Shown here: one piece after another, positions 1-64,000 of the stretch | How the letters are laid out: each line of letters begins with the position of its first letter | How positions within the stretch are numbered: the first letter of the stretch is position 1 | The notes under the pieces: model-generated | Databases searched by the model: none | Told to the model about the DNA's origin: nothing | The model's input: the letters and a program-made list of their open reading frames with translations, nothing else | Translations under genes and position numbers: made by a program | Assembly: GCA_029547205.1 (NCBI GenBank) | Contig: JAKPPT010000092.1 | Location: 24,626-88,625, forward strand | Length of the DNA: 64,000 nt | Direction: 5' to 3' | Origin: Spirochaetota bacterium | GTDB lineage: Bacteria; Spirochaetota; Spirochaetia; Treponematales; UBA12059

Positions 1-824
1 GTCGTTACAAAACTATATATTTTTATAACACGATTTTTAGAAAAAGGAAGCGCTAAAAGGTTCAAGATATTATACGTATCAATATCATGCCCGCATATTA
101 CCGCAATTTGAAAATCCAATTTAGATTTCATTAATTTTCTAAAAATTGATATTGCTTTTGGCAGCCCATCAGCACCGCCCGCCATTAACACAAGAGGCTT
201 ATCAGGATTAAAACCTTCCTGTACCATAAATGTGTGCACCTCTTGAGCAGTCATTTGATTAAAAAATTTTTCTTGAACCAGCAAATTGTATGCATGAATC
301 CTTCTTGCAGGAACACCGCGCTTTTGCATCCATAGTGCAGCATCACGTGAATAGCAGAAAATCTCAAAAGTATGCCCCTCATACCACAGTCTGGGGGGAT
401 CAAATGGATCAGTAACAACCATCGAAACAGGAAGTTTGTATTTTTTTGCACAATATTTTACAGCATACGAAGGTATTGCATGTGTACATATAATTCTGGT
501 TGGCTGATAAGTTTTACATATTAGGAGCATTCCATATAAAGAAAAAACAAGACCAATAAGATGCGTCAGACATCGCCCAAATCTGGATTCATCATTTAAA
601 TATATTATTTTCCATATCATAGGAATTTTTTGTGAAGCCAGCCTGTAGCCAGTTCCCATTAAAAACTTTCCAAGCGCAGAATAAGGAGAAATAGGATCAT
701 ACAACAGGACATCTGTATAACCCTGTCTTAGTAATTCTTCTCTTAGTGCTTTAGCATTTGAGAGGTGGCCACCACCTGTGGGAAGATAAATTATTAGAAT
801 ACGTTCATTCAATTTTTCTTTCAT
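1..824 (-). CDS. Glycosyltransferase, MGDG-synthase-like (GT28-type); 3' end cut by window edge
   Basis: Absent from the ORF track because it is edge-truncated. My own minus-strand translation from ATG 824 reads MKEKLNERILIIYLPTGGGHLSNAKALREELLRQGY...DKPLVLMAGGADGLPKA. The N-terminal G-rich loop is typical of diacylglycerol glycosyltransferases. It overlaps the upstream ORF stop by 20 nt. Track ORF 251-451 lies in another frame of this gene. Confidence 0.6.
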   Translation of the reverse strand, partial: MKEKLNERILIIYLPTGGGHLSNAKALREELLRQGYTDVLLYDPISPYSALGKFLMGTGYRLASQKIPMIWKIIYLNDESRFGRCLTHLIGLVFSLYGMLLICKTYQPTRIICTHAIPSYAVKYCAKKYKLPVSMVVTDPFDPPRLWYEGHTFEIFCYSRDAALWMQKRGVPARRIHAYNLLVQEKFFNQMTAQEVHTFMVQEGFNPDKPLVLMAGGADGLPKAISIFRKLMKSKLDFQIAVICGHDIDTYNILNLLALPFSKNRVIKIYSFVT

Positions 825-2388
825 AGCATAATTTTAAAACTAGACCTAACGACACATTGAGCTGTTCGTGTATAAGCCCGTCTATATGAGTAAAATTAGT
901 ATAGTATAGATACTCTAATTGTGCAAATATAGAAAAGAGCTGACTAAAAGAATATGTGCACGATGTGTCACCTTTTACTAACCTCTCAGGTATTCCGGTT
1001 GGAGTCTTAAGGTTTACAGCATGCTCGCTTTCTTCATATGGAGTATATGCATTGTTTTCTCCGCGGGTAACAGAAGCGAACGAAGCAGATACTCTTAGTT
1101 TATCAAAAATTTCATACCCCAGTGAAATAGAAAACACTATGCTATCTGGTCCAGTTGGATAACCGAGCGGCATAGTAACTGCCTGTGTTGCACCTGCATA
1201 ATTAGAAGTAAGAGCCCTATACCAGAACCAGGAGTTTAGTTCGTTTTCACGGATATAGAGCCAGGGATTTGTATAAACATATTCGATTACTCCTGTAAAC
1301 CAGCCATCACCAAAAGGAATTGCTGTTTTTATACCTGCAAGAAAACCTATTGCATTTGGTATCGTAGTCGCCTGATAGTAAGATTTTTCAAAATCAGTTT
1401 GAAACTGATTCATTGCAAAGGAGCCATAGAGTTCGATATACTTCCAGGGATTAATGCGAATTTCAGCGCTAAGAAAGCTCGAAGCTGGCATAAAACCCTG
1501 TGAAACACCTGCAATATGATTCCATAAAAAAAGATCATGAAAAATCATAAGAGGATTGAATGCTGCTAGTGGTACATCCATACCTCCTATCATCATAGCT
1601 TCGGTCAGGCCGATTGCAATGCGTTTCCCTATCATTACATCGATATGGTGATACAGTGCATTTTTTTGCCAGGTAGTTATTTTGGAAGCTAATTCACTAT
1701 TATTGACTAAAGGATATATCGAAATAAATTGAATTGTATACGCAAAACCTGGTAGTTTGTACTGGACGCGAACCGTATCGTAGAAATCTGCAGCATCTGA
1801 TAAAACGAGCGAACCAGTGTAGCCATTACCGATTCTTGCTGAATACCTTCCAGCAAGTATTGAAAATACACTTTTTTGTAAACCAATCCATGCCTCAAAT
1901 GGTGCTGTAAAATCAATATATTCAAAATTATCCGGTATATTACTCCAATTATTTGGCGCTCCAGGATACTCAAGCGTGTTATGGTCTTCTCGAATATCAT
2001 ATTGAACAAATGCGGTGAACCAATCAGCATATTGCATTGTTACTGGCACCAGAATTATTGGCTTACGCGTTTTCCAGCTTCCATTATTAATAGTGTACGA
2101 ATCAAAAGAAAAAGCTGAATATATAGCGGGATTAAATTCAATTCCTAGACCAAATACAATATTCGTATTTATAGTTTGTTCAAAAGGAACATTTGCAGTT
2201 TGAGCTAAAATTAATACATCTGTGGAGTCAAATGGAAATACAGTGAAGGGATTGAGAGCACCTTGAGCAAGCGCAATATATTCTAATTTTTTTACTTCCG
2301 AAGCATTATACTGATACCACCCTCCCTGTGCCCAGACAAAAGAAAAGCAAAAGAAAAAGCATATTGCTATTACACTTCTATGTTTCAT
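805..2388 (-). CDS. Secreted/outer-membrane protein, aromatic-rich beta-barrel candidate (possibly Wzi-like)
   Basis: 527-aa ORF with signal peptide MKHRSVIAICFFFCFSFVWAQ. Gly/Tyr/Trp/Phe-rich alternating pattern. Tightly packed in an operon with two similar proteins. Confidence 0.55.
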   Translation of the reverse strand: MKHRSVIAICFFFCFSFVWAQGGWYQYNASEVKKLEYIALAQGALNPFTVFPFDSTDVLILAQTANVPFEQTINTNIVFGLGIEFNPAIYSAFSFDSYTINNGSWKTRKPIILVPVTMQYADWFTAFVQYDIREDHNTLEYPGAPNNWSNIPDNFEYIDFTAPFEAWIGLQKSVFSILAGRYSARIGNGYTGSLVLSDAADFYDTVRVQYKLPGFAYTIQFISIYPLVNNSELASKITTWQKNALYHHIDVMIGKRIAIGLTEAMMIGGMDVPLAAFNPLMIFHDLFLWNHIAGVSQGFMPASSFLSAEIRINPWKYIELYGSFAMNQFQTDFEKSYYQATTIPNAIGFLAGIKTAIPFGDGWFTGVIEYVYTNPWLYIRENELNSWFWYRALTSNYAGATQAVTMPLGYPTGPDSIVFSISLGYEIFDKLRVSASFASVTRGENNAYTPYEESEHAVNLKTPTGIPERLVKGDTSCTYSFSQLFSIFAQLEYLYYTNFTHIDGLIHEQLNVSLGLVLKLCYERKIE

Positions 2389-2396
2389 ACGAACCC

Positions 2397-3956
2397 CTAA
2401 AAAACATACTTACATAACACGGATAGATAATGAAGATTTGCATCAACTCCTTGTTGAAGATTATAATTACTATGATATTCAAAACAATAACCAACATCAA
2501 GTAAAATATTATTAAGCAATTCTACTGTTGTCTTTATCTCAAATTGGAATACTGTTTGAATTACCTGTTGCGATAGAAATCTAAAATATTTTGGTGTTGT
2601 TCCACTTGGATAAGGTGGTTGGTATGTTGGTTTTCCATTTACCCAGCCATCATCCCAATAATCACCAGTCCCTGAATAAACTCCTTCAGAAGCATTGCCA
2701 TGACGTAATATCCGCATCGTGGTGGCTAGATTTAATAAATTCCAATCCAGTGCAAGCTCAAACCTATCCGAATTTGGCAAGAGTCCTGCTCCTAATGATG
2801 CTCCCATATGCGTATAATTATCTTCTCCTGTAGTGTAATGATGTGCATACATATAAGGGAAAACGGCTGTGTAGTCACCTGATATTTTTTTTACAACACT
2901 ATTTAGTGGTGCCCATAGAAATCCAATTTGCATTGCTCCTATTGTTTTTGTATCGAATAGTAATTTTACATAATCAAAAGGATTAATGTCATCTAGAAAT
3001 AATGAACCGCGAACTACAAGGCCATTAGGCATATTCCAGACAATATAACCGCCCGCTAGTGAATTATCAGCATATAGTGCGCCACTAGTCATAGACTGCT
3101 GATAAAAAAAGGCTGTTATTGGTAAAAGATACTGCGGTTTGAATTCTCCACCAAAAATCACAGTTTCAACAAGACCTATTTTTAGATTATCGTTTATTCG
3201 AAAGCTATAATCATGATAGATCGCGTATTTGTTTGCATTGCGCGTAACTGCTGTAAGCTGCAGTAACAGTGTAGAAAATGTAAATTGACCAGCAGTAAAA
3301 TTAAGACCCCAATTTGCTGTTTGCCTCGCTTGAGGTCCAATAAAAATTCCATTATCAAAAAATGGTCCAGCAGAATTTCTTCCCAAACCTGCACTGATCC
3401 AGAATGAGCTTTCCCCATACCATGAATACGATGTCAACGTATACAGTATTGCTGTATTATCACCACTAATTAGTGGAGGCAATAAATAGACAGAATCTTC
3501 ATGAATATCTATCGGTTCTCCTGTACCATATGGATAAAATTTTGACTGCCCATCAATTAAATAAGCGCCTGCATGTACCTTACACAATAGCTTATCAACA
3601 GGTTCTAAAAACAAGTTAAAAGCAATACCCGTTATACCTCTATAATCATCTGCAGTCCCGGCAAGTAATGTATTATTGCTATTTATTTCAAAACCAATAT
3701 CATATCGAGTTAATTTTTTTATATAGTGCTGAGCCTTCTCTTTAGCCCTATCGTCTCCGTTTATGGAGACCTCTTCAAGTATCGCTAAAAGCACTTGAGG
3801 AGCGTACGGACGTATATTATAGATTAGTTTACAATATCCCTGTGCAGCCCAGATATCAATATCTGCATAAATAGGGTCAAATATTTCCTGTGTCAAACCA
3901 AATGAACAAGCCAATAGGATGAGAATCATGAGAAGCAATTTATTTTTACTATTCAT
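2397..3956 (-). CDS. Outer-membrane beta-barrel candidate (Wzi-like, weak recollection)
   Basis: 519 aa with signal peptide MNSKNKLLLMILILLACSFGLTQ. C-terminal ...CKYVF (terminal Phe, OMP beta-signal style). Similar in style to the 805-2388 product. Confidence 0.55.
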   Translation of the reverse strand: MNSKNKLLLMILILLACSFGLTQEIFDPIYADIDIWAAQGYCKLIYNIRPYAPQVLLAILEEVSINGDDRAKEKAQHYIKKLTRYDIGFEINSNNTLLAGTADDYRGITGIAFNLFLEPVDKLLCKVHAGAYLIDGQSKFYPYGTGEPIDIHEDSVYLLPPLISGDNTAILYTLTSYSWYGESSFWISAGLGRNSAGPFFDNGIFIGPQARQTANWGLNFTAGQFTFSTLLLQLTAVTRNANKYAIYHDYSFRINDNLKIGLVETVIFGGEFKPQYLLPITAFFYQQSMTSGALYADNSLAGGYIVWNMPNGLVVRGSLFLDDINPFDYVKLLFDTKTIGAMQIGFLWAPLNSVVKKISGDYTAVFPYMYAHHYTTGEDNYTHMGASLGAGLLPNSDRFELALDWNLLNLATTMRILRHGNASEGVYSGTGDYWDDGWVNGKPTYQPPYPSGTTPKYFRFLSQQVIQTVFQFEIKTTVELLNNILLDVGYCFEYHSNYNLQQGVDANLHYLSVLCKYVF

Positions 3957-4012
3957 ACAACTCCCTTTTATACACTAATTTGAAATGCTAAAAAATCTTA
4001 CAGGTATTTATG

Positions 4013-5170
4013 CTAAAATCCACCAGAGAGAGTGACCAGTAAAGCAGCCATCAACCTCTGTCCAGAAGGATTACTATTGTTCATAACATACGATGATGTA
4101 TCATTGCCATATACCAGAGAAATACCTGACTCTATTTTTACATGATTCCACGCATCCCATTTAATGCCAGCTGTAATTGTTCCAGAGCCATCAGACCAGC
4201 GATGTAACCATTTAAATACCGGATCAACTGGTACACCAAATATATTATTATAACCAAACGCTAATCCTGTATCATGTTGTGGATTCGAAAAATCTGTGCA
4301 TTCATATTCACCATACACATGAAAATCACCCCATTGCTTATAAAAACCAATGAGCATGGTAATAACCGGATCGGTCTCAGAAGACAGTTTTATTGTTGAA
4401 TCAGCATGTATGTCAAATCCAAACACTGTCCGTTTTGCAGAAAAAAGCATTTGCAGGTTTTCAGAAGGTTTCCATCTTCCAGCCAGCCCTAAATATGTAT
4501 TCCATATTATAAAATCAAATTTCGCACCATAAATCGTTGTTGTATACAATGGAAGCATTGGAGAACTGAACTGACTATCTGAAAGCTCAATAAAGATCTG
4601 ACCGCCACTGAAAAGAGTTGGTAACGATGCCATCACCGTATAGTTGCTGCTACTGTCACTTACTAGGTTACCTGGATTAAAAATTCTTCCCTGACCCCAG
4701 GTAAATGCAAATTTACCAACTTTCCAAAACACTGAATCAAGCCAGATATACTCACAATATATGGAACTTAAGCTGAAATTTGTCCACTGTACATTTTCAG
4801 ACGACAGAGGATCCATTTTCGCACCAAATGATGCATAGTAACTGAAATAAGTGTCGGGATGTGCCTCAAGCGATAATACGCTAGAAGCTGTTAGCCCAAC
4901 ATTAAAATCCAGCTGTGGAACAAATCGTTCATCCCAGGGAAGATATGTGTAGCCTGCAGTAATACCACCAATTGTTGTTATGGAACCTGTTATCGTTATT
5001 CCTACATTCCTCTGTACTACATTTTGTACATTTTGATTTGTTTGATTATTCTGATTGTCAGTTATAACAATATCACTGCTCTCATTAAATATATCATCTA
5101 GAGTTTCATCCTGAGCAGTGATAAAAATTGCCATTACAAGACTTATTAGTAGAAATATATATCTTTTCAT
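4013..5170 (-). CDS. Outer-membrane beta-barrel candidate
   Basis: 385 aa with signal peptide MKRYIFLLISLVMAIFITAQ. Asn/Gln-rich linker. C-terminal ...LSGGF. Confidence 0.5.
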   Translation of the reverse strand: MKRYIFLLISLVMAIFITAQDETLDDIFNESSDIVITDNQNNQTNQNVQNVVQRNVGITITGSITTIGGITAGYTYLPWDERFVPQLDFNVGLTASSVLSLEAHPDTYFSYYASFGAKMDPLSSENVQWTNFSLSSIYCEYIWLDSVFWKVGKFAFTWGQGRIFNPGNLVSDSSSNYTVMASLPTLFSGGQIFIELSDSQFSSPMLPLYTTTIYGAKFDFIIWNTYLGLAGRWKPSENLQMLFSAKRTVFGFDIHADSTIKLSSETDPVITMLIGFYKQWGDFHVYGEYECTDFSNPQHDTGLAFGYNNIFGVPVDPVFKWLHRWSDGSGTITAGIKWDAWNHVKIESGISLVYGNDTSSYVMNNSNPSGQRLMAALLVTLSGGF

Positions 5171-5172
5171 AG

Positions 5173-5955
5173 CTATTTATTTATTTTTTCTAGATATTCC
5201 TTTGAATACACATAATCCGGAAGCTTTTCAAGCGATGGCTGCGTGATAGTTATTGTAGTTTTTTCATACTCAACTTTACCCTGAACATTTTTTGATTTTA
5301 AGTGATCTAAAATTATTATGCTTGCAGGTACCCATCGATTACCTATTTTTTGATACGATGGAACAGCAGTGGTTCTTAAAAGCTGACCGGACAGACTGTA
5401 ATCTTCTACTTTGCGTATAAGAAATGTTTCATCGATCCATAGCTTTACTTTTGGAAAGGTGACATTGCTTTTAATCGCCTGAAGCTCAACCAGCGTACAA
5501 TTATATTTACCTAATATAACTTTTTCTGCCTTAATAGGTTTATAATTTACCGAATAGTTTGATCGATCAAAATCAGAGTTTCGTATGCTTGTATTCTGAA
5601 ACCGTTCAGTAGCATTTGAAAACATAAATGTTTTTCCAACAGGGTCATAGAGCCATAGATTATCGCCAATTTTTAAATACCCCTTACCTTTATCTGAAAC
5701 TGGTTCTAAAATTAATACCAAAAACTGATTCGTTCTGTCCCTGCGTGATACAGTTGCACGAGTTATACTTATGCCACCACCAGGTGTTTGGGTTTCAATT
5801 CGATATAAAGCCGTAAAATCAGTATCCAGGTATGTAAGCATTTCATCAGCTTTTGCTACAATTGATTGGATTTCATGAAGGTCTTGTGAAGCTGCTCCTG
5901 AAAGTATTAAACTGAGAAAACATACTATAAATAAAATAAATTTAGATAATTTCAC
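5173..5955 (-). CDS. Outer-membrane lipoprotein-sorting protein (LolA-like fold family)
   Basis: Motifs recalled from the LolA_like family: DNLWLYDP, NSDF, KLWIDETFLIRKVEDYSLSGQLLR, PDYVYSKEYLE. I prefer the GTG start at 5955 (VKLSKFILFIVCFLSLILSGAAS signal) over the track start at 6012, which overlaps the permease. Confidence 0.65.
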   Translation of the reverse strand: MKLSKFILFIVCFLSLILSGAASQDLHEIQSIVAKADEMLTYLDTDFTALYRIETQTPGGGISITRATVSRRDRTNQFLVLILEPVSDKGKGYLKIGDNLWLYDPVGKTFMFSNATERFQNTSIRNSDFDRSNYSVNYKPIKAEKVILGKYNCTLVELQAIKSNVTFPKVKLWIDETFLIRKVEDYSLSGQLLRTTAVPSYQKIGNRWVPASIIILDHLKSKNVQGKVEYEKTTITITQPSLEKLPDYVYSKEYLEKINK

Positions 5956-7222
5956 GTAACGCCTCCGCAGGGGACAACAAACTTGCTCTTCGCGCTGGTC
6001 CTTGCACAGCAAGGAGAACAGCAGCTGTTAATAATATAAAACCAATCATAACATATGAAGGTTTCAAAAATAACATCAAAAACCCATTGTTTGTAAAAAG
6101 TCCAGCACCAGGAATATTTTTTAATGACAATTTAGATATCACAAATAATAGGCCTGTACCAGCTATAAATCCACACAGTGCAGAAACTGCAGCTAAAAAA
6201 AAGGCCTCCAGTAAAAACATAGTTAACACCTGATTTCTCTGAATTCCAAGTGCCCTCATGGTACCAATTTCAACAGTTCTTTCAAAAAGAATAACCCTGT
6301 ATGTATTCATAATTCCAGTCATAATAACAAGAAGAAAAACAGCAAATAATAAATATAAAATAATTGTTAAGGCATCTAAGAGATCTTTTATTGTATCCAG
6401 ATTTGCATCGAGAGAAATTACAGTAAGCACATACGGTCTTTTATCTTTTGAAAGCTTTTCTGTAAGATCCTTTCTGCCAACAAGCGGTAAAACAGGATAG
6501 TGTTCAGCAAGAAATCCATGTAAATATTTTATTAACATATTTTCTGAAATTCCTTTCGGAAAATATATCGCAATATCTGTTGCAGATCCAGCTGACAGAT
6601 TAACTAGTTCATTGAGCATTGCATAATTAACATATGCTGCATAGCCAAAAAGGCTTGTTTCATTAAATATACCCTGTACAATAAGCTCTGCTGTATTCGC
6701 CTGTCCTTCATTAGTAGTAAGATATAAAAGCACAGCATCACCAACATGAGCTCCAAGAATTTTTGAAGCGCTCTTACTGATCAGTATCCCTCTTTTATCT
6801 TTTAACATCGCTTCTGCTGAACCTTCCAGGAAAGGTAACGTAGAAAATTCCTTAAGCTCTTCTTCGAAATTAACACCGACAAGCCTGCGCTGTCGCACTG
6901 ACTCACCACCATAGTAAATAGCGGCATTGGTATGGTAATAAATACTCCGTTTACTGATAGTAGAAAAAGGAAACTTGCCTGTTTTTAATATTGCAACAAG
7001 CTCATCCGGGTTTTCGATATAAGCACTACCATTACGATAACCACGAATGGTAATCTGGCCTGCAAAGTACCGTGAAGCTTTCTGTTTTATTGCCGCAAGC
7101 GCTCCACTTGAAACGCCTAATAGTAATACAACAAGTGAGAAACCAAAAAAAATAGCTAAAAACAGCAACTTATACCTATTTCTGTTCCGCCACAAAGTTC
7201 GCACTGCCAGTCGAGCAATCAT
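5942..7222 (-). CDS. ABC transporter permease, FtsX/MacB-LolCE type
   Basis: 426 aa. One N-terminal TM segment, a large periplasmic domain, then three C-terminal TM segments with TVEIGTMRALG (FtsX-domain style). Confidence 0.8.
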   Translation of the reverse strand: MIARLAVRTLWRNRNRYKLLFLAIFFGFSLVVLLLGVSSGALAAIKQKASRYFAGQITIRGYRNGSAYIENPDELVAILKTGKFPFSTISKRSIYYHTNAAIYYGGESVRQRRLVGVNFEEELKEFSTLPFLEGSAEAMLKDKRGILISKSASKILGAHVGDAVLLYLTTNEGQANTAELIVQGIFNETSLFGYAAYVNYAMLNELVNLSAGSATDIAIYFPKGISENMLIKYLHGFLAEHYPVLPLVGRKDLTEKLSKDKRPYVLTVISLDANLDTIKDLLDALTIILYLLFAVFLLVIMTGIMNTYRVILFERTVEIGTMRALGIQRNQVLTMFLLEAFFLAAVSALCGFIAGTGLLFVISKLSLKNIPGAGLFTNNGFLMLFLKPSYVMIGFILLTAAVLLAVQGPARRASLLSPAEALREII

Positions 7223-8772
7223 GTATTCCCCTTATTTATTGCAACCACTGGTGGTATTTTTAAGGCAAGACGCAATGGATACATCCATGCTACTGCACCA
7301 GCTATGAGCCCTGCAATTAAATGAATAATAACATTGCCAAACGATATATATGGTACAAGAACTTCACCACCAAACATTGAAATTAACAGAGGATTTTTAA
7401 GCACTATTCCTGCTTTTCCAATCATAATACAGAGTATAATACCTGACAGGATACCTGCAAGAGTTCCTACAAATGTTAACAACACAGATTCAGTTGCAAG
7501 CATTTTTGCAATAAAACCTTTACTTGACCCCAAACTACGCATCGTACCAATTTCTGAAGTCCGTTCGAGCACCGCTAAGACAAGTGAATTCATAATAACA
7601 AGTATTGCTCCAAAAATTAAAAATATCATGCCAAAATAAAAAGCTGATTGGAGTGCAAAAAGAATCTGAATACTTGAACCAGAAGCTGTGCGCCAGTATT
7701 GAATTTTAAGCGGAATTTTTTTTATTAAAAACTGCTTTGTTAACTCACGGGCTGCGTATTGATAATCCCCATCTTTTGTTTTAACAAGCACAAAACTCCA
7801 TGCTCCAGTATCCACTGCAGACTGTTCCCGTTCCTCATCAGTTTTTGACAGTAAGTTTTCGATATCAGAAAGTGTAAGTGCTGAATTTTGAGTAACAGTG
7901 CTATCAGTAGAATCGAAAAACAAATCATCGATAGTTGTAGAAGTATTGGAACCAGCACTTTGATTTTGTGATTGCTCCGAAACAGTTGGTACTATGCCAT
8001 TTTCTGGATTATTGTCGCCACTCGTAGAGTGAGACAATTTTGCCTGATCAGCATGTACAACCTTTGACTGTGTTACACCTACTGTATAATTTGCAAGGCC
8101 TCGTGGAATTGAAGGATCCGTGAGCACTATACGATTTATAACATCATGCTTGCCGCTATATACAGCTGTACCTGCATAGTATCCTTTACGGAGCTTGAAG
8201 GAATTGCCCGAATACATGGAAAACACGATTGGCTCATCAAGCACAAGCGGTCTACCAATTGCGGTTTCAATTTCCTCCTTTAACACCTCATTGAGTACGA
8301 CACCACCACGTAATAGCCTCGATTTAGTGTTACTATCAATAGTAATCCCTGAACAAACTACAAAATAGGATTCTGGATCGATGCCAAACACTGGAACCGT
8401 TTTTGAATAACCACCAATTTTCATTGATGCAGCGGTAGAAACAATGGGTGTATATGCTGCTATATCCCTATTTTGTAAAAGCGTATCAACAAGTTCCTGG
8501 TAGTAAGTAAGCGGCGGAATCGTATCATACTCACTCACAATAGGAATCTCGTTTCCAAAAATACTATACTGCTCGTCAGCTTCTGTGCCAATCATAAACT
8601 CACCGGTCAAACTGTTGATCAGCAATTGTTCAAGCCCTCTGTTGGTAGTAAGCAGTATTGAGTTTGCAATAAAAAGACTCATTATTCCTATTGCTATCAA
8701 ACCAGCTATCAGGATATTCTTTTTTGGATGTCTGAGAAGATTTCTTATCGCTAGTTTTAATAGTATACGCAA
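7219..8772 (-). CDS. ABC transporter permease, FtsX/MacB-LolCE type
   Basis: 517 aa with the same architecture, including ERTSEIGTMRSLG. 4-nt overlap with the downstream permease. No ATPase gene is adjacent. Confidence 0.8.
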   Translation of the reverse strand: MRILLKLAIRNLLRHPKKNILIAGLIAIGIMSLFIANSILLTTNRGLEQLLINSLTGEFMIGTEADEQYSIFGNEIPIVSEYDTIPPLTYYQELVDTLLQNRDIAAYTPIVSTAASMKIGGYSKTVPVFGIDPESYFVVCSGITIDSNTKSRLLRGGVVLNEVLKEEIETAIGRPLVLDEPIVFSMYSGNSFKLRKGYYAGTAVYSGKHDVINRIVLTDPSIPRGLANYTVGVTQSKVVHADQAKLSHSTSGDNNPENGIVPTVSEQSQNQSAGSNTSTTIDDLFFDSTDSTVTQNSALTLSDIENLLSKTDEEREQSAVDTGAWSFVLVKTKDGDYQYAARELTKQFLIKKIPLKIQYWRTASGSSIQILFALQSAFYFGMIFLIFGAILVIMNSLVLAVLERTSEIGTMRSLGSSKGFIAKMLATESVLLTFVGTLAGILSGIILCIMIGKAGIVLKNPLLISMFGGEVLVPYISFGNVIIHLIAGLIAGAVAWMYPLRLALKIPPVVAINKGNT

Positions 8773-9063
8773 TGTATTTCCTGCTAATTTTCCAAGAATT
8801 CTGTCGTGATTTTACTACTATAATAATCCAAAATTAACATCACAACAAGCACTGTTGTTCAAATTTTGAACACTTACATGTAGTGTCGCGAAGCTTGTGC
8901 ACAAAAACCCCCCTCTAATTTGTAGATTCATGTATATACCATGCACTGTTTTGAACTTTTATGAAAAACCAATCAAGCAAAACTCAAAAACAGCATGTCC
9001 ATATTTTTCCTAGCATGAGCCTTTCTTTATTTTTCACTCGCTTTGGTATACTATACAATTATC

Positions 9064-10089
9064 ATGAATTTACAGCTGAGACTGTTTCTTTCACTAAGCC
9101 TTATCTTTTTTCTCATCGTACTCGGAGTTGTAGGCTACAGTATACTTGAACACTGGAGCTTACTCGAGAGTCTCTATATGACGATTATCACATTGACAAC
9201 CGTAGGTTTTACAGAGGTACGTCCTCTTTCAGAGTCAGGTAGAATATTTACAATTATATTTATCATACTGGGAATTGGTTCTGCAGGTTTTTCACTGACA
9301 ACCCTTTTCGGGTATATTTTTGAAGGACCAATGATGCAGTCAATAAAGGAACGAAAAATGGAACTATTGCGAAGAAAATTAAAAGACCATCATATTCTAT
9401 GCGGTTATACTGCTATAAGCCGTGAAGTACTCATTGAATTGAACCGGCAGAAAATTCATCATTTGCTTATTGATAAAAATCCTGCTATTTCATTACCACC
9501 TAATTCCAAATACACTGCAATTATTACTGGCGATGTCCATGACGAAGAAATTCTCAAACATGCACGTATTGAGCATGCACAGAGTCTCATTGCTTCGCTC
9601 AACGATGATGCATCCAACTTATTCCTCGTTGTAACTGCCAGACAAATGAATCCTATTATAAAAATTATATCAGAAGCCAGTGACGAGGCTACCGCTAAAA
9701 AGTTGACACGGGCAGGAGCCGATATAATTGTTACCCCCTATCAAATTGCTGCAAGTCTGCTAAAGCCTCGCCTCATTAATTTTCTTGATATTATTTCAGG
9801 AGATGATGAGGATAGTTCACTAAAAATCAAAGATTATCATATCAGCAAGCATTCTGCACTCCTGGGTAAAAGCCTCAGAGAAACTAATATCGGACAAACA
9901 ACTGGAGCTGTGATCCTCTCCATAGTCGATAAAAACGGCAATTCACGAATAACGCAAACAGAACGCATCAGCCTTGCAAGCTTACCACTCAAAGAAGATG
10001 ATTACCTTATTGCAATGGGAAGCTCAGAACAACTCCAGAAACTTGAGGAATTTATTCATGCCCAGGAAAAGTTCTTTAAGCTTAGATAA
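9064..10089 (+). CDS. Two-TM cation channel with RCK/TrkA-N and TrkA-C domains (MthK-like), atypical filter TVGFTE
   Basis: TM-pore-TM segment with LTTVGFTE, followed by an RCK domain (HHILCGYTAISREV...). I prefer ATG 9064 (MNLQLRLF) over the non-ATG track start at 9043. Confidence 0.7.
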   Translation: MNLQLRLFLSLSLIFFLIVLGVVGYSILEHWSLLESLYMTIITLTTVGFTEVRPLSESGRIFTIIFIILGIGSAGFSLTTLFGYIFEGPMMQSIKERKMELLRRKLKDHHILCGYTAISREVLIELNRQKIHHLLIDKNPAISLPPNSKYTAIITGDVHDEEILKHARIEHAQSLIASLNDDASNLFLVVTARQMNPIIKIISEASDEATAKKLTRAGADIIVTPYQIAASLLKPRLINFLDIISGDDEDSSLKIKDYHISKHSALLGKSLRETNIGQTTGAVILSIVDKNGNSRITQTERISLASLPLKEDDYLIAMGSSEQLQKLEEFIHAQEKFFKLR

Positions 10090-10090
10090 A

Positions 10091-10963
10091 TTAATCCCAC
10101 CACACTCTTCCCACATGGTCAGGCTTAAAACCAGATGAGCCATGCCGAATTACAGCACCGGTCCTCAGTTTAAGTCCCATCGAAGAAAGTGATTTTTCTA
10201 GTATTCGGAGGGTCTGTCCCGAAGCACTGTCTTCATCAAATACAAGTACATCAGCATTCTTAAAATGTTCTAAGTAAGTGCGATCGTACTCAGTGATAAC
10301 AGGCCCCGTATCCTTGCGCTTAAACATGCTAAATCGGAGGAACCATAATGGTGCGTCTAAATACAAAGCCAAAACAAGCCCTGCCATAAGAGCACCATGA
10401 GCTGCACCAATAATAAGTGATGGACGACCTTTGCTCATTATTGAATCAGCTAATTTTTTGATCAATTCAGGATTCGAACCCTTCCAGGTGTATGCATCGG
10501 GTTGTGATGTATACACAAAATTGGTGATGATATCCGGTACCTGCTTCTTAAAATGTTCTAGTTTACTCTGTACCGTATCTGACAGAGCATACAATGCTAA
10601 AGCCAGTTCTATGGAATTTATAAAAAGCTGTTCTCCGGCTTTAATAAATTCATTGGAATACCGCTGCGGACATGGTTTATCGGGTACCTCAAAATATTGT
10701 GTAGGATGAAGCGGCAATTGATAATACAGACATATTTTATAGTTGAGCGCAACATTGATAATACCTGGCACCAGAATATATAACAATCGAGCCCATACAG
10801 AGACATTTTCGCAATTATGCACAGTGCCACCGTGCTGTACATCATGTTTTAGTGCACAGTACAGCTTTTCACACATATTGAGCAGTTCATTGTATGGAAG
10901 TTCTACTTCCATTTCTTGAGGAGGCTTATCCCAGGTTTCATGCAATAATTCCATGAGAATCAT
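10091..10963 (-). CDS. Phosphoribosyltransferase-domain protein (function unknown)
   Basis: 290 aa. The C-terminal DVLVFDEDSASGQTL resembles the PRPP-binding loop of type I PRTases. Confidence 0.45.
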   Translation of the reverse strand: MILMELLHETWDKPPQEMEVELPYNELLNMCEKLYCALKHDVQHGGTVHNCENVSVWARLLYILVPGIINVALNYKICLYYQLPLHPTQYFEVPDKPCPQRYSNEFIKAGEQLFINSIELALALYALSDTVQSKLEHFKKQVPDIITNFVYTSQPDAYTWKGSNPELIKKLADSIMSKGRPSLIIGAAHGALMAGLVLALYLDAPLWFLRFSMFKRKDTGPVITEYDRTYLEHFKNADVLVFDEDSASGQTLRILEKSLSSMGLKLRTGAVIRHGSSGFKPDHVGRVWWD

Positions 10964-11084
10964 AGGCTCTCAACTAACTATAAAAAATCTCAGTTCGTTA
11001 CACAAGACTACTTGCAGACTATACTATCACCTTACTCTTCACTGATAATAGCAATTTTTATGATTTTGTTATATTATTGCTTCT

Positions 11085-11513
11085 ATGAACCAGGTAATAG
11101 AAATAATTATTTATTCTATTTTAGCAGCCATTTTTTTAAGTCTTTTTTATTTTCTGCTTATCAATCCTATATTGCGAAAAAAAGAATATAAACACTCAAA
11201 GTATCATAAAGACCAGCACGGAATCAGTCACAAAAAACAGGGAGATACAGTGCGTACCTGCCCTGTCTGCAATGAACCACTTGAAACAGGTATGCGAATC
11301 CATTCTAAACTGGTAAAACCATCGAACAAAGAAAGCTATATGCACATTTATGGCTGCCCATACTGCTGGCCAGAAAACACTGCACACCAGCGTGTCTGTC
11401 CCGTCTGTCATAAAACTGTCCCTAAAGGCGGATTCCTCGTTGCCCGCTACTATGAAAAATTAGGTACAAAACACGTCCATGTCATTGGCTGTTCTGGATG
11501 CAGGAGAGCATGA
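11085..11513 (+). CDS. Membrane-anchored zinc-ribbon protein (hypothetical)
   Basis: 142 aa. N-terminal TM helix. Cys pairs CPVC...CPYC...CPVC...CSGC. Confidence 0.45.
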   Translation: MNQVIEIIIYSILAAIFLSLFYFLLINPILRKKEYKHSKYHKDQHGISHKKQGDTVRTCPVCNEPLETGMRIHSKLVKPSNKESYMHIYGCPYCWPENTAHQRVCPVCHKTVPKGGFLVARYYEKLGTKHVHVIGCSGCRRA

Positions 11514-12361
11514 GCGCGCTCTACTATCATGAGTTCAGTTCTTTTCCACACTGGGTTCAAGAAAGCGCACTGTTTATCTACAATAGTATCAAAACCGCAT
11601 ATGAGTTCCAGAATCAACCTATCGTATGCCTTGCCGGTGGAAATACACCAATTCCGGTGTACCGTGCGCTAACCAACCTGCTTAGTGCGCTTCCAGCAGA
11701 TTTTGCAGTGCCATCAGTGTCAGGTACCTCATCAGTGCCATCAGGGTTCGATACCACCGATGAACCAATTACAACACGAAAACCGCTGCTCATTATTCCA
11801 GGTGACGAACGAATAACAGGTACATCTCATCTGCAATGCAGCAATCGCAATGAATCGATGCTGAGAGAGGTATTCCATACACTCCTCAGCTCCAGACAAG
11901 CTGAACTAATTTCCTGGTATAAGGAATATTACACAAGCTCATATTATGAACGCAACTCAATCAATACTGAAACTGTAGCTTTAAGCACCACTCAAAACAC
12001 ATCACAAATTTGCATACATATGAACGACTATATCACCAGACTTAAGCAGGTTCGCGGTCCGCTCTTTGATTGCGTTGTACTCGGTGTTGGTGCTGATGGT
12101 CATATAGCTGGTATTTTTGACGCAAATGCAAGAACAATAGAAGAAGAAAAATCGGTTTCGGCGCTTTTTACTGCACCAGCAGAACCGCGACAGAGGGTGA
12201 GCTTACTACCTCACATTTTGAGGGACAGTTCTGCTACGCTTGTACTAGTGCAAGCACGCGGGAAAGAAGTAGTCATTAAATCCATACTCGAAGGGACACA
12301 CTACCTCATCAATAAGTCTATATGCCAGAATGCAGTACTATACTGCTATACTGGTAATTGA
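11510..12361 (+). CDS. pgl: 6-phosphogluconolactonase / NagB-family sugar-phosphate isomerase-like
   Basis: Motifs GGNTP, GDER...SN and LGVGADGHIAGIF. An ATGA overlap with the upstream stop suggests a start at 11510; the track gives 11498. Confidence 0.65.
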   Translation: MSALYYHEFSSFPHWVQESALFIYNSIKTAYEFQNQPIVCLAGGNTPIPVYRALTNLLSALPADFAVPSVSGTSSVPSGFDTTDEPITTRKPLLIIPGDERITGTSHLQCSNRNESMLREVFHTLLSSRQAELISWYKEYYTSSYYERNSINTETVALSTTQNTSQICIHMNDYITRLKQVRGPLFDCVVLGVGADGHIAGIFDANARTIEEEKSVSALFTAPAEPRQRVSLLPHILRDSSATLVLVQARGKEVVIKSILEGTHYLINKSICQNAVLYCYTGN

Positions 12362-12526
12362 TACAACCAATAATTAGTGTCATGAAGCATGTGCAAAAGA
12401 GTAGTTCCACATTTTTTAAGACATGTAACTTTTACCCGGACATCAAAACAGAATCACGTAGGAGGCGGGCTTACACCCGCTGACCTCTCACACCACAGAA
12501 CCTACGAAAATCAAAACAGAAAAAAA

Positions 12527-12554
12527 GAAAGCGGCTTCGCATGAAACCGCTTTC
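12527..12554. terminator. Hairpin between convergent genes (GAAAGCGG-N12-CCGCTTTC)
   Basis: 8-bp inverted repeat flanked by A- and T-runs, lying between the pgl stop and the stop of the ATPase gene. Confidence 0.5.
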
Positions 12555-12587
12555 AAAACTAAGGAGGTTTTTATGAAGAAACGTCGC

Positions 12588-13289
12588 TTATTCGTCTGCA
12601 ATGAGCAGTGTTCGCACATCTAATCTAATCTGTAAATCAGTCGGATTAAGCCTTTCGTGGTCCTTTACAACAACAAAGTGAATATGATCAGGCTTTGGTT
12701 CTAACACAATGAGTACTGCAATATCGTCGATAAAATCCCTGAGCATAATAGGGAAATTATTTTTATCGTATAAAGGCTCTTCTCCTTCGAGTGTACAGGA
12801 ATACCATATTTCAAGCGCATGTTTTTTTGCAAAATCCGCCATTCTTTTTAGATCAGACGGATTAGCACGAGCAAAATCATATCCATCAATTATTACAGCT
12901 GAAGCTTTGATATCCGCATTAAGAAGCCCTTCGAGAGATGATATTATCTGTTCAACCTTGAGGGATGTCTGATTAAGGTTGAGTATAACCCGGTTGCGTA
13001 TCGCTTCATCATGCACATCCTTGTAATGATCAAGGTTTTTTCGTTTTGCTACTTCTGTAAAAATGTTGTCGTACCAGGCATGGACATAACTCGTATGCGT
13101 GGTAAATGAAACATGAATAATCTTTTCATTCTTCATGAGCTTATCAAGCGCAATCTGAACGAGCACACTCGTTTTTCCAATACCTTTTTTACTGGCAATG
13201 ATGCCTATATTTCCTGCCTTTAGCCCACCAGCTATACCCTTTTCCAGAATTCTAACCGGACTCCGTGCTATTAGCTCCTCTTTAATCAT
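12588..13289 (-). CDS. RecA-superfamily (KaiC/DnaB-C-like) ATPase, stand-alone
   Basis: Walker A-like SKKGIGKTS. ATG 13289 is preceded by GAAGGAG; the track start at 13349 is TTG. Confidence 0.5.
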   Translation of the reverse strand: MIKEELIARSPVRILEKGIAGGLKAGNIGIIASKKGIGKTSVLVQIALDKLMKNEKIIHVSFTTHTSYVHAWYDNIFTEVAKRKNLDHYKDVHDEAIRNRVILNLNQTSLKVEQIISSLEGLLNADIKASAVIIDGYDFARANPSDLKRMADFAKKHALEIWYSCTLEGEEPLYDKNNFPIMLRDFIDDIAVLIVLEPKPDHIHFVVVKDHERLNPTDLQIRLDVRTLLIADE

Positions 13290-13362
13290 GGAAACTCCTT
13301 CAAATAAGTCTTCAATTTTAATAGTAAAACTATACCAGCTATTTGGCAATAATTAAAATAAT

Positions 13363-15453
13363 TTATTTAGCCAGCTGATCTTTTTTCTTTTCCTGGAAAT
13401 CCTTTATAAGCTGCTCCGACACATTGTTGGGCACTTTTGCGTATTTAAGAAATTCCATAGAGAACTCAGCCTTACCCTGCGTAAGAGAACGCAGTACCGT
13501 TGAATAACCAAACATTTCCGAAAGAGGAACTTCTGCTTCGACACGGCAGAATGCATCTTCCTCGGTGCTAGCAACGATAATGCCGCGTCGCTGGTTGATG
13601 CTGCCAAAGATATTTCCCTGGAACTCGGTCGGTCCCTCGACAACAACCTTCATGATTGGTTCAAGAATTATTGGTTTTGCTTTTGGATATGCTTCCCTAA
13701 AAGCGCCAATTGCTGCAAGCTGGAATGCTATATCCGATGAGTCTACCGGGTGGCTCTGTCCATCATTAATGGTTACACGAACATTAACAATCGGGAAGCC
13801 GATGAGCGTGCCTTTTTTAATTGCCTCCTGGAAGCCCTTATCACAGCTTGGAATGAACTCATTGGGAATAGCGCCTCCCTTAATTGAATCCACAAATTCG
13901 TACAGCTTATCTTCACAGGGTTCAATAAAACCAGCAACACGTCCATATTGACCAGAACCACCTGTCTGTTTTTTGTGGGTATAGTTAAACTCTGCACGTT
14001 GAGAAATAGTTTCTCGATACGCTACCTGCGGCATACCTGTTTCTACTTCACACTTATACTCACGTTTCATGCGCTCGATGTACACATCAAGGTGAAGTTC
14101 GCCCATACCCTGAATAATGGTTTGGTTCGATTCAGGATCCACAAAGGTTCTGAAAGTAGGATCTTCTTTTGTAAATCGATTGAGTGCTTTTGAAAGTTGA
14201 TCTGCACTCTTTTTGTCTTTTGGGTTTATGGCAAGTGATATAACAGGATCAGGTACAAACATGCTCGTCATTGCATAGTTAATGCTCGGATCACAGAATG
14301 TATCACCAGATGCACATTCAATACCAAACAAGGCAACAATGTCCCCTGGATAGCCCTCAGAAATATCTTCCATTGAGGAAGCATGCATGCGCACAAGACG
14401 TCCAATCTTAAAACGCTTTCTTGCACGGGTATTTAATAGTTCATCACCCTTCTTGATACCACCCTGATAGATGCGGATGTAGGTGAGCTGTCCATACTGA
14501 CCATCTTCCAGCTTAAGCGCGAGCGCTACTGTTGGCTTATCGCCAGATGCTTCAAGTTTTACAGGCTGTTCGTTTGCATCAAGGTTGAGTGCAACATTTT
14601 CCCTATCATTTGGTGCTGGCAGGTAGTGCGTAACACCATCGAGGAGCAGCTGTACACCTTTATTCTTATAAGCAGAACCAACAAAAATAGGAGCAAATTT
14701 AAGCTGAATTGTTCCTGTACGAATTGCACTACGTATCATATCTGGAGTAACCGTACCCTCAAGATATGCTTCTGCAAGTTCATCAGAGAACATTGAAACG
14801 GCGTCTACAAGTTCTTCATGATACCGCTTAGCATCATCAAGGAGATGTGCCGGAATCTCAGCAAAACGCAACTCTTCACCACCAGGACCATCGAAATACA
14901 CTGCTTTCATATCAACAAGATCGATAATACCTTCAAGCTTATCTTCGAGACCAATTGGCAATGTTACGAATGCTGCATTAAGACCAAGCTTTTCGGTGAT
15001 TTGTGATTTAACTTTATAAGGATTTGCTCCAGTACGATCACACTTATTGATAAAGATAAGACGGGGTACATTATACCGTTTGAGCTGTCTATCTACAGTT
15101 AAAGTTTGGGACTGAACGCCGCCAACAGAACACAAAACTAAAATTGCGCCGTCCAAAACACGGAGCGCGCGTTCAACTTCAATGGTAAAATCCACGTGGC
15201 CTGGAGTATCAATGAGATTTATTGTGTAATCTTTCCACTGTACATTCGTTGCTGCTGACTGAATGGTAATGCCTCGTTCCCGTTCCAGTTCCATGGAATC
15301 CATTGTAGCACCAACACCATCTTTACCTTTAACTTCATGAATCGCATGTATTTTGCGGCAATAAAAAAGAATGCGCTCAGAAAGTGTTGTCTTTCCTGAG
15401 TCAATGTGAGCGCTAATACCTATGTTCCGCATTTTACTGATATCAAATGCCAT
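13363..15453 (-). CDS. fusA: Elongation factor G
   Basis: 696 aa with [17 protein letters not shown] and NKCD G-motifs. Full EF-G domain order. Confidence 0.95.
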
Positions 15454-15715
15454 CGTCTTTGTTCATCCTCAATCTTCAAATATAACAGGCATTACATGCC
15501 TGTACTGTAGGGGTACAATATAGTATTTTTTTCTAAAATATTCAAGTATATAGCAATATTTTCTCTATGGTTTACTATAAACGTAGCCTTTCTTAGCCAC
15601 GAGCAGTGTTAAAGCAGTGTACACAACGAAACCAATACTTGCATATTCGTTACTATCACGCCATACGAAGCGTTTATTTCATTTATTAAAACTATATTGC
15701 TTATAGTAAAATACT

Positions 15716-15744
15716 TTGACGAAACAGTAAAAAAACTATACAAT
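15716..15744 (+). promoter_or_regulatory. Sigma-70-like promoter (TTGACG-17 nt-TACAAT)
   Basis: Read directly from the sequence. It lies ~40 nt upstream of the lyase gene's RBS (GAAGGAG). Confidence 0.45.
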
Positions 15745-15785
15745 AGAGCAGCCTAAATCTATTCAAAGATACGAAGGAGTGATCA

Positions 15786-17183
15786 ATGCAGCTGCCAATT
15801 CCCGAACCATATCGCATAAAAATGGTTGAACCTATCTACCCTTCAACACGCAAAGAACGTGAACAGTGGATACGAGAAGCAAAATATAATCTTTTTAACC
15901 TACGGTCCGAACAGGTTATCATCGATTTGTTAACGGACTCTGGAACAGGCGCTATGTCGAGCGCACAATGGGCAGAAATCATGCTTGGCGATGAAAGCTA
16001 TGCGGGAGCAAGTTCATACTACAAGCTCAAACAAACCATAAAAGATATATTTGGATTCGATTATTTTTTACCTACACACCAGGGGCGGGCAGCTGAAAAT
16101 GTGCTTTTTAGTACATTAATTGGTGTTGGAAACGCAGGTGTCGGGAAACTGGTACCAGGCAACAGTCATTTTGACACGACCAAAGGACACATTGAATTTC
16201 GGGGAGCACATGCTATTGATTGTACCATTAATGAAGCTTTTGACACACAGGTCGAGCATCCATTTAAGGGCAATGTTGATCTTGAAAAGCTGGAAAAAGT
16301 TTTTAAGACATATCCGCGAGAACAAATACCTGTCTGTATGCTTACTATTACCTGCAACAGTTCCGGAGGACAGCCCGTCAGCATGGAAAATGTAAAGGCG
16401 GTATCTGGTCTCTGCAAAAAGTATAAAGTTCCGCTCTATATCGATTCCGCTCGTTTTGCTGAAAATGCTTATTTTATCAAAATACGTGAACCTGGTTATC
16501 AAAATAAGACGATTCCTGAAATTGTCAGAGAACTCTACAGCTATGCAGATGGCATGACCATGTCGAGTAAAAAGGATGGTATCGTTAATATTGGTGGTTT
16601 TATTGGTTTCCGAGATGAAGAAACATTTAAAAAAGCAAGTACCTTTAACATAATGTTTGAAGGTTTTAATACGTATGGCGGTATGGCAGGAAGAGATATG
16701 GGAGCACTATCAGTTGGGCTCCGCGAAGCTACTCAATTTGAATACCTGGAATCCCGCATCAATCAAGTTGCTTATTTAGGTAAAAAGTTAACCGATGCTG
16801 GCATCGTAGTTCAGAGACCATACGGTGGTCACGCAATCTTTGTCGATGCAAAACGATTTTTCCCCAATGTGCCCAAAGAAGAATTCATCGCCCAAACACT
16901 CGGCATTGAGCTTTACAAAGAAGGTGGTATCCGCGGAGTGGAAATTGGTACGCTGCTTGCCGACCGTGATCCGGAAACGAGGCAGGAACGGTACCCAGCA
17001 TTAGAGCTATTGCGGCTTGCTATCCCTCGACGAACCTATACCAACGCACATATGGACTATGTAGCAGCAGCGCTTATCAATCTTAAAGAACGGAGTGCTG
17101 AGATTAAACATGGCTACCGCATCATCCGAGAGGCACCGATTATGCGGCACTTTACAGTTGAGTTAGAACCGGTGCAGCAGTAA
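15786..17183 (+). CDS. Beta-eliminating lyase: tryptophanase / tyrosine phenol-lyase family
   Basis: 465 aa. DLLTDSGTGAMS, PTHQGRAAE and the PLP-lysine motif SSKKDGIVNIGG. I cannot separate TnaA from TPL by eye. Confidence 0.85.
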   Translation: MQLPIPEPYRIKMVEPIYPSTRKEREQWIREAKYNLFNLRSEQVIIDLLTDSGTGAMSSAQWAEIMLGDESYAGASSYYKLKQTIKDIFGFDYFLPTHQGRAAENVLFSTLIGVGNAGVGKLVPGNSHFDTTKGHIEFRGAHAIDCTINEAFDTQVEHPFKGNVDLEKLEKVFKTYPREQIPVCMLTITCNSSGGQPVSMENVKAVSGLCKKYKVPLYIDSARFAENAYFIKIREPGYQNKTIPEIVRELYSYADGMTMSSKKDGIVNIGGFIGFRDEETFKKASTFNIMFEGFNTYGGMAGRDMGALSVGLREATQFEYLESRINQVAYLGKKLTDAGIVVQRPYGGHAIFVDAKRFFPNVPKEEFIAQTLGIELYKEGGIRGVEIGTLLADRDPETRQERYPALELLRLAIPRRTYTNAHMDYVAAALINLKERSAEIKHGYRIIREAPIMRHFTVELEPVQQ

Positions 17184-17236
17184 TAAACCATAATTAGTGT
17201 CACCAGGCTGCATTTACACAGTCTTCGCAGCACTAT

Positions 17237-18595
17237 CTATGGCTGAATATCACACATAATTCGATTGCGGCCAGCTTCTTTTGCTTTATAGAGAAGCTGG
17301 TCAGCCTTTTGGATGAACATTTCTAAACTGTGTGTATCATCTAGACAGTGCCAGTCTAATACTTCGATTGCAGTCACTCCAATCGAAACTGTTATATATG
17401 GTAAAACCGGAGAGTTTCGGTTTGGGATTTCCATTGCCCTAATAGATTCCTGTATTCGCTGCGCTACGGTGAGCGCACCATTTGCTTTTGTATTTCCCAA
17501 AAAAAGAATAAATTCTTCTCCGCCATACCGAGCAGCTATATCAGCAGGACGTCGCGCAGACTGATTGATTACGTCTGCAACCTTAATGAGTACCTCATCA
17601 CCTGCGGGGTGACCATACGTATCATTAAAAATCTTAAAATGATCGATGTCTATCATAAGTATTGAAACTGATAGACAATTGCGCAGTGAATTAGCCCATT
17701 CACGCTGTGCTAATTCTTTGAAACCTCTGCGATTATACAGCCCTGTCAGCGCATCTTTAATAGCCAGTTCTGAAAGCTCCCTGAGCTTTAATTCTTTTTC
17801 AGAAATATCAGTGAGCGCAGCCACCATACCGCTGCATTTTTGACCATCTTTTTCATAAGGAGAACATTGCATTGACATAAGTACCGGTTCATGACCAGGA
17901 ACAAGCATTCTGGCTTCTATTGTAAATGAATCTGATTGCTTTTCTTTATGGTAGATAAATTGCTCTTTAACTGCATCAATATTTTCTTTTTCTATCAAAT
18001 CAAAAATACTCATGCCAACAAAAGAGCTTTTAGTCTCATCAGAAAAAAACCTGTAAAACGCATTATTGTAACCAGCAATAATCAAATTGCAGTCTGTATA
18101 AAACACCGGAGCACTCAAGGTATTAATAAGCTGATACACAAAATCCCGTTCTTCTTTAGCCTGCTGCAGTGCGTGTTTTAGCAGAGTAATATATGTTGAC
18201 GCTCCAATTATTCGTACTACTTTTCCTTCGTTATTTTTTATAGGAGTGAGCCGTGTAACCCAGTCAGTCATTTTCCCTTCAAAGGGAATCGATTCTTCAT
18301 ACTCTATTGTTTTCCCGGCTAAAACACAATTAATATAATTTCTTTCTACCTGTGCCGCTATTTCTTCCGGCACAAATTCATGGGCAGTTTTTCCTTTAAC
18401 CAAATCAGACTTTAAACCCGTAAGCCGTTCATGCGCTGGATTGAGCCCTTCAAAAACAAACCTGGAATCGTTTTCAACGCGAATCATGAAAATAGCAGTA
18501 TCAATAGTATTATAAACAGTTTCAAAAGAATATTTACATTCTTCGAGTTCCCGTTGTAATTGTTCTACCTTGTTTGTGTTGCTTTTACCGCTCAT
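17237..18595 (-). CDS. PAS-domain diguanylate cyclase (GGDEF)
   Basis: 452 aa. Two PAS-like segments. GGEEF active site with an RxxD I-site (RRPAD) just upstream. Confidence 0.85.
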   Translation of the reverse strand: MSGKSNTNKVEQLQRELEECKYSFETVYNTIDTAIFMIRVENDSRFVFEGLNPAHERLTGLKSDLVKGKTAHEFVPEEIAAQVERNYINCVLAGKTIEYEESIPFEGKMTDWVTRLTPIKNNEGKVVRIIGASTYITLLKHALQQAKEERDFVYQLINTLSAPVFYTDCNLIIAGYNNAFYRFFSDETKSSFVGMSIFDLIEKENIDAVKEQFIYHKEKQSDSFTIEARMLVPGHEPVLMSMQCSPYEKDGQKCSGMVAALTDISEKELKLRELSELAIKDALTGLYNRRGFKELAQREWANSLRNCLSVSILMIDIDHFKIFNDTYGHPAGDEVLIKVADVINQSARRPADIAARYGGEEFILFLGNTKANGALTVAQRIQESIRAMEIPNRNSPVLPYITVSIGVTAIEVLDWHCLDDTHSLEMFIQKADQLLYKAKEAGRNRIMCDIQP

Positions 18596-18733
18596 TCTGC
18601 GACTCCAATGTCTCTAGTATAATACTAAATAATTAAAAAATCGACACCATACATAGCAACTTATAGTTTTTTAGCATCGATAACTATGACATTGGTTATA
18701 TTTACATTTCAAGCAACGTAATACGTTCAAAGC

Positions 18734-18772
18734 ATGACCAGGTATTCATAGTTTACATGGGTACCTGGTCAT
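18734..18772. repeat. Inverted pair of repeat-family variants (ATGACCAGGTA-17 nt-TACCTGGTCAT)
   Basis: Perfect 11-bp arms. The core CCAGGTAT/ATACCTGG is shared with the main 13-mer family. Confidence 0.6.
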
Positions 18773-18785
18773 CAATTTTATTTAG

Positions 18786-19571
18786 TTACATATTTTTCCA
18801 AAATTTATAGTATTTGCGTTCGACTTCTTCAAGCGGCAGCAACGGATAAAACTTAGTATCAGCATGAGAAGCAAACATAAATCCATGTCTGAGGTATTTG
18901 TATGAAATCCTATCAATAGGACAATCGAGCGAAATACCTTTTGTATTTTTTCCAGGCTTGCTCCGTACTTCAAAAATAGCTTCCCGAAGGCGAGCTGGGT
19001 GAATTCCAGGAACAAAACTGCGTATAAATGGATTTTCCTGAAATTCTTTTAAGAAATCTTCTACATTGAACTCAAGCTGAGTGTAAAACATTTTTGGTGC
19101 ACCTTTAGGCATTTTGGGGTCGGTAATAAAACGAGCGTATTCAAGGAAGTTATATTTTGTTAACACCATCATTTTAATTGGATTTAGTTCTAGAATTATG
19201 CGCATTTCATCACCACGGATTGATGGATCATTATCGTTTGCTGTTAGCTCAACATAATCCCCCAGTGAATTAGCATAGTATAGTTTTCCTAAAGCTTTAA
19301 AATCGATATGCTCGAGCGTTCGATAGCTTGAAACAAACTTTGTGGCTTTAGGGCGACCATCCTCATGAGGGACAAGCTCTGCCATCGCACCGTCGATATT
19401 AAAGTACGGATGGCGGAAATCCGGATCAACCTCTACAAAAATAAGTCTTCCTTCAAAATATCGGGTAGAACCTTGTGTATAGTGTTTAGCAAAATGTTCT
19501 GGATCAAGCTGGCTTGCAATAAGCGAGTGGTTCGGATGTAAAACCATGTACAAATGTTTTTCGTTACTCAT
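18786..19571 (-). CDS. Conserved hypothetical protein, immediately downstream of hppA
   Basis: Intact ORF. ATG 19571 lies 2 nt after the hppA stop. No motif recognised. Confidence 0.5.
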   Translation of the reverse strand: MSNEKHLYMVLHPNHSLIASQLDPEHFAKHYTQGSTRYFEGRLIFVEVDPDFRHPYFNIDGAMAELVPHEDGRPKATKFVSSYRTLEHIDFKALGKLYYANSLGDYVELTANDNDPSIRGDEMRIILELNPIKMMVLTKYNFLEYARFITDPKMPKGAPKMFYTQLEFNVEDFLKEFQENPFIRSFVPGIHPARLREAIFEVRSKPGKNTKGISLDCPIDRISYKYLRHGFMFASHADTKFYPLLPLEEVERKYYKFWKNM

Positions 19572-19573
19572 AT

Positions 19574-21645
19574 TTATAACCCCCAATAAGATTTTAACAT
19601 TGGTGCTATCACCAGTGCAATAATAGACATTAATTTTATTAAAATATTGAGTGCTGGACCAGCTGTATCCTTAAATGGATCTCCCACGGTATCACCAACA
19701 ACAGCAGCCTTGTGAGCATCTGACCCCTTACCGAATTCCTTCGATTCAATGAGCTTCTTAGCATTATCCCATGCGCCACCAGAGTTTGCCATAAAAATTG
19801 CAAGGAGCACGCCAGTAACTGTAGCTCCAGCTAAGAGTCCGCCAAGCATGTACACACCGAATAAGAATCCTACAGCAATGGGAACAAGAACGGCAAGCAC
19901 ACCTGGTACGATCATGCGAATGAGCGCCGATTTTGTTGAAATATCAACGCAAGCACGATAGTCAGGGTATTCGGTTTCTTCCAGAATGCCGGGTTTCTCA
20001 CGGAACTGTCTTCGGACTTCCTCTATCATTGCGAATGCAGCTATGCCAATTGCATCCATGGACAGAGCAGAAAATAAAAACGGTATCATTCCTCCGATCA
20101 AAAGACCAATGAGCACCTCAGGCTTTGCAATATCAAAACTCGCAAGCACATTTCCAAAAACCGTCTGCCCGAATGCTGAAAACAAAATAATTGAAGTCAG
20201 TGCAGCTGACCCGATTGCAAAGCCTTTACCAATTGCTGCTGTGGTATTTCCTACTGCATCAAGTTCATCTGTTATGTCGCGCACATGAGGATCCATGGCT
20301 GACATCACTGCAAGACCGCCTGCATTATCTGCAATAGGACCATAGGCATCGACCGAGAGCTGGATTCCCAATGTAAGGAGCATACCAAGCGCTGCAATGC
20401 CTACACCATATAGACCAGCAAGTGCATAGCTCCCGCCAATTGCGACGCTAATAACCAGTATCGGTGGCATAGTTGAGACCATACCGACAGAGAGCCCCGA
20501 TATAATTGTTGTAGCTGCTCCAGTCAAACAGGATTGTTCAATTTTACGAACTGGCGTTGTATTGGTACCGGTAAAGTATTCTGTGAGCATACCAATCAGC
20601 ACACCACCTACAAGACCAACTACAGCGGAAAATGCAATAGCGAGTGCACCCTTGCCGCCATCAAATGTGCTCGCTCCAAGCAGCCAGAAACTTGCAGGGA
20701 ACACCAGCACCATTGCGATAATTGCGGCCACTATTGTACCGGTATTGAGTGCCCGCTGAGGAGAGGTACCAGGTTTCCCCCGCACAAAAAATGTTCATAC
20801 GAACGACGCTGCAATACCGATACCACAGAGCAAAAGAGGCAAGAATGATAGGGCGATACGAACCGAATCTGAGGCATTGATAGAAGCTCCCAAAACCACA
20901 CAGCCAATTGCCGAACCAACGTATGACTCAAAGAGGTCTGCACCCATACCAGCAACATCGCCAACATTGTCACCAACATTATCAGCAATAACTGCTGGAT
21001 TACGCGGATCATCCTCTGGAATACCAGCTTCAACTTTACCCACAAGATCAGCACCGACATCTGCAGCTTTGGTAAAAATACCACCGCCCACACACAAGCA
21101 AAAAGTGCAACAGTTGAAGCTCCAAGGCTAAAACCAGTTACAATCGGGAAAATAGTATTCTTAAACGTTCCAATATCAACACCAAACAGCTGCATACCAA
21201 GTGTAATGAGCACGGTAATTCCAAGAAGCGCTAAACCGACTACCGTCATACCCATAACCGAGCCTCCAGCAAAAGCAACACGGAGTGCATGGTTAATACC
21301 CTTTTCGGCTTGCTGCGCTGTTCTCGCATTTGCTTTTGTAGCTACCATCATGCCAAAGTATCCCGCTAAAGCCGAAAAAAGTGCCCCCATAAAAAAAGCC
21401 AATGCTTGCAAACGGAGCGCTCCGCTGTTTGCAACCAGTAAAAACAGGGCAACAATCACTACAAACGGCAGGAGTACCAGGTATTCTCGGTTAAGAAATG
21501 CCCGTGCGCCTTCTGCAATGTAGCCTGAAATACGCTCAAGATTTTTATTGTCCACCGCTATGCGGCTAATCCGCAAGCTCTGTATTACGGCATATCCCAG
21601 TGCGAGAAGACTGCCTAAAAATGCTATCAGTAGAATTTCTGTCAT
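19574..21645 (-). pseudogene. hppA: K+-dependent-type membrane pyrophosphatase, disrupted (frameshift plus in-frame TGA)
   Basis: Three track ORFs tile one protein (20731-21711, 20795-21097, 19574-20785). The frame changes in a (CA)4 tract at 21089-21096, between ...GASTVALFA and [22 protein letters not shown]. An in-frame TGA sits at 20795-20797 (SFV*TFFVRGKPGT). The GNTTAA motif is present. ATG 21645 is preceded by AGGTGAGG. Confidence 0.8.
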
Positions 21646-21774
21646 AAACACCTCACCTTTTTTAGTATGTATGAGTACTTGTATTGTACAATAGGAACCA
21701 TGCTTGAACAATCAAAAAATCTGTACTACAACTACATATGCATATAAAAAGAATACTGTTGCAGAGGTGCATGC

Positions 21775-22188
21775 ATGAAAAGTTTTAGAAAAGAAATCAC
21801 GGTAACTACAAAAAAACGGTATGATATTGTCCACATAACCCCGCTCGTAGAAGAAGCACTCCGCGAAAGCGGTATTCGTGAAGGAATCTGTCTTGTAAAT
21901 CCAATGCATATTACTGCAAGTATATTCATTAATGACAACGAATCTGGATTACACGCCGATTTTCTGGAATGGCTTGAACACCTGGCACCATATAATCCTA
22001 AAGGGTATCGACACAATGTCGGTGAGGATAATGGGGACGCACATCTTAAACGACAGATCATGGGCAGAGAAGCAGTCATTGCTGTTACCAATGGCAAACT
22101 GGATTTTGGGACATGGGAACAAATATTTTATGGTGAATTTGACGGTCAGCGACCCAAACGAATCCTCATAAAAATAATTGGTGAATAG
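21775..22188 (+). CDS. YjbQ/UPF0047 family protein (secondary thiamine-phosphate synthase-like)
   Basis: 137 aa. [18 protein letters not shown]...GDAHLK is typical of the YjbQ family. Confidence 0.8.
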
Positions 22189-22242
22189 TTTCAAATAACG
22201 TAATCCTTGAAAATTATCGCAATACGGGCTACTATTTTGGAT

Positions 22243-25200
22243 ATGTCCGAAGAAAAAAGTGCTATCACAGGTAATGAAACAGAACCAAACGATAATTCTA
22301 ATCAAGAATATTCTCCGGATGATGAATTTCTCTATGGTCCCGGAGATGATGAGGTTGAACAGGAATTATACATATCTCCTAAAGAAGAACACCATAACCC
22401 TGCCCGGCTACAATCATTAAAAATATCAGACACATTGCGAGGGCGAATCGCAGAGTACGAACACAGCCCGGAGACAAAAACTCAATTCAGACACCGCATT
22501 GCGCTCATCGGCGCTGTAGAGCTCGATAGTAAACGGCAGCTTCGCGCCCAATCTGGAGCGTGGCCGCTGCTTGAAGCCTTTTATCAATATGGAAAACCAC
22601 ACTGGATTGATCCCATCAAAGTAATAATGCCTATCAAAGAAATCATGTTTAAAATGCAAGCACCGCCAATGGCTGATCGCGGTATTTTTTATGTACTGAC
22701 GCGAGTTGCACGTGCCGGCATATCGCCTGCAGCATTTGCAATGCATATCGTGCTTCCGCGCATGGCTCAAGATTACAACTGGAAACTCTGGCGGGCTCGC
22801 CATATCTGGATCCTTGATTCTATTGCAGACCTGCTCGTTGAACTAAGAACCAAAGCTCCCTGGAATACGCACTATCTCGGTAAAACAAAAGTCCTCACCG
22901 ATATTGCCCTGTGCAAGTATGTTGGCCGACCGCTTGCTCGTCTCCAGAGTGAACGTATCGAAGAACAAAAAGATTCATTGGCCGCATGGGCAAATGCATG
23001 GATTAACTTTACCTTTACAAGCCCTCATTTTTTAACATTTTTAAGAAAGGCAATATTGCCATGTTTCTATAGGCTATCTGGTAAAATTGATCCAGAACAG
23101 CTTGCCCCAATGGCAAACATCATGTCTAACCTTGAAAAGAAACTTGGTAAACGGTTCGATGTGATACCTTTTGATGGCATAAAAAAACTGATCATGCAGT
23201 CTGGATTTTTACAGACATTAGAAGACCGCATTAAGCTGCGAGTAAATGAAGAAATTGGTTACCTCCATGTTGTACGTGAACTCATGGCATATCTTGAGCT
23301 TGTAGAAGCCTTGAGCAACACACATGCAGGCCTATCAATGCTTCGAGAAATCTGTCAGCTTAGCCTCCTATCAGAACCTACGTTTTTAGGACATGCAGCA
23401 AAGCTTGCAGCAGCAATAAAGCCATCTGAAGGTATACTCATATTGCGAAAACATATTCTTGCATTGCAAAAAATCCCAGAAAACCGCCGTGATGCTTTTA
23501 TTGATGAAATTAGAACGAGCAACGGAATCCACGGTACAGTCTCACTTCCACAAAAGCCAGCCGATGTATTTCGCTATCCCGCTCCGTTTGAAATTGCTCA
23601 GCAATGCGGCATTAGTCAAGATGTTTATGACGGTTTAGAATTTAATAAAAAAGCTCCACTCGATTATAAAGACATATCAACATACTTAACAAAAAACAAC
23701 CAGACTTATGCAAAAACACTTTTGACAATAGCTCAGGCACTACAAAACAATTCTGATAGAGATTGGAACGAAACCACTGTAAAAGAAATTGATTCCATTG
23801 ATCCTGCACTATTAAAACTGTGCATCTACACCTGCATTGCAGGCTCAGGAAACCGCTATACGCGCTCAACACTACCAGAATTAACCAGTGTTTATAAAGG
23901 ACTTAAACCCTTTATCAAAACTAGCTGGCCTCCAATTCGATTTGAATTTGCTATTAACACAATTCCTCTTGAAGAAACAACACTTGAACCATATGCATGT
24001 GATCTCATGCGATCACGAATTAATCGAAGTTTATTTATAAACACACTTCGAGCTTTGACAGTACCATCACCAGATAGTGACTGTTCAGAAGCAATCGCAG
24101 AACTCGGAAAATATTATACCGAAGTTTCACGAGCGCTCAACGCAGAATTATCTCGTGCTATTGAAGAAACACAAAACAACGTTTCTGCAAACCAGGAAAA
24201 ATCCGATCCACACAAAGACCCAAAAGTCAAGCAGCTTAAAAAAAAGCAATGGATCCTCAACGAATTATTCAAAGCACTGGAGGATGTCCCTGTAAACCGC
24301 GGTGATCCAAGACGTTTTGTTCTGGCTGTACTGGGATGCGCAATATTTTTACCTGATAATGAAAAATCATCCTTTTCCATACTCATGGCAGTAAAATCCC
24401 GTTATAGTACTATAACAGAAATTGCAAAAGCCCTTGATTGGCTTGAAACTGATGCAGATAGCAATTTTATAGGTATCAATCATGCAAAGACACTAATTTC
24501 TGTTTCAGAAGGTCTGTCAAATTATGTTGGAAATGATGAAGTCTTAAATAAGACACTCTATACGCCGGAAATTCATTTTACTAACTTTGTCAATGAGGCT
24601 CTTGGAATCCTCAATCTTCCTATTTCGAGTTCGACACTGGAATATGCATTCAGAAAATCCACCATGCTCGATGCGCTTGAAATAGAGCTTGCTAAATGGC
24701 GCGATCTAGCTATCAAACTTGCACCTCAAGAACAAAAGCAACATAAATTAGTATTTGCTCTTGGGAAAGGGTATCTAGATATACTACATGGTGAAATGGG
24801 AGGAAGCATATTTACCGGTTTTATTGATATACTTACCAATCCTGATACACTACTCTGCCGTGTATATGACAAGGACAGTGGCGAAAACATCGGTTCCTGT
24901 ATTTTCATGCTTTCACGAAAAGGTATTCCGAGTGCACGAATAAGCGCATTCTGGCAATTTTATGCTATTAATATAGCTCCCGGAATGCTACACCGTATGA
25001 GTCTTTCGCAAATTACCCGCCTGTATCTGGGATTCAGGTATATGGCAGAACAGCTCGCGGTTAAGAGCGGTTTTCCTGTTGCACTATGTGGAATAACCGA
25101 ACTCAATATTGTTTCATCAGACCCTACACTTGCGCTTATAGCAAAAAATTTTGAAGTTTCTGCAAAAGCCCAGCTCATACGAGATGCCGAATGCCAGGCT

Positions 25201-25296
25201 CTCTTATACCCTGACAGCAAGTTTAAAACTGCGCTACTCATCATCGATCCACAAAGACCTGAAACACTCAAAGCAGCCAGGATGCTCCGTAAGTGA
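22243..25296 (+). CDS. Large hypothetical protein (~1017 aa from ATG 22243)
   Basis: Long uninterrupted ORF with an acidic N-terminus. No domain recognised. The track start at 22207 is TTG. Confidence 0.6.
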   Translation: MSEEKSAITGNETEPNDNSNQEYSPDDEFLYGPGDDEVEQELYISPKEEHHNPARLQSLKISDTLRGRIAEYEHSPETKTQFRHRIALIGAVELDSKRQLRAQSGAWPLLEAFYQYGKPHWIDPIKVIMPIKEIMFKMQAPPMADRGIFYVLTRVARAGISPAAFAMHIVLPRMAQDYNWKLWRARHIWILDSIADLLVELRTKAPWNTHYLGKTKVLTDIALCKYVGRPLARLQSERIEEQKDSLAAWANAWINFTFTSPHFLTFLRKAILPCFYRLSGKIDPEQLAPMANIMSNLEKKLGKRFDVIPFDGIKKLIMQSGFLQTLEDRIKLRVNEEIGYLHVVRELMAYLELVEALSNTHAGLSMLREICQLSLLSEPTFLGHAAKLAAAIKPSEGILILRKHILALQKIPENRRDAFIDEIRTSNGIHGTVSLPQKPADVFRYPAPFEIAQQCGISQDVYDGLEFNKKAPLDYKDISTYLTKNNQTYAKTLLTIAQALQNNSDRDWNETTVKEIDSIDPALLKLCIYTCIAGSGNRYTRSTLPELTSVYKGLKPFIKTSWPPIRFEFAINTIPLEETTLEPYACDLMRSRINRSLFINTLRALTVPSPDSDCSEAIAELGKYYTEVSRALNAELSRAIEETQNNVSANQEKSDPHKDPKVKQLKKKQWILNELFKALEDVPVNRGDPRRFVLAVLGCAIFLPDNEKSSFSILMAVKSRYSTITEIAKALDWLETDADSNFIGINHAKTLISVSEGLSNYVGNDEVLNKTLYTPEIHFTNFVNEALGILNLPISSSTLEYAFRKSTMLDALEIELAKWRDLAIKLAPQEQKQHKLVFALGKGYLDILHGEMGGSIFTGFIDILTNPDTLLCRVYDKDSGENIGSCIFMLSRKGIPSARISAFWQFYAINIAPGMLHRMSLSQITRLYLGFRYMAEQLAVKSGFPVALCGITELNIVSSDPTLALIAKNFEVSAKAQLIRDAECQALLYPDSKFKTALLIIDPQRPETLKAARMLRK

Positions 25297-25494
25297 ATGC
25301 AGGGTTAGTGTCACGAAGGCTGTGTAGACAGGTGCTTCTAGCATTTTTCATTACACTATGTTTTGGTAATTAAATAAGTAAAAACTACTTGCTTTTTTAA
25401 TAAAAATAGATAATTATCGATATATAAGGATTTATATATTACATCAAGGTGGTACAGCAATCATTCATTCACGAATAAAATAAGGAGTAGCAGG

Positions 25495-27501
25495 ATGACT
25501 ACCAAAATTGTAATAATTGGGGGAGGCTATGCCGGTGTCTGGGCTGGTAAAATCCTCGAAAAACATTTTCGTAAACATAAAGATGTAGCAATTACGCTCG
25601 TTGACCCAAAACCCTACCATACACTCATGACCGAACTTCATGAGGTAGCAGGCTGGCGCACCGAACCAGAATCGGTCCAGGTAAGTTTTAGAAAAATTTT
25701 TGGCGCACGACATATCAACATAGTGCTCGATGCAATAAAAACTATCGATTTTGAGAAAAAACAGGCATATGGCAAAGCCGGGACATATGATTTTGACTAC
25801 TGCATTATTGCTACAGGTTCAGAACCTGAGTATTTTAATATACCTGGTGTCAAAGAAAACAGCTTCTCGCTATGGTCTTTTGATGATGCAATGAGGCTCA
25901 GGCACCACATTGAAACTGTTTTCAGAAAAGCAGCTGAAGAACCCGATAGCGAAAAACGAAAAAGGCTCTTAACGTTTGCTGTAGCAGGTGCTGGTTTTAC
26001 CGGCATTGAAATGCTTGGAGAGCTGCTTGATCACAGAGATGTCATGTGCTCAAAACTCCATCTTAATAAAGATGAAGTTCGCATTATCAATATCGAGGCA
26101 TTGCCGTCGATACTACCTATCCTTGAACCGAAACTCCGTGAAAAAGCAGAAAAATACCTCAAAAAGCGCGGCGCAGAACTTATACTTAACGCTGCAATCA
26201 CCGGAGCTGAACCAGGAAAGATTATCCTCAAAGATGGCACACTAATAGAAACGGAAACATTTATCTGGACATGCGGGGTAAGGGGTTCGTCATTCTCGGA
26301 CAGTATCGATTTAGAAAAACCAGAAAGGAGCCGAGGACGTCTTGCTGTCAATGAAGAGCTTCGCAGCACAAAATATCCCTATGTATTTGTAGGTGGCGAT
26401 GTTTCCTATTTTATGGAAAACAGTAAACCTCTGCCACAAATTGTTGAAACCGCTCATCAAACTGCAGAGGTAATTGCACATAACATTATTGCAGATATTG
26501 AACACAAAGAAATTCCTAAGCAATTCAAATCAAACTATCACGGTTTTATGATTTCTCTTGGAAGCCATTATGCTGTAGCAAATGCTGGAGGACTCAAAAC
26601 AAGTGGTTTCATAGCAATGGCTATGAAACATTTTATTAACGTACTTTACCTTGTGCAAATTGCTGGAATTAACCAGGTATGGGAATATATAAAACATGAG
26701 TTCCTAGACATCAAAAACAACCGGTCATTTATTGGCGGTTTTGCTGCATACAAAATCCGCAGTTACTGGGGTGTGTTATTACGCATGTTCCTTGGCTTTA
26801 GCTGGTTTGCCGAAGGGCTGAACAAAATTGGTGAAGGTTGGCTAGCCTGGTCTACAGGCAGTAAGAGTCAGTGGATGTTTAGTCCTGGAGTCATTCAGGC
26901 AACATTAGCCCGCACTTCCGTAACTCCGGAGGGTGCCAGTGCAGCAAGTGAGTATGTAGATCAAGCTGCTCAAGCTGTGAGCAGCGCATCCGAAGCTGTT
27001 ACACAAACTGTTACCCAGGTAGCCGATGCAGCAAGTGCAGCCAGCCAGACAGTCTCTGAAGCCGTAACCAATGGCGCTCAGGCAGCAGAAACAGTTTTTG
27101 GCAAAATACTTGATTTATCAAAGCCAATTTTTAATATCAATGGTCCTGTTGCTACCTGGTTCCGCAAAACCTTTATGGATGGCATTGCTGCGCACATACC
27201 TTTTGAGCTGTTTCAACTCATGATAGTGATTGTAGAGATTGGTGTCGGTCTCGCGCTCTTTGGAGGCTTCTTTACCTGGATTGCCGCCGCTGTTAGCATC
27301 GTCATGTGCATTGTCTTTACCCTATCAGGAATGTTCTCATGGGATCAGCTCTGGTTTGTGTTCGCTGCTGTACTCTGCCTCGGTGGTATGGGACGTGCAT
27401 TTGGTCTGGATTATTTTACAGTACCGCTCTGGAAACGCTGGTGGAATGGTACCAGGTTCGCTCGTAAAACGCATCTCTATGCCGATGAACCGACAAAATA
27501 A
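25495..27501 (+). CDS. Type II NADH dehydrogenase (NDH-2) fused to a C-terminal multi-TM (DoxX-like) domain
   Basis: N-terminal IVIIGGGYAGV plus a second dinucleotide fold (FAVAGAGFTGIE). Ala/Ser/Gln/Val low-complexity linker. C-terminal TM helices. Confidence 0.75.
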   Translation: MTTKIVIIGGGYAGVWAGKILEKHFRKHKDVAITLVDPKPYHTLMTELHEVAGWRTEPESVQVSFRKIFGARHINIVLDAIKTIDFEKKQAYGKAGTYDFDYCIIATGSEPEYFNIPGVKENSFSLWSFDDAMRLRHHIETVFRKAAEEPDSEKRKRLLTFAVAGAGFTGIEMLGELLDHRDVMCSKLHLNKDEVRIINIEALPSILPILEPKLREKAEKYLKKRGAELILNAAITGAEPGKIILKDGTLIETETFIWTCGVRGSSFSDSIDLEKPERSRGRLAVNEELRSTKYPYVFVGGDVSYFMENSKPLPQIVETAHQTAEVIAHNIIADIEHKEIPKQFKSNYHGFMISLGSHYAVANAGGLKTSGFIAMAMKHFINVLYLVQIAGINQVWEYIKHEFLDIKNNRSFIGGFAAYKIRSYWGVLLRMFLGFSWFAEGLNKIGEGWLAWSTGSKSQWMFSPGVIQATLARTSVTPEGASAASEYVDQAAQAVSSASEAVTQTVTQVADAASAASQTVSEAVTNGAQAAETVFGKILDLSKPIFNINGPVATWFRKTFMDGIAAHIPFELFQLMIVIVEIGVGLALFGGFFTWIAAAVSIVMCIVFTLSGMFSWDQLWFVFAAVLCLGGMGRAFGLDYFTVPLWKRWWNGTRFARKTHLYADEPTK

Positions 27502-27532
27502 AGCATTTACTGTACTAGCTTAAGGATCTATT

Positions 27533-28501
27533 ATGAGTGATTTCTGGAAACCATATCCAGAGCTTTACAACCAGTTAGAATTAGTTCATAAAAAAACAGT
27601 AGAAGCGGTTCATAATTTCCCTTTATTGGAAAGCATCGAACCGCTCCTCATGCAAAGAGGCAAAATGCTCCGACCTGCCTTTTTGCTTATTGGCAGCAAA
27701 TATGGTAAACAGCCAGACACAATTATCGATGCTGCTGCTGCCATAGAATTATTACATATTGCAACACTCCTCCATGATGATGTTCTCGATGATGCTGCGT
27801 TACGCAGAAATGTCCCCACATTCCATATCAGCGCTGGTATTAAAAACGCAATCCTCGCAGGTGATTGGCTCTTTGCAAAATCTATATCACTCATTGCACC
27901 AATGCTCAAACAGGACCAAATACCGATACTCACCACTGCAGCACAGAGAATATGTAGTTCAGAAATTGAGCAGGATATTCGCAAAGGAAAGGTCTTTACC
28001 AGTACACGAACGTATCTCCGAACAATTGCAGGAAAAACCGCAGCTCTCATTACCCTGGCTCTGCGCTCTGGTGCTGAGCTTGCACAGGCAGAGCCGGCAA
28101 TAAAAATAACACTGCAGCGTCTTGGATACAATATTGGAATAGCATTTCAAATCCAGGATGACATTCTCGATTATGCAGGCGATACTAAAAATCTTCAAAA
28201 GCCAACTGGCAAAGATATTTATGAAGGCATCTGTACATTGCCACTTATTTTAGCTTTACAAAAAGCAACCAAACAATCTTCTCAACAGCAAATTTTTAAT
28301 AACTCCTTGCCACCATTGACCAACGCATATAAATCCTATTATGAGAATTTTGTACAAAAGTACAACGGAATTCAGGACGCGGTTCAATTTTCAAAAATGT
28401 ATATCACGAGAGCCAACAGAGAAATTGAAACATTGCCACAAATTCCTGAAACCGAAATATTAAAAGATATAGTAAAAAGACTTATTGAAAGACAATATTA
28501 G
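27533..28501 (+). CDS. Long-chain polyprenyl diphosphate synthase
   Basis: First and second Asp-rich motifs, LLHDDVLDD and FQIQDDILD. Confidence 0.85.
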   Translation: MSDFWKPYPELYNQLELVHKKTVEAVHNFPLLESIEPLLMQRGKMLRPAFLLIGSKYGKQPDTIIDAAAAIELLHIATLLHDDVLDDAALRRNVPTFHISAGIKNAILAGDWLFAKSISLIAPMLKQDQIPILTTAAQRICSSEIEQDIRKGKVFTSTRTYLRTIAGKTAALITLALRSGAELAQAEPAIKITLQRLGYNIGIAFQIQDDILDYAGDTKNLQKPTGKDIYEGICTLPLILALQKATKQSSQQQIFNNSLPPLTNAYKSYYENFVQKYNGIQDAVQFSKMYITRANREIETLPQIPETEILKDIVKRLIERQY

Positions 28502-28587
28502 CATAACAGAAATTTTTTCCAGCCTGATTGATTTTTTAAACCTAAAATTATACCATGTAGCCTAATAATCTTTTTTTCGGAGCTATC

Positions 28588-29160
28588 ATGCTTGTCTATA
28601 TTCTTGCTGGAATAAGCCTTTCTATGGATGCTTTTGCAATTGCAGTCTCATCGAGCATATGTATGCCTCACATGCCTCTGAAACTTGCATTGAGAACATC
28701 TTTTATGTTTGGTTTTTTTCAATTTCTCATGCCAGTAATTGGATTTTTTCTTGGTATATCTACAATACAGTTTATCGAAAAATTTGATCACTGGGTTGCG
28801 TTTCTGCTTCTTGGCTTTATCGGAATAAAAATGATAATTGAATCATTCGGAATAAAATCAGAACAAGCCTGCAGTGATGATGAAAAAAAGAAAACCGATA
28901 TTGCCGATTTTAAAACACTTTTAATGCTCTCAATTGCTACGAGCATTGATGCTCTTGCTATTGGTATTTCTTATAGCATAATTTATGCGCCAATCTGGAT
29001 AGCAGCGCTCCTGATTGGAATCACAACCTTTATAATTTGTGTGATTGGCTGCGAATTTGGTAAAAGGTTAGGTACCAAATTTGAAAAAAGCGCTGTTCTC
29101 GTTGGTGGGATAGTACTTATTGGTATAGGTACAAAAATATTACTCGAGCACTTGCTCTAA
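28588..29160 (+). CDS. mntP: Manganese efflux pump MntP
   Basis: 190 aa. Duplicated SMDAFA / SIDALA motifs. Six TM helices. Confidence 0.8.
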   Translation: MLVYILAGISLSMDAFAIAVSSSICMPHMPLKLALRTSFMFGFFQFLMPVIGFFLGISTIQFIEKFDHWVAFLLLGFIGIKMIIESFGIKSEQACSDDEKKKTDIADFKTLLMLSIATSIDALAIGISYSIIYAPIWIAALLIGITTFIICVIGCEFGKRLGTKFEKSAVLVGGIVLIGIGTKILLEHLL

Positions 29161-29187
29161 ATTGCATATAGCAGACAATTAATTTCA

Positions 29188-30594
29188 CTATTCACATTTA
29201 TTGTGTTCAAGCTTTCTCAACCTGTCATCATCAAGCACAATATGCAAGTTTTTTTCCTGCGTTGGAATCACAAGGCCTTTTGGTCCATTTTTAGCCCTTC
29301 GTAAATATTTAACGCGTGTATAATACAAATCTGCTTCACGCGCATTACGTGCTTTAGAATAAAATACAGCAAGATTTCCTGCGTCAATAAGAACATCAAG
29401 CGGTACCGATTTATCTTTTTTTGCTTTTATAAAAATATAACCACCAGGAACATCACGTGTATGCAGCCAGATATCCTGACCTTTCACATAATGACGCAAG
29501 AGCTCATCATTTTCTGAAGCGTCACGACCAGCCAGTATTAACCATCCATTGCTCATAAATGCTACACCTGGTCTTTTCTTATCATGAACTTGCTTTCGCT
29601 TTACTTCGAGAGTCAGTGCTTTATGTAATTCAAGAGGGTTTTCGAGGGAAAGAAGCCAAGATTTCTCTTTCTCCATTCGAGAAAGCTCTTGTTTTGAAGT
29701 TTCCATATCTTTTTTTAACTCATCAAGTCCGCTTTTTGATTTTCTATAGAGCTCATAATAGTGTTCGGCATTTTGTACTGCTGATTTTTGAGGATCTAGC
29801 TTTATAGTAATAGAGCCCCCAGTATAGAAATTTTCCCCCTGAAACCATTCACTGCCAGCTCTGATTGCAGCAATGTTCGCCATAATGATATCAGCCTGTT
29901 CTTTGAATAATTCAGCATCTTCTGCCTGTCGTATTTTTTTTTCTAACATTACGATGGACGCTTCAAGCCGTTCCATTTTTGCAGAAAACAATTTCTTAAC
30001 CTGCTCTCTAAGCATTTCAAGCGATAATGCAGTTCCATGTTCAGCATACCAGGTATCGATGTAATCATTAAAAATCATCCCCTGCGGATAGTCTCGAATT
30101 TCATAAATTCGTTTACTTTTTTCCTGATTTTGTATGATCGCATAGTCATAGCGCTTTCCGCCTATCTCTCCTTTATTGGGCTTTCTTCTCATAACATCGA
30201 GTATCGTATAGGAATCATCTGTTACTATTACATTACCTGCATTGGACCATAAACGAATAAACATATACAGTATTTCTTTTCCTCGATGCAGTGAAAGTTT
30301 TACGATTCTTTCCTCGCCAATTTGTACAGCTTCATCAATCCATGCATTTACTATATGAGCTTTTAGAAATTCTACGAATCGCAAAGGTTTTTCTGGTTTT
30401 GGAATATTCTGTTTTGTTTCATGAATTCTACATGCTCCCGGTGCAATTGAAATAAGAATATTTTTATAAACGCCTGTTCTGTATACTCCAAATACGACGA
30501 TATCATACGCTGGCTGAAATACTTTTTGTATTTGTGAACCAGGTAAATTTATTTCATCTAAAACGAGATTTATTTCTTTCCAATTTAGTGACAT
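29188..30594 (-). CDS. NFACT-family protein (FbpA N-terminal plus DUF814; RqcH-like)
   Basis: 468 aa. Coiled-coil middle region. C-terminal NFACT-R style segment WLHTRDVPGGYIFIK...AVFYSKAR. Confidence 0.7.
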   Translation of the reverse strand: MSLNWKEINLVLDEINLPGSQIQKVFQPAYDIVVFGVYRTGVYKNILISIAPGACRIHETKQNIPKPEKPLRFVEFLKAHIVNAWIDEAVQIGEERIVKLSLHRGKEILYMFIRLWSNAGNVIVTDDSYTILDVMRRKPNKGEIGGKRYDYAIIQNQEKSKRIYEIRDYPQGMIFNDYIDTWYAEHGTALSLEMLREQVKKLFSAKMERLEASIVMLEKKIRQAEDAELFKEQADIIMANIAAIRAGSEWFQGENFYTGGSITIKLDPQKSAVQNAEHYYELYRKSKSGLDELKKDMETSKQELSRMEKEKSWLLSLENPLELHKALTLEVKRKQVHDKKRPGVAFMSNGWLILAGRDASENDELLRHYVKGQDIWLHTRDVPGGYIFIKAKKDKSVPLDVLIDAGNLAVFYSKARNAREADLYYTRVKYLRRAKNGPKGLVIPTQEKNLHIVLDDDRLRKLEHNKCE

Positions 30595-30595
30595 G

Positions 30596-31540
30596 CTATA
30601 ACTTCCGCTGCTTATTTATTGATGAACCCTCGAGCCTATTGAGTACGCGGTACGTAATAAAACCAATAATTACCATAGCTATTGAAAATAAACCATATGC
30701 AATTGGCCACCCCCACTGCTCTGTCATCATAGAATACTCGGACATGCCTCCAATACCTGCAATGAGATTTAACGGCAAGAAAATTATATTAATAATTGTT
30801 AACCTTTTTATAAGATTATTCATATTATTATTGACAATCGAACCACGTGCATCCATAAGGCCTGTAAAAACCTGCGAATATATTTCTGTTTGCCTTGCTG
30901 CCTGATCGACTTCAATGAGAATATCTTCCATATAATCGATATCACCTACATTTTGTTTTTCCATCCATCCATTAAGCTTTACTAAAACGGACTTATTGCT
31001 ATTTATAGCATCAAGATAATAAATAAGAATTTCGCTCAAATTAAACATCTGCAAAAGATATTCATTACCCATAGATGTATTAATTTTTTCCTGGATTTCC
31101 TTTGATAACATTTTAATTACTCTCAGATGCTCTACAAAATGCTTTATCGTACGCTCTATTACCACCATGACTACATCATACGGATCATCGATACTCAGGT
31201 TTAAGGAGCCAGTAAAAAATTCTTTGTCTTCACTGGTAATTAAAATCACATGCTTTTTTACCACAAAAATTCCCATTGTTGACACATTAAAGCTTTTAAT
31301 TTCTTTTAAATTAAAATTAGTAGGAAGTTTCCAGATTATAGAAAGAATACCGTCTTCATATTCCATTCGTGGTACTTCATCCGGATCAAGTGCAGAAGCG
31401 ATTGTGTGAGGATCAAGTTTATAGAGAGTAATAAGTTCATCCATTTCTTCCTGACTCATAGCATAGTAATGGAATATCTTCCCCTTTTGAGATGGTGTGA
31501 TGGTATGCACGTTTGCCTGGTATTGCTTTTTCATTTTCAA
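30596..31540 (-). CDS. CorA-family divalent metal transporter with GMS in place of GMN
   Basis: 314 aa. Cytoplasmic domain plus two C-terminal TM helices. The loop reads IAGIGGMSEYSMM. Confidence 0.7.
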   Translation of the reverse strand: MKMKKQYQANVHTITPSQKGKIFHYYAMSQEEMDELITLYKLDPHTIASALDPDEVPRMEYEDGILSIIWKLPTNFNLKEIKSFNVSTMGIFVVKKHVILITSEDKEFFTGSLNLSIDDPYDVVMVVIERTIKHFVEHLRVIKMLSKEIQEKINTSMGNEYLLQMFNLSEILIYYLDAINSNKSVLVKLNGWMEKQNVGDIDYMEDILIEVDQAARQTEIYSQVFTGLMDARGSIVNNNMNNLIKRLTIINIIFLPLNLIAGIGGMSEYSMMTEQWGWPIAYGLFSIAMVIIGFITYRVLNRLEGSSINKQRKL

Positions 31541-31543
31541 TTC

Positions 31544-32428
31544 CTATTGAATTAATATTGCAAGAATTTTATCATTTTTCTTCCAGTTGGGCTCTACTCG
31601 TACCTGCAATGAAAGTTTAACAGCATATGGGAAAATAAGCGCTAACTCTTTTTCCGATTCCTCCCGGATTCTCTGTATCATTTTCCCGGCAGCTCCGATA
31701 ACAATGCCCTTTTGAGATTCGCGTTCTACCACAATATTTCCCGAATATACTAGCGTACCATCTTTCTGAAAATGATGCTGTTCATACTCAACAAAGACTG
31801 CATGAGGAATTTCTTCACGGAGATTTCTGAATATTTTTTCTCTGATAATTTCTGCTATTCTAAAAACAGGTTCTTGATCGGTATAAACATCTTCGGGATA
31901 ATAGAGAGGACATTCTGGTGCTCGCTGCATAATGTCTACCAGTAATTCATTTACACCTTTTACTTCCAATGCTGATATTTCGTATACCTGTACATTGGGT
32001 ATATATTCTGCTAAAAAATTACGAGTACGAATTGTATCTGCACGTGAGTGATCAATTTTATTAATTACCGCAATGACTTTAGGTTGATATTGCACCAGTT
32101 GTTTCACTATGTATGCTTCTTCTTTTCCAGGTTCTCGTGCAGCATCAACAATATATAAAATGAAATCAGCATCCTTAAGCTGTTCAAGCGCAATTTCTTT
32201 AAGCTTTTGGTTAAGTTTTTTTTCTGAATCATGTATACCTGGTGTATCGACAAAAACAAGTTGAGCATTATCTCTCGTCACAATGCCTCGAATTGCATTA
32301 CGTGTGGTTTGAGGAACTGATGATACAATTGCAACTTTTCCGCCACAAACAGCATTGAGAAATGTCGATTTACCGCAAGAAGGACGCCCAACAATTGCAA
32401 CAAATGCCGATTTTGTTTTTACTGCCAC
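31544..32428 (-). CDS. era: GTPase Era
   Basis: GRPSCGKST, DTPG and NKID motifs plus a C-terminal KH domain. Confidence 0.9.
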   Translation of the reverse strand: MAVKTKSAFVAIVGRPSCGKSTFLNAVCGGKVAIVSSVPQTTRNAIRGIVTRDNAQLVFVDTPGIHDSEKKLNQKLKEIALEQLKDADFILYIVDAAREPGKEEAYIVKQLVQYQPKVIAVINKIDHSRADTIRTRNFLAEYIPNVQVYEISALEVKGVNELLVDIMQRAPECPLYYPEDVYTDQEPVFRIAEIIREKIFRNLREEIPHAVFVEYEQHHFQKDGTLVYSGNIVVERESQKGIVIGAAGKMIQRIREESEKELALIFPYAVKLSLQVRVEPNWKKNDKILAILIQ

Positions 32429-32455
32429 AAATACTCCTTACACAAACTAATTACA

Positions 32456-33961
32456 TTAAATAATAGAGTAAATATCAATATCAGGGAATTTCTTTTCGGT
32501 AAATAATTCAAACTGAGCTACAGCCTGCCACTTGAGCATTGAAAGTCCATTCATAGTACGACAGCCAGCCTTTCGTGCGCGCTCCAGCATTGGTGTTTCT
32601 GCAGGGCTATAAATAGTATCAAAAACCATTTCAGTCCCCTTAAAATCATACCATTCAAGAGGGTCTCCTGGTTCACCACCATTCATTCCAACCGGTGTCG
32701 CCTGTATGATAAGATCATTATATTCATTTACTAAGTTGACCGCATGTTCGGTAATACCAGCCCAGGGAAATCCATATGTCTCTGCAAGTTTTCTTGCTTT
32801 ATTCATATTACGATTAATGATGCAGGCTTTCCCACCTAATTTATGAATCACATACGCAATAGCACGAGCTGCACCACCAGCACCAACAATTGTTGTGCTC
32901 ATTGAAGACAAATCAGGACTACCCGTAAACTCTATAATAGCCTTTTCAAAACCATACCCATCAGTATTATATCCAATTAACCCTTGTTTGGTTCGTATTA
33001 CGGTATTGCAAGCCCCGATTTCCTTAACTTCCGGAGAATATTCTGAAAGATAATGAATTATTTTTTCTTTATGCGGCACAGTTACTGAAAAACCATGAAT
33101 ATTTAAAAAATCTGCAAGACTTAGAAAATTCTCAATAGAATCGACCGGGAATGGCAGATAAACCGCATTTTCATCGCAAAGCGCAAACCCAGCATTATGA
33201 AAATATGGTGATAAAGAATTTACAACAGCAGCGCTCCCAATAATGCCATATATTCGCTTATGAATAATATGCTGATTAATTCTGTAAATTTTAACCAATA
33301 TTTCGGGATCTAGCTGTCCTGGTGCAGCAAGCGGTAGTCCAGCATGCGATGCGCTTGCATACATGAGCATGCTGCCAGTTATATCAGTGAGAATTCTCGT
33401 ACAAAAACCATAGCTTCCCATTCCCACAATAATTCTATGTTCACCTTTTGGCCGTGCTGAAAAATATCTAAGAATTTTTTCTGTATCGGAAATTGATTCC
33501 GTCAGGACAGAGAGTTTTGGTATTTCTAAATGATTTTCTGAAATTTTTTTCCAGATAGCATCAATATCATCTGGGAAACTATGAGCATGATATGATCGTA
33601 TCACCTTTGTCCCGAACGTGCAGGTAGCTTCCTGAAGAGCTGGAGCATACATATCATGTTCAATATCGACATAAGAAAAATTTTTTGATTTATCATTACT
33701 TGCAAAAGCCAATGCTTTTGCAATAATTACAAGCCGTACAGCTTCTCCTTCTTTGAACTGACCCCCGTCTGAATACCGTCTTACCGTGAGTATACTAGGT
33801 ATATGAGCTAACTCAGGAAAACGGCGAATATAAAAATATTCTTCAGGCCTTAAAAAATCAACTCTCAGCTCGACAAGATCGATAATCGATCGATACCGTT
33901 CAAGCACCTTGAGGTTTTCTTCTATTGTTGGTGCCGTCAAACATAGGCACAGCTTAGCCAC
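32456..33961 (-). CDS. aroDE: Bifunctional 3-dehydroquinate dehydratase (type I) / shikimate 5-dehydrogenase
   Basis: 501 aa. N-terminal DHQase-I-like half. C-terminal YGIIGS...SLSP, NTDGYGF and GAGGAARA. Confidence 0.85.
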   Translation of the reverse strand: MAKLCLCLTAPTIEENLKVLERYRSIIDLVELRVDFLRPEEYFYIRRFPELAHIPSILTVRRYSDGGQFKEGEAVRLVIIAKALAFASNDKSKNFSYVDIEHDMYAPALQEATCTFGTKVIRSYHAHSFPDDIDAIWKKISENHLEIPKLSVLTESISDTEKILRYFSARPKGEHRIIVGMGSYGFCTRILTDITGSMLMYASASHAGLPLAAPGQLDPEILVKIYRINQHIIHKRIYGIIGSAAVVNSLSPYFHNAGFALCDENAVYLPFPVDSIENFLSLADFLNIHGFSVTVPHKEKIIHYLSEYSPEVKEIGACNTVIRTKQGLIGYNTDGYGFEKAIIEFTGSPDLSSMSTTIVGAGGAARAIAYVIHKLGGKACIINRNMNKARKLAETYGFPWAGITEHAVNLVNEYNDLIIQATPVGMNGGEPGDPLEWYDFKGTEMVFDTIYSPAETPMLERARKAGCRTMNGLSMLKWQAVAQFELFTEKKFPDIDIYSII

Positions 33962-33988
33962 CTACTTCTCCTTAATAATTAAATATCA

Positions 33989-34531
33989 TTAAATATCCGA
34001 ACGGTATAAAAAAAGTGCAACTATTTTGCCATCATGATCGGTTAAAGCGCGCAAGCGCATTGGCCAGCTTTCAAAAGGCATTACCCACTCTGTATATTGA
34101 TTTTCTTGAACTTTTGGGAGCCCAAATAGTGTTACTGCCATATCGACAGATGAGCCTATTACGATCCCCATAAAGGGCTGACGATACCCTGAACCTATTC
34201 GTAATTTCCATACCCGATCTTTATATATGTAAAATGACAAACCATTTTTATAATTAAAAACAATATCATCCTGCCATGGTTCAATACCACGAACAGCAGT
34301 AACAGAAACTGGCACACCAAACGAAACAAGCAATTCCTGCAGTGTCATACCAATAAGCTTTATAGGTGCTTCCTGCAATTTTTGCAAAGCTTCTGGAAGC
34401 GGATCAGGTGGCAACACAGACATTGTATTAACATTAGAAACATTCTGTGGTTGAGCAAGGAGTGTCCCCACAGAGCTAAAAACAAGAGATGCAAGTAGTA
34501 TAGTTGCTACACGTTTATACTGAAAAATCAT
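33989..34531 (-). CDS. Secreted hypothetical protein
   Basis: 180 aa with an N-terminal signal peptide. Confidence 0.45.
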   Translation of the reverse strand: MIFQYKRVATILLASLVFSSVGTLLAQPQNVSNVNTMSVLPPDPLPEALQKLQEAPIKLIGMTLQELLVSFGVPVSVTAVRGIEPWQDDIVFNYKNGLSFYIYKDRVWKLRIGSGYRQPFMGIVIGSSVDMAVTLFGLPKVQENQYTEWVMPFESWPMRLRALTDHDGKIVALFLYRSDI

Positions 34532-34588
34532 ATAATAATACTGTAACTGAGAGCATGAATTAGTGCAAGAGTGCTCATATAGCAGCTA

Positions 34589-35350
34589 CTATGCAGCTCG
34601 GGGAGGTTTTATCGGCCTATCATCCCGCATCAGTGTATAAAAAAGTATTTTTTCTATTGCAGATACTGTGAGTGGCTTTATTTTTGAGAGTTTTTCATAC
34701 CCCTGAAGCCGAAAAGCATAATCGCTCATTACAGGTATTTCAGAAGCAGACTCCTGAAGTTCAAGCATAGTAAGCGATTGCCTGTTACTGAACGAATGTT
34801 GGCTCATAGTATTCATTGGTTGTCCGCACTTGCCTTTTAATACTTTACAGGGGCTAAATCGTACTATTCCGTCTTTATCTCTGTCCCCAGCTGCACCAAA
34901 AAGCCTACAAATCAAAGGTCGTCCACTATAAATCATACAAAAGTGAGGCCCATCATTTGAACGAAAAGGACACCCTCTAGCATCATTATTAAAGTTGGGG
35001 AAAATTCTTTCCAAAAGCGCAATTACAGAATATTGTTTTTCTAACTCAGGATACAATGCGCTACTCAGCATAGCATCGTCATGATAATTCTTTTGCCTTT
35101 TACTAAGAGAAGATTCAAACAACGAAAATCTCTCCCAGTGTTCAAACAGTATGCTCACAGCAGTAAATACTGCCTCCTGTTCTGTGACATCAGGATTATA
35201 TTCATTGCAGCATACACCACAGTTTGGAATACAGGATGTCGATGCACTTAAAACCTTTTGTGCACCGAGAAGATCCTCATACACCTTATCGACCAGGAGA
35301 AATTGATCAAGATAATAGGGTTGCAAAAGTATTTTAGCCCATGTTTTCAT
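34589..35350 (-). CDS. Cys-cluster protein, YkgJ/UPF0153-like (putative Fe/Zn binding)
   Basis: 253 aa with CIPNCGVCC plus further Cys residues. Confidence 0.4.
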   Translation of the reverse strand: MKTWAKILLQPYYLDQFLLVDKVYEDLLGAQKVLSASTSCIPNCGVCCNEYNPDVTEQEAVFTAVSILFEHWERFSLFESSLSKRQKNYHDDAMLSSALYPELEKQYSVIALLERIFPNFNNDARGCPFRSNDGPHFCMIYSGRPLICRLFGAAGDRDKDGIVRFSPCKVLKGKCGQPMNTMSQHSFSNRQSLTMLELQESASEIPVMSDYAFRLQGYEKLSKIKPLTVSAIEKILFYTLMRDDRPIKPPRAA

Positions 35351-35463
35351 CTTGCATGGTGATGTAGCAAAAATTAGTACCGTTAGTCAAGTAAACTCAT
35401 CTAGTGTGTCAACAGTAAACTGAGCTAGTGTCAGAAAACATGTACAAACTTCGTGACACCACG

Positions 35464-37398
35464 CTAGTTTTGCTCTAAAAAATGTTCACGGATAAAAGCA
35501 GCATATGCTGGCAACAACATAAGTTCTTCATGTGTACCAAAGCCGACTACCTTTCCTCTATCCAAGAACAGTATTTTGTCTACATACTGCAGCGTAGAGA
35601 GCCGGTGTGATACAATAATAAATGTCAGATTCTGTGCAAACGCATTGAGTTCATTCATGAGACGCTCTTCGTTTGCTGCATCAAGACTCGCTGTAATATC
35701 ATCAAAAACCATAAGCTCTGGTTTCCTGGCTATTGCGCGAGCTATAGCCATCCGCTGTTTTTGTCCACCAGAAAGACTTAAGCCTCGCTGTCCCACAACG
35801 GTAAGTTCTCTATCGGTAAAGTTAGCGACTTCATCGCTCATCTGGGATATACGTAAGGCTTGATTGAATACCGTGTCGTTCGGTTCATCAATAAAAAAAT
35901 CTATATTTTCCTTAAGCGTTCCAGAAAACAAAAGAGCTTCCTGCGGGACATACCCTATTTTTTTTGCATATGTTTCTGTATCGATTGCATCTAGCGGTAC
36001 GCCATTTATTTTTACCATACCTGAATCTGGAGGCAGCAAGCCGAGCAATACTTTAATGAGCGTCGATTTACCTGAGCCTACTGGACCAATAACCCCAAGT
36101 CGTTCACCCTTTGTTACTCTAAAACTTACCCCATCGAGCGCTTTTTCTACACGCCCCGGATAAGTGAACGATACTTCATTAAAATCGATTGTAGCTATAT
36201 CTATTGCTATTGTTTTCTCCTGAGGTGCGATACCTGGCACCGATACTCCGCCCTGCACCTGGATACCTGGCACCGGAACACTGCCCTCTAGCGGTACGTT
36301 GCCCTGCACCTGGATACCTGGCACCGATACGCCGCCCTGCACATGGATACCTGGCACCGGGTCCTTTTCCGAAGCGCTTTTTCCTGGTACCGGAAAGCTC
36401 GCCATCTCTTCCAGCCTATCAATATTTACAAAAGCTTTTTTGCCATATACGAAGAGCTGTGGTATATCCAGAATTGGATAAATGAGCATCATGAGGTATG
36501 TATAGAACGCATAAAACGTTCCGATGCTTATTTTTCCTCTCACCGCCATTAAGCCGCCGGCAAATACAATACCTACTTGAGCAACGAGGTCAATGTACTG
36601 ATAGATAAGGTGCAGAATCACATCGAGTTTTGCTGCAGTCATTTCGGTTTTCCAGCGTTTTTGCAACACCTCATTAAAAAACCTTCGATATTTATCCTCG
36701 CAGGCATACGCTTTGATAATTCGCACACCCGAAAAGCTCATTTCAAGCTGTTCATTGACCTCACTCACAGCTTTTTCGTTTTTCCTGTAAACATCATATA
36801 CCTTATCAGATGTTACCCAGAAGACTGCCAGCATGAGCGGCAAGGGAATGAGCGAAAAAAGCGTCAGCTTTGGACTAATGAGCATCATTGCAATGAGACA
36901 AAACAGCACTTTACTGATTGATTCCACTGCGCGAAAAATTCCTGAACACAAAAACCACGACAGCTTTGGAAAATCATAGAGATCGCTCGTCAGCCGTGTA
37001 ACAATATCACCCGTAGCAAATTCTGAAAAAAACTTATAATTCTTTTCAAGAATTTTCTTAAAAAATTTCATTCGGAGCAAATGTTCAAAAACAGAGTTTG
37101 TCATGCCACGTATTGCAGGAAAAAATGAGGCAATAAAACCACCAAATCCCACTGCAATTAAAAGCATTAAGAGTCTATCTATTTCCAACATCGGGTCGGT
37201 TGTGCCAGGATGCTCCAAAAGCCGTTGGATAGTATCAAGCAACAATTTAGAAATATATGGAAGCAACACCGCCACCGCACTCGAAATTAATGTGAGTACA
37301 AATAATAGTGCTACAAGTCCTTTTTTCTCACTCCAGAGTTTTCTAATCCAGGCAATATGATTAATGTTCAGCTGTTTGTAGTGTATTGTATCTGACAT
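35464..37398 (-). CDS. ABC exporter, fused permease/ATPase (MsbA-type), with repeat-derived linker insert
   Basis: Six-TM domain, then GPVGSGKST, LSGGQKQR and LMVFDD. ATG 37398 is preceded by GGAGGAGGAG. The linker carries VPGIHVQGGVSVPGIQVQG... repeats. Confidence 0.9.
   Translation of the reverse strand: MSDTIHYKQLNINHIAWIRKLWSEKKGLVALLFVLTLISSAVAVLLPYISKLLLDTIQRLLEHPGTTDPMLEIDRLLMLLIAVGFGGFIASFFPAIRGMTNSVFEHLLRMKFFKKILEKNYKFFSEFATGDIVTRLTSDLYDFPKLSWFLCSGIFRAVESISKVLFCLIAMMLISPKLTLFSLIPLPLMLAVFWVTSDKVYDVYRKNEKAVSEVNEQLEMSFSGVRIIKAYACEDKYRRFFNEVLQKRWKTEMTAAKLDVILHLIYQYIDLVAQVGIVFAGGLMAVRGKISIGTFYAFYTYLMMLIYPILDIPQLFVYGKKAFVNIDRLEEMASFPVPGKSASEKDPVPGIHVQGGVSVPGIQVQGNVPLEGSVPVPGIQVQGGVSVPGIAPQEKTIAIDIATIDFNEVSFTYPGRVEKALDGVSFRVTKGERLGVIGPVGSGKSTLIKVLLGLLPPDSGMVKINGVPLDAIDTETYAKKIGYVPQEALLFSGTLKENIDFFIDEPNDTVFNQALRISQMSDEVANFTDRELTVVGQRGLSLSGGQKQRMAIARAIARKPELMVFDDITASLDAANEERLMNELNAFAQNLTFIIVSHRLSTLQYVDKILFLDRGKVVGFGTHEELMLLPAYAAFIREHFLEQN
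36229..36393. repeat. In-CDS copies of GATACCTGGCACC (4 exact, 1 degenerate)
   Basis: Copies start at 36229, 36262, 36313 and 36346. Spacings are 33, 51 and 33 nt, all multiples of 3. Confidence 0.9.
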
Positions 37399-37421
37399 AG
37401 TCTCCTCCTCCCCTATAAAGC

Positions 37422-39215
37422 TCACGTTGCCTCATCAAGTTCTGCATCTGCAGAAAGATCAGGGAATTGCAGACGGACCAGTTCTTCATACTCAGAATAC
37501 TCTGCAAGCAACTCATGATGCTTTCCTCGTGCTGCTATTCTGCCATTTTTGAAAAAAAGAATTTCATCAGCAGTAAGTATTGAAGAAAGCCTGTGCGCCA
37601 CAATGATAGCCGTTCTACCTTTAAGAAGATCTTTCATGCTCCGTTGAATTTTCTTTTCTGTAACTACATCAACACTTGCGGTTGCTTCATCCATAATGAT
37701 AATATCCGCATTAAAAACAACCGCTCGTGCAAATGAAATGAGCTGCTTTTCACCCATCGATAGATTGCCACCTCGTTCTGCAAGTTCAGTGTACGCACCA
37801 TGAGGTAGCCGCCGAACAAAATCATCAGCATGAACCGTTTCCAATGCTTTGAAAACATCGAGTTCGGTAAACTTATCATTATATACGCGTACATTTTCAA
37901 GGACTGTCCCCGGGAATAAATATATATCCTGCAACACAAGTCCAATATGTTTCCGCCATTCATGTAAATCAAGTGATTCCAATCGTACGCCATCAACAAG
38001 AATCTCACCACTCGTATATGGGTAAAACCTGCAGAGGAGGCTTACAGTTGTTGTTTTACCGGAACCAGAAGGACCAACAAGTGCAATGGTCTGTCCCTTT
38101 TTTACAGTAAATGAGACATGATCAAGCACCGGTTCGCCTTCTTTATAAGCAAAGGAAACATCACGGAACTCAATTGCATGCTTAAATTCAGGTTTGTTTG
38201 TAGGCGTTGCCACTGCTTCTTCAGGTTCAAGGCTCATAATCGAAAAAATACGTTCCATTGCAACGCGAGCCTGCTGAATACTCCGTACATTTTCCCCAAT
38301 TGCAAACAAAGGTTCAAACAACCGCATCCCATATTCAATGAAAACCAAGAGTGTCCCTACGGTTAAAACTCCTTTAAAGATTTGCGGCGCTGTTAATTTA
38401 ATGATGAGTGTAAGAAACAGCGGCCCAGCTAAAAATTGCAGCCCGCCCATAAAGATATACTCGATAAGACCAGCCCGAATCTCGATATCACGTTTTTCTT
38501 TACTTACTTTTTCTAGCTTGGAAACAGCCTTCTCTGTTTTTTTAAACACCTGGAGAACTTCTATACCCTGCACAAACTCTGTCACCACAGCACACACTTC
38601 TGCATACTTTTTTCTCGCTTTTTCATAAAGTGGCCTCAATTTATCAAAAACAAGTAAAAATGCAGCGAGTAAAAACGGTATCGGAATAAAAATAATGCCA
38701 GCAAGTTTTGCATCAATAGTAATGAAAACAATAAACATTCCAATAAAATAGATAATATTGGTGATGAGCATGATTGCAGTTTCGCTAAAAAGCTGTTTAA
38801 CCCGCTCAGTATCATTTTCCACACGAGCCATAAGCTCGCCAACCTGATGCTTATCAAAATATGCAACAGGTAGAGTAACCATGTGTGCAAACAGATCTGA
38901 TTTTATATTTGTCACAACATTTAGTCCCAGACGAACCATAAGCATGCTTTCGAAGTATGTGATAACACCCATAAAAATCACGAGAGCAAAATAGAGAAAC
39001 GCATACTGCAGCATGAGACTAACATCTTTTTGTGGAATAGCCTTATCGATAATTGCCCGGAGAATGAGCGGACCTGCCAGTCTAGAAGCAGTCACCGCCA
39101 GGAGTGCTAGCAAACCCAGAGCAAACAGAAACCAATACGGCTTGAAATATGAAAAAAATCGCTTGAACACCAGCCTCTTGCTGATATTTGTGTTTTGAAC
39201 TTGTGCTTCTGACAT
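37422..39215 (-). CDS. ABC exporter, fused permease/ATPase (MsbA-type)
   Basis: GPSGSGKTT, LSMGEKQL and IIIMDEATA. I prefer ATG 39215 (MSEAQVQNT, preceded by GGAGA). The track's N-terminal 59 aa are read through repeat DNA. Confidence 0.85.
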   Translation of the reverse strand: MSEAQVQNTNISKRLVFKRFFSYFKPYWFLFALGLLALLAVTASRLAGPLILRAIIDKAIPQKDVSLMLQYAFLYFALVIFMGVITYFESMLMVRLGLNVVTNIKSDLFAHMVTLPVAYFDKHQVGELMARVENDTERVKQLFSETAIMLITNIIYFIGMFIVFITIDAKLAGIIFIPIPFLLAAFLLVFDKLRPLYEKARKKYAEVCAVVTEFVQGIEVLQVFKKTEKAVSKLEKVSKEKRDIEIRAGLIEYIFMGGLQFLAGPLFLTLIIKLTAPQIFKGVLTVGTLLVFIEYGMRLFEPLFAIGENVRSIQQARVAMERIFSIMSLEPEEAVATPTNKPEFKHAIEFRDVSFAYKEGEPVLDHVSFTVKKGQTIALVGPSGSGKTTTVSLLCRFYPYTSGEILVDGVRLESLDLHEWRKHIGLVLQDIYLFPGTVLENVRVYNDKFTELDVFKALETVHADDFVRRLPHGAYTELAERGGNLSMGEKQLISFARAVVFNADIIIMDEATASVDVVTEKKIQRSMKDLLKGRTAIIVAHRLSSILTADEILFFKNGRIAARGKHHELLAEYSEYEELVRLQFPDLSADAELDEAT

Positions 39216-39392
39216 ATCTTGTCTCCAAACCTGCATACGATGCGGCACAATGCGGTAATCGGCATATCTTGTCTCCAAACCTGCATACGATGCGGCACAA
39301 TGCGGTAATCGGTACCAGGTATCCAATGCATGCTGTAATTCTGTACCAGGTATTGTGCAGTACCAGGTGCCAGGTTTTCTTAAATCTAGCAT
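39213..39392. repeat. 50-bp tandem duplication (x2) followed by four degenerate core-motif copies
   Basis: Unit catatcttgtctccaaacctgcatacgatgcggcacaatgcggtaatcgg at 39213-39262 and 39263-39312. It is followed by GGTACCAGGTATC, TGTACCAGGTATT and AGTACCAGGTGCCAGGTTTTC. Confidence 0.85.
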
Positions 39393-39774
39393 AGTATTAA
39401 AATAGTTTCAACGTTCAAGTAGTTTGAACGTCCCCTGCCATATGACTCAGTGGCATTAGTTCATTAGTGCGAGTTTCTCGATGTACCTTAAAATGGGGAT
39501 AGACCTGCAGCGATACTTCTATAATGTAGGGCTCCATGCTCATCATTGAAGCGCTTGGATAATAGAAGGGAATACATAGGGAAACTCCTGCATTCCTGTA
39601 TCTGACTCTGTATCTGCAGCTCTGTGTCTCATCCTGAATCTGCTGTCCTGTAAAGTACCGTACATTATTAAAAACCAGTCTAATTATTTTGTCCAAAAAA
39701 ATGGATAGTTAAATAGACTGGTTTAGCTATGGCTACTTACAGTTGCATGTAAAAAAAGCGTATTACGACGAAGC

Positions 39775-41100
39775 TTATTCAATAGGCTTATCTAAAGCCT
39801 CACCTCGCTTAACTTTGCTCATTACAAAAAAGGCCGACAGCATGCAGAGTGCAGCAAACAGGAAAATACCGCTATAGAGATATTCCAGGGAAGGCTTGAA
39901 TACCCGTTTTGTAATATCGATAATGAGCCCTGTTATTGGTGGTGCAAGAATACTAGCACTCTGTGAAAACAAATAGTAAACACCAGTATAAATGCCAATA
40001 TTTCCAAATGTGGATAACTGCCAGAGCATTGGAAATGAATTCGTTATAACCGATCCCCAAAAAATTCCATATATAAACATCAGTGCAAGAAATACAAGAA
40101 ATGCACTATTTTTTATTGCTGTAATTCCCGGACCAAATAAGCTGACAAGGAAGAAAAGACCAGTTATTGATGCCAGGGCTATAAGTGATATTTTAATAAG
40201 CTTTTTGCGTCCTATTTTATGTGCGAGAGCACCCATGGGGATGGCAAACAGTGCATACGCAACACCTGCTATTCCCTGTGGAAGCGCCATACTACCCTCA
40301 GATGCCTTAAGAGCATCTCGTGCATAAAGTCCCAGGTATGGTTTAACTCCCTCATGCGCCATAAACCAGAGGAAAATACTGATGAGAATATACACAGCAC
40401 TCTTATCCTCATGTCTGAAAATTGATGTAAGGGATTTCAATAGCGGTTCTTTTTGTTCTTCTTCGGTTACTTCAGGATGCTCTTTTTCTCGCACAAATAA
40501 CACGAGCGTTATTACCGCAAGAACAACAAACAAGCTCGCTACCGGGAATGCCAGTTTACCCTGTGTCTGACCAATTACTGGAAGCACCATCTTTACATCC
40601 ATCAGGCGTGCCAGTACCAGCGTTCCTAAAATTGTACCAAGACCGCCCATAGTGTTAATGACACCATTTGCTTCAGAACGATACTCTCCCGGTATTGTAT
40701 CAGGCATTAAAGCGACAATAGGTCCTCGCACACTTGTTTTAAAAATATTGAGCATGAATATTACCAATATGAGCGCAACAAGCGATACACCTGCGGAGTC
40801 CGGGATTAGTCCAAAAAACAGTGCTGCTAGCGGCAGCATCACAATAATAAAAGGCATGCGTCGCCCTATTTTTGTTCTTGTTTTATCACTCCATGCAGCA
40901 ACAATAGGAATAAGAAATAATTGGAGTACATTATCAAGAGTCATTACAAGGCCAATCAATGAAAACGAGCTGATATATTTTTGTAAAAACTTTGGGACAT
41001 ACGTATCGTAAAGCGGATCCATTAATCCCATAGTAAAAAAACCAAAACCAATAAGAAATGTCAGTCCCAGATATTTTCTAAACCCCTTATCGTTTGCCAT
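39775..41100 (-). CDS. MFS transporter (GPH/SLC45-like)
   Basis: 441 aa, about 12 TM helices, with AWSDKTRTKIGRRMPF after TM2. Confidence 0.75.
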   Translation of the reverse strand: MANDKGFRKYLGLTFLIGFGFFTMGLMDPLYDTYVPKFLQKYISSFSLIGLVMTLDNVLQLFLIPIVAAWSDKTRTKIGRRMPFIIVMLPLAALFFGLIPDSAGVSLVALILVIFMLNIFKTSVRGPIVALMPDTIPGEYRSEANGVINTMGGLGTILGTLVLARLMDVKMVLPVIGQTQGKLAFPVASLFVVLAVITLVLFVREKEHPEVTEEEQKEPLLKSLTSIFRHEDKSAVYILISIFLWFMAHEGVKPYLGLYARDALKASEGSMALPQGIAGVAYALFAIPMGALAHKIGRKKLIKISLIALASITGLFFLVSLFGPGITAIKNSAFLVFLALMFIYGIFWGSVITNSFPMLWQLSTFGNIGIYTGVYYLFSQSASILAPPITGLIIDITKRVFKPSLEYLYSGIFLFAALCMLSAFFVMSKVKRGEALDKPIE

Positions 41101-41346
41101 GCCATACTCCTCATCAAATAATGAAGTGAATTATGTTAGTGCCAATCCTGATTAATATGATTAAACACCTGCTAATAGCATTAAACATTCGGTATGAATT
41201 TTACAATGCTTTTTTTAAAAATGCAAATAGAATTATTTGCTATTTACTTCTAACTGTGTAATATTTATTTTAATATTAGTATTATGATTTTAAAAAATTT
41301 GGGCTGACTATAGAGTAGCAACAATCAGCCCGTATTAAAAGTTTGT

Positions 41347-41541
41347 TTATGCGGACATTTCTGCAATATAACCTGTTCTTAAACAAGTTTCAAAAAGATC
41401 TTTTGAAATAAATTCTTCACTTACATCTTCCCAATCATCACGTGTTCTGATGATTCTTACAATAAAGCCATTCTCAATTTCTTCAAGTAGTTCCATTACC
41501 GAAGGTGCCGAATCATAGCCTTTTATAGCAAATTGTTTCAT
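41347..41541 (-). CDS. Small hypothetical protein (64 aa)
   Basis: ATG preceded by AAAGGAG. No motif recognised. Confidence 0.4.
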   Translation of the reverse strand: MKQFAIKGYDSAPSVMELLEEIENGFIVRIIRTRDDWEDVSEEFISKDLFETCLRTGYIAEMSA

Positions 41542-41667
41542 GTTCTGCTCCTTTGCTATAGAATCCAGACATAGCGAGCAGTATCAGCACAACAGCATTT
41601 TGATCATTCTGTGAGCTGCATTGCTCGTGATGCTTTGTATTATTTTTCGGATAAATTTTCGAGTGAA

Positions 41668-42450
41668 TTAAGTATTTTGTAATGAAACTAACTGGTCTTC
41701 AAAATCTTTCTGTAATTTTCGACGTATAAAACTGTGGATTTTTTCTTCTTTTACTTTATCTAATGATTTTAGATCAAACAAAATTACATTTACTTGTTGT
41801 CCATTTACATTGCGAGTTTCTTCAGTTTTATAAGATATTCCATCAATGGTCAGAATTGTTCCATGAAGATTTAACTGAATATTTGGTATTTTGATGTTTG
41901 GAGGCAAACTCTCTTGATCTTCAAGCAGCACAGCCATACCAGCTATAGATAAATCTATAATGTGCCCACGAATATTAAGACCATTAAGCTCAAAATTAAA
42001 CGATGCATAGTTTACTGGACATTTTACTCGAATGTATTTCCTTCTTCCTTTTACCTGTTTTTGTGCGCATATCTGTAAAATCGATTGGAGCACTCTCTGT
42101 TTATCTGTAATAATAAAATAACCACAATCAATTTGCAGCGTTTTACTCAGCTCAACATATTGGCTATTAAGATCACGAACAGAAAATAAACCTATTTCGA
42201 TATGCTTGCATGACTCATCTGCTCGCAAAGCACTTATATTTTGTTGTAACTTATGAAGAGCTTGTTTATCGGTTTCAAAATTAAATAAGAGTATGGCATC
42301 AGCATTCATGCGAAGATAAGGTAACAATAATGAAAAATCACTTACCGTATACGCTTCAATCTCGTAATTCCATAACTCATCAATATATTCTTTTAAAATT
42401 GCAGGTGCATATACAAAATAAAGCTTTTTACCCATTAGTTCTATTGACAT
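41668..42450 (-). CDS. PilZ-domain c-di-GMP receptor candidate
   Basis: RRKYIR (RxxxR) and DLSIAG (DxSxxG) motifs in the C-terminal half. The start is uncertain (ATG 42450 or TTG 42486). Confidence 0.65.
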   Translation of the reverse strand: MSIELMGKKLYFVYAPAILKEYIDELWNYEIEAYTVSDFSLLLPYLRMNADAILLFNFETDKQALHKLQQNISALRADESCKHIEIGLFSVRDLNSQYVELSKTLQIDCGYFIITDKQRVLQSILQICAQKQVKGRRKYIRVKCPVNYASFNFELNGLNIRGHIIDLSIAGMAVLLEDQESLPPNIKIPNIQLNLHGTILTIDGISYKTEETRNVNGQQVNVILFDLKSLDKVKEEKIHSFIRRKLQKDFEDQLVSLQNT

Positions 42451-42631
42451 ACATGGTATTATAGTACTCTTAAACAGTTGAGGCAATGGATCTGTAATGC
42501 CATGAAGATGCTGAATGCAATTTATCTTTAATAATTTTTACTTATAATGACACAAAATGATTTTTGCAAAGCAACGAGCATTCCGCATATATTGACATTT
42601 ATTTATGCATATCGTATTTATTTAAGTCTCT

Positions 42632-44086
42632 ATGAATAACGATCAGCAACAAAACATTTCTACTCCAAGTCAAACTATACTCAAACACAACAAATTCTGG
42701 CTTACAGTAGAAGGCGCTGCATCATCTGTATATCTCATTTTAACACAGGGTGCTCTTTTTACTGCTATTGCGATCTATTTCAAACTTACGACATTCTGGC
42801 TTTCTGTTACCACTGCATTTCCACTTGTGTTCCAGGTATTCCAGCTTATTGCTCCAACCATTATTAAACGGTCAAAAAACAGAGTAAGGCTGATGATTAT
42901 TTTCAATGCTGGCCGATTCATCTGGTTTATTCCGCTTGCAACTTCGCTCTTTGGCTTTTCATCTGCCTTAGAATTCATTGTGATTTTTGCAGTGAGCCAG
43001 CTCGCAAACGCTCTTGCTGGCAATGTGTGGGTGGGATTAAGCCGGGACCTCATTCCAGAACACGAACGCGGAAAATTTCTTGGGAGAAGAAATGTTGCAA
43101 TCAGCATTACCACAATGATTTCGACATATATCTATACTGCTATTCTCGATATACTCAGCAAACCTTTATCCATCATTATAACTATACTCATTGGCATGAT
43201 TGCTACAATCATTTCAATCATTGCCACGTTCCCAATTCGAGATATCAGTCTCCAGGAAATCAGCCAACAAAGCACAGGAAACCTGGCACCAGGAACAACA
43301 TTCGAAGAAAAATCGGCTGGAAACCTGGCACCAGGAACAAATAAACAAAAAACAGATTCTATAAAATCAAACTTGGTTTATTTATTTAGCTACAACAAGC
43401 AGTTGCTCCAGGATAGCAACATCAAACGATTTGTAATTGCAATGTTCGCGTGGAACTTTATTCTTCAACTAACTGCTCCGTTTTTTGCATATCACCAGAT
43501 CACCAATCTTTCTATGTCGATGCGATTGATCGGAATTACTTCCATCCTTACGAGTCTTCTTTCCATAATTTTTTACAGGATTTGGGGTGTTTTAGGTGAT
43601 AAACTTGGCCATAAATCAGTATTGGTGACAGGTATCAATATCGTTAGCCTTATCCCTATGCTATGGTTCTTTATGGGAAAACCGCTTTGGCCATACATGA
43701 TGGGTGTTGATGTACTCTTAACCGGACTTGGATGGTCAGCTATCGATCTTGGCATTTTAACCTTTGGAATGGAAATCGGTGGTAAAAACTCCAGTGCATG
43801 CTTTGCTCTCGCTAATGCAGGAGCGGGCATCAGCGGACTCGCTGGAGCTGTAGTAGGAGGCTTCCTGGGACAAAAACTTAAGCCAATAAACCTGACACTC
43901 TGGTCTTTCGAAATCAATGGTCTTCAATTTTTATTTCTTGTTGGTGGACTTTTACGGTTTTTAGGTCTTGCTCTCTTCAAAAAAGTACAGGCAGCTAACT
44001 ATGCAAAACCAGGTGTCATGGTTACGAATGTGCTTTCAATTATTGCACGACGCTTTGCAATCCGTCCCGCTGAACTTGATGAGTAA
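42632..44086 (+). CDS. MFS transporter with repeat-derived central-loop insert
   Basis: 484 aa with multiple TM helices. The central loop contains GNLAPGT twice. Confidence 0.7.
   Translation: MNNDQQQNISTPSQTILKHNKFWLTVEGAASSVYLILTQGALFTAIAIYFKLTTFWLSVTTAFPLVFQVFQLIAPTIIKRSKNRVRLMIIFNAGRFIWFIPLATSLFGFSSALEFIVIFAVSQLANALAGNVWVGLSRDLIPEHERGKFLGRRNVAISITTMISTYIYTAILDILSKPLSIIITILIGMIATIISIIATFPIRDISLQEISQQSTGNLAPGTTFEEKSAGNLAPGTNKQKTDSIKSNLVYLFSYNKQLLQDSNIKRFVIAMFAWNFILQLTAPFFAYHQITNLSMSMRLIGITSILTSLLSIIFYRIWGVLGDKLGHKSVLVTGINIVSLIPMLWFFMGKPLWPYMMGVDVLLTGLGWSAIDLGILTFGMEIGGKNSSACFALANAGAGISGLAGAVVGGFLGQKLKPINLTLWSFEINGLQFLFLVGGLLRFLGLALFKKVQAANYAKPGVMVTNVLSIIARRFAIRPAELDE
43277..43340. repeat. 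Two in-CDS copies of GGAAACCTGGCACCAGGAACAA
   Basis: Identical 22-mers at 43277 and 43319, 42 nt apart. They contain the perfect palindrome CCTGGCACCAGG. Confidence 0.9.
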
Positions 44087-44230
44087 TCATCCACTATTAA
44101 GCTGCTGTTTTATAGTAAAACTTTTCTTAAGAGTACTTGTACTAGCTAAAGGATCTCTGTATAATGATGCAAATAAATTCCATGCACGATTATTGAACAT
44201 AAGAGACTTAACTTTTTAAAAGAGGTAACC

Positions 44231-45193
44231 ATGTCAGATATACAAAACACTCATGCAGAAGACGAAATTTCTCTCATTGATCTTATAGCAGTAATGCTTA
44301 AATACCGATGGCTTATTATCGGGCTAACCTGTGCAAGTATAGTTATCACCACATTAGCATATTTCATTCTTCCAGCACTAAAAACAAGCGAGATATCAAC
44401 GAACAATGCAACTGCAGCAGTTTTGTCACCTTATGAAACAGTAACAACGCTATCATTCACACCAGGTATTGAATTATTAGTTCAATATAGTAATCTTCAC
44501 TATTTTACTATAACTACATTATCAAATCCTCTTACAATTGACACAGCACTCACTGCAGCGCATTTAGACTTTGGTTTTCTCAGCCGTTCTCCTGATGAAA
44601 GGCTTGCAACAATACGGCAAGAACTAAAAAAGACAAAACCTGCTGATGCGGTAAATTCCTGGAGCGCAGAATTGACCTTTAAAGATTACAAAGCGACCGT
44701 ATTAAATGGCATAATTACACTTACTATAAAAAGCCCTGATAAGGAGAAAAATGAAAAGTTCATCGATGCAACTATTCGTTCCTTAAACGAAACTCTTAAA
44801 CAATATCTTATAGCGCCAGCAAGCGCACTATTAACGCAAGGAATTAGCACAAACCAGAAAAATTCTTTTGCAGAACTCGATGCAGCAAAGCTGAATCAAC
44901 AGCGTTCTTTAGCAAATGCTATAGTTAACCGTTCATTTAATCCAGTTGTCAAACTCATGAGCTATACGCTTCAGGAGCAAAAGGATATACAACAGGAAAT
45001 ACAACAGGAAATACAACAGAAAATACAGATAAAAAATCAAATAAAAAAATATGGTACAATTGGTACTATTGGTATGTTATTTTTAAGTATCATGCTTGCA
45101 TTTATTCTGCAATGGATAAATTCTATAAAAAATGACCCAGAAGCTATGCAAAAAATTACAGCAGCTCTAGGGAAAAATAAAACACAGAAATGA
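44231..45193 (+). CDS. Wzz-like polysaccharide chain-length determinant
   Basis: N-terminal EDEISLIDLIAVMLKYRWLII TM helix, a periplasmic coiled coil, and a C-terminal TM helix. Internal QQEIQQEIQQKIQ repeat. Confidence 0.6.
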   Translation: MSDIQNTHAEDEISLIDLIAVMLKYRWLIIGLTCASIVITTLAYFILPALKTSEISTNNATAAVLSPYETVTTLSFTPGIELLVQYSNLHYFTITTLSNPLTIDTALTAAHLDFGFLSRSPDERLATIRQELKKTKPADAVNSWSAELTFKDYKATVLNGIITLTIKSPDKEKNEKFIDATIRSLNETLKQYLIAPASALLTQGISTNQKNSFAELDAAKLNQQRSLANAIVNRSFNPVVKLMSYTLQEQKDIQQEIQQEIQQKIQIKNQIKKYGTIGTIGMLFLSIMLAFILQWINSIKNDPEAMQKITAALGKNKTQK

Positions 45194-45331
45194 AAATTCA
45201 CAGCAAGTAACACAAGTGCTGAAATTGAGGCTAAAATAGTAACTATAATTCAAAAAATCGCGACAGCAAAAATTGCTCAATTTTATAAACACTTGCTTTT
45301 TAGTTAGCTAATTGCATATAATAGCGCTACG

Positions 45332-46906
45332 ATGCAGCTGGAAATACAGGAAGTAAACAGGCAGGTCCTCGAGCTCGTCTATCCAGAATTAAAGTATGGA
45401 GAAGATCCGGATATTGAGCGCTATTTTGATTACCGAAGTCAGGGGCGCATGTTCGATGCTCTCGTCATCTATCAATCAAAATTAAAACCTCGTTATCCTG
45501 ATGATGCAAAACGTATAGAATTGCTATCGTTATATAGAAAAAAATCACCATTATTTTCACAGTATCTCTATGAACTACTAAGTGAGCGTGCAGATAGTAT
45601 CATAAAACAACTTAAAATCAATCTCGACACGATGCTCATGCCAATAGAAAATATATCACTCAAAAATACATATCGTGTATTAAAAGCTGTTGAAACAATT
45701 GCGCGTTTATTGCCTGAAAATAACGAACAGGCTTTGAATATGCTATCTTTTTATGAAACTGTTTCGCAGACTTTGCAATACCGTTATAAAGAGTTTAAAA
45801 AACTCAGCGAACTACTTACCGACTTTTATGAGCAGACAGCAATTAAGGAATTGGAAGCGTTTGATTTTCTTTCATTAAATGAATCTGCGCTATTAGAACA
45901 AAAACGCCGCGAAGAAGAATATCGCAAACACGAAAATTATTTTGATATTAGCAAAATCGAGTTTGATGAAACTGACAAACAGGCGATAGAAATTTCTCCC
46001 CGACTCGAGCGCAATGAAGATAAAGTTCTAGCATTCTGTTACAAATACTGGTTACGAATTGATGATGCTGCTTTTGAAAGAATCGTGTTCCTCTATTCAC
46101 AAAAATATCATTCAAAACATTACGATATTTTTCGCACCATCAAATTCTGTAGAAAACGAAAATATTCCGATGATGATATACTCACCATGGTCGCTACTGC
46201 CTTATCCACAGATTATTCATACACAGTTCAAGGCGATATTTACATGCAGGAAACCTGGCGACGGCTCAAGGCTAGTCTGTATGGAACAGGAAAATTAAAT
46301 GCAACAGTACCTGTCACCACTCAAAGTAAATTACCCGGCACCAATCAAAACAAATCAGGTTCCGCACTCAATCACAAAAAAAGTTCTGCCCACCTGCGTA
46401 CAGAGAAACCTTTATCCAGAAAAACTGTTCCTGTACTTAAACCAATAGAAAAAGCTGTCCCTAAAAATAAAACAAACAACGAAGCCCAATCTCTAGCCAA
46501 AGAGCTAGAACAGAGAAGAAAACTGCTGACCAGGCCAGTTTCATCAACAAAACAAGACACAGTCCATCTCATCTACACAGGATCAATTTCAGACAAAGTC
46601 AGAAAAATTTCCGGACGTTCGTACGATGTGTTTCAGGATCTCTTTTTTTCAAAAGTCCGAACCTTTATACAAGACGCACTTCATAAAGCGCGAATACCTG
46701 GCTCAAAAGTGCCAGGAGATAAGCTTAACATGGCAGAAGATCTCGTTTACGCCTGTATGAAAAAAAACTATCTAAACACCTACTTTGACTGGCCAAATTC
46801 TCATGAGTATAGGCAGCTTAAAGAATATGGATTTGACTTACAAACACTCGATGGCATCATAGAGCACTGCATGCTTCAAATCCTCGAAAAAGAACAAGTT
46901 ATTTAG
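45332..46906 (+). CDS. Hypothetical protein (524 aa)
   Basis: Long ORF with a basic C-terminal half. No domain recognised. Confidence 0.5.
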   Translation: MQLEIQEVNRQVLELVYPELKYGEDPDIERYFDYRSQGRMFDALVIYQSKLKPRYPDDAKRIELLSLYRKKSPLFSQYLYELLSERADSIIKQLKINLDTMLMPIENISLKNTYRVLKAVETIARLLPENNEQALNMLSFYETVSQTLQYRYKEFKKLSELLTDFYEQTAIKELEAFDFLSLNESALLEQKRREEEYRKHENYFDISKIEFDETDKQAIEISPRLERNEDKVLAFCYKYWLRIDDAAFERIVFLYSQKYHSKHYDIFRTIKFCRKRKYSDDDILTMVATALSTDYSYTVQGDIYMQETWRRLKASLYGTGKLNATVPVTTQSKLPGTNQNKSGSALNHKKSSAHLRTEKPLSRKTVPVLKPIEKAVPKNKTNNEAQSLAKELEQRRKLLTRPVSSTKQDTVHLIYTGSISDKVRKISGRSYDVFQDLFFSKVRTFIQDALHKARIPGSKVPGDKLNMAEDLVYACMKKNYLNTYFDWPNSHEYRQLKEYGFDLQTLDGIIEHCMLQILEKEQVI

Positions 46907-46967
46907 CAACAATCTAATTGCCTATCCAAACGTGTTTTCTTAGTCGATAATAAGCACCTGGCATTAT

Positions 46968-47000
46968 TAGTGTCATGAATATTATAAATTCATGACACTA
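46968..47000. terminator. Perfect 13-bp hairpin (TAGTGTCATGAAT-7 nt-ATTCATGACACTA) between convergent genes
   Basis: Read directly. The arms are copies of the TTAGTGTCAYGAA motif. There is no adjacent T-run, so terminator function is uncertain. Confidence 0.35.
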
Positions 47001-47026
47001 AAGAGGCACTGTCTGTTCTATACAAT

Positions 47027-48715
47027 CTAAACATCAAGCTTTTTAAGCCGCTTTTCAGCAAATGGCATAAACACAATCAGCATCACTACGGAAAGAAAAA
47101 TTGGTATAATAGCTGTAAAAACAAATAACTCTGTTATAGTTTTAATATATGTAATACTAAAATAACCAACAACTCCCAGTATCACCATTTCTGCAAGAAT
47201 TACAATGACTGCATTGATATTTTGCTTCATTGCTGCAACTGGAGTTTCCCACTTTAATCGCGGATTAATTGTATCTACAATAAGACCTGCGATATTGAGC
47301 ATAACCGCAATAGAAAAACCTATTACCATAGCAAGCAAGAGTTCACTCACTCGCATCTTAAATAAAAAAACACCCAGGAGCACACTCATCGCTATACCTA
47401 AAAATCCAAAAATACACCCATGAATGAGCTTGGCTGCTAAATATGCTTTTCCGCTTATGGGAAGACTCTTCATAAATGAAAGCTGTTTTGCATCACGAGA
47501 TATCGATGTGCAGGTAATACTCGTCGCGGAACCTAAAAAAGCACCAATGAGACTCACCAGCACTACTCTGATTATTGGTGTTATTGATGAAACAAGTTCG
47601 GTTATTTCTTGTGCAGAACTCTTATTGTTTGACAAATTAAAATAAAAACTGATTCCTAAAATAAGTGGCATAAGAATAATGATAAAAGGACCATTTAAGA
47701 AGTAAACAGGTTCCCTATTCATGAGCCGTATTTCTCTCAATACCAGCGATACAATTTTTGGATTTTGTTGAGTTTCTTTTCCCAACAGAATCTTTGCCTG
47801 CTTTTTATCAAGCTTCTTAATATAGTTTTCAGAAAAATTCCGTACCACATATCGATAGAGCGGTGCCATGAGTTCAAAAATCAAATACACCAGACCAAGT
47901 ATCGCTATCAGTAAAGCTGTTAGTGCAATCACGTAGATTGGCTTTTGTGGTTCTAAAAGTGTTGCTAAAATGAATTGGAATACAGGATTTTTATTATATA
48001 GCTGCAAAAATCCCTGATTACTGCCCTCAAGTAGCTTCATGAGAGCTTCTGGTGACGAAGCCATAGCCATGATTCTATTTGTTGTAGCATTGAAAAACAG
48101 CATAAAACCTATTGCTATAAGGCCTACAAGAATCATGACCATATCACGGTTTCTAAAAAACTTGCTAATCGATAACAACGGCAGGCCAATGATATAACCC
48201 AATGCGGTTGCAACAACAGTAATAATAAGGATAAGCAGCACCGCATTGATCAAAAACATAACCGATGAGTGTTCAAAATACCAATAGATACCAAGGCCAC
48301 TCCCTATGATGAGCAGTGCCAATCCGAATTGAGCAAAAGCAATTGTACTTGCTTTTGCAGAAAGGATATAGGAAGTTCGTAGGGGTAACGTTGTGATATA
48401 TATTTCCATATCATTCGAATAAATAGTGGAAATAGCTGTCAAAACACAAAGAATCGTAATAGCTACTGCTCCATACAGCAGTGCATACATGATGAGTAGC
48501 TTTTGAATACCAACTGATGCAAAGAGACTATACATTGAGTAATAAACTTCCCAGGCCAAAAAACCAAACGATGCTAAAACATACAAAACTAAAAACAAAA
48601 TGCCCAATAGTTTTGCAATACTCTTGAAGCTTATCTTATCATTGTTGTCTTTAATTTCTGGTAGCGCATAAAAACTTTTGAAATAGAATCGTATTGTAGA
48701 AAATATTTTTTTCAT
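47027..48715 (-). CDS. ABC-2-type exporter permease (multi-TM)
   Basis: 562 aa with more than 10 predicted TM helices. 4-nt overlap with the ATPase gene. Confidence 0.65.
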   Translation of the reverse strand: MKKIFSTIRFYFKSFYALPEIKDNNDKISFKSIAKLLGILFLVLYVLASFGFLAWEVYYSMYSLFASVGIQKLLIMYALLYGAVAITILCVLTAISTIYSNDMEIYITTLPLRTSYILSAKASTIAFAQFGLALLIIGSGLGIYWYFEHSSVMFLINAVLLILIITVVATALGYIIGLPLLSISKFFRNRDMVMILVGLIAIGFMLFFNATTNRIMAMASSPEALMKLLEGSNQGFLQLYNKNPVFQFILATLLEPQKPIYVIALTALLIAILGLVYLIFELMAPLYRYVVRNFSENYIKKLDKKQAKILLGKETQQNPKIVSLVLREIRLMNREPVYFLNGPFIIILMPLILGISFYFNLSNNKSSAQEITELVSSITPIIRVVLVSLIGAFLGSATSITCTSISRDAKQLSFMKSLPISGKAYLAAKLIHGCIFGFLGIAMSVLLGVFLFKMRVSELLLAMVIGFSIAVMLNIAGLIVDTINPRLKWETPVAAMKQNINAVIVILAEMVILGVVGYFSITYIKTITELFVFTAIIPIFLSVVMLIVFMPFAEKRLKKLDV

Positions 48716-49452
48716 GAAACCTGCTCCTTATCATCCACAAGTTCCAAAAATAGATTTTCAAGTGACGTATCTTTTCCTTTAAGTTCACGAAGCTCATCAA
48801 GCGAACCGGTGAATAGTATCTTCCCCTTATTGATAATAGCAAGCTTATCGCATACCCGCTCTGCAACCTCCATTACATGCGTCGAAAAGAAAACACACTT
48901 ACCGGCATTAGCACGTTCCCGCATGAGCTCTTTGAGCTTAAATGCCGCATGCGGATCAAGCCCAACCATCGGTTCATCGAGAAGCCAATTTTGCGGATCT
49001 GGAAGCAAACTTCCCGCAATAATAAGCTTTTGCTTCATACCGCGAGAATAACTTGCTATTTTAGCATTGAGCACATCTGCAATTTCGAATATCGTCGTGT
49101 ACCGTTCTATCGCAGCATACCTGGCACCTTTGCCTAAATCATAAACATCTGCGATAAAATTGAGATATTCAATACCTTTTAACCGGCTAAACAACTCAGG
49201 ATTATCTGGTACAAACCCTATAGCATGTTTCGCCTTCAAATCATCGGAGATGGTAGAATGACCATTGACAAGAACCGTACCCTCATCCGCTTGCAGCGAG
49301 CCGGTTATTAATTTAAGCGTTGTTGTTTTTCCAGCTCCATTTGGCCCCAAAAAACCAAAAATACAGCCATCAGGTACTGTAAGGCTAATAGCATCAAGCG
49401 CTTTTGTTTTTGCTCGGTTATACGTCTTGCTCACCGCATTAATCTCAATCAT
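48712..49452 (-). CDS. ABC transporter ATP-binding protein
   Basis: GPNGAGKTT, YSRGMKQKL and WLLDEP. Confidence 0.9.
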   Translation of the reverse strand: MIEINAVSKTYNRAKTKALDAISLTVPDGCIFGFLGPNGAGKTTTLKLITGSLQADEGTVLVNGHSTISDDLKAKHAIGFVPDNPELFSRLKGIEYLNFIADVYDLGKGARYAAIERYTTIFEIADVLNAKIASYSRGMKQKLIIAGSLLPDPQNWLLDEPMVGLDPHAAFKLKELMRERANAGKCVFFSTHVMEVAERVCDKLAIINKGKILFTGSLDELRELKGKDTSLENLFLELVDDKEQVS

Positions 49453-49476
49453 ATCGTCTCCTCTCGTTCTTTATTA

Positions 49477-49727
49477 GAAACCTGGCACCGCAATCTATCG
49501 ATACCTGGCACTGCAAAGTTCAAATCAGTCCAAAGGGAACCCTGACACCGCTTGCACAGCCAGAACGCGCCCGCTGACTGAAACATGGGGAAACCTGGCA
49601 CCGCAGACACTTTCCGCAGGCACTTTAGGAAACCAAGGGCTCGCTTTTGATACCTGGCACCTAACTGGCTAATGGCTCATGGCTTGTTATACCTGGCACC
49701 TAACTGGCTACTGGCTCATGGCTTGTT
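49477..49727. repeat. Intergenic repeat cluster A (~6 copies, CCTGGCACC orientation)
   Basis: GAAACCTGGCACCGC appears twice and GATACCTGGCACTGC once. A 39-bp unit, ATACCTGGCACCTAACTGGCTA(A/C)TGGCTCATGGCTTGTT, appears twice. Confidence 0.9.
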
Positions 49728-49750
49728 TATTTAACTGCCGCTTAATTTAG

Positions 49751-50338
49751 CTATAAAGCAATTCTTCCTCTAAACGAATGTGCAAGAGTGATTCTATCTG
49801 CATATTCAAGATCACCCCCAAATGGAATACCAGTTGCAAGTTTCGTTACACTTACTGAATATTCAGCAAACAACTTCTTTATATACAAAGCGGTTGTGTC
49901 TCCTTCCACAGTTGGATTTGTGGCTATAACCAATTCCTTAACCTGAAGCCTTTGAACACGTTTTTGCAAAAGGTCGAGCGTTAGCGCCTCTGGTCCTACT
50001 CCATCGAGTGGTGAAATGAGCCCTCCAAGTACATGGTATAGCCCATGAAATTCTTGCGAAGCCTCAATTGTCAATACATCTTGGGGCTGCTCTACCACAC
50101 AAATTATTGATTTATCCCGCAAAGGCGATGAACAAATAGGACAAGGATCTGTTTCGGTATATGACCCGCATTCTGGACAAAAGTGTACAACACTTTTTAA
50201 CTGCCTGATTGATTCAGCAAGAGCTTCTGCAAAATCATAATTTGAACGCAAAATATAGAATGCCATTCGCGATGCTGTTTTTTTCCCTATTCCAGGCAGC
50301 CGAGACAATAGATTTACCGTATCATCAAGCGTTTTCAT
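49751..50338 (-). CDS. recR: Recombination protein RecR
   Basis: LPGIGKKTA helix-hairpin-helix, C4 zinc finger and Toprim region. Confidence 0.92.
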   Translation of the reverse strand: MKTLDDTVNLLSRLPGIGKKTASRMAFYILRSNYDFAEALAESIRQLKSVVHFCPECGSYTETDPCPICSSPLRDKSIICVVEQPQDVLTIEASQEFHGLYHVLGGLISPLDGVGPEALTLDLLQKRVQRLQVKELVIATNPTVEGDTTALYIKKLFAEYSVSVTKLATGIPFGGDLEYADRITLAHSFRGRIAL

Positions 50339-50339
50339 A

Positions 50340-50696
50340 CTATTGTTTGAACAAATTATTAAAAATTGAGCTGAGATCTTCTGGATTTATTCCACCTGGC
50401 AATCCTGCAGCATTGGCAGGAATAATATCTTTCATTGCTTCTTTTAATTTAGCCTGAGCGTCATTATATGCTGCTTTAAACAAGTCTTGAACAATAACAA
50501 CATCTCCTGAAGCAAAAATCTCTGGTGACAGGTATACATTTGTTATTTGCATAGCACCATTGAGCGTTACAGATGCCATATTCCCCCCAGCAGTTCCTGT
50601 CACACTCACCTTAGCTAATCGCTCCTGAGTTTCTTTGACTTGCTGTTGTAAAAGCGCTGGATTGCTAAGCATCTTAAAAAGATCCGATATTTCCAT
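50340..50696 (-). CDS. ybaB: Nucleoid-associated protein YbaB/EbfC
   Basis: 118 aa, positioned between dnaX and recR. The sequence style fits the family. Confidence 0.8.
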   Translation of the reverse strand: MEISDLFKMLSNPALLQQQVKETQERLAKVSVTGTAGGNMASVTLNGAMQITNVYLSPEIFASGDVVIVQDLFKAAYNDAQAKLKEAMKDIIPANAAGLPGGINPEDLSSIFNNLFKQ

Positions 50697-50700
50697 ATTG

Positions 50701-52563
50701 TTATTCCTCCGTCAATCGAGTTCCCCTGAATACCTTTTCAACTATTTGCGCAGGACTTTCAGTTGTACCAGAATCTTCTATCTCATGAGATTCTTGACTA
50801 TGCTCGGTTGAATTTTGCACAACATATGCATGTATTTGAATAACTCGATTAAACACTTTTTGTAAAATAGGATTGATTACCGAACTTTCTGCATTAATTT
50901 TATCTGCCTCAAAATTTGAAACACAGGATACTTCTAACCTGTCACCCTTTATCGACCAATCTTCTGTTCTGGAAAGAATCGCATTAAGCATCAAATTTTG
51001 CTTACCCAGTGCAGTAATTACCCTCTCCTTTTCAGCTATTGCAGTATCAGTAGCAGAATCTGACTGTTCAGAAATATAACCACTGGAATCTACACTTTTG
51101 CCGCGAGAAACCGCGATTGAAACTGCGCCGATGCCTGGTTTAACTGCACTGGTGCCAGGTTTCCCATCACCGATGCCAGGTTTAGTTGCGCTAGCAGTGC
51201 TAACTGTACTGGTACCAGGTTTTGAATCGACTGCTGATGCACCTCGGCTACTACCCACCATGTTGGCCTCGCTGGCCAGTTCAACGGTGCCAGGTTTAGT
51301 TGCGCTGGAAACTGCGCTGGTGCCAGGTTTCCCATCAGGTTTATTTGATTTATCCACTGAAGAAGCTTGAGAACTCAATGAGATTAGTTTTTCTGCAATT
51401 CCACTTGCGTTTTGAGTATTCCCTTCACTAAGAGCATGTTTCAAATTGGTTAAGATTTCAAAAATCTCAGAACGTGAAATAAGCGCTCGTATTTCACAGA
51501 GCATTACCAATGCAAGTTCTATTTCATATCGGGGGTTAACGCTGTACCGCATGTTTCTATAGATATCAAGAAGCACAGCAAGCATCCGTTCCAGGTGTCG
51601 TGTTTCGAGCGCTGACACTTGTTCCGGCACTGATTCTTTTGAAAACCCTAAAAGTTCCTGTTTCTCGACACCAGCTTTTATAAAAAGGAGCGTACGAACA
51701 TATTGAATAGTATCAACTAAGAGCTGCTCAATTGAAACACCTGAAGATACAATTGATTCAACAAGTTCGATTGTTTTAGCCTTATCTCCTTGTGCTACCG
51801 TGCTTATCAGCATACCAATTCGTTCAGAACCGACAATACCTAGTTTATCCTGAATTACCGACAGCCTGATATGTCCCTCAGAAAATGAAGCCACTTGATC
51901 AAACATGGTATACGCATCGCGGAGAGAACCAGTTGCCTCTCGCGCTATCCACATGAGCGCATCATCATCAGCCACAATACCTAAATCCTGCGCTGCCGAT
52001 GCAAGCCTTTCCTTAATAACAGCAAGCGGAATCAATCTAAAAACAAATTGCTGACACCGGCTGCGGATGGTAGCTGGTACCTTATGCAGTTCAGTCGTTG
52101 CAAATATAAAAACAATATATGGCGGAGGTTCTTCGATAGTTTTCAACAGTGCATTAAAGGCACTGTTAGAGAGCATGTGTACTTCATCAATAATGTAGAT
52201 TTTATATTTAGAGAAGTTAGGCGGGAAAAGCACCTCATCTTTAATTTGACGTACATTATCAACTGACGTGTTGGACGCACCATCAATTTCAATAACATCC
52301 AATGACGCACCTTTGGTGATAGCATGACACGAATTGCATACCCCGCATGGTTCTGCGGTTGGCCCTCGTTCACAATTGAGAGATTTTGCAAGTATTCGTG
52401 CTGTACTTGTTTTACCGCAACCTCGAGGACCAGAGAAAAGATATGCATGCGCTATCCTTCCCGATTCTATTGAAGCCTTGAGCGTAATCGAAACAAAATC
52501 CTGTCCCGCCAGCTCATCAAAATTCTGAGGCCGCTTGCGGTTTGCTGTCACTTCATACGCCAT
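50701..52563 (-). CDS. dnaX: DNA polymerase III subunit gamma/tau, with repeat-derived insert
   Basis: GPRGCGKTS, zinc module CERGPTAEPCGVCNSC, and DEVHML. The variable region carries KPGT repeats. Confidence 0.93.
   Translation of the reverse strand: MAYEVTANRKRPQNFDELAGQDFVSITLKASIESGRIAHAYLFSGPRGCGKTSTARILAKSLNCERGPTAEPCGVCNSCHAITKGASLDVIEIDGASNTSVDNVRQIKDEVLFPPNFSKYKIYIIDEVHMLSNSAFNALLKTIEEPPPYIVFIFATTELHKVPATIRSRCQQFVFRLIPLAVIKERLASAAQDLGIVADDDALMWIAREATGSLRDAYTMFDQVASFSEGHIRLSVIQDKLGIVGSERIGMLISTVAQGDKAKTIELVESIVSSGVSIEQLLVDTIQYVRTLLFIKAGVEKQELLGFSKESVPEQVSALETRHLERMLAVLLDIYRNMRYSVNPRYEIELALVMLCEIRALISRSEIFEILTNLKHALSEGNTQNASGIAEKLISLSSQASSVDKSNKPDGKPGTSAVSSATKPGTVELASEANMVGSSRGASAVDSKPGTSTVSTASATKPGIGDGKPGTSAVKPGIGAVSIAVSRGKSVDSSGYISEQSDSATDTAIAEKERVITALGKQNLMLNAILSRTEDWSIKGDRLEVSCVSNFEADKINAESSVINPILQKVFNRVIQIHAYVVQNSTEHSQESHEIEDSGTTESPAQIVEKVFRGTRLTEE
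51130..51331. repeat. Six in-CDS motif copies inside dnaX
   Basis: GATGCCTGGTTTA 51130, GGTGCCAGGTTTC 51151, GATGCCAGGTTTA 51172, GGTACCAGGTTTT 51211, GGTGCCAGGTTTA 51286, GGTGCCAGGTTTC 51319. Confidence 0.9.
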
Positions 52564-52579
52564 GCGTTTAGCATATCAT

Positions 52580-53070
52580 GGTGCCAGGTTTATAGTAAAC
52601 TAGGCAACAGGTTATTGTTATTTTTGTTTTTTTGGTACCAGGTATCAGATTTTGTTTGCTGCGCCAAGCCATTGGCGAAAACCTTCGGTGCCAGGAAAAC
52701 CTTCGGTGCCAGGTATCTAATAGCTGAATGTTTCATGAAAACCATTGGTGCCAGGTAATACATGGCCAAGTCTTTGAGAAGATTTTAGGTGTCAAGTTTC
52801 CCTAGCATATAGGTTTATGATAACATTTTCCCAGCATGCAAATGCACATGGCCAAGTATGCGGTGCCAGGTTTCTGATAGTTAAGTATACGGTGCCAGGT
52901 TTCTGATAGCTACCAGGTTTCTGATAGCTATAGCTAAGTATAGCTAAGTATGCGGTGCCAGGTTTCTGATAGCTAAAATATTGGATTTATGACACGTTTT
53001 ATTGACTACACGTAATCCGACAAGCAGTCCGGTGCCAGGTATCTCTAGATACGGTGCCAGGTATCTCTAG
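52580..53070. repeat. Intergenic repeat cluster B (~12 copies, GGTGCCAGG orientation)
   Basis: Begins 17 nt upstream of the dnaX ATG. Includes local tandems such as CGGTGCCAGGTTTCTGATAGCTA and CGGTGCCAGGTATCTCTAGATA (x2). Confidence 0.9.
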
Positions 53071-53159
53071 ATATAACCTCTATCTATGTAGCAATAATAT
53101 GGCAATACGAGAAGAACAGACAATTAAACGGGGAAAATTACAAATTAGCTATTAACCGT

Positions 53160-53292
53160 GTGGGTTCCTGCAACCATAAGGTCAGGCTTGGCATGGCACA
53201 AGATCATTCTGCTTACCGTTGCTTCCTTCCGGACCTGGCGGGGTTAGGCAGCGAACCTTTGCATGGAGCCTGACCATATTGTTGCAGGAAAA
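53160..53292 (-). ncRNA. ffs: Signal recognition particle RNA (small/4.5S type)
   Basis: The minus strand reads ...CCAGGUCCGGAAGGAAGCAACGGUAAGCAG..., matching the conserved domain IV core. The flanking arms UUCCUGCAAC..GGUCAGGCU and AGCCUGACC..GUUGCAGGAA pair into one long hairpin. Classic position upstream of dnaX. Confidence 0.8.
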
Positions 53293-53360
53293 TAGTACCG
53301 CCCATTTTGATATTAGTAGTCTTGCTATCAGTTATTAGCGGCTATTGATATTTTAAAATA

Positions 53361-53448
53361 CGGAGAGAGAGGGATTTGAACCCTCGGTGCCCTTTAGGAG
53401 CACACACGACTTCCAATCGTGCACCTTCGGCCGCTCGGTCATCTCTCC
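53361..53448 (-). tRNA. tRNA-Ser (anticodon GGA)
   Basis: Minus strand: GGAGAGA acceptor stem, anticodon stem CACGA/TCGTG with loop TTGGAAG, long variable arm, and T-arm GGTTCAAATCC. CCA is not encoded. Confidence 0.88.
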
Positions 53449-53630
53449 AAAATCAGTCTTGATAATAACAAAGCAAGCCACTTTTGGCAAGCCAATGAGC
53501 ATTAAAACAAGCCATTAGATCAAAAAAGCGTGAATCTTACCGAAGTTGAAACAATATCTAAAATTTACTAAAGATTTTGGTCATTGAAATGACCACTCAT
53601 AAAAGGTTTTAATGCAAAGATAAAAGATAA

Positions 53631-54173
53631 TTATGTTGCAATAACTGAACTAAAGTCATAGTTTTCTTGAGAAAATTTTTCATATAGATTTTTAATTTCA
53701 TCGCTTATCCAATTTAAAAATATTTTAAAGCCCTTTTTAAAAAATAACAAACCACTCCAAAACCACTCGTCTGGCCTTTTTACCATTTTTGCTTTCACAG
53801 GATTTAAAATTATATATTTCAAAACACGTTCTACATCCTGTATTCTCATCAACGGCTCTGAAAAATATCTACCAGCCCAAAAATGTCCTACTAAATCGTT
53901 AATTGCATTAAATTTCTTTGCAAACGTTACTAAAAGCCTTTGCATTATCTTAGGAAGCTCCTTACAATCCCTTGGTTTAATAAGCAGATGAATATGATTA
54001 TCCATTAAAGTAAAACCTTCTACATTAAACTGATACTCTTTTTGCAACTTTTTTAATATTTTCATAAACATCTTTTTTAGACCAGAACGTTGCAGAAAGT
54101 AAGTTTGATAATTCGTTCGCGCTGTAATATGATACGTTGCCCCTGGAATTAGCAATCTCGGTTTTCTTGGCAT
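53631..54173 (-). CDS. rayT: REP-associated tyrosine transposase (RAYT; IS200/IS605-like Y1 HUH family)
   Basis: 180 aa. YHITARTN, HUH motif DNHIHLLIKP, GHFWAGRYFSEP, and the catalytic-Tyr motif KYIILNPVKAKMV. Single gene with no IS ends or tnpB. Visibly more AT-rich than its neighbours. Confidence 0.8.
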   Translation of the reverse strand: MPRKPRLLIPGATYHITARTNYQTYFLQRSGLKKMFMKILKKLQKEYQFNVEGFTLMDNHIHLLIKPRDCKELPKIMQRLLVTFAKKFNAINDLVGHFWAGRYFSEPLMRIQDVERVLKYIILNPVKAKMVKRPDEWFWSGLLFFKKGFKIFLNWISDEIKNLYEKFSQENYDFSSVIAT

Positions 54174-54307
54174 TTTGATTCCTCCTAATTAAAGGTAAAA
54201 ATATTAAGTTTTCTCCTACTTTAATTGATTAAATTTAAGTGATTAAACAATCACATCTAAATATACTTGCTGGCAAACTCTCTTGCATGCAGAGAAATCC
54301 ATGCAGT

Positions 54308-54469
54308 GAAACCTGACACCATAAATCCAGAAACCTGACACCATAATTTTTTAAGTTCTAGTTTTGGTGGCAGGTTTCTAATTTTCTACAAGAAGTGCGC
54401 TTATTGGTGCTTGTGAAGCATTTAGCTGTGATTCGTACCATGTTTCCATGTTTCTCGGTGCCAGGTTTC
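54308..54469. repeat. Repeat cluster C upstream of RAYT (2 copies in each orientation)
   Basis: GAAACCTGACACC at 54308 and 54330. GGTGGCAGGTTTC at 54366 and GGTGCCAGGTTTC at 54457. Confidence 0.85.
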
Positions 54470-54532
54470 CCTCTAGCCAATAACCAAAGATATGCGCCCA
54501 TTGGCGCCTGTGAGGCGCCTAACCGGGCGCAC

Positions 54533-54566
54533 ATAAAAAAAGCTGCCTACTTTCGTAGGCAGCTTC
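54533..54566 (-). terminator. Rho-independent terminator of the OMP gene
   Basis: Minus strand: AAGCTGCCTAC-GAAA-GTAGGCAGCTT followed by TTTTTTT, about 28 nt after the stop. Confidence 0.85.
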
Positions 54567-54593
54567 GCTGTTACTTACTAGATTTCTAAAGAA

Positions 54594-55625
54594 TTAGAAA
54601 TTGAAAATGCATAATGCATAAACATTGTAAGTAGAATCATCAGCAACACCAGCCGTTGTTGACATATCATAGTTCATACCAAGTTCTATAGAACCTTTTT
54701 TAAGCGCATAGGTAACGGATGGATTAATATTAAATGCCCATGTTTCTTCTGCAGCTCCTAAAGCATAAGTTAAACTGAGTTTTGGAGTATATTTATCTAT
54801 TGTATAAGAAACTGCAGGATTCACTGTAAGAGCTAATGCTGTATTAGGTGCAGTAACATCAGCATATATATCCTGGTCTAAATACAGCTCGAGAGTAAGC
54901 GCATCCATTGCATAGGCAAAATATTCTGAAACAAAGAAAGCTTCTCTGCCAGCGGTATCGTCACCTAAATTGAATACTTTTCCTTCAATATATACATCTA
55001 AATTCTCAATGGCTGAAATATATGCACTAAACATAAGATCGCTGAAAACTGCTGCATCCTCTGCATTTACTCTTGGATCAAGATCATAAACCAGGGCAAA
55101 ATCACCAATTCCTTCTGCAGAATATGAAACACCAATTGCAGTGTCTTTCAGAACATTTACTGGAGGAACAGTACCTGCAATACTCATTGGCATAAAGGTA
55201 CCTATTTTTAATCCTGCGATGGGTGAAACTATTGTTTCAAGACCAGTTGCTCCATCAAAATTACCAAACGCCCATACAGCACCTTTAGCAAATGTATAAT
55301 CGCCAAGCTTGCCTACATTGAACTGTAGTAAGCCATCAAACAATTTTGCCCAACCAAAAGCGCGAGTAAATGCTGGTGCAGTGAAATCGTTGCTCTGGAG
55401 ACGGAAAGCAATTCCCATGTCTTCATTTGAATAAGAACCATTCAGGCGTACACGGGTTCCAGGTGTTCCATAATAACGTATCAATTGCGTAGTGTCATTT
55501 GCAGAATCATACCAGAAACCAGTGTATACAGCACCACTCCACTTGAGTGCTGGTGCTGCATCCTGCGCAAATACAAATGCGCCAACGAGAGCAAAGGCTA
55601 TAAGGAAAGCTAGTGCTTTCTTCAT
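54594..55625 (-). CDS. Outer-membrane beta-barrel/porin-like protein
   Basis: 343 aa with signal peptide MKKALAFLIAFALVGAFVFAQ. Alternating beta pattern. C-terminal ...CIFNF. Strong RBS and terminator. Confidence 0.65.
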   Translation of the reverse strand: MKKALAFLIAFALVGAFVFAQDAAPALKWSGAVYTGFWYDSANDTTQLIRYYGTPGTRVRLNGSYSNEDMGIAFRLQSNDFTAPAFTRAFGWAKLFDGLLQFNVGKLGDYTFAKGAVWAFGNFDGATGLETIVSPIAGLKIGTFMPMSIAGTVPPVNVLKDTAIGVSYSAEGIGDFALVYDLDPRVNAEDAAVFSDLMFSAYISAIENLDVYIEGKVFNLGDDTAGREAFFVSEYFAYAMDALTLELYLDQDIYADVTAPNTALALTVNPAVSYTIDKYTPKLSLTYALGAAEETWAFNINPSVTYALKKGSIELGMNYDMSTTAGVADDSTYNVYALCIFNF

Positions 55626-55762
55626 GAATGTCCTCCTTAAAGGATTTTTTTAGTAAGCTGGGGGCACTGGTGCACGACCCTGTCTCCCCATACTTTTGTT
55701 GTAAGTATACCAGCACGAATTTTAGCTGTCAAGTTTTTTTTTCAGGAATAACGTAACCTTTC

Positions 55763-55915
55763 GGTGCCAGGTATCAGGTATATCAAATATTGTCAGGTAT
55801 CAGGTATTTCAAATATTGTTATGTAATGATGTATTGTTGAGCAGCCAGCGAGTGCCAGGAATATTACCAAACTTATTTCCAGACTTATTTCAGCGGTGCC
55901 AGGTTTCGCCCCTGG
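55763..55915. repeat. Intergenic repeat cluster D
   Basis: CGGTGCCAGGTATCAGGTAT, GTCAGGTATCAGGTAT, GAGTGCCAGGAAT, and CGGTGCCAGGTTTCGCCCCTGG at 55894-55915. Confidence 0.85.
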
Positions 55916-56159
55916 ATTTTTCTCTACGGGTGCGTCGATATTTGACATACCAAGTATAAAATCAGTAAACTAACGGTTGCATAACAGCTGCGATTTGGCT
56001 TAGTTTTAATTTTTATTTAGTTTTACCCTATTTTGCCGAGTATAAAATCAGTAAATTAAAAAACCGTGCATTTATCGATAATCCATTATAAAATTACATA
56101 AGACGAGGCTTGATTCAACACAGGCCTGGATATTTTGTTCGATTGGAGCTATTGATAGT

Positions 56160-57788
56160 ATGATTAAGCTATTTTTCCCGCTAAAACACCGCGAAAATCT
56201 CCCTATTGAATTCATTAAACGTGTACCTATACTCATCAACACAAATTTTATACTTATTCTTTATTTTGTGTTCGCTTCATTTACACGGTATCGAGCTGAC
56301 CCAGAAGCTACTCGTATATTTTTTATTGCAGTACTGGCTTCATGCTCCTCATTTGTAATATCGCTGATGCTCATCCGATTCAAGCATTATATCATTGCAT
56401 CGACCTTCTCAATGTTGGGGATTTTTTTAAACAGTCTCTGGATTGGGATTTTGCTACCGCTCACTAACTACATGGATTTATATCGATTTTCAGTCTATAT
56501 TATCGCTGCAAGCACGGTAAATATCTTACTTTCCTTCAGGCGGCTTCAAATATGGCTCTATAGCATTACAACTTTTGCAGCATTCGTGTGTGTTTCGCTG
56601 TTTTACTATGCGCCTCGTTTTGGCGGTTTTACGGGTGAAATTAGAACGATATTTACCACGCTTTCAATGTTATACATTGCCGTTACAATTGTTTTCTTCA
56701 TTATCAACAAAATCTCTACAGATCTACTGACCGTAGCTAATGTGGAAATGCAAAAAAACAAAGCAAAGGCTGATGCTTTAAACGAGCTCATTCGCAATAC
56801 TAAAAACACCATGAAAGTCGGCGCTGATCTTGTGGAATATGCAGGACAGAGTACCGCTAGCGCTAATCAAATTAAAAACGAACTCCTCTCGATTGCAGAC
56901 TCAGCTCGAAAACTTTCCACCGATGCAACATGTGCCGATGAAACAAACCGTGGCATCGTCGAGTTTGCCCAAAAAATGCAGGAAGCAGTAGACAATCAGA
57001 ACTCATTTCTCCAGGAAACAAGCAGTGCTGTTACAGAAATTATGACTACAATCCAGAACATAGCGCAGCTTGCTGAGCAAAAAAAGTCGATAATGAATGC
57101 GGTTGTCAATAAAATTGAAGCACAGGGCAATGAAATAAAAAAACTTACCGAGGGCTTTGAAGCAATTCAGGAATCTTCTCGCAGTGTACTGTCAGTCATA
57201 TCGAGCATTCTCGATATTTCAGAGAAAACAAACATGCTCGCAATGAACGCCTCGATCGAGGCTGCACATGCCGGTGCAGCAGGTAAAGGCTTTGCAGTCA
57301 TTTCAGGAGAAATTCGCAAACTCTCTTCAGAAACACAGGTAAGCACGCAACTCATCAGTCAGGCACTCTCTCGCAATCAGGAAGTCATCGATACCGCATC
57401 AAACTTGATACATCGGTATACCGCAAGCCTTAAAGATGTCATTGAGGACGTTCGCGATACTTTTAATTCATTTGAAGAAATTATTGCCGGCTTGAGCGAA
57501 ATCAATATAGGGGCAAAAGAACTAACCACCGCAACAGGCAACATGGTCAACATATCAGCAGAGACCCGAGAAACCATAAAAGGCGTAGCCACGCAGATTT
57601 CGGACAGCTCCGCAAGCATTGAACACATCTCATCATTTGCATGCGCACTCGACGAGCGCATCAACAAACTCAAAGAGGACTTTGCCCGCATCGAAGCCAT
57701 TATCCAGCAAATCCGAAACATCGGCGATCTCAACATCGAGCAAATCAAACGCCTCGAGACCGAACTCGATACCATTACCGGCAGGTAA
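56160..57788 (+). CDS. Methyl-accepting chemotaxis protein with multi-TM N-terminal domain
   Basis: 542 aa with the highly conserved signalling hairpin [35 protein letters not shown]. Confidence 0.88.
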
Positions 57789-57797
57789 TCTTAATCA

Positions 57798-59221
57798 AAT
57801 TAGCAACTCACTAGCGCCTCGCAGAAACCAAAACCTGGCACCTTTCTCCCCATTCTCTCAGATCCAACGAAACATGGCACCCTTTGGCCCTCCGCAACCG
57901 GGGACCCTTTATTGAGAAACCTGACACCGTTCTCCCCATTCTCTCAGACCCAACGAAACATGGCACCGTTCTCGCAGACCTCGCCGAAGAGCTGCGCCTA
58001 TCAAACCGAAACCTGGCACCATTCCCGCAAACCTAAAACCTGGAACCTGGAAACCTGGCACCGATCTCGCAGTTCTCAAAACCTGGAAACCTGGCACCGT
58101 TCTCGCAAACCTAAAACCTGGAACCTGGAAACCTGGCACCGATCTCGCAGTCCTCGCCGAAGAGCTGCGCCCATCAAACCGAAACCTGGCACCGTTCTCG
58201 CAGACCTCGCCTGGAAACCTGGCACCTTTCTCCCCATTCTCTCAGACCCAACGAAACCTGACACCTTTCTCGCAGTCCTCGCCGATTAAGAGCCGCGCCC
58301 ATCAAACCGAAACCTGAGGAAACCAACCTGGAAACCTGGCGCCCTTTATTGGGAAACCTGGCACCGTTCTCGTAGTCCCGATTCGAAACCTGGCACCCTT
58401 TGGCCCTCTGCAAATTAGCAACTCACTAGCGCCTCGCAGAAACCAAAACCTGGAAACCTGGAACCAAATGAAACATGGAAAGCAACCTGGAACCCGGAAA
58501 CCTGGAAACCAACCTGGAACCCGGAAACCTGGCACCAAATACTTTGAGACGCCCACCGCAACATGGGACCCCTTATTGAGAAACCTGGCACCTTTCTCCC
58601 CGTTCTCTCAGACCCAACGAAACCTGGCACCCTTTGGCCCTCTGCAACCTGGGACCCGGAAACCTGGAAACCTGGCGCCCTTTATTGGGAAACCTGGCAC
58701 CGTTCTCGTAGTCCCGATTCGAAACCTGGCACCATTCCCGCAGACATCGCCGATTAAGAGCTGCGCCCATCAAACCGAAACCTGGCACCCTTTGGCCCTC
58801 CGCAACCTGGCGCCCTTTATTGAGAAACCTGGCACCGTTCTCGCAGACATCGCCGATTAAGAGCTGCGCCTATCAAACCGAAACCTGACACCATGGCACT
58901 TGATTTCTTTCAAACCGAAACCTGGCACCGTTCTCGCAGTCCCGATTCGAAAACCTGGCACCGTTCTCGCAGTCCCGATTCGAAAACCTGGCACCGTTCT
59001 CGCAGTCCTCGCCGAAGAGCTGCACCCATCAAACCGAAACATGGAACCTGGCACCCTTTGGCCCTCCGCAACCTGGGACCCCTTATTGAGAAACCTGGCA
59101 CCGTTCTCGCAGTCCCGATTCGAAACCTGACACCATGGCACTTGATTTCTTTCAAACCGAAACCTGGCACCACGGCACTTCAGGCACTTATTTCTTAAGG
59201 CACCATGGCACTTGATTTCTT
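57798..59221. repeat. ~1.4 kb single-orientation array of GAAACCTGGCACC modules (about 30-35 copies by hand count)
   Basis: Every module starts with the core and carries one of about four tail types. Includes a 33-bp tandem (x3) at ~58915-59013. A higher-order repeat, AAATTAGCAACTCACTAGCGCCTCGCAGAAACCAAAACCTGG, occurs at 57798 and 58413. Confidence 0.95.
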
Positions 59222-59349
59222 AAAAAAATCTATTATTCTTTATTTGTGGAGTTTGTTTTGCTGTTTGTATTTGACAACTTGATTATGATAGTTCTATCAT
59301 ATATAGTAGATATAAAATATCAAACAATATCATTTGCAAGAGGGGTACC

Positions 59350-59901
59350 ATGACAAATAACGATATTGTCCCTGGTTTCGATGATGAAAAAGATGACAGC
59401 CTCAAAATACGTCTTCAAAAAGTCGATGAAGTGGAAAACTGTATCGCTATGTATCTTACAGGTTATATCGATACATACAATTCTATTTTCTTCCAGAAAC
59501 GGATCAATAAAGCTATTGAAGCAGGCTTTAATAAGCTCATTTTTAACTGTGCAGCTTTAAACTACGTTTCATCAACCGGTATTGGATCTTTCACAGCATT
59601 TCTTAAATCGGTTAAACCTCGCGGTGGAGATATAGTACTATTCGAAATTCAACCAAAAGTGTACGAAGTATTCCAACTCCTGGGCTTTTCACAATTTTTT
59701 AATATCCGAGACAGCCTTGATGATGCTATTCTCTTTTTCAAGCAAGGCACCACGGTATCAACACAATCTGTATTCCCTAAAATTTTTAACTGCCCTATCT
59801 GCAATAAAAAGCTCAAAGCTGCAAAACCCGGCAGATTCCGCTGTTCGGAATGTAAAACAATTCTTGCAATTGATAATCAGGGACAGGTTTTCCTGGGTTA
59901 A
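59350..59901 (+). CDS. STAS-domain (anti-sigma-factor antagonist-like) protein with C-terminal zinc ribbon
   Basis: 183 aa. NYVSSTGIGSF resembles the SpoIIAA phospho-Ser loop. C-terminal CPIC...CSEC. Confidence 0.65.
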   Translation: MTNNDIVPGFDDEKDDSLKIRLQKVDEVENCIAMYLTGYIDTYNSIFFQKRINKAIEAGFNKLIFNCAALNYVSSTGIGSFTAFLKSVKPRGGDIVLFEIQPKVYEVFQLLGFSQFFNIRDSLDDAILFFKQGTTVSTQSVFPKIFNCPICNKKLKAAKPGRFRCSECKTILAIDNQGQVFLG

Positions 59902-59923
59902 CTACTATACAAGGAGCTAAAGC

Positions 59924-60310
59924 ATGGCTGATATAAACACGATAGAAACCTTTCTCATCGACAACAATATTGGTTTTAAAGAGCTCGACCCAACCACACT
60001 CTATATCGAAGATGCAGCTAATTCAATTCCTGGACTCTTTATCGCTGTAAACGATCCAATCGTCGTCGTCAAAGCACGGGTTATGACACTGCCAAACGCT
60101 CCTAACATTCAGTTTTTCAAAAAACTGCTTGAATTAAATGCAAAAGATCTACCTCATGGGGCATATGGCCTCGATGGTGATGATGTTGTGCTTGTCGATA
60201 CCTTAGAACTTAACACACTCGACAAAGAGGAACTCATGGCATCGATAGATTCAATCAGTTTTGCACTGGTAAACCATTATTCAATCTTAAAAAAAACGAT
60301 TACTGCATAA
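59924..60310 (+). CDS. YbjN/CesT-like small acidic protein
   Basis: 128 aa. Composition and length are typical of YbjN-type chaperone-like proteins. Weak assignment. Confidence 0.4.
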   Translation: MADINTIETFLIDNNIGFKELDPTTLYIEDAANSIPGLFIAVNDPIVVVKARVMTLPNAPNIQFFKKLLELNAKDLPHGAYGLDGDDVVLVDTLELNTLDKEELMASIDSISFALVNHYSILKKTITA

Positions 60311-60340
60311 ACATGCAGACATAGTAAAGGGGGCATTACA

Positions 60341-61042
60341 ATGGGAATATTTGATCGTCTGAAAACCTTAATTTCTTCAAATATCAATGACTTGATTTCC
60401 AAAGCAGAGAATCCAGAAAAAATGCTTAACCAGCTCATTCTCGATATGAATCAGCAAATGGTTGAATCAAAAAAAGCTGTAGCAATGGCTATTGCTGATG
60501 AAAAACGGCTTGAGCGTGAAATGCTCGAACAAAAGCGCCAGGCAGAGGATTGGGAAAAGAAAGCCATGCTCGCAGTCAAAGCTGGCAGAGATGATCTTGC
60601 AAAAGAGGCACTGCTCAGAAAGGCTGAGGCAGAGAATTACTACAATCAACTCAAACCACAGTGGGAATCTCAACGAGCATCGGTTGAAAAACTCAAGGAG
60701 TCACTGCGAGAACTTCAAAACAAAATTGATGAAGCAAGCCGTAAGAAAAATATTCTTATTGCCCGAGCTAAACGAGCAGAAGCACAGGAAAAAATTCAAA
60801 AAACTATGGGCTCGCTTCAAAACAACAAAAGCGCTTTTGAAACATTTGACCGTATGGCCAAAAAAGTTGATGAAATGGAAGCTAGAATTGAGGCTCAAGC
60901 TGAACTAGCTGATCTTTCAAGTTCTGCATCACTAGAAAAAGAATTTGCTAAGCTAGGCAATTCTTCTGCTTCAGCAGACCTGTTGCTCGAAGAACTCAAA
61001 CAAAAAATGCAGCAGGAAGGCCAGACCGGCACTCAAAATTAA
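60341..61042 (+). CDS. pspA: PspA/IM30 family protein
   Basis: MGIFDRLKTLISSNINDLISKAENPEKMLNQLILDM is the family's N-terminal signature. The rest is a long coiled coil. Confidence 0.88.
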   Translation: MGIFDRLKTLISSNINDLISKAENPEKMLNQLILDMNQQMVESKKAVAMAIADEKRLEREMLEQKRQAEDWEKKAMLAVKAGRDDLAKEALLRKAEAENYYNQLKPQWESQRASVEKLKESLRELQNKIDEASRKKNILIARAKRAEAQEKIQKTMGSLQNNKSAFETFDRMAKKVDEMEARIEAQAELADLSSSASLEKEFAKLGNSSASADLLLEELKQKMQQEGQTGTQN

Positions 61043-61162
61043 GCCCCGGTATTCTTCTTAGCACCGCAAGTAAATTACCTCATTAAAAATACGAGCCAAC
61101 AGCCATATGAGCCAACAGCCATGCCTTAATAAAATGCCCTAATAAAAATCTTGGAGCCGTTT

Positions 61163-61580
61163 GGTGCCAGGTTTCAAAATAGCCATTTGGTGCCAGGTTT
61201 CGTTCCAAGTGCAGATATAGAGAAAAACCGGTGCCAGGTATCGCTATAAATCCCAAAGTCTGTGACAAGCAAGAAGGCCGGTGCCAGGTTTCCCATTTGT
61301 GTCATTTGGAGGTGCCAGGTATCCCCACTGGTACCCTACAGCTTCAACAAAAGTTAGCAATGGAGCGATTGGTGCCAGGTATCCCCACTGGTACCCCACA
61401 GCTTCAACAAAAGTTAGCAATGGAGCGATTGGTGCCAGGTATCAGTATGGGATTGGTGCCAGGTATCGCTATACCAGGTTTCCCATTTGTGTCATTTGGA
61501 GGTGCCAGGTATCCCCACTGGTGCCCCACAGCTTCAACAAAAGTTAGCAATGGAGCGATTGGTGCCAGGTATCAGTATGG
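61163..61580. repeat. Intergenic repeat cluster F (~11 copies, GGTGCCAGG orientation) with 60-bp tandem units
   Basis: The 60-bp unit GGTGCCAGGTATCCCCACTGGTACCC(T/C)ACAGCTTCAACAAAAGTTAGCAATGGAGCGATT occurs at 61311, 61371 and 61501. Confidence 0.92.
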
Positions 61581-61625
61581 AGCGGCCTATTTACAAAATA
61601 CCGTAATACTGTACAATGAAGATTA

Positions 61626-62798
61626 ATGAAATTTGCCTCAAGAATATTGCACCCTGCGGTATATATTTGCTGGTTTCTGGTTTTAGTTTTCTCAGCTTGC
61701 AAACAAGCAGAAACCACCACAAAACCTCCGAATCCTCATGAATCGGTCAAATTTTCTGTGACACTATCAAAAACAGAACCTGAAATTGTCTATTTTGATG
61801 CAGACAGGCCACTCAACGAAGCTTTTTCTCTTACGAAACCTGGCACCAAAGCGTTATTACCTTATCCACTCCAAAAGCGGCCTGCGCTTTTTGTTCCGTT
61901 GGACAAATCCTCAATACTTCTCTTAGTTAACAAAGTAGGCTTTGTTCAACTCACTTTTACAGCAAACGCAGATGTATCTACAACGATACAATTTGATTCT
62001 CCAGTCTCTGTTGAAGGTGTACCAGTAAACCAGTACTCTGCAGGTTCAGTTTGGCAAACGAATAATCACCAATATCTACTATTGTATAAAGATCATGTAC
62101 TCGACACTGACTGGGCAGCAACAGTTTTATTTGAATTTTCTGGTGACACTGTCTCACGGATAGAAATCCCACCACATCCTGAAAATAAACGCTATGAACC
62201 GTACTGGATTTTCCCAACAAGCGAAAACACCTGGCTTATCCAATATCGTTACATAATTGGAGACCGATCGTATACAACATATGCTTCATGGGACCGTAAA
62301 CACAATAAACTTTCGGAGCTCACACGCACCTCTTTTGAACGCCAACTCACTCCAATCACCTTTGAAAAAGCTCCTGCACCCATTCGTCTCATAGCTGAAC
62401 ATATATCAGAACCCGTTCTATTAGAGTACCGTGATAGCAATGGAGCCATTCATTATATCAATAACAAAAATCTCGATGATGCTGTTCTTGGCATCGCAGA
62501 AACCAACAATTACGGCACTTTTGTCCTTCTGGAAGATGGCCGATACTGGATCGCTCGGGGACAGGTACCACCATCAGTTTCTTCATCTGAAAATCAAACA
62601 ATCACTCCGAAACAACAGCAATCAGCAATATCCTTTTCAGGAACACCACCAGTGACTATAGGGCAGGCTACTGTACCTGTTGATGATGTTCATTTTAGAA
62701 ATGCAATATTGACTGATACCGTGTTTATCAGCACCTGGGAAGAAAATGGTTTTCCAGAGACGGGAATGAGCGGTCTCTTTCTTTTTCAGCTTCCGTAA
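61626..62798 (+). CDS. Hypothetical lipoprotein
   Basis: 390 aa with a lipobox-like LVFSAC. Contains one exact motif copy at 61835-61847, read as KPGT. Confidence 0.55.
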   Translation: MKFASRILHPAVYICWFLVLVFSACKQAETTTKPPNPHESVKFSVTLSKTEPEIVYFDADRPLNEAFSLTKPGTKALLPYPLQKRPALFVPLDKSSILLLVNKVGFVQLTFTANADVSTTIQFDSPVSVEGVPVNQYSAGSVWQTNNHQYLLLYKDHVLDTDWAATVLFEFSGDTVSRIEIPPHPENKRYEPYWIFPTSENTWLIQYRYIIGDRSYTTYASWDRKHNKLSELTRTSFERQLTPITFEKAPAPIRLIAEHISEPVLLEYRDSNGAIHYINNKNLDDAVLGIAETNNYGTFVLLEDGRYWIARGQVPPSVSSSENQTITPKQQQSAISFSGTPPVTIGQATVPVDDVHFRNAILTDTVFISTWEENGFPETGMSGLFLFQLP

Positions 62799-62868
62799 TG
62801 TTTCATAATATTGTAAAACTCATTGAATCTATCATCGAGATGAGTATATAGTAAGATAAGAGGAAGCT

Positions 62869-63645
62869 ATGAAATATCGGTGCCAGGTATCAAAAAAGGT
62901 TTTCCGTTTATCAAAACATGCAATCAAAAAATATTTGTGCATCCTTGCTATTTTTTTAACATCGTATTCCGTTTTTGCCTTTGATATTACTCATGCAGGC
63001 GGATCACTCGGTGTGCTCATCATCAATAATACGGTTCCCGAATCAGCACCGAACCCGGTTGTAAATACCATTGGTGGATTTGCCAATTTTACATTTACTT
63101 CGGTGCCAGGTTTCGCCCCTGGTTCTTCGGTGCCAGGTTTCGCCCCTGGTTTTTTCCTCTCAACAGCTCTCGACATACTCTGGCTCAATTATGAAAACCG
63201 AGACGGTATTGCTGTGCCTACAGAAACAGAAACTGGTAACGGCAATAACGTTTTTGTTATCGGTTTACTGCTCGATGTACCGTTAGGATATGTATTTTAT
63301 TTTGGACCGCCTGTTACCGAATCATTACCGCATCGATTTTCAGCTACCTTACTTGCAGGCACATCTTTTTTATTTCGTATCTGCATGAATGGTGATACAA
63401 CCGAAGCTTATGCAAGCGTGATGGAACAAAACCGCATTGCTGTTGCCCAGTACCTCTGGGGGAATGGTAGGTGGTTTTATCCAATGATAAGCGGGAAATT
63501 CGGTATTGTGCTTCAAGAAACGTTTACATTCACAGTAGGCGCAAAGTGGTACATCCCCATATTCAATCTTTGGACAACCGATGATAATTCATTTTTCAAT
63601 GCAAGTATGCTGGCAATTCAGCTTGCAATGCAAATTTCCCTGTAA
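62869..63645 (+). CDS. Hypothetical exported/OM protein with repeat-derived segments
   Basis: 258 aa with a hydrophobic N-terminus. Motif copies at codons 3-8 (YRCQVS) and in SVPGFAPGSSVPGFAPG. Confidence 0.5.
   Translation: MKYRCQVSKKVFRLSKHAIKKYLCILAIFLTSYSVFAFDITHAGGSLGVLIINNTVPESAPNPVVNTIGGFANFTFTSVPGFAPGSSVPGFAPGFFLSTALDILWLNYENRDGIAVPTETETGNGNNVFVIGLLLDVPLGYVFYFGPPVTESLPHRFSATLLAGTSFLFRICMNGDTTEAYASVMEQNRIAVAQYLWGNGRWFYPMISGKFGIVLQETFTFTVGAKWYIPIFNLWTTDDNSFFNASMLAIQLAMQISL
63099..63149. repeat. Two in-CDS copies of TTCGGTGCCAGGTTTCGCCCCTGG
   Basis: Copies at 63099-63122 and 63126-63149, 27 nt apart. Their 22-mer core is identical to the intergenic copy at 55894-55915. Confidence 0.9.
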
Positions 63646-63662
63646 AAGGCAGAACAGACACT

Positions 63663-64000
63663 ATGCGCTCACATCATTTTCAACACGACGAACCGTCTGA
63701 CATCCTGCGAGTTGCTGTTGATGCAGGCCGGCTAATGCTTGAAGCTGGAGCTGAAACATACCGTGCAGAAGAAACGATGGCAGGCATAGCTCAAAATTTA
63801 GGAGCACTTGAAACCGAAAGTTTTGCACTACCTACTGGCATCATGGCTTCTACTGTTGATATTCAGGGGAACAGCATATCGACAGTCCGAAGGATTCGTA
63901 CTCGATCCATTAACCTTGAAAAAATCTGTAAGCTTGAAACACTTACCAAAATGTCAGGTAGACATACACTCGACAGCCTCGAACGTGAATTATGTATCAT
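63663..64000 (+). CDS. ThrE/YjjP (DUF1212) family exporter protein, 3' end cut by window edge
   Basis: Absent from the track because it is edge-truncated. My own translation reads MRSHHFQHDEPSDILRVAVDAGRLMLEAGAETYRAEETMAGIAQNLG..., typical of the ThrE N-terminal domain. Confidence 0.65.
   Translation, partial: MRSHHFQHDEPSDILRVAVDAGRLMLEAGAETYRAEETMAGIAQNLGALETESFALPTGIMASTVDIQGNSISTVRRIRTRSINLEKICKLETLTKMSGRHTLDSLERELCI

Follow-up and report, generated by a model that had tools for sequence, protein, structure and literature searches.

The window, the 64-kb stretch of spirochaete DNA that was analysed, contains two adjacent ABC half-transporter genes, one of which carries a repeat-built insert (Table 1). 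Residue numbering follows the 653-aa frame of the insert-bearing gene. Sequence comparison places the true start of this gene at the ATG at 37398, which is probable because it matches the MSDT... start of P0122 (an NCBI-annotated cluster member from a MAG record) and of the insert-less orthologue P0002. The product has the domain order of an ABC exporter half-transporter of the type IV (ABCB-like) fold, with a six-helix ABC_membrane domain (PF00664, residues 39-317, 8.5e-37) followed by an ABC_tran domain (PF00005, residues 430-579, 9.1e-31). Foldseek relates it to TmrAB, TM287/288 and BmrCD with a probability of 1.00 and TM scores of 0.65-0.75. The name MsbA-type, used in a preliminary description of the locus, is correct at the level of the fold and does not extend to MsbA proper. 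For the lipid A exporter MsbA, the protein scores 258 bits against a cut-off of 602 (TIGR02203) and 198 against 867 (NF008381). None of the NCBIfam equivalog cut-offs is reached by either subunit.

The insert-bearing chain and its adjacent paralogue share 26% identity overall in a pairwise alignment. In the insert-bearing chain, an Asp replaces the catalytic Glu after Walker B (FDDITASLD) and the signature is canonical (LSGGQ). D575 and D576 are invariant in 85 orthologues. In the partner, the Walker B glutamate is canonical (IIMDEATASVD) and the signature is degenerate (LSMGE). All syntenic loci have this pair of half-transporter genes side by side and in one orientation. By these sequence features, the protein is assigned as a subunit of a heterodimeric type IV ABC exporter with a degenerate ATP site, similar to TmrAB, TM287 and BmrC. 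TmrAB, TM287/288 and BmrCD are likewise adjacent half-transporter pairs with one degenerate ATP site, and the best structural matches are TmrB, TM287 and BmrC. The solved chains of these exporters have 568-577 residues and a short connection between the membrane domain (TMD) and the ATPase domain (NBD), whereas the chain described here has a predicted disordered insert of about 45 residues. The partner had been described as free of such an insert, and no motif copy lies within its coding sequence.

Directly upstream of the partner gene, a tandem duplication of about 60 nt (39205-39320) takes in the Shine-Dalgarno sequence and the ATG. Together with the two neighboring motif copies, this duplication creates a spurious 59-codon N-terminal extension of the open reading frame, seen as a 656-aa gene call. 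The gene is called at 656 aa by JGI in L001 and L094 and has 597 aa in a relative (the orthologue in L002).

Table 1. Genes, repeat units and motif arrays in the window.
Feature	Position	Strand	Details
Insert-bearing ABC half-transporter	35464..37425	-	653-aa ORF from GTG; Pfam, orthologue starts, structural matches
In-frame repeat array	36229..36391	-	Encodes residues ~345-399; units each headed by GGTGCCAGGTATC
Degenerate 33-nt unit	36391-36359	-	Encodes PVPGKSASEKD
33-nt unit of ABC array	36358-36326	-	
51-nt unit of ABC array	36325-36275	-	
33-nt unit of ABC array	36274-36242	-	
Terminal motif copy of ABC array	36241-36229	-	
Partner ABC half-transporter, 597 aa	37422..39215	-	Immediately upstream, co-oriented; no insert at TMD-NBD junction
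Two motif copies just upstream of partner gene	39311..39378	-	Beside ~60-nt tandem duplication
Two in-frame copies (NLAPGT twice)	43278..43336	+	Divergent central loop of MFS-like transporter, 42632-44086
Intergenic motif cluster, 5 copies	49480..49704	+	Between recR and ABC ATPase gene
DnaX linker copies	51151..51331	-	KPGT ~5 times including near-copies; in frame
Intergenic direct array, 10 copies	52580..53065	-	Upstream of dnaX
REP-associated tyrosine transposase (RAYT, Y1/HUH), 180 aa	53631..54173	-	NCBIfam, Pfam, PDB alignment
Motif copies in RAYT 5' flank	54308..54469	.	Canonical 13-mer and variants
Largest direct array	57830..59175	+	>30 copies of GAAACCTGGCACC; spacers 22-139 nt
Intergenic direct array, 10 copies	61163..61573	-	Includes 60-nt units
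Two in-frame copies (SVPGFAPG twice)	63102..63141	-	258-aa protein gene, 62869-63645

The repeat array in the exporter linker

On the + strand, the array contains four exact copies of GATACCTGGCACC (36229-36241, 36262-36274, 36313-36325 and 36346-36358) and one degenerate copy, CCTGGTACC, at 36383-36391, another 33 nt beyond the last exact copy. This count, given in the preliminary description, is reproduced by reading the sequence, by repeat finding and by a DNA search. The spacings of 33, 51 and 33 nt are all in frame in the minus-strand gene, as had been stated. The linker peptide proposed earlier matches the translation, with units of the form (V/P)PGI(H/Q)VQGG. Tandem Repeats Finder does not report the array at a score of 30 because its units differ in length. 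The 20-nt spacer of the units is found nowhere but in the insert. The units therefore arose in place instead of being imported whole.

The added segment at the TMD-NBD junction is made of repeats and preserves the frame, and both the Pfam domains and an AlphaFold2 model agree with the earlier placement between the membrane and ATPase domains. In the model, the last TMD helix occupies residues 301-342 and the first NBD strand residues 412-420. Both domains are confidently modelled, and residues 351-401 have no secondary structure and a pLDDT of about 29-39. The insert thus loops out as a disordered segment in the AlphaFold2 prediction (pLDDT ~30), a behavior that the preliminary description had suggested looking for. 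The extra residues, about 45 and rich in Pro, Gly, Val and Gln, would make up a disordered loop that separates the ATPase domain from the last membrane helix.

Conservation of the insert in distant homologues, which would speak against an origin from the repeat, is not found; neither the syntenic orthologue with 85% identity nor any more distant orthologue has the insert. The 85%-identical orthologue reads TTTCCGGTGCCAGGTGCT (FPVPGAS) at the site, with a single GGTGCCAGGT (PVPG) and no repeat, and the 79%-identical orthologue reads CCGGTACCAGC at the linker site. By this comparison of sequences, one copy of the 10-nt core was already present in the ancestral linker, where it coded for Pro-Val-Pro-Gly (CCG GTG CCA GGT). 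In the present species, this site is now taken up by a minisatellite whose 33- and 51-nt units each begin with the 13-mer. The linker is 20 aa long in 64 of the 85 orthologues. Several other lineages have unrelated low-complexity expansions of 45-78 aa in the same linker place. The position is naturally permissive, and for this reason the activity of the exporter is most likely unchanged and the loop most likely serves no purpose of its own. By itself, the insert is ordinary, a probably neutral low-complexity expansion where other lineages also carry insertions. The exporter probably tolerates this strain-variable loop and does not need it.

The insert is length-polymorphic among strains, a point on which a strain survey had been proposed. 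The alleles were surveyed in six look-ups and in a 90% protein cluster, whose annotations give the organism as an uncultured 'Spirochaetales bacterium' MAG. At least three length or mosaic alleles occur among near-identical strains of the 90% cluster. The allele 33-33-33-51-33 is found in 15 contigs of this cluster, the window type (33-33-51-33) is found in two, and L094 has a mosaic allele. L094 and the window differ by 22 SNPs, of which seven are located in the repeat (36247-36364 of the window). The DNA flanking the insert is 99.7-99.8% identical between alleles, and the reading frame and all catalytic motifs are retained in every allele. In the intergenic array at 57.8-59.2 kb, otherwise identical strains differ only by motif-bounded indels of 78 and 33 nt. 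The array keeps changing through gain, loss and shuffling of whole motif-to-motif units. Insert-specific patterns have no match in a metagenome contig collection that evidently lacks the insert-bearing JGI samples (L001 and L094).

Metagenome assemblies, in which repeats can be resolved wrongly, are the source of all of the sequences; the alleles nevertheless recur in independent assemblies. Repeats can break or collapse short-read assemblies, and this is seen here in two contigs whose partial proteins (P0123 and P0124) end inside the insert and in the scaffolds L089 and L096, which have a run of N inside an array. An apparent +155-nt allele in L089 is such a scaffold gap and not a real variant. 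That the insert as a whole is an assembly artefact or belongs to a dead gene is scarcely credible, as it is found in at least 18 contigs from NCBI, ENA and JGI assemblies, with near-identical flanks in the different alleles and an intact open reading frame that has its Walker A, signature, Walker B and H-loop.

The motif family across the window

The preliminary description treated the repeat as local to the ABC gene, which is not congruent with its distribution. The same 13-mer, with two or fewer mismatches, occurs 82 times in the window. Only 0.83 matches are expected by chance in the whole 64-kb window, so chance does not explain the repeats. The 10-mer core, ACCTGGCACC, has 64 copies and is the commonest 10-mer in the window; the majority of the copies belong to intergenic direct arrays at 48-64 kb. 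The motif consensus is GAWACCTG-N-CACC. Copies of the family are also represented as GAWACCTGNCACC. The 13-mer heads repeat units at eleven or more other loci, and 64 of 75 motif copies lie at 48-64 kb, around the RAYT gene. Motif density is 8.1 copies/kb in non-coding DNA (55 in 6.8 kb) versus 0.73 in coding DNA (18 in 24.7 kb). Adjacent copies within 150 nt have the same orientation in 54 cases and opposite orientations in one. The analysis covered about 84 kb of the genome, from which a genome-wide spread is an extrapolation.

The largest direct array fills a 1561-nt intergenic region between an MCP gene and a STAS gene and is length-polymorphic among strains. Contigs of other assemblies break at the cluster at 49480-49704, between recR and the ABC ATPase gene. 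The sister species (lineage of GCA_964630305.1) has the same motif family with a one-base variant (TGTCAC; T there, G here). Rfam identifies SRP RNA and tRNA and nothing that matches the arrays, and a literature search for the core sequence returns only unrelated primer matches. A sigma-54 promoter, defined here as TGGCAC-N5-TTGC with GG-N10-GC spacing (-24 GG and -12 GC), was rejected as a reading of the motif. Although TGGCAC is part of the motif and GG-N10-GC occurs in some array units, the -12 element is missing from the ABC units and the GG from the sister variant TGTCAC. DNA uptake sequences and Chi-type sites were ruled out because the copies are clustered in arrays and are not evenly spread.

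The motif also lies in frame in several unrelated genes, those for the ABC exporter, DnaX, an MFS transporter and a 258-aa protein, and it writes a different peptide in each (VPGI, KPGT, NLAPGT and VPGF). In the DNA polymerase III gamma/tau gene (50701-52563), the variable linker is about 40 aa longer than in orthologues with 75-80% identity. In a scan of genome contigs with DnaX, which was saturated by universally conserved peptides, the best named match is Treponema bryantii, with 64% over the N-terminal domain. The 258-aa protein gene has a further motif copy at codons 4-7 (62879). In non-coding DNA, 17 of 47 spacings between copies are multiples of three, against 7 of 7 within genes. None of the six reading frames of the motif contains a stop codon, so its copies leave the gene open. 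Within genes, only variants with a length that is a multiple of three would survive.

The implicit view of the preliminary description was a private tandem duplication, in which slippage acted in the ABC gene alone and matches elsewhere are coincidental. Simple slippage would give tandem units and alleles that differ by whole units, and the spacer part of the units is indeed restricted to the ABC gene. Coincidence is nevertheless very hard to reconcile with an identical 13-mer at the head of units at eleven or more other loci and 64 exact core copies, with similar in-frame expansions in DnaX, the MFS protein and the 258-aa protein, or with a sister species that holds the same family in a one-base variant. 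A private duplication is therefore very improbable.

Selection is a very improbable source of the insert as well. Under an adaptive explanation, a Pro/Gly-rich, elastin-like tether would have been selected for altered coupling of the membrane and ATPase domains or for partner recruitment. The insert is absent from the closest sister species, in which gene order is identical, and its copy number and unit sequence vary among near-clonal strains, although every allele preserves the frame and the catalytic motifs. The VPG-containing units are reminiscent of flexible tethers and are located in the subunit with the degenerate ATP site; they are also predicted to be disordered, and other lineages carry unrelated sequence at the site. 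A search with the insert peptide among 1.84 billion representative proteins gives nothing beyond weak similarity to unrelated low-complexity repeats, and the peptide is thus not a known module. The different peptides encoded elsewhere (KPGT, NLAPGT and VPGF) point to a cause at the level of DNA.

The preferred reading, with a probability of about 0.75, is that the insert represents, within a coding region, a dispersed repeat family specific to the lineage; it would have arisen by a minisatellite-like expansion from a motif copy already in place, which the permissive linker tolerated. It is the membership of the 13-mer in a dispersed, mostly intergenic family that changes the account of the insert's origin. 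Turnover of units would proceed by slippage or unequal exchange between identical 13-mers. The locus is a clear and datable example of a dispersed bacterial repeat remodelling conserved proteins, since the pre-expansion state (a single PVPG-coding copy) is kept in the sister species and post-expansion alleles are present in near-clonal strains.

Mycobacterial MIRUs and neisserial intergenic mosaic elements, which are strain-variable intergenic direct arrays with mosaic spacers split by a short conserved repeat, are comparable. The present arrays differ in that their units vary irregularly in length (22-139 nt) and conservation is limited to the 13-mer head, and the likeness carries no sign of a shared origin. 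The Rickettsia palindromic elements (PMC10969869) are similar in that one repeat family lies in frame in unrelated conserved genes at fold-compatible positions. Those elements are palindromic, about 100-150 bp long and encode one conserved peptide each, whereas the element shared here is just 13 nt, is non-palindromic, is found in several frames and orientations and grows as a local tandem array.

The RAYT gene and turnover of the arrays

The RAYT gene lies amid the densest arrays, 17 kb from the ABC insert. Its product matches NCBIfam NF047646 (REP_Tyr_transpos) with 87 bits against a cut-off of 80, as well as Pfam Y1_Tnp. The best PDB match is 4er8 (TnpA-REP); the HUH motif is present as HIH, and the tyrosine aligns with E. 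coli Tyr115. One copy is present in about 84 kb; the sister species has the gene at the corresponding locus, and the next homologue is just 39% identical. In the sister species, the RAYT gene contains a stop codon, the arrays are shorter (508 vs 1561 nt) and the motif variant is different. The species variants also differ at orthologous coding sites, with KPGT against KPVT at 61838 and GAR against GDR at 49119.

The repeats resemble REP/REPIN systems with RAYTs (PMC3116915, PMC5581495, PMC3479197) in that a short, over-represented, mainly extragenic motif has a RAYT gene among its copies. The RAYT gene is syntenic in the sister species with the motif in its flank, and each species has its own motif variant. 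In contrast to REP/REPIN systems, the 13-mer and its units are non-palindromic, form direct arrays with variable spacers and also occur inside genes. Copies are mainly extragenic, as for REPs. An abundant oligomer is present in the RAYT flanks, as it is in most intergenic regions at 49-62 kb, and hence does not discriminate; the motif is found in many intergenic regions and not just in those beside the RAYT gene. An assignment to REP/REPIN fails because the repeats are not palindromic. The arrays and the ABC insert fold worse than shuffled sequences on both strands (z +1.2 to +2.3), which rules out REP hairpins (imperfect palindromes) as a reading of the units. The 54 to 1 bias in orientation rules out the inverted doublets of REPINs and BIMEs. 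The only inverted pair in the window, at 54330-54378, has a 13-bp hairpin stem (fold z = -3.2) and is not conserved in the related sister species.

In an alternative account, the RAYT would have cut at a pre-existing GGTGCCAGGT in single-stranded DNA, with GAWACCTGGCACC as the candidate target motif, and pasted in motif-bearing units in a REP/REPIN-like manner; it would still add and remove units by strand transfer between copies. This account is rather unlikely. An intact RAYT with the HUH motif and a predicted catalytic Tyr is present, motif density is highest around it, and the flanking copies include the hairpin-forming inverted pair. Known RAYTs recognise REPs that are hairpins (PMC3479197, PMC3116915), whereas the units here fold worse than shuffles and are in direct orientation, and the flanking hairpin is missing in the sister species. 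Every indel is cut exactly at the motif, but slippage predicts motif-bounded indels equally. The shorter arrays and different variant beside the interrupted RAYT gene of the sister species agree with insertion by the RAYT, in a comparison of two species only.

Within the preferred reading of a minisatellite-like expansion, unit turnover might possibly be promoted by the RAYT, a tentative and circumstantial link. A more specific proposal is speculative and unlikely. In it, GAWACCTG-N-CACC would be the recognition site of the neighboring RAYT-type HUH enzyme, which, in contrast to known RAYTs, would act on a non-palindromic site, multiply it as direct arrays and so write VPGI or KPGT into permissive loops of essential proteins. 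The 'master' variant of each species (G here, T in the sister) would overwrite older copies, even where this alters amino acids at orthologous coding sites. The repeat family is accordingly of interest as a possible atypical substrate of a REP-associated transposase, in view of its non-palindromic core of 13 nt, its direct arrays, its variant specific to each species and the concerted change of orthologous sites.

The arrays are good potential strain-typing (VNTR) markers for an uncultured digester spirochaete. They also break metagenome assemblies and, as no frame of the motif contains a stop codon, give rise to spurious ORF calls. For example, a 131-aa ORF that covers the array with 60-nt units is probably spurious.

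The ABC exporter and its linker insert

In the insert-bearing ABC gene, the exact repeat GATACCTGGCACC occurs four times with spacings of 33, 51 and 33 nt, and a degenerate copy, CCTGGTACC, lies 33 nt beyond the fourth (Table). On the coding strand, the degenerate 33-nt unit (PVPGKSASEKD) comes first, followed by units of 33, 51 and 33 nt, each headed by GGTGCCAGGTATC, and by a terminal motif copy. The peptide predicted in the preliminary description is present exactly in the translation of the minus-strand ORF.

In an AlphaFold2 model built on an 85-orthologue alignment (mean pLDDT 79), the membrane and ATPase domains are confident, and the insert falls where it had been proposed, between the last TMD helix (residues 301–342) and the first NBD strand (412–420). 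Since residues 351–401 between these domains have a pLDDT of about 29–39 and no secondary structure, the insert is predicted to loop out as a disordered segment. Of the 85 orthologues, 64 have a TMD-NBD linker of 20 residues. The site is recurrently permissive, since low-complexity expansions of 45–78 residues occur there in several unrelated lineages, each with a sequence of its own. Independent expansions are found in P0118 (REYSR repeats), P0120, P0066, P0119, P0095 and P0106. In P0009 and P0021, a GDR-rich insert directly follows the first NBD strand. That the insert is an adaptive linker is poorly supported; a search of 1.84 billion representative proteins gives no real relatives of the 61-residue insert region.

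The insert-bearing chain contains Pfam domains ABC_membrane (residues 39–317) and ABC_tran (430–579). The earlier label "MsbA-type" holds for the fold and not for MsbA proper, because the chain reaches no NCBIfam equivalog cut-off (MsbA, 258 bits versus 602). Among solved structures, sequence similarity is highest to P-glycoprotein halves and, within the bacterial half-transporters, to BmrC and TM287; structural comparison gives TmrB, TM287 and BmrC as the nearest chains. The partner gene, directly upstream, is a paralogue with 26% identity. As read from the translations, Asp replaces the catalytic Glu in the insert-bearing chain (FDDITASLD), whose signature is a canonical LSGGQ, and the partner keeps the Glu (MDEATASVD) and has a degenerate signature (LSMGE). 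D575 and D576 of the insert-bearing chain are invariant across the 85 orthologues. This two-gene arrangement matches, at the sequence level, that of heterodimeric exporters with one degenerate ATP site. A duplication at the start of the partner gene and the adjacent motif copies jointly lengthen its ORF by 59 N-terminal codons; gene callers include this extension (656 aa versus 597 aa in a relative).

Table. Features of the window and orthologous motif sites compared with the sister species GCA_964630305.1
Feature	Position	Strand	Detail
Tandem repeat	35390–35433		24 nt, 1.9 copies, AGTAAACTCAGCTAGGTGTCAAC; intergenic, just 3' of the ABC gene
Insert-bearing ABC gene	35464–37425	-	653 aa counted from GTG; orthologues start at ATG 37398
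Repeat site	36229–36393		exact copies at 36229, 36262, 36313, 36346
Degenerate copy	36383–36391
Partner ABC gene	37422–39215	-
Tandem duplication and motif copies	39205–39392		~60 nt; takes in Shine-Dalgarno and ATG of partner; two motif copies beside
Direct arrays	49.5–49.7, 52.6–53.1, 57.8–59.2, 61.2–61.6 kb
dnaX (DNA polymerase III gamma/tau)	50701–52563	-
DnaX linker copies	51151–51331		in frame, KPGT ~5x
MFS protein, central loop			in frame, NLAPGT x2, in place of unrelated sequence
258-aa protein			in frame, SVPGFAPG x2
Small SRP RNA, bacterial	53177–53275	-	between RAYT gene and dnaX-upstream array
tRNA gene	53361–53448	-	as above
RAYT ORF	53631–54173	-	180 aa, intact, among motif arrays
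RAYT 5' flank	54308–54469		four motif copies
MCP-STAS array	57789–59349		intergenic, direct, 1561 nt, >30 GAAACCTGGCACC copies, mosaic spacers
Array ORFs	57912–59198, 61231–61626		100–131 aa
ABC PVPG site	36232		window G, sister G
Coding, Ala to Asp (GAR to GDR)	49119		window G, sister T
DnaX linker	51319		window G, sister T
Just upstream of dnaX ATG	52580		window G, sister T
Coding, KPGT to KPVT	61838		window G, sister T
Coding	62879		window G, sister G
Coding	63102		window G, sister G

The dispersed motif family

The ABC repeat is not private to the ABC gene. The 13-mer (consensus GAWACCTG-N-CACC, two mismatches or fewer) occurs 82 times in the window, where 0.83 matches are expected by chance, and its core ACCTGGCACC, with 64 occurrences, is the top-ranking 10-mer. 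The 20-nt spacer of the ABC units has no second occurrence within the window. A purely private slippage event is poorly supported as the origin of the ABC repeat, given the abundance of the 13-mer and its in-frame copies in three other genes (DnaX, an MFS protein and a 258-aa protein). The variable linker of DnaX is about 40 aa longer than in orthologues of 75–80% identity, and the 13-mer there is opposite in orientation to the ABC insert.

From 32.5 kb onward, non-coding DNA has 55 copies in 6.8 kb and coding DNA 18 in 24.7 kb. Most are organised in direct arrays whose spacers vary from 22 to 139 nt, and neighbouring copies share orientation in 54 of 55 cases. Density is very uneven, with 64 of 75 copies at 48–64 kb and a single copy in the 10 kb right of the window. 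Motif spacings are multiples of three in 7 of 7 cases within genes versus 17 of 47 outside. Read directly, all six frames of the motif are free of stop codons, which is why ORFs cross the arrays. These ORFs are probably spurious; public pipelines annotate some of them (104-, 130- and 131-aa calls in L088, L090 and L097).

Variation among strains and in the sister species

Distant homologues lack the insert: among the 120 homologues listed, only members of the window protein's 90%-identity cluster carry it. The orthologue P0002 (85% identity), in fully syntenic loci (L002–L005), has a single TTTCCGGTGCCAGGTGCT (FPVPGAS) at this site, and a 79%-identical orthologue has CCGGTACCAGC. One 10-nt core copy therefore existed, as Pro-Val-Pro-Gly codons, before the expansion.

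The suggested survey of insert length yields three arrangements within the cluster: 33-33-33-51-33 (P0001, P0122, P0125 and P0126; present in 15 JGI, ENA and NCBI contigs), the window type 33-33-51-33 (two contigs) and a mosaic 33-51-33 (L094), in which unit ends are swapped and the degenerate unit has lost 3 nt. Between L001 and the window there are 30 substitutions over 14.5 kb, in addition to the 33-nt unit. L094 has 22 substitutions in 6.4 kb, and because 7 of these fall inside the repeat (36247–36364), the ABC repeat evolves much faster than the surrounding DNA.

The MCP-STAS array measures 1639 nt in both L090 and L097, and L098 has a 1606-nt version. These strains, otherwise identical, differ from the window solely by 78-nt and 33-nt indels, each beginning exactly at the 13-mer, with zero substitutions; the 1661-nt (L096) and +155-nt (L089) versions contain N runs and were left out. 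That the insert is an assembly artefact is poorly supported, and its longest arrangement recurs across the 15 contigs. The family does fragment metagenome assemblies of this organism, since these are broken or N-filled exactly at motif arrays (L089 near 49620; contig ends of L090 and L092 near 49500). In P0123 and P0124, the assembly breaks inside the ABC insert.

In the sister species (L002/L086), ACCTGTCACC prevails (21 T versus 5 G in 36 kb); counts for the window are 64 G, 4 T, 6 A and 1 C. Sister arrays are shorter (STAS-MCP, 508 nt versus 1561 nt). In a site-by-site comparison of orthologous copies with conserved flanks, four differ at the variant base only, genes included (Table). This suggests that the motif family changes in concert at the DNA level. 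The site pattern also agrees with a hypothesis in which the ABC site, a G-type copy, could expand only in the species whose active variant is G.

With a probability of roughly three in four, the insert is a minisatellite-like expansion. It would nucleate at the motif copy already present in the ABC linker and lengthen or shorten through motif-to-motif exchange of units. Reading frame would filter the surviving variants, and the product would be tolerated as a disordered loop in a permissive linker. The working of the phenomenon resembles VNTR minisatellites. In-frame selfish behaviour is shared with the Rickettsia RPE (PMC10969869), whereas the structure that defines RPE is not found here. The insert is ordinary in itself, and what is unusual is the repeat family behind it, a form of something known.

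The RAYT gene amid the arrays

The RAYT ORF passes the NCBIfam REP-associated tyrosine transposase equivalog (87 bits, cut-off 80), and contains a Pfam Y1_Tnp domain. In an alignment to E. coli TnpA-REP (4er8), its HUH motif is matched and a tyrosine corresponds to Tyr115. Its 5' flank includes the sole inverted motif pair of the window, which folds as a hairpin (z -3.2). In the sister species, the gene occupies the same locus and has an in-frame stop ahead of the tyrosine. The next homologue is 39% identical. It is doubtful that this transposase drives the repeat turnover.

The genomic setting is that of REP-RAYT systems, but the defining structure of REPs is absent. Under published REP/REPIN definitions (PMC3116915, PMC5581495, PMC3479197), the assignment was rejected: units are non-palindromic and form less stable folds than shuffled sequence (z +1.2 to +2.3), adjacent copies are almost never inverted, the hairpin flanking the RAYT gene is not conserved, and the motif occurs in many intergenic regions besides the RAYT flanks. 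The motif includes TGGCAC, and some array units fit GG-N10-GC; the sister-species variant is without the GG. A sigma-54-dependent response regulator is encoded about 3 kb right of the window (L096, 13791–15176).

Follow-up and report, generated by a model that had tools for sequence, protein, structure and literature searches.

How two identical 22-nt sequences came to stand 42 nt apart within the coding sequence of a membrane transporter, and to what kind of element they belong, is the question raised by this locus, which lies in a 64-kb stretch of DNA from a Spirochaetota bacterium (hereafter the window). A first-pass annotation, made from the sequence alone, had described the pair as copies of a palindromic element inserted into the central loop of an MFS transporter, and as one of several reading frames in which the same element is translated in this DNA. 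The analysis reported here leads from this pair to a family of copies whose conserved unit, with all copies aligned, is a 13-bp non-palindromic word, GA(A/T)ACCTG(G)CACC, and which is spread over a restricted field of the chromosome. As a whole, the best explanation is that an atypical, transposase-linked field of 13-bp repeats lies behind the 22-mers, a reading to which we give somewhat better than an even chance. The features discussed are collected in Table 1.

Table 1. Coordinates of the MFS locus, the word copies and arrays, and the RAYT gene (positions in the window)
Feature	Position	Strand	Remarks
MFS transporter gene, 484 aa	42632..44086	+	Pfam MFS_1, E = 1e-19; AF2 12 TM helices, pTM 0.77
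22-mer copy 1, GNLAPGT, aa 216-222	43277..43298	+	13-bp word at 43278-43290
22-mer copy 2, GNLAPGT, aa 230-236	43319..43340	+	13-bp word at 43320-43332
20-nt spacer CATTCGAAGAAAAATCGGCT between the 22-mers	43299..43318	+	spacer + one 22-mer = 42-nt unit
T-dialect copy GATACCTGTCACC, VTGI, in conserved TM helix of MFS gene	43624..43636	-	kept in both species
Four word copies, 33/51-nt units	36229..36361	+	antisense to ABC transporter gene 35464..37425 (-)
Four perfect copies, intergenic array	49477..49700	+	
Three word copies, C-terminal linker of dnaX (50701..52563, -)	51151..51331	-	KPGT
8-copy intergenic array upstream of dnaX	52580..53065	-	
RAYT (REP-associated tyrosine transposase) gene, 180 aa, single-copy	53631..54173	-	NCBIfam NF047646, 87 bits vs cutoff 80
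Four word copies in RAYT 5' extragenic space	54308..54469	.	
Non-coding 1.4-kb mosaic array, 26 copies (22 perfect G-type, 4 A-type)	57830..59171	+	small spacer-module repertoire
10-copy array downstream of pspA	61163..61573	-	
In-ORF copies	61835..63141	.	61835-61847 (KPGT); 62879-63141 (VPGF x2, 27-nt tandem unit)

Position of the 22-mer pair in the MFS transporter

The 22-mer GGAAACCTGGCACCAGGAACAA has exactly two matches in the window, both perfect and with starts 42 nt apart, and both are read as GNLAPGT in the open reading frame 42632..44086, that is, in the NLAP frame; on these points the first-pass annotation was exact. No third match was found in the window at up to three mismatches, GGAAACCTGGCACCAGGAACAA had matches in none of 100 dinucleotide shuffles, and the spacer has no partial matches elsewhere in the window. 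TRF was silent on the pair because the repeat covers only 22 of the 42 nt.

The description as a palindrome has to be amended. The reverse complement of the 12-mer CCTGGCACCAGG is CCTGGTGCCAGG, hence there is no true palindrome; the 12-mer is a 5+5 interrupted inverted repeat, CCTGG-CA-CCAGG, with a non-palindromic CA centre. The AGG that completes this inverted repeat is found after the word in the MFS pair alone and is no property of the repeat family. Because each 22-mer contains the interrupted inverted repeat, the pair can form a hairpin with a 12-bp stem when single-stranded (z = -3.4 and -4.8 for the two strands), and this structure may favour slippage between the 22-mers.

The encoded protein has the 12 TM helices and two six-helix halves of an MFS member according to Pfam, hydropathy and AlphaFold2 (AF2). 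Hydropathy places six hydrophobic segments before residue ~205 and six after ~265. In the AF2 model, built on 12 homologues (pLDDT 79.9, pTM as in Table 1), TM6 ends at ~199, residues 208-244 have a pLDDT below 50 and are without secondary structure, and helices resume from 244 or 262, with the start of TM7 at ~262. An alignment of homologues shows the central loop to be the sole strongly length-variable part of the protein, and GNLAPGT is missing in the homologues. The three lines of evidence (hydropathy, predicted disorder and length variation) agree with the central-loop placement proposed initially, and the pair lies outside any conserved TM helix. In the model, the GNLAPGT pair is in the disordered central inter-domain (TM6-TM7) loop, where it alters loop sequence and length only. 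From the architecture of the family, this loop is expected on the cytoplasmic side of the membrane.

A 42-nt length polymorphism between strains

Presence or absence of the 42-nt unit, a possibility raised by the first-pass annotation, was indeed found to be polymorphic among strains. In the database, the nearest protein (P0001, 470 aa) differs from that of the window only by the absence of exactly 14 residues, and this allele occurs in three independent assemblies, namely an NCBI MAG named ‘Spirochaetales bacterium’, one from ENA and one from Logan. At the DNA level the short allele has one 22-mer and lacks 42 nt, all other bases in 300 nt being identical. The 484-aa protein was retrieved in identical form from assemblies of JGI, NCBI and ENA, where no fewer than 23 contigs encode it, so that the two-copy allele is no assembly artefact. 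The spacer is missing from the short allele, which means that the long allele is no simple duplicate of the short one. A simple 42-nt tandem duplication is ruled out as well, the spacer being unrepeated after copy 2.

The sister species, represented by contigs L123, L124 and L158, is syntenic with the window at ~81-86% DNA identity, and its MFS orthologues measure 482, 476 and 482 aa, i.e. their loop is as long as that of the long allele. Copy 1 together with the start of the spacer matches the sister sequence AAACCTGACCACAGAAACCA-ACTCGAA at 22 of 28 positions, a score equalled in 4 of 1000 shuffles; the homology of the spacer start to ACTCGAA is weak, and the spacer alone is not significant. 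Where copy 2 stands, the sister sequence reads CCAAATTCTATGCCAGCAGCA, which is no copy of the word. The term ‘inserted’, as applied at first to the pair, does not fit a loop that is equally long in the two species (484 vs 482 aa) and in which copy 1 aligns with a proto-copy of the sister species. Among strains, the SNPs 44486G and 39621C are common to those with the short allele and to the long-allele strain L130; the long allele is thus present in both SNP sub-lineages, with the short allele nested in one.

Because of the sister loop length, the alignment of copy 1 with a proto-copy and the nested position of the short allele, the 470-aa allele is best read, on the sequence comparisons, as a later deletion between the 22-mers and not as an empty insertion site. 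The scenario that we infer, with good support, is that copy 1 would have originated in place from a related ancestral sequence, and that copy 2 would be a local 22-nt copy of copy 1 that overwrote neighbouring loop codons. The two 22-mers would then have offered a direct-repeat substrate for slippage or recombination, yielding the 42-nt in-frame deletion and the minority 470-aa allele.

The reverse polarity would make the one-copy 470-aa allele the empty, original site, and the 42-nt unit a mobile module that entered recently at an existing word. It would give the word-spacer-word layout of the long allele, which pasting of a module at a word should produce, and has parallels in the module-wise insertions seen in the 58-kb array and in an ABC transporter linker (see below). 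We nevertheless hold it to be improbable: the repeated part is 22 nt as against the 13 nt common to the family, the spacer is found nowhere else in the window, and the loop lengths of the three sister orthologues, the alignment of copy 1 and the spacer start with the sister sequence, and the nesting of the short allele in one sub-lineage while the long allele occupies both all weigh against it. For the MFS gene itself the variation is benign, since it changes a disordered loop by 14 residues.

A dense field of a 13-bp word

The shared element had been taken to be the 22-mer or its 12-mer; conservation across the family covers only the 13-bp word, and the information content of its flanks does not exceed 0.4 bit at any position within 25 nt on either side. 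For the core ACCTGGCACC the 64-kb window contains 64 matches (+ strand 36, - strand 28), which makes it the commonest 10-mer by far. With the sixth core position left free (ACCTGNCACC), the count in the window rises to 75, with 64 copies of G type, 4 of T type, 6 of A type and 1 of C type at this base.

These copies are distributed very unevenly, 73 of the 75 falling between 36.2 and 63.2 kb (~27 kb), while the first 35 kb of the window hold three near-copies only. In the 10 kb past either end of the window, available from longer contigs of the same species, there are 0 and 1 copies. The word is ~100 times more frequent in the 27-kb field than in the surrounding 57 kb examined (73 vs 3); the counts cover 84 kb of the genome, namely the window and 10 kb on each side, and the ‘local’ concentration may mean one of several fields. 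Most copies are intergenic, 56 of the 75 being counted over 9.4 kb of intergenic DNA and 56 of the 73 in the field over 5.9 kb, or ~9.5 per kb, and the other 19 are in genes. Neighbouring copies are in direct orientation in 76 of 77 pairs, with a single inverted pair, and follow each other at irregular spacings of 22 to 139 nt. The large arrays, at 49.5, 52.6-53.1, 57.8-59.2 and 61.2-61.6 kb, are mosaics of a few spacer modules bounded by the word. Direct arrays with shuffled modules, lying between genes, account for about three quarters of all copies.

Out of ten segments that were folded, only the MFS pair and a pair close to the RAYT gene beat their shuffles, and segments with direct arrays have no excess of single-strand structure (z from -0.9 to +2.3). 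An Rfam search returned an SRP RNA and a tRNA only, with no family on the word arrays. When genome contigs were scanned for pairs of words, the matches listed were unrelated, mostly from high-GC genomes, and none contained the full 13-mer; a metagenome scan gave 27 stretches, of which only one (L142) came from this organism, and from the same region.

Two explanations of the word itself were considered and rejected. A sigma-54 promoter (-24 TGGCAC / -12 TTGC) would need GG-N10-GC, found in 13 of the 64 copies, and TTGC is found in none; the T dialect described below is moreover without GG. A bias from Dcm/Vsr repair at CCWGG was dismissed by reasoning, the variable base being the last G of CCTGG and a G to T change being no deamination product.

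Word copies inside genes

In none of its reading frames does the word contain a stop codon. It is read as KPGT three times in dnaX, in ORF 61626..62798 and at the possible N-terminus of an ABC transporter; as NLAP twice in the MFS gene; as VPGI or VPGF four times in the ABC transporter 35464..37425, twice in ORF 62869..63645 and in ORF 10091..10963; and as GARY in the ABC ATPase 48712..49452. Use of the element in several frames, which had been claimed for KPGT, VPG and NLAP, is thus borne out and extends to GARY.

Genes with multiple copies carry them in linkers or loops, namely the MFS central loop, the linker of the ABC transporter and the tau linker of dnaX. In the ABC transporter, the linker from the membrane domain to the ATPase domain comprises four 11-residue VPGI units in the window and five in some strains, in place of which FPVPGASS-GVG is found in the sister species. 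The window exceeds the latter by 39 residues in the C-terminal linker of DnaX, and also has a 27-nt tandem unit in ORF 62869..63645 that is missing there. To judge by these alignments, the linkers of the ABC transporter and of dnaX have gained copies of the word by net insertion. Genic copies are mostly at unconstrained places and are read in whichever frame is open. The family thus exemplifies a short repeat that rewrites coding sequence in place, in four or more reading frames, with the tolerance of the protein as its sole limit.

Length variation bounded by the word

The strains compared are 99.8-100% identical over 16-21 kb. Five length differences between them could be resolved, and four of these have both ends at word copies (42, 33, 149 and 78 nt). 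Besides the 42-nt variant of the MFS gene, these are a 33-nt variant, corresponding to the one extra unit in the ABC transporter linker of other strains; a 149-nt variant at 49.5 kb, the unit of which is bounded exactly by GATACCTGGCAC, lies between the near-copy GATACCTGGCACT (49500) and a perfect copy (49649), and is duplicated in other strains; and a 78-nt variant, a two-module insertion at 58127 in the array 57830..59171 that is polymorphic among strains. The fifth difference, a 16-nt tandem unit at 61093, has no relation to the word. Word copies would thus be a general source of length variation among strains, which the positions of the variant ends support well.

One strain also has a 3-nt gap. 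In MAG scaffolds, gaps of 100 N coincide with word arrays or lie within them in no fewer than four places. Word arrays break MAG assemblies, and the strain-level length variants could serve for typing.

A one-base dialect in the sister species

In the sister species the word is present at the same intergenic loci, in fewer copies and mostly in the form GATACCTGTCACC; 20 kb of its DNA contain 21 copies of T type and 6 of G type. Where the flanks of orthologous sites can be aligned, G in the window corresponds to T in the sister species in at least nine cases. They include sites in coding DNA, where GARY in the ABC ATPase corresponds to GDRY and KPGT at 61835-61847 to IPVT, and a site that precedes the start codon of dnaX by 17 nt. 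T-type copies common to both species are in conserved coding DNA. One of them is kept unchanged in the MFS gene, within a conserved TM helix (Table 1), a position where the G dialect would be expected from the reading frame to place a proline in the helix. In the central loop of the sister MFS transporter there is a word copy in opposite orientation and at a different place (VPGF), and no word copy was found on the contigs of more distant MFS orthologues (L161-L164), all of which are short. A concerted change at many separate sites, as in these one-base dialects, implies a trans-acting recognition step.

One alternative takes the word for a DNA uptake signal, like DUS in Neisseriaceae and USS in Pasteurellaceae, which would accumulate through point mutation together with biased uptake and recombination wherever it is tolerated. 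The likeness lies in the sharp word of 10-13 bp with unconserved flanks, the use of both orientations (36 + and 28 -), the origin in place in the MFS loop without change of length, the tolerant protein segments read in several frames, and the lineage-specific dialect (G in the window, T in the sister species, at least nine sites), dialects between related species having been described for DUS (PMC3630211). Transformation of Treponema pallidum is reported in two abstracts, in one of them explicitly by natural competence. DUS and USS are spread fairly evenly through the genome, at ~1 per kb, and are not known to form dense direct arrays. The word fails this comparison: the 27-kb field has 73 copies and the remaining 57 kb examined have 3, 76 of 77 pairs are direct, and a single array packs as many as 26 copies into 1.4 kb. 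There are no competence genes in the 84 kb covered, and we regard the uptake reading as highly unlikely.

Alternatively, the recognising factor could be a host DNA-binding protein, such as a nucleoid or segregation factor, whose sites are kept by selection and follow a change in its specificity. A ybaB/ebfC gene lies inside the field, and the Borrelia EbfC motif, GTnAC, is fitted by the GTCAC of the T dialect. The sharp 13-bp information content, the regional concentration of copies, the arrays at the same intergenic loci in both species with flanks that cannot be aligned, and the concerted dialect change would all suit a field of binding sites. Against it, the G dialect is without GTnAC, the word is asymmetric and used in both orientations, sites occur in coding loops, and copy number varies between near-identical strains; this explanation, too, appears unlikely to us.

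A RAYT gene within the field

The word family is probably an atypical repeat linked to the RAYT gene that lies within the field (Table 1). The RAYT protein has intact HUH (HIH) and catalytic-Tyr (YIILNP) motifs, and its database matches consist of one 100%-identical cluster, one protein at 83% from the sister species, and others all at 42% identity or less. The four word copies in its 5' extragenic space include the only inverted pair of the field, at 54330-54342 (+) and 54366-54378 (-), which can form a hairpin with a 13-14-bp stem (z = -4.1 for the ssDNA fold); no word copy was found in the 3' flank. In the sister species, the RAYT gene is full length with one in-frame TGA, the inverted pair at RAYT is missing and the arrays are smaller, and 21 perfect T-type copies are kept despite the TGA. 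Two loci of distant RAYT homologues (L169 and L170) have no comparable word field.

The mechanism that we infer is that the word would be the working unit of this single-copy HUH/Y1 transposase in the middle of the field. RAYT would recognise the word, perhaps via the unique word-on-word hairpin beside its own gene, and would cleave and rejoin single strands, mostly near that gene, thereby adding, removing and shuffling word-bounded modules and keeping the word copies uniform. Such action would explain why copies are concentrated locally, why they vary by whole modules, why arrays are larger in the species whose gene is intact, and why the dialect differs in concert, G to T, at the same sites of the sister species. 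Counting against the link, the known RAYT/IS200 chemistry gives no simple account of a G-to-T switch at the same sites. The reading of the word as RAYT working unit, with cleavage and rejoining near the gene, has moderate support from the sequence comparisons, and we rate it as somewhat short of an even chance.

More tentatively, RAYT might act as a sequence-homogenising editor, mainly of DNA near its own gene and with the 13-bp word instead of a REP hairpin as substrate, that pastes, deletes and overwrites word-bounded patches, including those in essential genes such as dnaX and in the transporter genes. It would keep every copy matched to its specificity, and a change in that specificity would rewrite the same sites from G to T; this bolder version we consider possible and rather doubtful. 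If true, a domesticated transposase would serve as a local editor of chromosomal DNA. If RAYT is the recognition step, substrate rules of domesticated transposases, which are poorly understood, could be read directly from sequence in this natural system, beyond the palindromic REPs.

Comparison with known repeat families

The field resembles REP/RAYT systems (REPtron, REPINs) in that a short repeat is very strongly over-represented, mostly extragenic and clustered (PMC3733652, PMC5581495, PMC3116915). High copy number with mainly extragenic, clustered placement applies to the word (56 of 75 intergenic, arrays of up to 26), and, as in a REPtron, there is a single-copy Y1 RAYT gene (NF047646, HUH and Tyr motifs) with the repeat and an inverted hairpin doublet in adjoining extragenic space. 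In REPtrons, the extragenic DNA flanking the RAYT gene contains the genome's most abundant oligomers, typically as inverted doublets on both sides; here four copies, with the only inverted doublet, stand on the 5' flank and none on the 3' flank. REPs inside ORFs, notably of replication and repair genes, have been catalogued (PMC3733652), and word copies likewise occur occasionally within ORFs, the replication gene dnaX included.

The differences concern the repeat itself and its arrangement. The REP hallmark is an imperfect palindrome or hairpin of 20-40 bp, whereas the word is 13 non-palindromic bp and its arrays fold like shuffles. REPs have a GTAG or CGTC tetranucleotide as end tag (PMC3733652), which is missing here, the word beginning with GA(A/T)A, ending with CACC and having unconserved flanks. 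Arrays of REPs alternate in orientation and those of the word are direct. The word thus lacks the features that define REPs, having no palindrome, no tag, and direct arrays without excess structure. Also unlike REPs, copies are concentrated within ~18 kb of the RAYT gene in the sampled 84 kb, and a one-base dialect distinguishes orthologous copies of sister species in a concerted manner.

Two other families share part of this picture. Rickettsia palindromic elements (RPEs) are insertions of 100-150 bp. In the account cited in PMC3733652, these repeats are translated within functional genes, at surface or linker positions. The unit here differs in its 13 bp and, in the MFS gene, in that codons were replaced and not added. 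Neisseria intergenic mosaic elements (NIMEs) consist of variable RS modules bounded by the constant dRS3, a 20-bp inverted repeat. The intergenic word arrays are built alike, a constant short repeat delimiting each of a small set of variable modules; unlike dRS3, the word is asymmetric and also enters coding DNA.

Word arrays and assembly gaps

Short-read assemblies are systematically broken by the 13-bp word repeat. In public MAG scaffolds, gaps of 100 Ns lie at or within word arrays in four places, namely at 13300-13399 on contig L001, at about 6.0 kb on L165 (window position 58920), at 16990-17089 on L126 and at 14048-14147 on the sister-species contig L158. In addition to the gap counted here, L158 has two more N-runs (4769-4868 and 19351-19450).

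Other tandem repeats and length variants

Setting aside a 3-nt gap in strain L130, only one resolved strain-level length difference has no word boundaries. It lies downstream of pspA (window 61089-61122), where a 16-nt tandem unit is present in two copies in the window and in one in strains L142 and L166. L130 also carries an A to C SNP at window position 44231 that destroys the ATG of ORF 44231..45193, and its matching gene is called 21 residues shorter.

At the 5′ end of the ABC transporter gene 37422..39392, a 50-nt sequence is perfectly duplicated in tandem (window 39213-39312). Since the gene product is 59 aa longer than its sister-species orthologue, the real start probably lies near 39215, with the 50-nt duplication falling within the leader. 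Within ORF 45332..46906, a 24-nt x 2 repeat, TACCCGGCACCAATCAAAACAAAT (window 46308-46355), is translated as ..LPGTNQNK..; this repeat includes a degenerate word copy and is adjoined by a T-type copy at 46306-46318.

Genes interrupted by TGA codons

The sister species encodes a full-length RAYT (REP-associated tyrosine transposase; L158 10001-10543, GCA_964630305.1), 83% identical and carrying one in-frame TGA, which results from an AGA to TGA change at codon 102, within GHFWAGRYFS. Among the contigs read, the identical truncated protein was found on five, originating from at least three samples.

A gene for an H+-translocating pyrophosphatase (window 19574-21711, minus strand) is disrupted by both a frameshift and an in-frame TGA (ASFV*TFFVRGKPGT), and is either a pseudogene or a consensus error. 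The KPGT shortly after this TGA is supplied by a word copy with one mismatch, GAAACCTGGTACC, at 20765-20777. Elsewhere TGA is a stop codon, ending 6 of 37 long ORFs.

Neighbouring RNA and regulatory genes

Two RNA genes are found beside the RAYT gene, and a sigma-54-dependent response regulator and a hybrid histidine kinase are encoded just beyond the window (see table). The -24 hexamer TGGCAC is part of the word, but word copies have no -12 box.

RNA genes near the RAYT gene and regulatory genes past the window
Feature	Location	Strand	Position relative to neighbours
Bacterial small SRP RNA	window 53177-53275	-	in the stretch that separates the RAYT gene from the word array upstream of dnaX
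tRNA-Ser(GGA)	window 53360-53449	-	in the same stretch as the SRP RNA
Sigma-54-dependent response regulator and hybrid histidine kinase	L165 13791-18295		about 3-8 kb past the window's right end

Follow-up and report, generated by a model that had tools for sequence, protein, structure and literature searches.

A non-palindromic 13-nt repeat family clustered around a RAYT-type transposase gene in an uncultured digester spirochaete

Introduction

What multiplies a short oriented DNA word in one small region of a bacterial genome, and what gives it a slightly different spelling in a sister species? The question is raised by a stretch of 64,000 nucleotides (64 kb; the window) from an uncultured digester spirochaete, which we scanned together with 10 kb past each end (84 kb contiguous). 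Knowledge of REP elements and of their associated transposases (RAYTs) comes almost wholly from Proteobacteria and from palindromic repeats. The present case extends that picture, as the repeat is oriented, non-palindromic and clustered around a transposase gene, differs by one base between sister species, and takes part in strain-level, in-frame remodelling of protein linkers (DnaX, ABC exporters). The family resembles bacterial REP elements, of which it would be an unusual relative without a palindrome.

Results

A 13-nt core in six intergenic clusters

The initial annotation of this DNA described a hyper-abundant 13-mer with about 90 copies in the window and six intergenic clusters, and both counts stand. 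The 13-mer GAWACCTGGCACC has 52 exact matches in the 64-kb window, against 0.01 expected from dinucleotide shuffles; with up to two mismatches there are 97, against 1.37 expected and five in the most populated shuffle. The commonest 10-mer of the window is ACCTGGCACC (n = 64). The copies conform to an oriented, non-palindromic 13-nt consensus, G-A-W-A-C-C-T-G-K-C-A-C-C, whose centre, ACCTG (positions 4–8), is invariant: mutations there are essentially absent in the window species and its sister species alike. In a position matrix, conservation is confined to the 13 nt and the flanks have no consensus; there is no GTAG or CGTC tag inside the 13-mer or in these flanks. The six clusters hold 5, 8, 4, 2, 31 and 10 copies with at most one mismatch (A to F, respectively), and a transposase gene lies among them:

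49477..49727, forward strand: array A, between recR and an ABC ATPase gene; 5–6 modules
52580..53070, reverse strand: array B, upstream of dnaX; 8–11 modules
53631..54173, reverse strand: RAYT-type Y1/HUH transposase gene, 180 aa, intact; HUH motif HIH, Tyr motif YIILNP
54308..54469, no single strand: cluster C, in the RAYT 5' flank; two GAAACCTGACACC (+), GAAACCTGCCACC (-) and GAAACCTGGCACC (-)
55763..55915, reverse strand: cluster D, two copies
57798..59221, forward strand: array E, about 39 head-to-tail modules, each a core plus a 2–65 nt tail
61163..61580, reverse strand: array F, 10 modules, some of them 60-bp units

The 84 kb contain 60 intergenic copies, every one of which falls within these six regions (49.45–61.63 kb), from −4.2 to +7.5 kb relative to the RAYT gene, and 49.4–63.2 kb is the only dense zone of the family. 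No intergenic copy was found in the remaining 23 intergenic regions of the window or in the 10 kb past either end, and the first 43 kb of the window contain only seven cores, every one in an ORF. Pattern scans of genomes and metagenomes returned no further loci of this organism beyond the 84 kb that could be reached. An inverted pair at 18734–18772, initially counted with the family, is five mismatches away from the 13-mer and lies outside it. Because the same arrays recur in more than ten independent metagenome and MAG assemblies, we can dismiss the concern that they are assembly artefacts.

Within an array the universal core alternates, in mosaic fashion, with tails that are specific to that array and unrelated between arrays. 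Neighbouring copies are head-to-tail in 58 of 59 pairs, module length and core spacing are irregular (8–78 nt), and helical phasing was not found. Array E lies between the stop codon of an MCP gene and the promoter of a STAS operon; a promoter-like site occurs only downstream of it (59271–59300), with none inside the gap. Hairpin partners had been attributed to many copies, but no more than some 4 to 10 of the 65 cores have a local complementary partner, and the folding of array copies does not surpass that of shuffled sequences (z −0.6 to +1.2). Some cores of array F have a GGTRCCAG partner, and copy 55895 of cluster D has a 5-bp CCAGG/CCTGG stem. The sole inverted, REPIN-like doublet (cores at 54330/54366) is in cluster C at 54329–54379 and has a mismatch at core position 9. 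Its 18-nt arms are 89% complementary, and its single-stranded fold (−14.6 kcal/mol, z −3.4) was equalled by 0 of 200 shuffles.

Copies inside ORFs

At least eight ORFs had been said to contain copies; we find nine, among which are:

36229..36358, forward strand: linker between TMD and NBD of an ABC exporter; in-frame array antisense to the gene, VPGI x4, spacings 33/51/33 nt
39311..39378, reverse strand: second ABC exporter gene; two 1-mismatch copies in the first 27 codons or the 5' leader
43278..43332, forward strand: central loop of an MFS transporter; two copies, NLAP x2
49116..49128, forward strand: conserved ABC ATPase gene; single 1-mismatch copy
51151..51331, reverse strand: DnaX linker; in-frame copies, KPGT x4
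61835..61847, forward strand: 390-aa ORF; single exact copy, KPGT
62879..63141, reverse strand: 258-aa ORF; three copies

KPGT or VPGx is encoded by 14 of the 19 in-ORF copies. The core is indeed free of stop codons in all six frames, as first reported, and this accounts for phantom ORFs in the arrays; the property is nevertheless unremarkable, being shared by 21–34% of random 13-mers, and it is not conserved, since the sister variant GATACCTGTCACC has a stop.

Variation between strains and between sister species

Among near-identical strains, every motif-linked polymorphism is a whole module with cores at its ends. In array A, 149 bp are duplicated in strain L022, with the junction falling within GATACCTGGCAC. 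The strain alleles of array E (1561, 1606 and 1639 bp) differ by whole modules, with indels of 78 bp and 33 bp. Independent assemblies of the same species show in-frame changes of this kind: the dnaX gene of strain L020 has a 21-bp deletion between two TGCCAGGTTT, and the ABC exporter array at 36229..36358 has an extra 33-bp module in six other assemblies. A 16-bp tandem duplication polymorphism, unrelated to the core, occurs in the same intergenic region as one of the module changes.

The comparison of orthologous loci proposed in the initial annotation places the sister-species arrays in the same intergenic regions and in the same orientation. There, ACCTGTCACC replaces ACCTGGCACC, a one-letter change: G-type cores outnumber T-type cores by 64 to 4 in the window, and the sister species has 21 T-type and 6 G-type. 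Across these two species the repeat is specific to the RAYT lineage, in a G and a T dialect. Orthologous isolated copies are mixed (window, sister), with (G,G) four times, (G,T) twice and (T,T) twice. Copy 52580 of array B precedes the dnaX ATG by 16 nt; its sister-species counterpart is T-type, as is that of the copy in the ABC ATPase gene (Ala to Asp), and that of copy 55763 of cluster D is G-type. The DnaX linker of the sister species reads KPVT/IPVT, encoded by ACCTGTCACC; its MFS loop has an antisense copy (VPGF) and is otherwise unalignable; and the 258-aa ORF of the window species shows a 27-bp in-frame module duplication relative to it. Mixed isolated copies next to species-biased arrays suggest turnover from a changing master sequence, which would give such a pattern.

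It is quite improbable that the arrays are plain minisatellites, in which a few ancestral copies would have grown by slippage and unequal crossing-over with no dedicated enzyme or binding protein. Unit gain or loss between direct repeats does describe all of the strain polymorphisms, the array-specific tails indicate local amplification, and the unrelated 16-bp duplication in the same intergenic region is in keeping with it. Slippage leaves unexplained, however, the identical core in six arrays with unrelated tails, the core in nine ORFs, and the coordinated G-to-T difference across all of the sister-species arrays. An identical core joined to unrelated tails goes beyond slippage alone and implies a trans-acting, sequence-specific factor.

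Such a factor could be some other protein for which the arrays are binding sites, selection keeping the core, slippage growing the arrays, and the one-base species change reflecting co-evolution with that protein. The asymmetric 13-bp conservation without flanking consensus fits this explanation, as do the fixed orientation and syntenic positions of the arrays in two species and the G-to-T switch, with species type, of the copy just upstream of the dnaX start; a concentration over about 12 kb also recalls nucleation zones. We still consider it unlikely, as the locus has no partition, replication-initiator or obvious regulator gene, the spacing is irregular and unphased, up to 39 sites sit in one gap with no internal promoter-like site, the copies in protein linkers of nine ORFs are left unexplained, and isolated orthologous sites have not all been converted to the species type. 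Another candidate, a sigma-54 promoter-like element, is suggested by the presence of the −24 element CTGGCAC in the core, of TGGCAC-N5-TCGC in many array E modules and of a sigma-54 activator gene about 9 kb past the window end. This is scarcely credible: the −12 region is not conserved between arrays, the arrays are not consistently oriented with respect to their neighbouring genes, and the sister-species core, CTGTCAC, already speaks against a sigma-54 promoter, as its TGTCAC lacks the GG that, like the GC, is invariant in TGGCAC-N5-TTGC.

The initial annotation also offered a DNA-uptake-type sequence as an explanation. In this uptake-signal-like or otherwise sequence-biased drive, core-bearing DNA would be preferentially taken up, recombined or repaired, and copies in or near dnaX and recR would be in line with it. 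Uptake sequences (DUS/USS) are likewise words of 10 to 13 nt with one-base dialects, both intergenic and in genes in tolerated frames (PMC3630211), much as the Pro-Gly frames are used here. The species dialects thus fit, and the extreme local clustering does not. DUS/USS have an even density of about 1 per kb, occur in either orientation or paired as inverted terminators, and form no dense single-orientation arrays at one locus; here one 1.5-kb gap has 31 copies, the arrays are single-orientation, and the 23 other intergenic regions and 20 kb of flanks have none between genes. No competence receptor is known from spirochaetes, which also counts against uptake, and we judge a drive of this kind very improbable.

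The RAYT gene and its flanks

The RAYT gene, present once in the 84 kb, has a central position in the dense region. Its product matches Pfam Y1_Tnp (4.3e-16) and, with 87 bits, exceeds the cutoff of 80 for NCBIfam NF047646 (REP-associated tyrosine transposase); its best PDB match is E. coli TnpA_REP (4ER8; E 2.9e-4, residues 6–141). The gene had not been noticed in the initial annotation. Its 5' flank contains the top 13-mer and 14-mer of the window (35 and 19 copies), the best 16-mer of this flank occurring five times in the 64 kb, and its 3' flank, as far as tRNA-Ser, has no copy of the abundant k-mer. Chance alone would place the arrays beside the gene with a probability of roughly 0.15 in this 84-kb sample, so the co-location is statistically weak. 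The sister-species RAYT is 83% identical and has an in-frame TGA, yet arrays are present; as the rest of that gene is conserved, its inactivation may be recent. The surroundings of RAYT-like homologues at 39% identity are without such repeats.

The earlier suggestion of a REP/REPIN-like family survives in part. A RAYT gene amid the dense region, the core in its 5' flank and one inverted doublet agree with it; the lack of a palindrome or doublet in nearly all copies, the direct arrangement of 58 of 59 pairs and the missing GTAG/CGTC tag do not.

Discussion

Comparison with known systems

The closest parallels are the REP/BIME systems with their RAYTs, such as E. coli TnpA_REP and the Pseudomonas REPINs. 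In these, too, the abundant repeat is found in the extragenic DNA next to a RAYT-type Y1/HUH gene, typically present once; its sequence is lineage-specific, and the number of units in a cluster varies among strains. The usual unit, however, is an imperfect palindrome with a 20–40 nt stem-loop, whereas ours is 13 nt, oriented and non-palindromic; the inverted doublets (REPIN/BIME) that prevail there are nearly absent here, and the terminal GTAG/CGTC tag is missing. REPs are dispersed genome-wide in tens to hundreds of copies, and the intergenic copies here lie within about 12 kb of the RAYT in the 84 kb sampled; the hosts are Proteobacteria in the one case and a spirochaete in the other. Published examples include REP clusters that are arranged head-to-tail and repeated together with flanking DNA, and REPs within replication and repair genes (PMC3733652). 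E. coli TnpA_REP cuts single-stranded DNA at CC/T (the slash marking the cut; type I site TGCC/TGAT), carries out strand exchange that has been proposed to add or remove BIME units, and requires the palindrome or doublet for binding (PMC3333891).

The NIMEs (Neisseria intergenic mosaic elements) also form long intergenic arrays of a short conserved core with many families of variable spacers, at positions that are syntenic in related species and with dynamic array length; their dRS3 cores are separated by RS elements. It has been proposed that a site-specific recombinase acts on the core, and NIMEs were reported not to be observed outside Neisseria (PMC1797815). Unlike GAWACCTGGCACC, their dRS3 core is a 20-bp inverted repeat (ATTCCC-N8-GGGAAT); NIMEs are also genome-dispersed, and the recombinase belongs to a different family. 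Plasmid iterons and type Ib/II centromeres share short direct repeats in one orientation, but are regularly spaced beside rep or par genes, whereas the present copies are irregular, stand among housekeeping genes and occur also in ORFs. With modules of 8–78 nt, no rep or par gene in the locus and no plasmid or phage similarity found for it, an iteron or centromere array was rejected. CRISPR was set aside as well, as the arrays have no regular period, their "spacers" belong to recurring families and cas genes are absent.

A proposed RAYT-linked, REP-like family

We favour, at somewhat short of an even chance, an atypical RAYT-linked REP-like family in which the core, with its invariant ACC/TG, would be the cleavage and joining site and would give rise to NIME-like arrays. 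This reading draws on the intact RAYT within the only dense region, its closest solved relative being E. coli TnpA_REP; on the abundant k-mer and the sole inverted doublet in the RAYT 5' flank; on strain polymorphisms that are whole modules; and on syntenic, T-type-dominated arrays in the sister species. Against it, the palindrome or doublet by which REP/REPIN are defined is missing from almost every copy, the modules end in 13-nt direct repeats, for which slippage predicts such indels equally, arrays persist beside the TGA-bearing sister RAYT, and the homologues at 39% identity lack repeats.

Both the agency of the RAYT and the position of its cut are what we infer, the cut by analogy with E. 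coli TnpA_REP. The enzyme would bind an imperfect hairpin of the REP type, for which the doublet in the 5' flank of its gene is a candidate, and then cut and rejoin single-stranded DNA at nearby cores (ACC/TG, the analogue of CC/T(G) in E. coli). Core-to-core strand exchange, or rolling-type copying, would lead to gains, losses and shuffling of "core plus tail" modules, and the outcome would be head-to-tail mosaic arrays around the RAYT gene and in-frame copies in tolerant protein linkers. We propose that new copies follow the current preference of the enzyme, which would make the young ones species-specific (G type in the window species, T type in its sister) and leave the old isolated ones mixed. 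If the RAYT link holds, domesticated Y1 transposases would have a broader recognition range, and the birth and death of repeat arrays in wild populations would have a tractable model.

A bolder version is possible, though on the doubtful side: a Spirochaetota RAYT-type HUH enzyme that uses a linear, oriented 13-nt site, builds local NIME-like arrays and writes the site into linkers (DnaX, ABC exporters, MFS loop), with a preference that drifts between sister species. If true, it would constitute a new class of RAYT-repeat association outside Proteobacteria and a natural system in which array turnover could be followed module by module in metagenome time series.

The arrays also have practical consequences. 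They break MAG assemblies, some MAG scaffolds having N gaps within them, and their phantom ORFs are annotated as proteins by gene callers.

Abundance and distribution of the core

The exact 13-mer GAWACCTGGCACC occurs 52 times in the 64 kb of the window, where dinucleotide-preserving shuffles predict 0.01, and matches with at most two mismatches number 97 (1.37 expected; shuffle maximum 5), in agreement with the roughly 90 copies counted by hand in the initial annotation. In an unbiased k-mer count, ACCTGGCACC (64 copies) ranks first among all 10-mers of the window. Copies with at most one mismatch are present in every one of the six intergenic clusters originally described, referred to here as arrays A to F.

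Intergenic arrays of the core
49477-49727: array A, 5 copies
52580-53070: array B, 8 copies
54308-54469: array C, 4 copies
55763-55915: array D, 2 copies
57798-59221: array E, 31 copies
61163-61580: array F, 10 copies

Adding 10 kb on each side (L142, L146) gives 84 contiguous kb, and all 60 of the intergenic copies in it (at most one mismatch) fall inside these six intergenic regions, at 49.45-61.63 kb. At the same threshold none is present in the window's other 23 intergenic regions; the core type of this species (G-type) is absent from both 10-kb extensions, and the seven cores in the first 43 kb are every one within an ORF. Within the reachable 84 kb, the motif is therefore a local phenomenon and not an evenly spread genomic word.

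A scan of genome contigs, covering species representatives that do not include the host species, for two cores 8-38 nt apart returned 18 matches, all unrelated and high-GC, which are probably coding Gly-Pro repeats. Among the 109 loci listed by a G/T-tolerant core scan of metagenome contigs, 108 are unrelated and one (L114) is the same locus again. Two of the unrelated contigs do carry an identical or similar core: L096 (33% GC) has four intergenic copies of ACCTGGCACC at 1440-1860, upstream of glyQ, and L115 (50% GC) has six tandem GGTGACAGGTATCG units at 1518-1620, in the intergenic region downstream of an ABC ATPase gene. An ORF called within an array matched only itself when used as a protein query for further arrays, array E has no similarity to plasmids and phages, and no Rfam family matches inside the arrays. 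One viral-contig match is a coding repeat.

Anatomy of the repeat

A position matrix of the 97 copies defines a conserved unit of exactly 13 nt, with background composition directly outside. Variation is essentially absent from positions 4-8 (ACCTG), most mismatches being at positions 1, 3, 9, and 10. Of 59 pairs of neighboring cores separated by no more than 120 nt, 58 share a strand; a local complementary partner exists for only about 4 to 10 of 65 cores, and array segments fold no better than shuffles. The earlier proposal that many copies carry a partner half-site and form hairpins does not survive these counts, and hairpin or REPIN structure was rejected as a general property.

Each array is a mosaic of modules, each consisting of a core and a 2-65-nt tail. 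Tail families are array-specific (gttctcgcag... in array E, aatcgctccattgc... in array F, gcatacttagctatca in array B), yet the core is identical across all arrays. Local duplication explains the tails; it leaves unexplained an identical core over arrays with unrelated tails, and a trans-acting, sequence-specific agent is therefore implied.

Strain variation and reality of the arrays

Proteins of the window are found, identical, in many anaerobic-digester metagenomes and in MAGs labelled Spirochaetia or Spirochaetales bacterium, and the arrays were recovered in more than ten independent assemblies at 99%-100% identity. They are therefore not chimeras, which disposes of the assembly artefact considered at the outset. 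MAG scaffolds L022, L024, and L142 have 100-nt N gaps exactly within arrays A and E and the dnaX linker, indicating that the repeats break short-read assemblies.

Strains whose flanking genes are 99.7%-100% identical differ from one another by whole, core-bounded modules.

Module-level differences between strains
Array A: 149-bp duplication, junction inside GATACCTGGCAC
Array E: 78-bp and 33-bp indels, whole modules
dnaX: 21-bp in-frame deletion between two TGCCAGGTTT
ABC-exporter linker, window 36150-36420: 33-bp module (11 aa, VPGIHVQGGVS), in frame, absent in the window

The 33-bp linker module is carried by JGI contig Ga0116252_10000958 and five other assemblies. That contig is 100% identical to the window over 43.6-64 kb, and its possession of the module indicates that the window comes from a different assembly or strain. 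SNPs between strains are absent from 780 bp of core sequence and number 6 in 3,229 bp outside the cores, counts too small for a test. Plain slippage would account for the indels; it explains neither the universal core nor the switch of core type between species described below, and we consider it improbable as the origin of the arrays. A 16-bp tandem duplication (GAGCCAACAGCCATAT, 61093-61124) in which the core is not involved is also polymorphic between strains, so ordinary slippage occurs in that intergenic region too.

Copies inside genes

The initial annotation placed copies in at least eight ORFs; we found 19 copies across nine ORFs, and almost every one is in a linker or loop. The sites include the domain linker of DnaX, the linker between the transmembrane and nucleotide-binding domains of the ABC exporter, an MFS transporter's central loop, and N-terminal parts of several ORFs. 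Of the 19, 14 are read in one of two Pro-Gly frames, KPGT or VPG(I/F), and the spacings of in-ORF arrays are multiples of three. In the MFS loop, otherwise unalignable, the window has sense copies and the sister species has a copy in antisense.

The core is free of stop codons in all six frames, as was first noted, but this is an ordinary property, shared by 21%-34% of random 13-mers, and the core of the sister species lacks it. It does account, as proposed, for the ORFs called in the arrays: public gene callers (L019-L027) place 84-131-aa "proteins" at 57619-59198 and 61231-61626, and no homologues were found beyond identical copies. These are phantom ORFs, present because the core is stop-free.

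Two lesions break the H+-pyrophosphatase gene hppA (19574-21711, minus strand) in the window strain: 2 nt inserted into a TG run near 21080 and a nonsense change, GGA to TGA, near 20800. The gene is intact (689 aa) in four other strains, and a further strain carries a 1-nt deletion of its own; the lesions are independent inactivations within one species. They have no connection with the motif copy at 20765; that copy is in frame (GKPGT) in every strain.

The sister species

Comparison with a sister species covers 20 kb of one syntenic locus (L029; GCA_964630305.1), whose genes are 76%-88% identical to those of the window. Its arrays occupy the same intergenic regions in the same orientation, and are shorter and unalignable. 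Its core is ACCTGTCACC (T-type), with 21 T-type and six G-type copies in 20 kb, versus 64 G-type and four T-type in the window. The DnaX linker reads KPGT in the window species and KPVT or IPVT in the sister. These dialects are what a DUS/USS-like drive would account for (PMC3630211); the distribution of the motif contradicts such a drive, and the DNA-uptake alternative raised initially is very improbable. Sigma-54 promoters, another conceivable identity for the core, have a negligible chance of being correct, as the sister-species core excludes them.

Isolated orthologous copies are of mixed type. The copy preceding dnaX and the one within the ABC ATPase gene (Ala to Asp) are G in the window and T in the sister; the start and interior of a 258-aa ORF and intergenic region D have G in both; ybaB and the MFS gene have T in both. 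The G/T pattern is present at only two of these eight sites, which on its own is not a significant sign of concerted change. Hence, the young copies in arrays match the type of their species, unlike the old isolated copies, and turnover from a changing master sequence fits better than uniform selection on every site. Were the arrays binding sites for another protein, the asymmetry of the 13-bp core and the synteny and orientation of the arrays would follow, but the irregular spacing, the copies in nine ORFs, and the unconverted old sites would not; we regard this explanation as unlikely.

A REP-associated tyrosine transposase gene among the arrays

The middle of the dense region encodes a Y1/HUH protein.

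Genes between arrays B and C
53177-53275, minus strand: SRP RNA
53360-53449, minus strand: tRNA-Ser(GGA)
53631-54173, minus strand: Y1/HUH protein, 180 aa, Pfam Y1_Tnp

The protein scores 87 bits with the NCBIfam equivalog model of REP-associated tyrosine transposases (RAYTs), above the cutoff of 80, and has the HUH (as HIH) and YIILNP motifs. Its closest solved structure is E. coli TnpA_REP (4ER8; E 2.9e-4, residues 6-141), with the TnpA of ISDra2 (IS200/IS605; E about 0.6) ranking behind it. The two RNA genes lie between RAYT and dnaX, so that the nearest inverted cores bracket a 1.4-kb segment containing RAYT and both RNA genes. The 5' extragenic flank of RAYT holds the most abundant 13-mer and 14-mer of the window, and also the sole inverted core doublet (54329-54379), which forms an imperfect hairpin mismatched at core position 9 and folds significantly better than shuffles (z -3.4).

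In the sister species, RAYT (L029 10001-10543) has one in-frame TGA (AGA to TGA, codon 102) before the catalytic Tyr and is otherwise well conserved, reflecting either recent inactivation or stop-codon readthrough; the TGA recurs in three other assemblies, which are 100% identical and thus not independent evidence. No related repeats were found at the loci of RAYT homologues at 39% identity, nor at those of homologues of the neighboring 343-aa protein, whose hosts have 62%-67% GC and show no synteny.

A possible mechanism and known systems

The best-supported reading, which we advance tentatively and give slightly less than an even chance, is a REP-like family linked to RAYT, its core being a putative cleavage and joining site. 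Position, family analogy, and the comparative pattern make a link between RAYT and the arrays plausible. E. coli TnpA_REP requires the REP hairpin for binding, after which CC|T sites (type I consensus TGCC|TGAT) are cleaved in single-stranded DNA across stretches of hundreds of nucleotides, and its strand exchange has led to models of BIME gain, loss, and diversification (PMC3333891). By analogy, the hairpin beside RAYT might permit cleavage of neighboring cores at ACC|TG, and modules could then be added, removed, and shuffled as cores exchange strands. Such a mechanism, if true, would cover the invariant ACCTG center, the head-to-tail mosaics, the polymorphism in whole modules, the clustering around RAYT, and the species-specific young copies.

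By gene content, REP/BIME-RAYT is the closest known system, and head-to-tail REP clusters and REPs within replication and repair genes are known (PMC3733652). The REP/REPIN likeness first suggested is supported by RAYT and the inverted doublet in its flank; the defining palindrome or doublet is generally absent and there is no tag, and because of this we do not count the repeat as a member. By architecture, the closest are the NIME arrays of Neisseria, which have a dRS3 core and diverse RS spacers, are syntenic between species and variable in length, have been proposed as a recombinase target, and were reported as not observed outside Neisseria (PMC1797815).

Other sequence features

An "inverted pair" at 18734-18772, initially included, is five mismatches from the 13-mer and lies outside the family; it is an inverted repeat with a 12-bp stem (ATGACCAGGTA...TACCTGGTCAT), 3' of a gene, that shares TACCTGG with the core and lacks CACC. 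Binding of YbaB/EbfC to GTnAC would suit the T-type core, which contains GTCAC, and not the G-type, which lacks it. A consensus scan gives no support to a sigma-70 promoter upstream of dnaX with the core in its spacer. No promoter-like sites were found inside array E; directly 3' of it, at 59271-59300, is a near-consensus sigma-70 promoter-like site (TTGACA-18-TATCAT, 11/12), upstream of a STAS / CesT-like / PspA operon.

Follow-up and report, generated by a model that had tools for sequence, protein, structure and literature searches.

The KPGT-rich stretch in the tau linker of the DnaX protein described here probably represents the spread into a coding region of a family of short repeats, which has proliferated locally near a gene for a RAYT-type transposase. 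The repeat unit, G-A-[A/T]-A-C-C-T-G-G-C-A-C-C, is a non-palindromic 13-mer with the consensus core GAWACCTGGCACC; its conservation is limited to exactly 13 positions, and flanking positions vary. The core occurs 86 times in the 64-kb stretch of DNA that was analysed (the window) versus about one occurrence expected, and 63 of these 86 copies are intergenic. In-frame insertion of repeats is a known phenomenon, of which the DnaX case is a variant. The locus gives an unusually clean, multi-lineage view of non-coding repeat DNA turning into protein sequence, with a 7-residue unit being gained or lost at the strain level in an essential replication protein, and indicates that selection filters repeats by frame and structural context, essential genes not being closed to them. 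The features discussed below are collected in Table 1.

Core copies in the DnaX linker

The dnaX product scores 643 bits against PRK06647 (cutoff 623; NCBIfam), and Pfam places domains I-III at aa 21-368 (DNA_pol3_delta2, DNAX_ATPase_lid and DNA_pol3_gamma3), the last of these spanning aa 236-368 and marking the end of domain III. In an AlphaFold2 model built with 73 sequences, the N-terminal AAA+ clamp-loader module formed by domains I-III is present (aa 10-400 mostly with pLDDT >80), as is a tau-type C-terminal extension, made up of a variable linker and a folded C-terminal domain (aa 503-581, pLDDT >90), the C-terminal block being alignable in 73 homologues. The first-pass annotation had placed the repeat segment after the ATPase and domain III parts and read it as a probable flexible linker; the copies do fall within aa 402-502, beyond domain III, and the reading agrees with predicted coil of pLDDT <50 between confidently modelled domains and with a linker length of 72-169 aa across six lineages. 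The linker (window 51077-51385) is the sole segment of dnaX that blastn could not align at the DNA level to the closest relative, L081, and the intergenic arrays are likewise unalignable with L081. The KPGT-rich peptide is most likely a neutral flexible spacer connecting the clamp-loader core to the tau C-terminal domain, with neutrality being assumed. Programmed frameshifting or slippage to gamma is of the E. coli and Thermus type and is not universal in the DnaX family; the check for gamma/tau signals that had been suggested was run, and dnaX contains neither an A or T run of six or more nor an A-AAA-AAG slippery heptamer. A scan for sigma-70 promoters and terminators at 50600-53200 gave counts not above those of shuffled sequences.

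Six copies of the 12-mer AAACCTGGCACC, with 0-2 mismatches, are found in dnaX at 51130-51330, all on the sense strand and in phase 0. In rising coordinates they read KPGI, KPGT, KPGI, KPGT, KPGT and KPGT, and the translation matches the peptide string quoted when six in-frame KPGT-type copies were initially reported in a ~200-nt part of dnaX. Under the codon usage of this genome the probability of spelling a KPGT as AAACCTGGCACC is ~0.0096 per KPGT; three of the four KPGT in dnaX are spelled exactly so, and the fourth is one synonymous base off. Because this codon spelling is near invariant, the likeness of the dnaX copies is one at the DNA level and not at the peptide level. TRF reports a period of 21 repeated three times at 51121-51184. 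Their alignment resolves the six cores into a two-core block present three times, and not into six insertions: a founder event, or a few of them, was followed by duplication on the spot that kept the frame; duplication of the two-core block in frame would therefore give all six copies their common frame. The original proposal that the repeat writes peptide into DnaX is thus borne out as regards a DNA word read in frame, with the six copies now resolved into three two-core blocks.

The repeat segment varies between strains. We compared three samples (L091, L092 and L093) with the window by megablast and saw a 21-nt polymorphism in them, and alignment of proteins P0211 and P0001 revealed a 613-aa allele from which one 21-nt unit is missing. 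This unit is the only indel of at least 3 nt in 17.5 kb outside the large array, at 99.7% identity, and the linker lengthens or shortens by multiples of three as core-bounded blocks are duplicated or deleted. Independent assemblies from NCBI, JGI, ENA and Logan contain the same or a 99%-identical DnaX with its conserved flanks intact, and because they agree the dnaX repeat segment is not an assembly artefact.

Table 1. Positions of dnaX, the RAYT gene, core copies and arrays in the window.
Feature	Position	Strand	Remarks
dnaX ORF (DNA polymerase III gamma/tau)	50701..52563	-	620 aa; ORF list, NCBIfam PRK06647, Pfam
Predicted disordered tau linker, aa 402-502	51058..51360	-	AlphaFold2: coil, pLDDT 33-45; domain III before, C-terminal domain after, these flanks mostly >90
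Repeat-derived KPGT/KPGI segment	51121..51337	-	Three two-core super-units; direct-repeat families D1-D3, super-unit alignment
Core copy 1, AAACCTGGCACC = K412-P-G-T	51319..51330	-	
Core copy 2, AAACCTGGCACC = K423-P-G-T	51286..51297	-	
Core copy 3, AAACCTGGTACC = K448-P-G-T	51211..51222	-	
Core copy 4, AAACCTGGCATC = K461-P-G-I	51172..51183	-	
Core copy 5, AAACCTGGCACC = K468-P-G-T	51151..51162	-	
Core copy 6, AAACCAGGCATC = K475-P-G-I	51130..51141	-	2 mismatches
21-nt unit (IGDGKPG)	51153..51173	-	Missing from the 613-aa strain allele; copy-number polymorphism between two cores
Core 17 nt upstream of dnaX ATG	52580..52591	-	Position kept in four lineages
Intergenic array, SRP RNA gene to dnaX	52580..53064	-	9 cores; tandem units of 18, 22 and 29 nt
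RAYT-type Y1 (HUH) tyrosine transposase gene	53631..54173	-	180 aa; lies within the cloud, upstream of dnaX by 1.1 kb
Only inverted core pair	54329..54379	.	18-nt arms, 89% complementary, 15-nt loop; ~160 nt upstream of RAYT start
Non-coding mosaic array	57831..59171	+	1.3 kb, ~36 cores; copy number of a 78-nt unit varies between strains
Intergenic array, recR to ABC ATPase gene	49478..49700	+	5 cores
Intergenic array	61163..61572	-	10 cores; 60-nt unit
Four antisense cores = V-P-G-I, ABC exporter 35464..37425(-)	36230..36358	+	Linker, transmembrane to ATPase domain
Two sense cores, +2 phase = N-L-A-P-G, MFS transporter 42632..44086(+)	43279..43332	+	Central loop
Antisense core = G-A-R-Y, ABC ATPase 48712..49452(-)	49117..49128	+	
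Core = KPGT in ORF 61626..62798	61836..61847	+	L081 orthologous site ATACCTGTCACC = IPVT
Two antisense cores (SVPGFAPG x2), ORF 62869..63645(+)	63102..63140	-	

A local cloud around the RAYT gene

Many copies of the element lie outside dnaX, but they are not dispersed over the 84 kb examined: the repeat forms there a 27-kb local cloud around the RAYT gene (window 36-63 kb), which holds 62 of the 64 exact cores. The window's first 35 kb contain only two, and the 10-kb flanks beyond its two ends are free of them. An 11-mer search allowing up to one mismatch gave 82 matches in the window, whereas 100 shuffles averaged 1.08 and never exceeded 4; five of the 82 fall in the 1.9-kb dnaX gene. Orientation and spacing of the cores are irregular (15-115 nt). 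An inverted-repeat search of six arrays returned a single inverted core pair, more than 95% of copies having no inverted partner, and a hairpin or REP structure was rejected on this ground. An Rfam gathering search matched only SRP RNA and tRNA and nothing at the arrays, and a literature search with the core string yielded unrelated primer matches only. Sigma-54 promoters, which combine a -24 GG and a -12 GC at fixed spacing, were considered as well; the core has a -24-like CTGGCAC, but no -12 element or downstream position is conserved and the L081 dialect is without the GG, and the candidate was rejected. An enhancer-binding-protein gene is located ~3 kb beyond the window.

The RAYT product matches Y1_Tnp (PF01797, E=4e-16; Pfam) and NF047646 REP_Tyr_transpos (87 bits, cutoff 80; NCBIfam), and among PDB sequences it matches E. 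coli TnpA-REP (4ER8) alone, in an alignment that covers the HUH motif, the catalytic Tyr and Y-x3-NPV. Present in one copy in the 64-kb window, the gene is syntenic in L081 (80% identity, with an internal stop in the L081 copy), a relative with 75% DnaX identity. Four cores, including the inverted pair, lie within 300 nt upstream of RAYT, and downstream the first cores appear ~570 nt away, past the tRNA-Ser and SRP RNA genes. Strain L091 carries the inverted pair unchanged, and L081 has a weaker one in the equivalent place. Core density is lowest, and the linker shortest (72 aa, one copy), in L085, where 11 kb of sequence contain no RAYT. The homologue search found one close RAYT homologue, all others being at most 42% identical, and a metagenome scan with the RAYT protein recovered the same organism only (L090), with the large array differing between strains. 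The connection between RAYT and the repeat is drawn from their co-location in just two lineages.

We propose that one and the same process seeds the intergenic arrays and places copies at tolerated sites in genes, and that purifying selection would retain only those frames (K/I-P-G/V-T, N-L-A-P-G, V-P-G-x) whose residues are small or flexible and confine the copies to disordered linkers or loops, with slippage or recombination between direct cores expanding and contracting the arrays. More speculatively, RAYT might nick and join single-stranded DNA at or near the core, seeding nearby copies, and might catalyse gain and loss of inter-core blocks, the motif co-evolving with the enzyme. Known RAYTs and IS200/IS605 transposases recognise hairpins; counting against the RAYT step, the core is not a hairpin and >95% of its copies are without an inverted partner. 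If the link to RAYT is true, it would widen the range of substrates of RAYT-type enzymes and provide a compact 27-kb test system.

Lineage dialects and competing explanations

Related dnaX loci were drawn from a protein search and exact look-ups; a DnaX scan of a genome collection yielded no close relative among the matches listed. Five related lineages have their own repeat dialect in the DnaX linker, in sense or antisense orientation. In place of the six KPGT/KPGI of the window, there are KPVT, KPIT and IPVT in L081, two IPGT in L084, LPVT in L085, KPGT together with an antisense SVPGL in L088, and three antisense SVPGV in L089, where the linker copies match the lineage's own upstream array. 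Among the 120 listed DnaX homologues 114 have 0-1 such tetrapeptides, and at least two occur only in close lineages; a scan of 80 other dnaX loci (~1.1 Mb) turned up one core. The orthologue test put forward in the first-pass annotation asked whether the segment is ancestral and present in taxa that lack the repeat; we found no KPGT-type peptides in repeat-free taxa, the tetrapeptides being present only in lineages with the repeat outside dnaX. Since the relatives already hold 1-3 copies in the DnaX linker, the comparison indicates ongoing turnover of linker copies and not one recent insertion.

The core word is read in three reading frames, in linkers and loops of DnaX, the ABC exporter, the MFS transporter and two other proteins. 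Pfam coordinates, one paralogue comparison and PDB alignments serve to define the insertion in the ABC exporter, between a transmembrane domain at aa 39-317 and an ATPase domain at aa 430-579 (Pfam): there is a 43-aa gap relative to the paralogue, and, compared with bacterial exporters of known structure, the ATPase domain begins 55-70 aa further on. In the L081 orthologue of the MFS transporter the corresponding loop contains a copy in antisense orientation (SAVPGF), and the two cores of ORF62869, which form a perfect 27-nt in-frame duplication, are represented by a single one in L081. Dialect differences in place were observed at three orthologous sites, namely the dnaX 5'UTR core (dialect base G in the window and T in L081, L084 and L085), ORF61626, and the ABC ATPase, where the codons matching GARY are GGTGACAGGTAT (G-D-R-Y) in L081 and L085; the dialect is unswitched at three others, two in ORF62869 and one at the ybaB YLSPE site. 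The three in-place differences fit poorly with simple insertion and slippage, and suggest instead that the DNA word is subject to gene conversion or selection. Because the linker is unalignable, independent acquisition and ancestral copies followed by homogenisation are not fully separable, the exception being L088 and L089, where orientation differs from the rest. One reading of these differences, which we put forward as doubtful, is that the 13-mer represents a new RAYT-associated repeat class, non-palindromic, confined to some tens of kilobases about the transposase gene, and matched in dialect by active conversion, in which an HUH nuclease would cleave and join DNA at the word and so rewrite the ORF copies. 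If true, such conversion would amount to local enzymatic editing of coding sequence, and would explain KPGT versus IPVT, GARY versus GDRY, and the adherence of the DnaX linker to the local dialect.

Several alternatives to local proliferation of a repeat were considered. The 13-mer might be a site for a DNA-binding protein of lineage-specific specificity, such as a domesticated RAYT or a nucleoid, partition or regulatory factor, with occupancy, for instance, across the dnaX-ybaB-recR operon; selection would act on how many sites an array holds, the dnaX copies would matter at the DNA level, and the peptide would be a by-product. Such a site would account for a word kept at orthologous positions where the dialect base alone shifts with the genome (dnaX 5'UTR, ORF61626, ABC ATPase), for a core whose distance to the dnaX start is the same in four lineages, for the near-invariant codon spelling and for a local rather than dispersed cloud. 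It is less easily reconciled with copy numbers in dnaX and the arrays that are polymorphic between 99.7%-identical strains, with irregular orientation and spacing (15-115 nt), with the absence of a dialect switch at the two ORF62869 sites and the ybaB YLSPE site, or with a linker that is functional in relatives having 1-3 or antisense copies, and we consider it unlikely. In-place switching at orthologous sites, together with a short non-palindromic word, lineage dialects and coding copies that occur just where the frame is permissive and the protein segment weakly conserved, would also suit a DNA-uptake-type signal (DUS/USS), built up by biased uptake and recombination and tolerated in permissive frames and places; the confinement of 62 of 64 exact cores to 27 kb, with none 10 kb past either window end, and the tandem arrays with local units make this very improbable.

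Two further alternatives concern dnaX itself. The region of E. coli tau after domain III contacts the replicative helicase, which makes a functional motif conceivable, and all six copies share one frame; the KPGT repeats could accordingly be a linear motif of tau, for partner binding or modification, with the intergenic likeness secondary or dnaX-derived. Yet synonymous positions are nearly fixed, as expected of recent DNA copies and not of a selected peptide, the same DNA word encodes NLAPG, VPGI/F and GARY in other proteins, relatives have KPVT, IPGT, LPVT or antisense SVPGV, 114 of 120 listed homologues have 0-1 such tetrapeptides, one strain is without one unit, and the common frame follows from in-frame block duplication; we regard a protein-level motif as highly unlikely. 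The least probable of the alternatives is ordinary low-complexity slippage in the linker that has no connection with the intergenic repeat, or else reads rich in repeats that were wrongly assembled into dnaX. Disordered linkers do often evolve by slippage, and assemblies do break at repeats (P0210, the L081 gaps), but the exact 12-mer is common to at least 60 intergenic copies where ~1 is expected, dialects match in six lineages, and several data sources independently yielded the same ORF with conserved flanks intact.

Relation to known repeat systems

Rickettsia palindromic elements (RPE) were reportedly described by Ogata et al. in 2000 as inserted in frame in protein-coding genes. Intragenic REP are mostly extragenic repeats found in ORFs, where they keep the frame and add 7-80 residues, often as dimers or clusters, and many of them reside in replication and repair genes (uvrA, uvrB, dnaE, dnaE2), while dnaX is not among the hosts that the survey's main text mentions (PMC3733652). 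The repeat studied here resembles REP and RPE in being a short, mostly extragenic family that occurs in ORFs at tolerated sites and is associated with a RAYT-type tyrosine transposase, and, as with RPE, the frame is kept and the insert sits where the structure of a conserved protein tolerates it. It differs in its unit, since REP and RPE units are palindromes of 20-150 nt tagged by GTAG or CGTC, a tetranucleotide that REP carry at one end (PMC3733652), whereas this one is 13 nt long, non-palindromic and tagless; the tag is found neither in GAWACCTGGCACC nor in its complement, with flanking positions unconserved, and no 100-150-nt palindromic element of the RPE type was found, the unit being 13 nt without a palindrome. 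REP and RPE arrays alternate, whereas ours are direct and belong to a local cloud of 27 kb within 84 kb.

As in REP/REPIN-RAYT systems, a RAYT-class Y1 transposase stands beside the locally most abundant word, with an inverted pair adjoining (PMC2817692, PMC3116915, PMC5581495), and the sequence of the repeat varies between related lineages. An abundant repeat flanking the RAYT gene is characteristic of those systems (PMC5581495) and is seen in the window. The 13-mer does not, however, form a 20-40-nt imperfect palindrome or REPIN doublet, one inverted core pair being present in six arrays, and in place of hairpins or REPIN doublets there are direct, tandem-like arrays confined to 27 of 84 kb. 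This repeat type is therefore outside the palindromic REP model, though found around a RAYT gene.

Uptake sequences are generally spread along the whole chromosome. They sit in permissive frames and weakly conserved protein segments (PMC2817400) and have dialects (PMC3630211), and the present repeat shares with DUS a non-palindromic word of 10-13 nt, lineage-specific single-base dialects and permissive coding copies (PMC2817400, PMC3630211). In contrast to DUS, its copies are clustered, arrayed, mostly intergenic and absent from most of the 84 kb. Tandem-repeat arrays of Borgs are said, in the study describing them, to arise independently of each other. Genic tandem repeats of Borgs create disordered regions, and the likeness to our locus lies in fast-evolving direct tandem repeats between and within genes, with ORF units divisible by three and disordered segments (PMC9879509); unit lengths inside ORFs are 21, 27 and 33 nt here. 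Unlike in Borgs, all arrays have one common 13-nt core, on a bacterial chromosome and beside a RAYT gene.

Repeats of this kind break assemblies and inflate the apparent divergence of dnaX, which sometimes serves as a marker gene. The partial sequence P0210 stops at a KPG copy, and L081 has 100-N gaps at its arrays.

Core copies in the DnaX linker

The dnaX gene occupies a common arrangement (tRNA-Ser, SRP RNA, dnaX, ybaB, recR), and its segment 51130-51330 contains AAACCTGGCACC, the core word, six times: three copies match exactly, two differ at one position and one at two. The six lie on the sense strand in codon phase 0, all in the KPGT frame given in the first-pass annotation, and read as KPGT four times and KPGI twice; the peptide string quoted there is the actual translation of the segment. 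Occurrence of the core in the window is far from chance: allowing one mismatch, an 11-mer was found 82 times versus 1.08 expected, and the 12-mer A[AT]ACCTGGCACC 86 times, with 63 copies outside long ORFs, in about 14% of the window. Per-position counts across all copies delimit a conserved element of exactly 13 nt, G-A-[A/T]-ACCTGGCACC, with no conservation in the flanks on either side.

Pfam domains I-III of DnaX end at residue 368. In an AlphaFold2 model, for which the input alignment comprised 73 homologues, pLDDT is mostly 80-97 as far as about residue 400 and drops to 33-45 over residues 402-502, which are coil; residues 503-581 form a compact C-terminal domain with pLDDT >90. The repeat-derived residues (approximately 408-480) all fall within the low-confidence coil, so that the proposed placement after domain III, in a variable linker, agrees with the predicted fold. 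As to possible effects on gamma/tau frameshift signals, raised earlier, the dnaX gene has no A-run or slippery heptamer, that is, no gamma-type signal of the E. coli or Thermus kind.

While the presence of six cores stands, they do not represent six separate events: the segment is built from a two-core block, GAT-GGG-[core]-AGY-GCA-GTT-(spacer)-ACT-[core]-G, that is present three times. Similar local block duplication is seen in intergenic arrays, with units of 18, 22, 27, 29, 33, 39, 60 and 78 nt. Block gain or loss in the linker is recent: a second DnaX allele (P0211, 613 aa), found in three JGI samples (L091-L093), lacks exactly 21 nt between two cores, corresponding to 51153-51173 (IGDGKPG), and this gap is the sole indel of at least 3 nt outside the large array over 17.5 kb at 99.7% identity.

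Features with core copies, with coordinates in the window unless a related locus is named
Feature	Position	Core copies or variants	Location or remark
dnaX	50701..52563, minus		620-aa DnaX ORF
ABC exporter	35464..37425	4 antisense cores (VPGI) and a fifth, degenerate	between transmembrane and ATPase domains
MFS transporter	42632..44086	2 sense copies, other phase (NLAPG)	central loop
ORF	62869..63645	perfect 27-nt in-frame duplication (SVPGFAPG x2)	single in L081
Core upstream of dnaX	52580-52591	G in window; T in L081, L084, L085	17 nt upstream of ATG
ORF61626	61836-61847; L081 2349-2360	KPGT vs IPVT	residues 71-74
ABC ATPase	49117-49128; L081 13202-13213; L085 7131-7142	GARY vs GDRY (L081 and L085)	residues 109-112
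Non-coding mosaic array	57831-59171	~36 cores	1.3 kb, downstream of MCP gene

Linkers and dialects of related lineages

The identical DnaX protein is found in MAGs labelled Spirochaetales or Spirochaetia bacterium; the nearest other lineages (P0002-P0006) are 75, 75, 72, 63 and 64% identical, and all others about 50%. Protein alignments are firm up to the linker and again after it, but collapse inside. In blastn comparison with L081, the dnaX locus of the closest other lineage, the whole gene aligns except 51077-51385; elsewhere in the 24-kb syntenic stretch, alignment fails only at core arrays or at 100-N scaffold gaps in L081.

Linker length, counted from IAEK to LGKQNL, and linker words at dnaX loci of related lineages
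Locus	Length	Words	Reading
Window	130 aa
L081	90 aa	AAACCTGTCACC, AAACCTATCACA, ATACCTGTCACC	KPVT, KPIT, IPVT, respectively
L084	88 aa	ATACCTGGCACC x2	IPGT
L085	72 aa	CTACCTGTCACC x1	LPVT
L088	169 aa	AAACCTGGTACC, sense and antisense	KPGT (sense); SVPGL (antisense)
L089	110 aa	ACACC[T/C]GGTAC[C/T] x3, antisense	VPGV

Copies are sense in some lineages and antisense in others, indicating at least two independent acquisitions. The linker dialects of the relatives, i.e. lineage-specific single-base variants of the core, are also present outside dnaX in those relatives, and the orthologue comparison revealed no ancestral KPGT segment in taxa without the repeat. In L089, the linker word matches in sequence and orientation the word filling the SRP-dnaX spacer (CGTACCAGGTGTTTTT). 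Among the best 120 homologues, only these close lineages carry such tetrapeptides at least twice beyond domain III, the other 114 having none or one, and a scan of 80 other dnaX loci (~1.1 Mb, other spirochaetes included) yielded one core in total. In the more distantly related L089 (560-1190; DnaX 64% identical), the SRP-dnaX spacer is filled by GTACCAGCTGTTTTTT and CGTACCAGGTGTTTTTTT, both T-rich but distinct words, indicating that the repeat word diverges fast.

Three orthologous sites whose flanks are conserved retain the word, with a dialect base that follows each genome's own dialect; three other orthologous sites show no dialect switch. The distance from the core to the dnaX start is fixed in four lineages (window; L081 9973-10000; L084 254-281; L085 4062-4089). 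Orthologous copies within ORFs differ only at the dialect position(s), altering amino acids. At ~15-20% divergence, change at the dialect position alone would be improbable by chance (<1% per site, by a rough estimate). These in-place differences are beyond the reach of a simple model, and hint either that copies undergo gene conversion or that a co-evolving binding protein selects the DNA word. Immediately before the dnaX ATG (52564-52579), six lineages have a conserved box, ATG[A/C]TATGCTA, with no Shine-Dalgarno-like sequence evident by eye ahead of dnaX; the box, uncalled by a consensus promoter scan, may be a promoter -10 for an mRNA with a short leader or none.

The core cloud, the RAYT gene within it and the probable origin of the KPGT stretch

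Arrays are single-orientation runs of cores separated by variable spacers of 15-115 nt; orientation varies among arrays and does not consistently follow transcription. With L096 and L094 extending the window by 10 kb at either end, 84 kb of contiguous chromosome were covered, and of the 64 exact cores there, 62 fall at 36.2-63.2 kb. Only two occur in the first 35 kb of the window, and none is present in the 10 kb past either end (L094 10778-20777; L096 11585-21584), and core-poor stretches also hold several intergenic spacers of 200-600 nt. Within the 84 kb seen, the repeat is thus a 27-kb local cloud and is not dispersed. The mosaic array is composed of cores followed by 4-5 recurring spacer types (e.g. 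GTTCTCGCAGTCCCGATTC, CTTTGGCCCTCCGCAA, TTTCTCCCCATTCTCTCAGACCCAAC); strains differ in how many 78-nt units it has, and the equivalent L081 spacer is ~500 nt. Three 100-N gaps in L081 (3444-3543, 12723-12822 and 18026-18125) coincide with core arrays of the window, and the partial DnaX record P0210 terminates exactly at a KPG copy; short-read assemblies are broken by these repeats. A sigma-54 link was considered, as the core has a -24-like CTGGCAC and an EBP response regulator lies ~3 kb beyond the right end (L094 13791-15176), but there is no conserved -12 and we regard this as coincidence.

No hairpin partner was found for the core, save one inverted pair (54329-54379) ~160 nt upstream of an ORF (53631..54173) that is, by homology, a REP-associated tyrosine transposase (RAYT): it matches Pfam Y1_Tnp (E=4e-16) and the NCBIfam model of that name (87 bits, cutoff 80), and in the PDB it has a sequence match only to 4ER8, TnpA-REP of E. 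coli, in an alignment that takes in the HUH and Tyr-x3-NPV motifs. The gene is inside the cloud, 1.1 kb upstream of the dnaX start. Its syntenic orthologue in L081 (8676-9218; 80% identity over a 176-residue tblastn alignment) is called as 101 aa and 72 aa owing to an internal stop, which may reflect a pseudogene or a sequencing error, and a weaker inverted pair is also present upstream. As a single observation, core density is at its lowest in L085, which lacks a RAYT within its 11 kb and whose one-copy linker is the shortest.

The interpretation with the best support takes the KPGT stretch to be repeat DNA that is translated at a tolerant site. The earlier proposal that the repeat supplies DnaX peptide sequence is borne out by the DNA identity of the word, its frame and structural context, linker dialects, the duplication of blocks and their gain or loss between strains; that the stretch is an artefact is the least likely of the rival readings. 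A motif selected at the peptide level is also unlikely: at window codon usage this 12-mer is expected to spell KPGT only ~1% of the time, so that core identity in dnaX is at the DNA level. For translated repeat DNA, founder copies would arrive in dnaX via the process that seeds arrays, and selection would filter them by frame and site; more speculatively, the nearby RAYT could cleave and join at the word, giving rise both to seeding and to gain or loss of inter-core blocks.

The leading rival, well behind translated repeat DNA, is that the 13-mer forms a DNA-binding-site array kept by selection, for which a co-evolving binding protein is one reading of the in-place differences; an uptake-type signal is less likely still, although uptake sequences show similar filtering by frame and site (PMC2817400) and dialects of like kind (PMC3630211). 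In-frame insertion of extragenic repeats is an established phenomenon, and Borg tandem repeats, with units divisible by three, create disordered regions (PMC9879509). Unlike known systems, however, the present one has a 13-nt non-palindromic unit in direct arrays, a local cloud around a RAYT gene, and in-place dialect differences, which make it a distinct variant within that phenomenon; it is real, moderately surprising and well documented by comparison.

Core copies in other proteins

The ABC exporter with antisense cores aligns to its paralogue with a 43-aa gap, and its ATPase domain begins 55-70 residues further along the chain than that of bacterial exporters with solved structures. In L081, the orthologue of the MFS transporter is 81% identical overall, yet the copy in its central loop is antisense (SAVPGF), indicating that a copy was gained there independently. 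Well-supported coding positions use mainly the three Pro-Gly-containing frames; the Trp-His and Cys-Gln-Val frames are confined to doubtful N-terminal extensions, and the Gly-Ala-Arg frame to one conserved site in the ABC ATPase and one short ORF. The core word has no stop codon in any frame.

Near the annotated start of another ABC exporter (37422..39392), a perfect 50-nt x2 tandem duplication (39213-39312) adjoins three core-like words, and translation probably begins downstream of the annotated N-terminus (MLDLRKPGTWYCTIPGT...). Within ORF 44231..45193, a 12-nt tandem repeat, CAACAGGAAATA x4.2, then degenerate (44978-45049), is in-frame and unrelated to the 13-mer. The relatives' dialect ATACCTGTCACC is present in all lineages, window included, in conserved coding sequence at 50524-50535 (ybaB, VYLSPE) and 43624-43635 (MFS, LVTGIN), with the ybaB site being ACCTGGCACC in L088 and L089; these sites look like chance resemblances, and not repeat copies.
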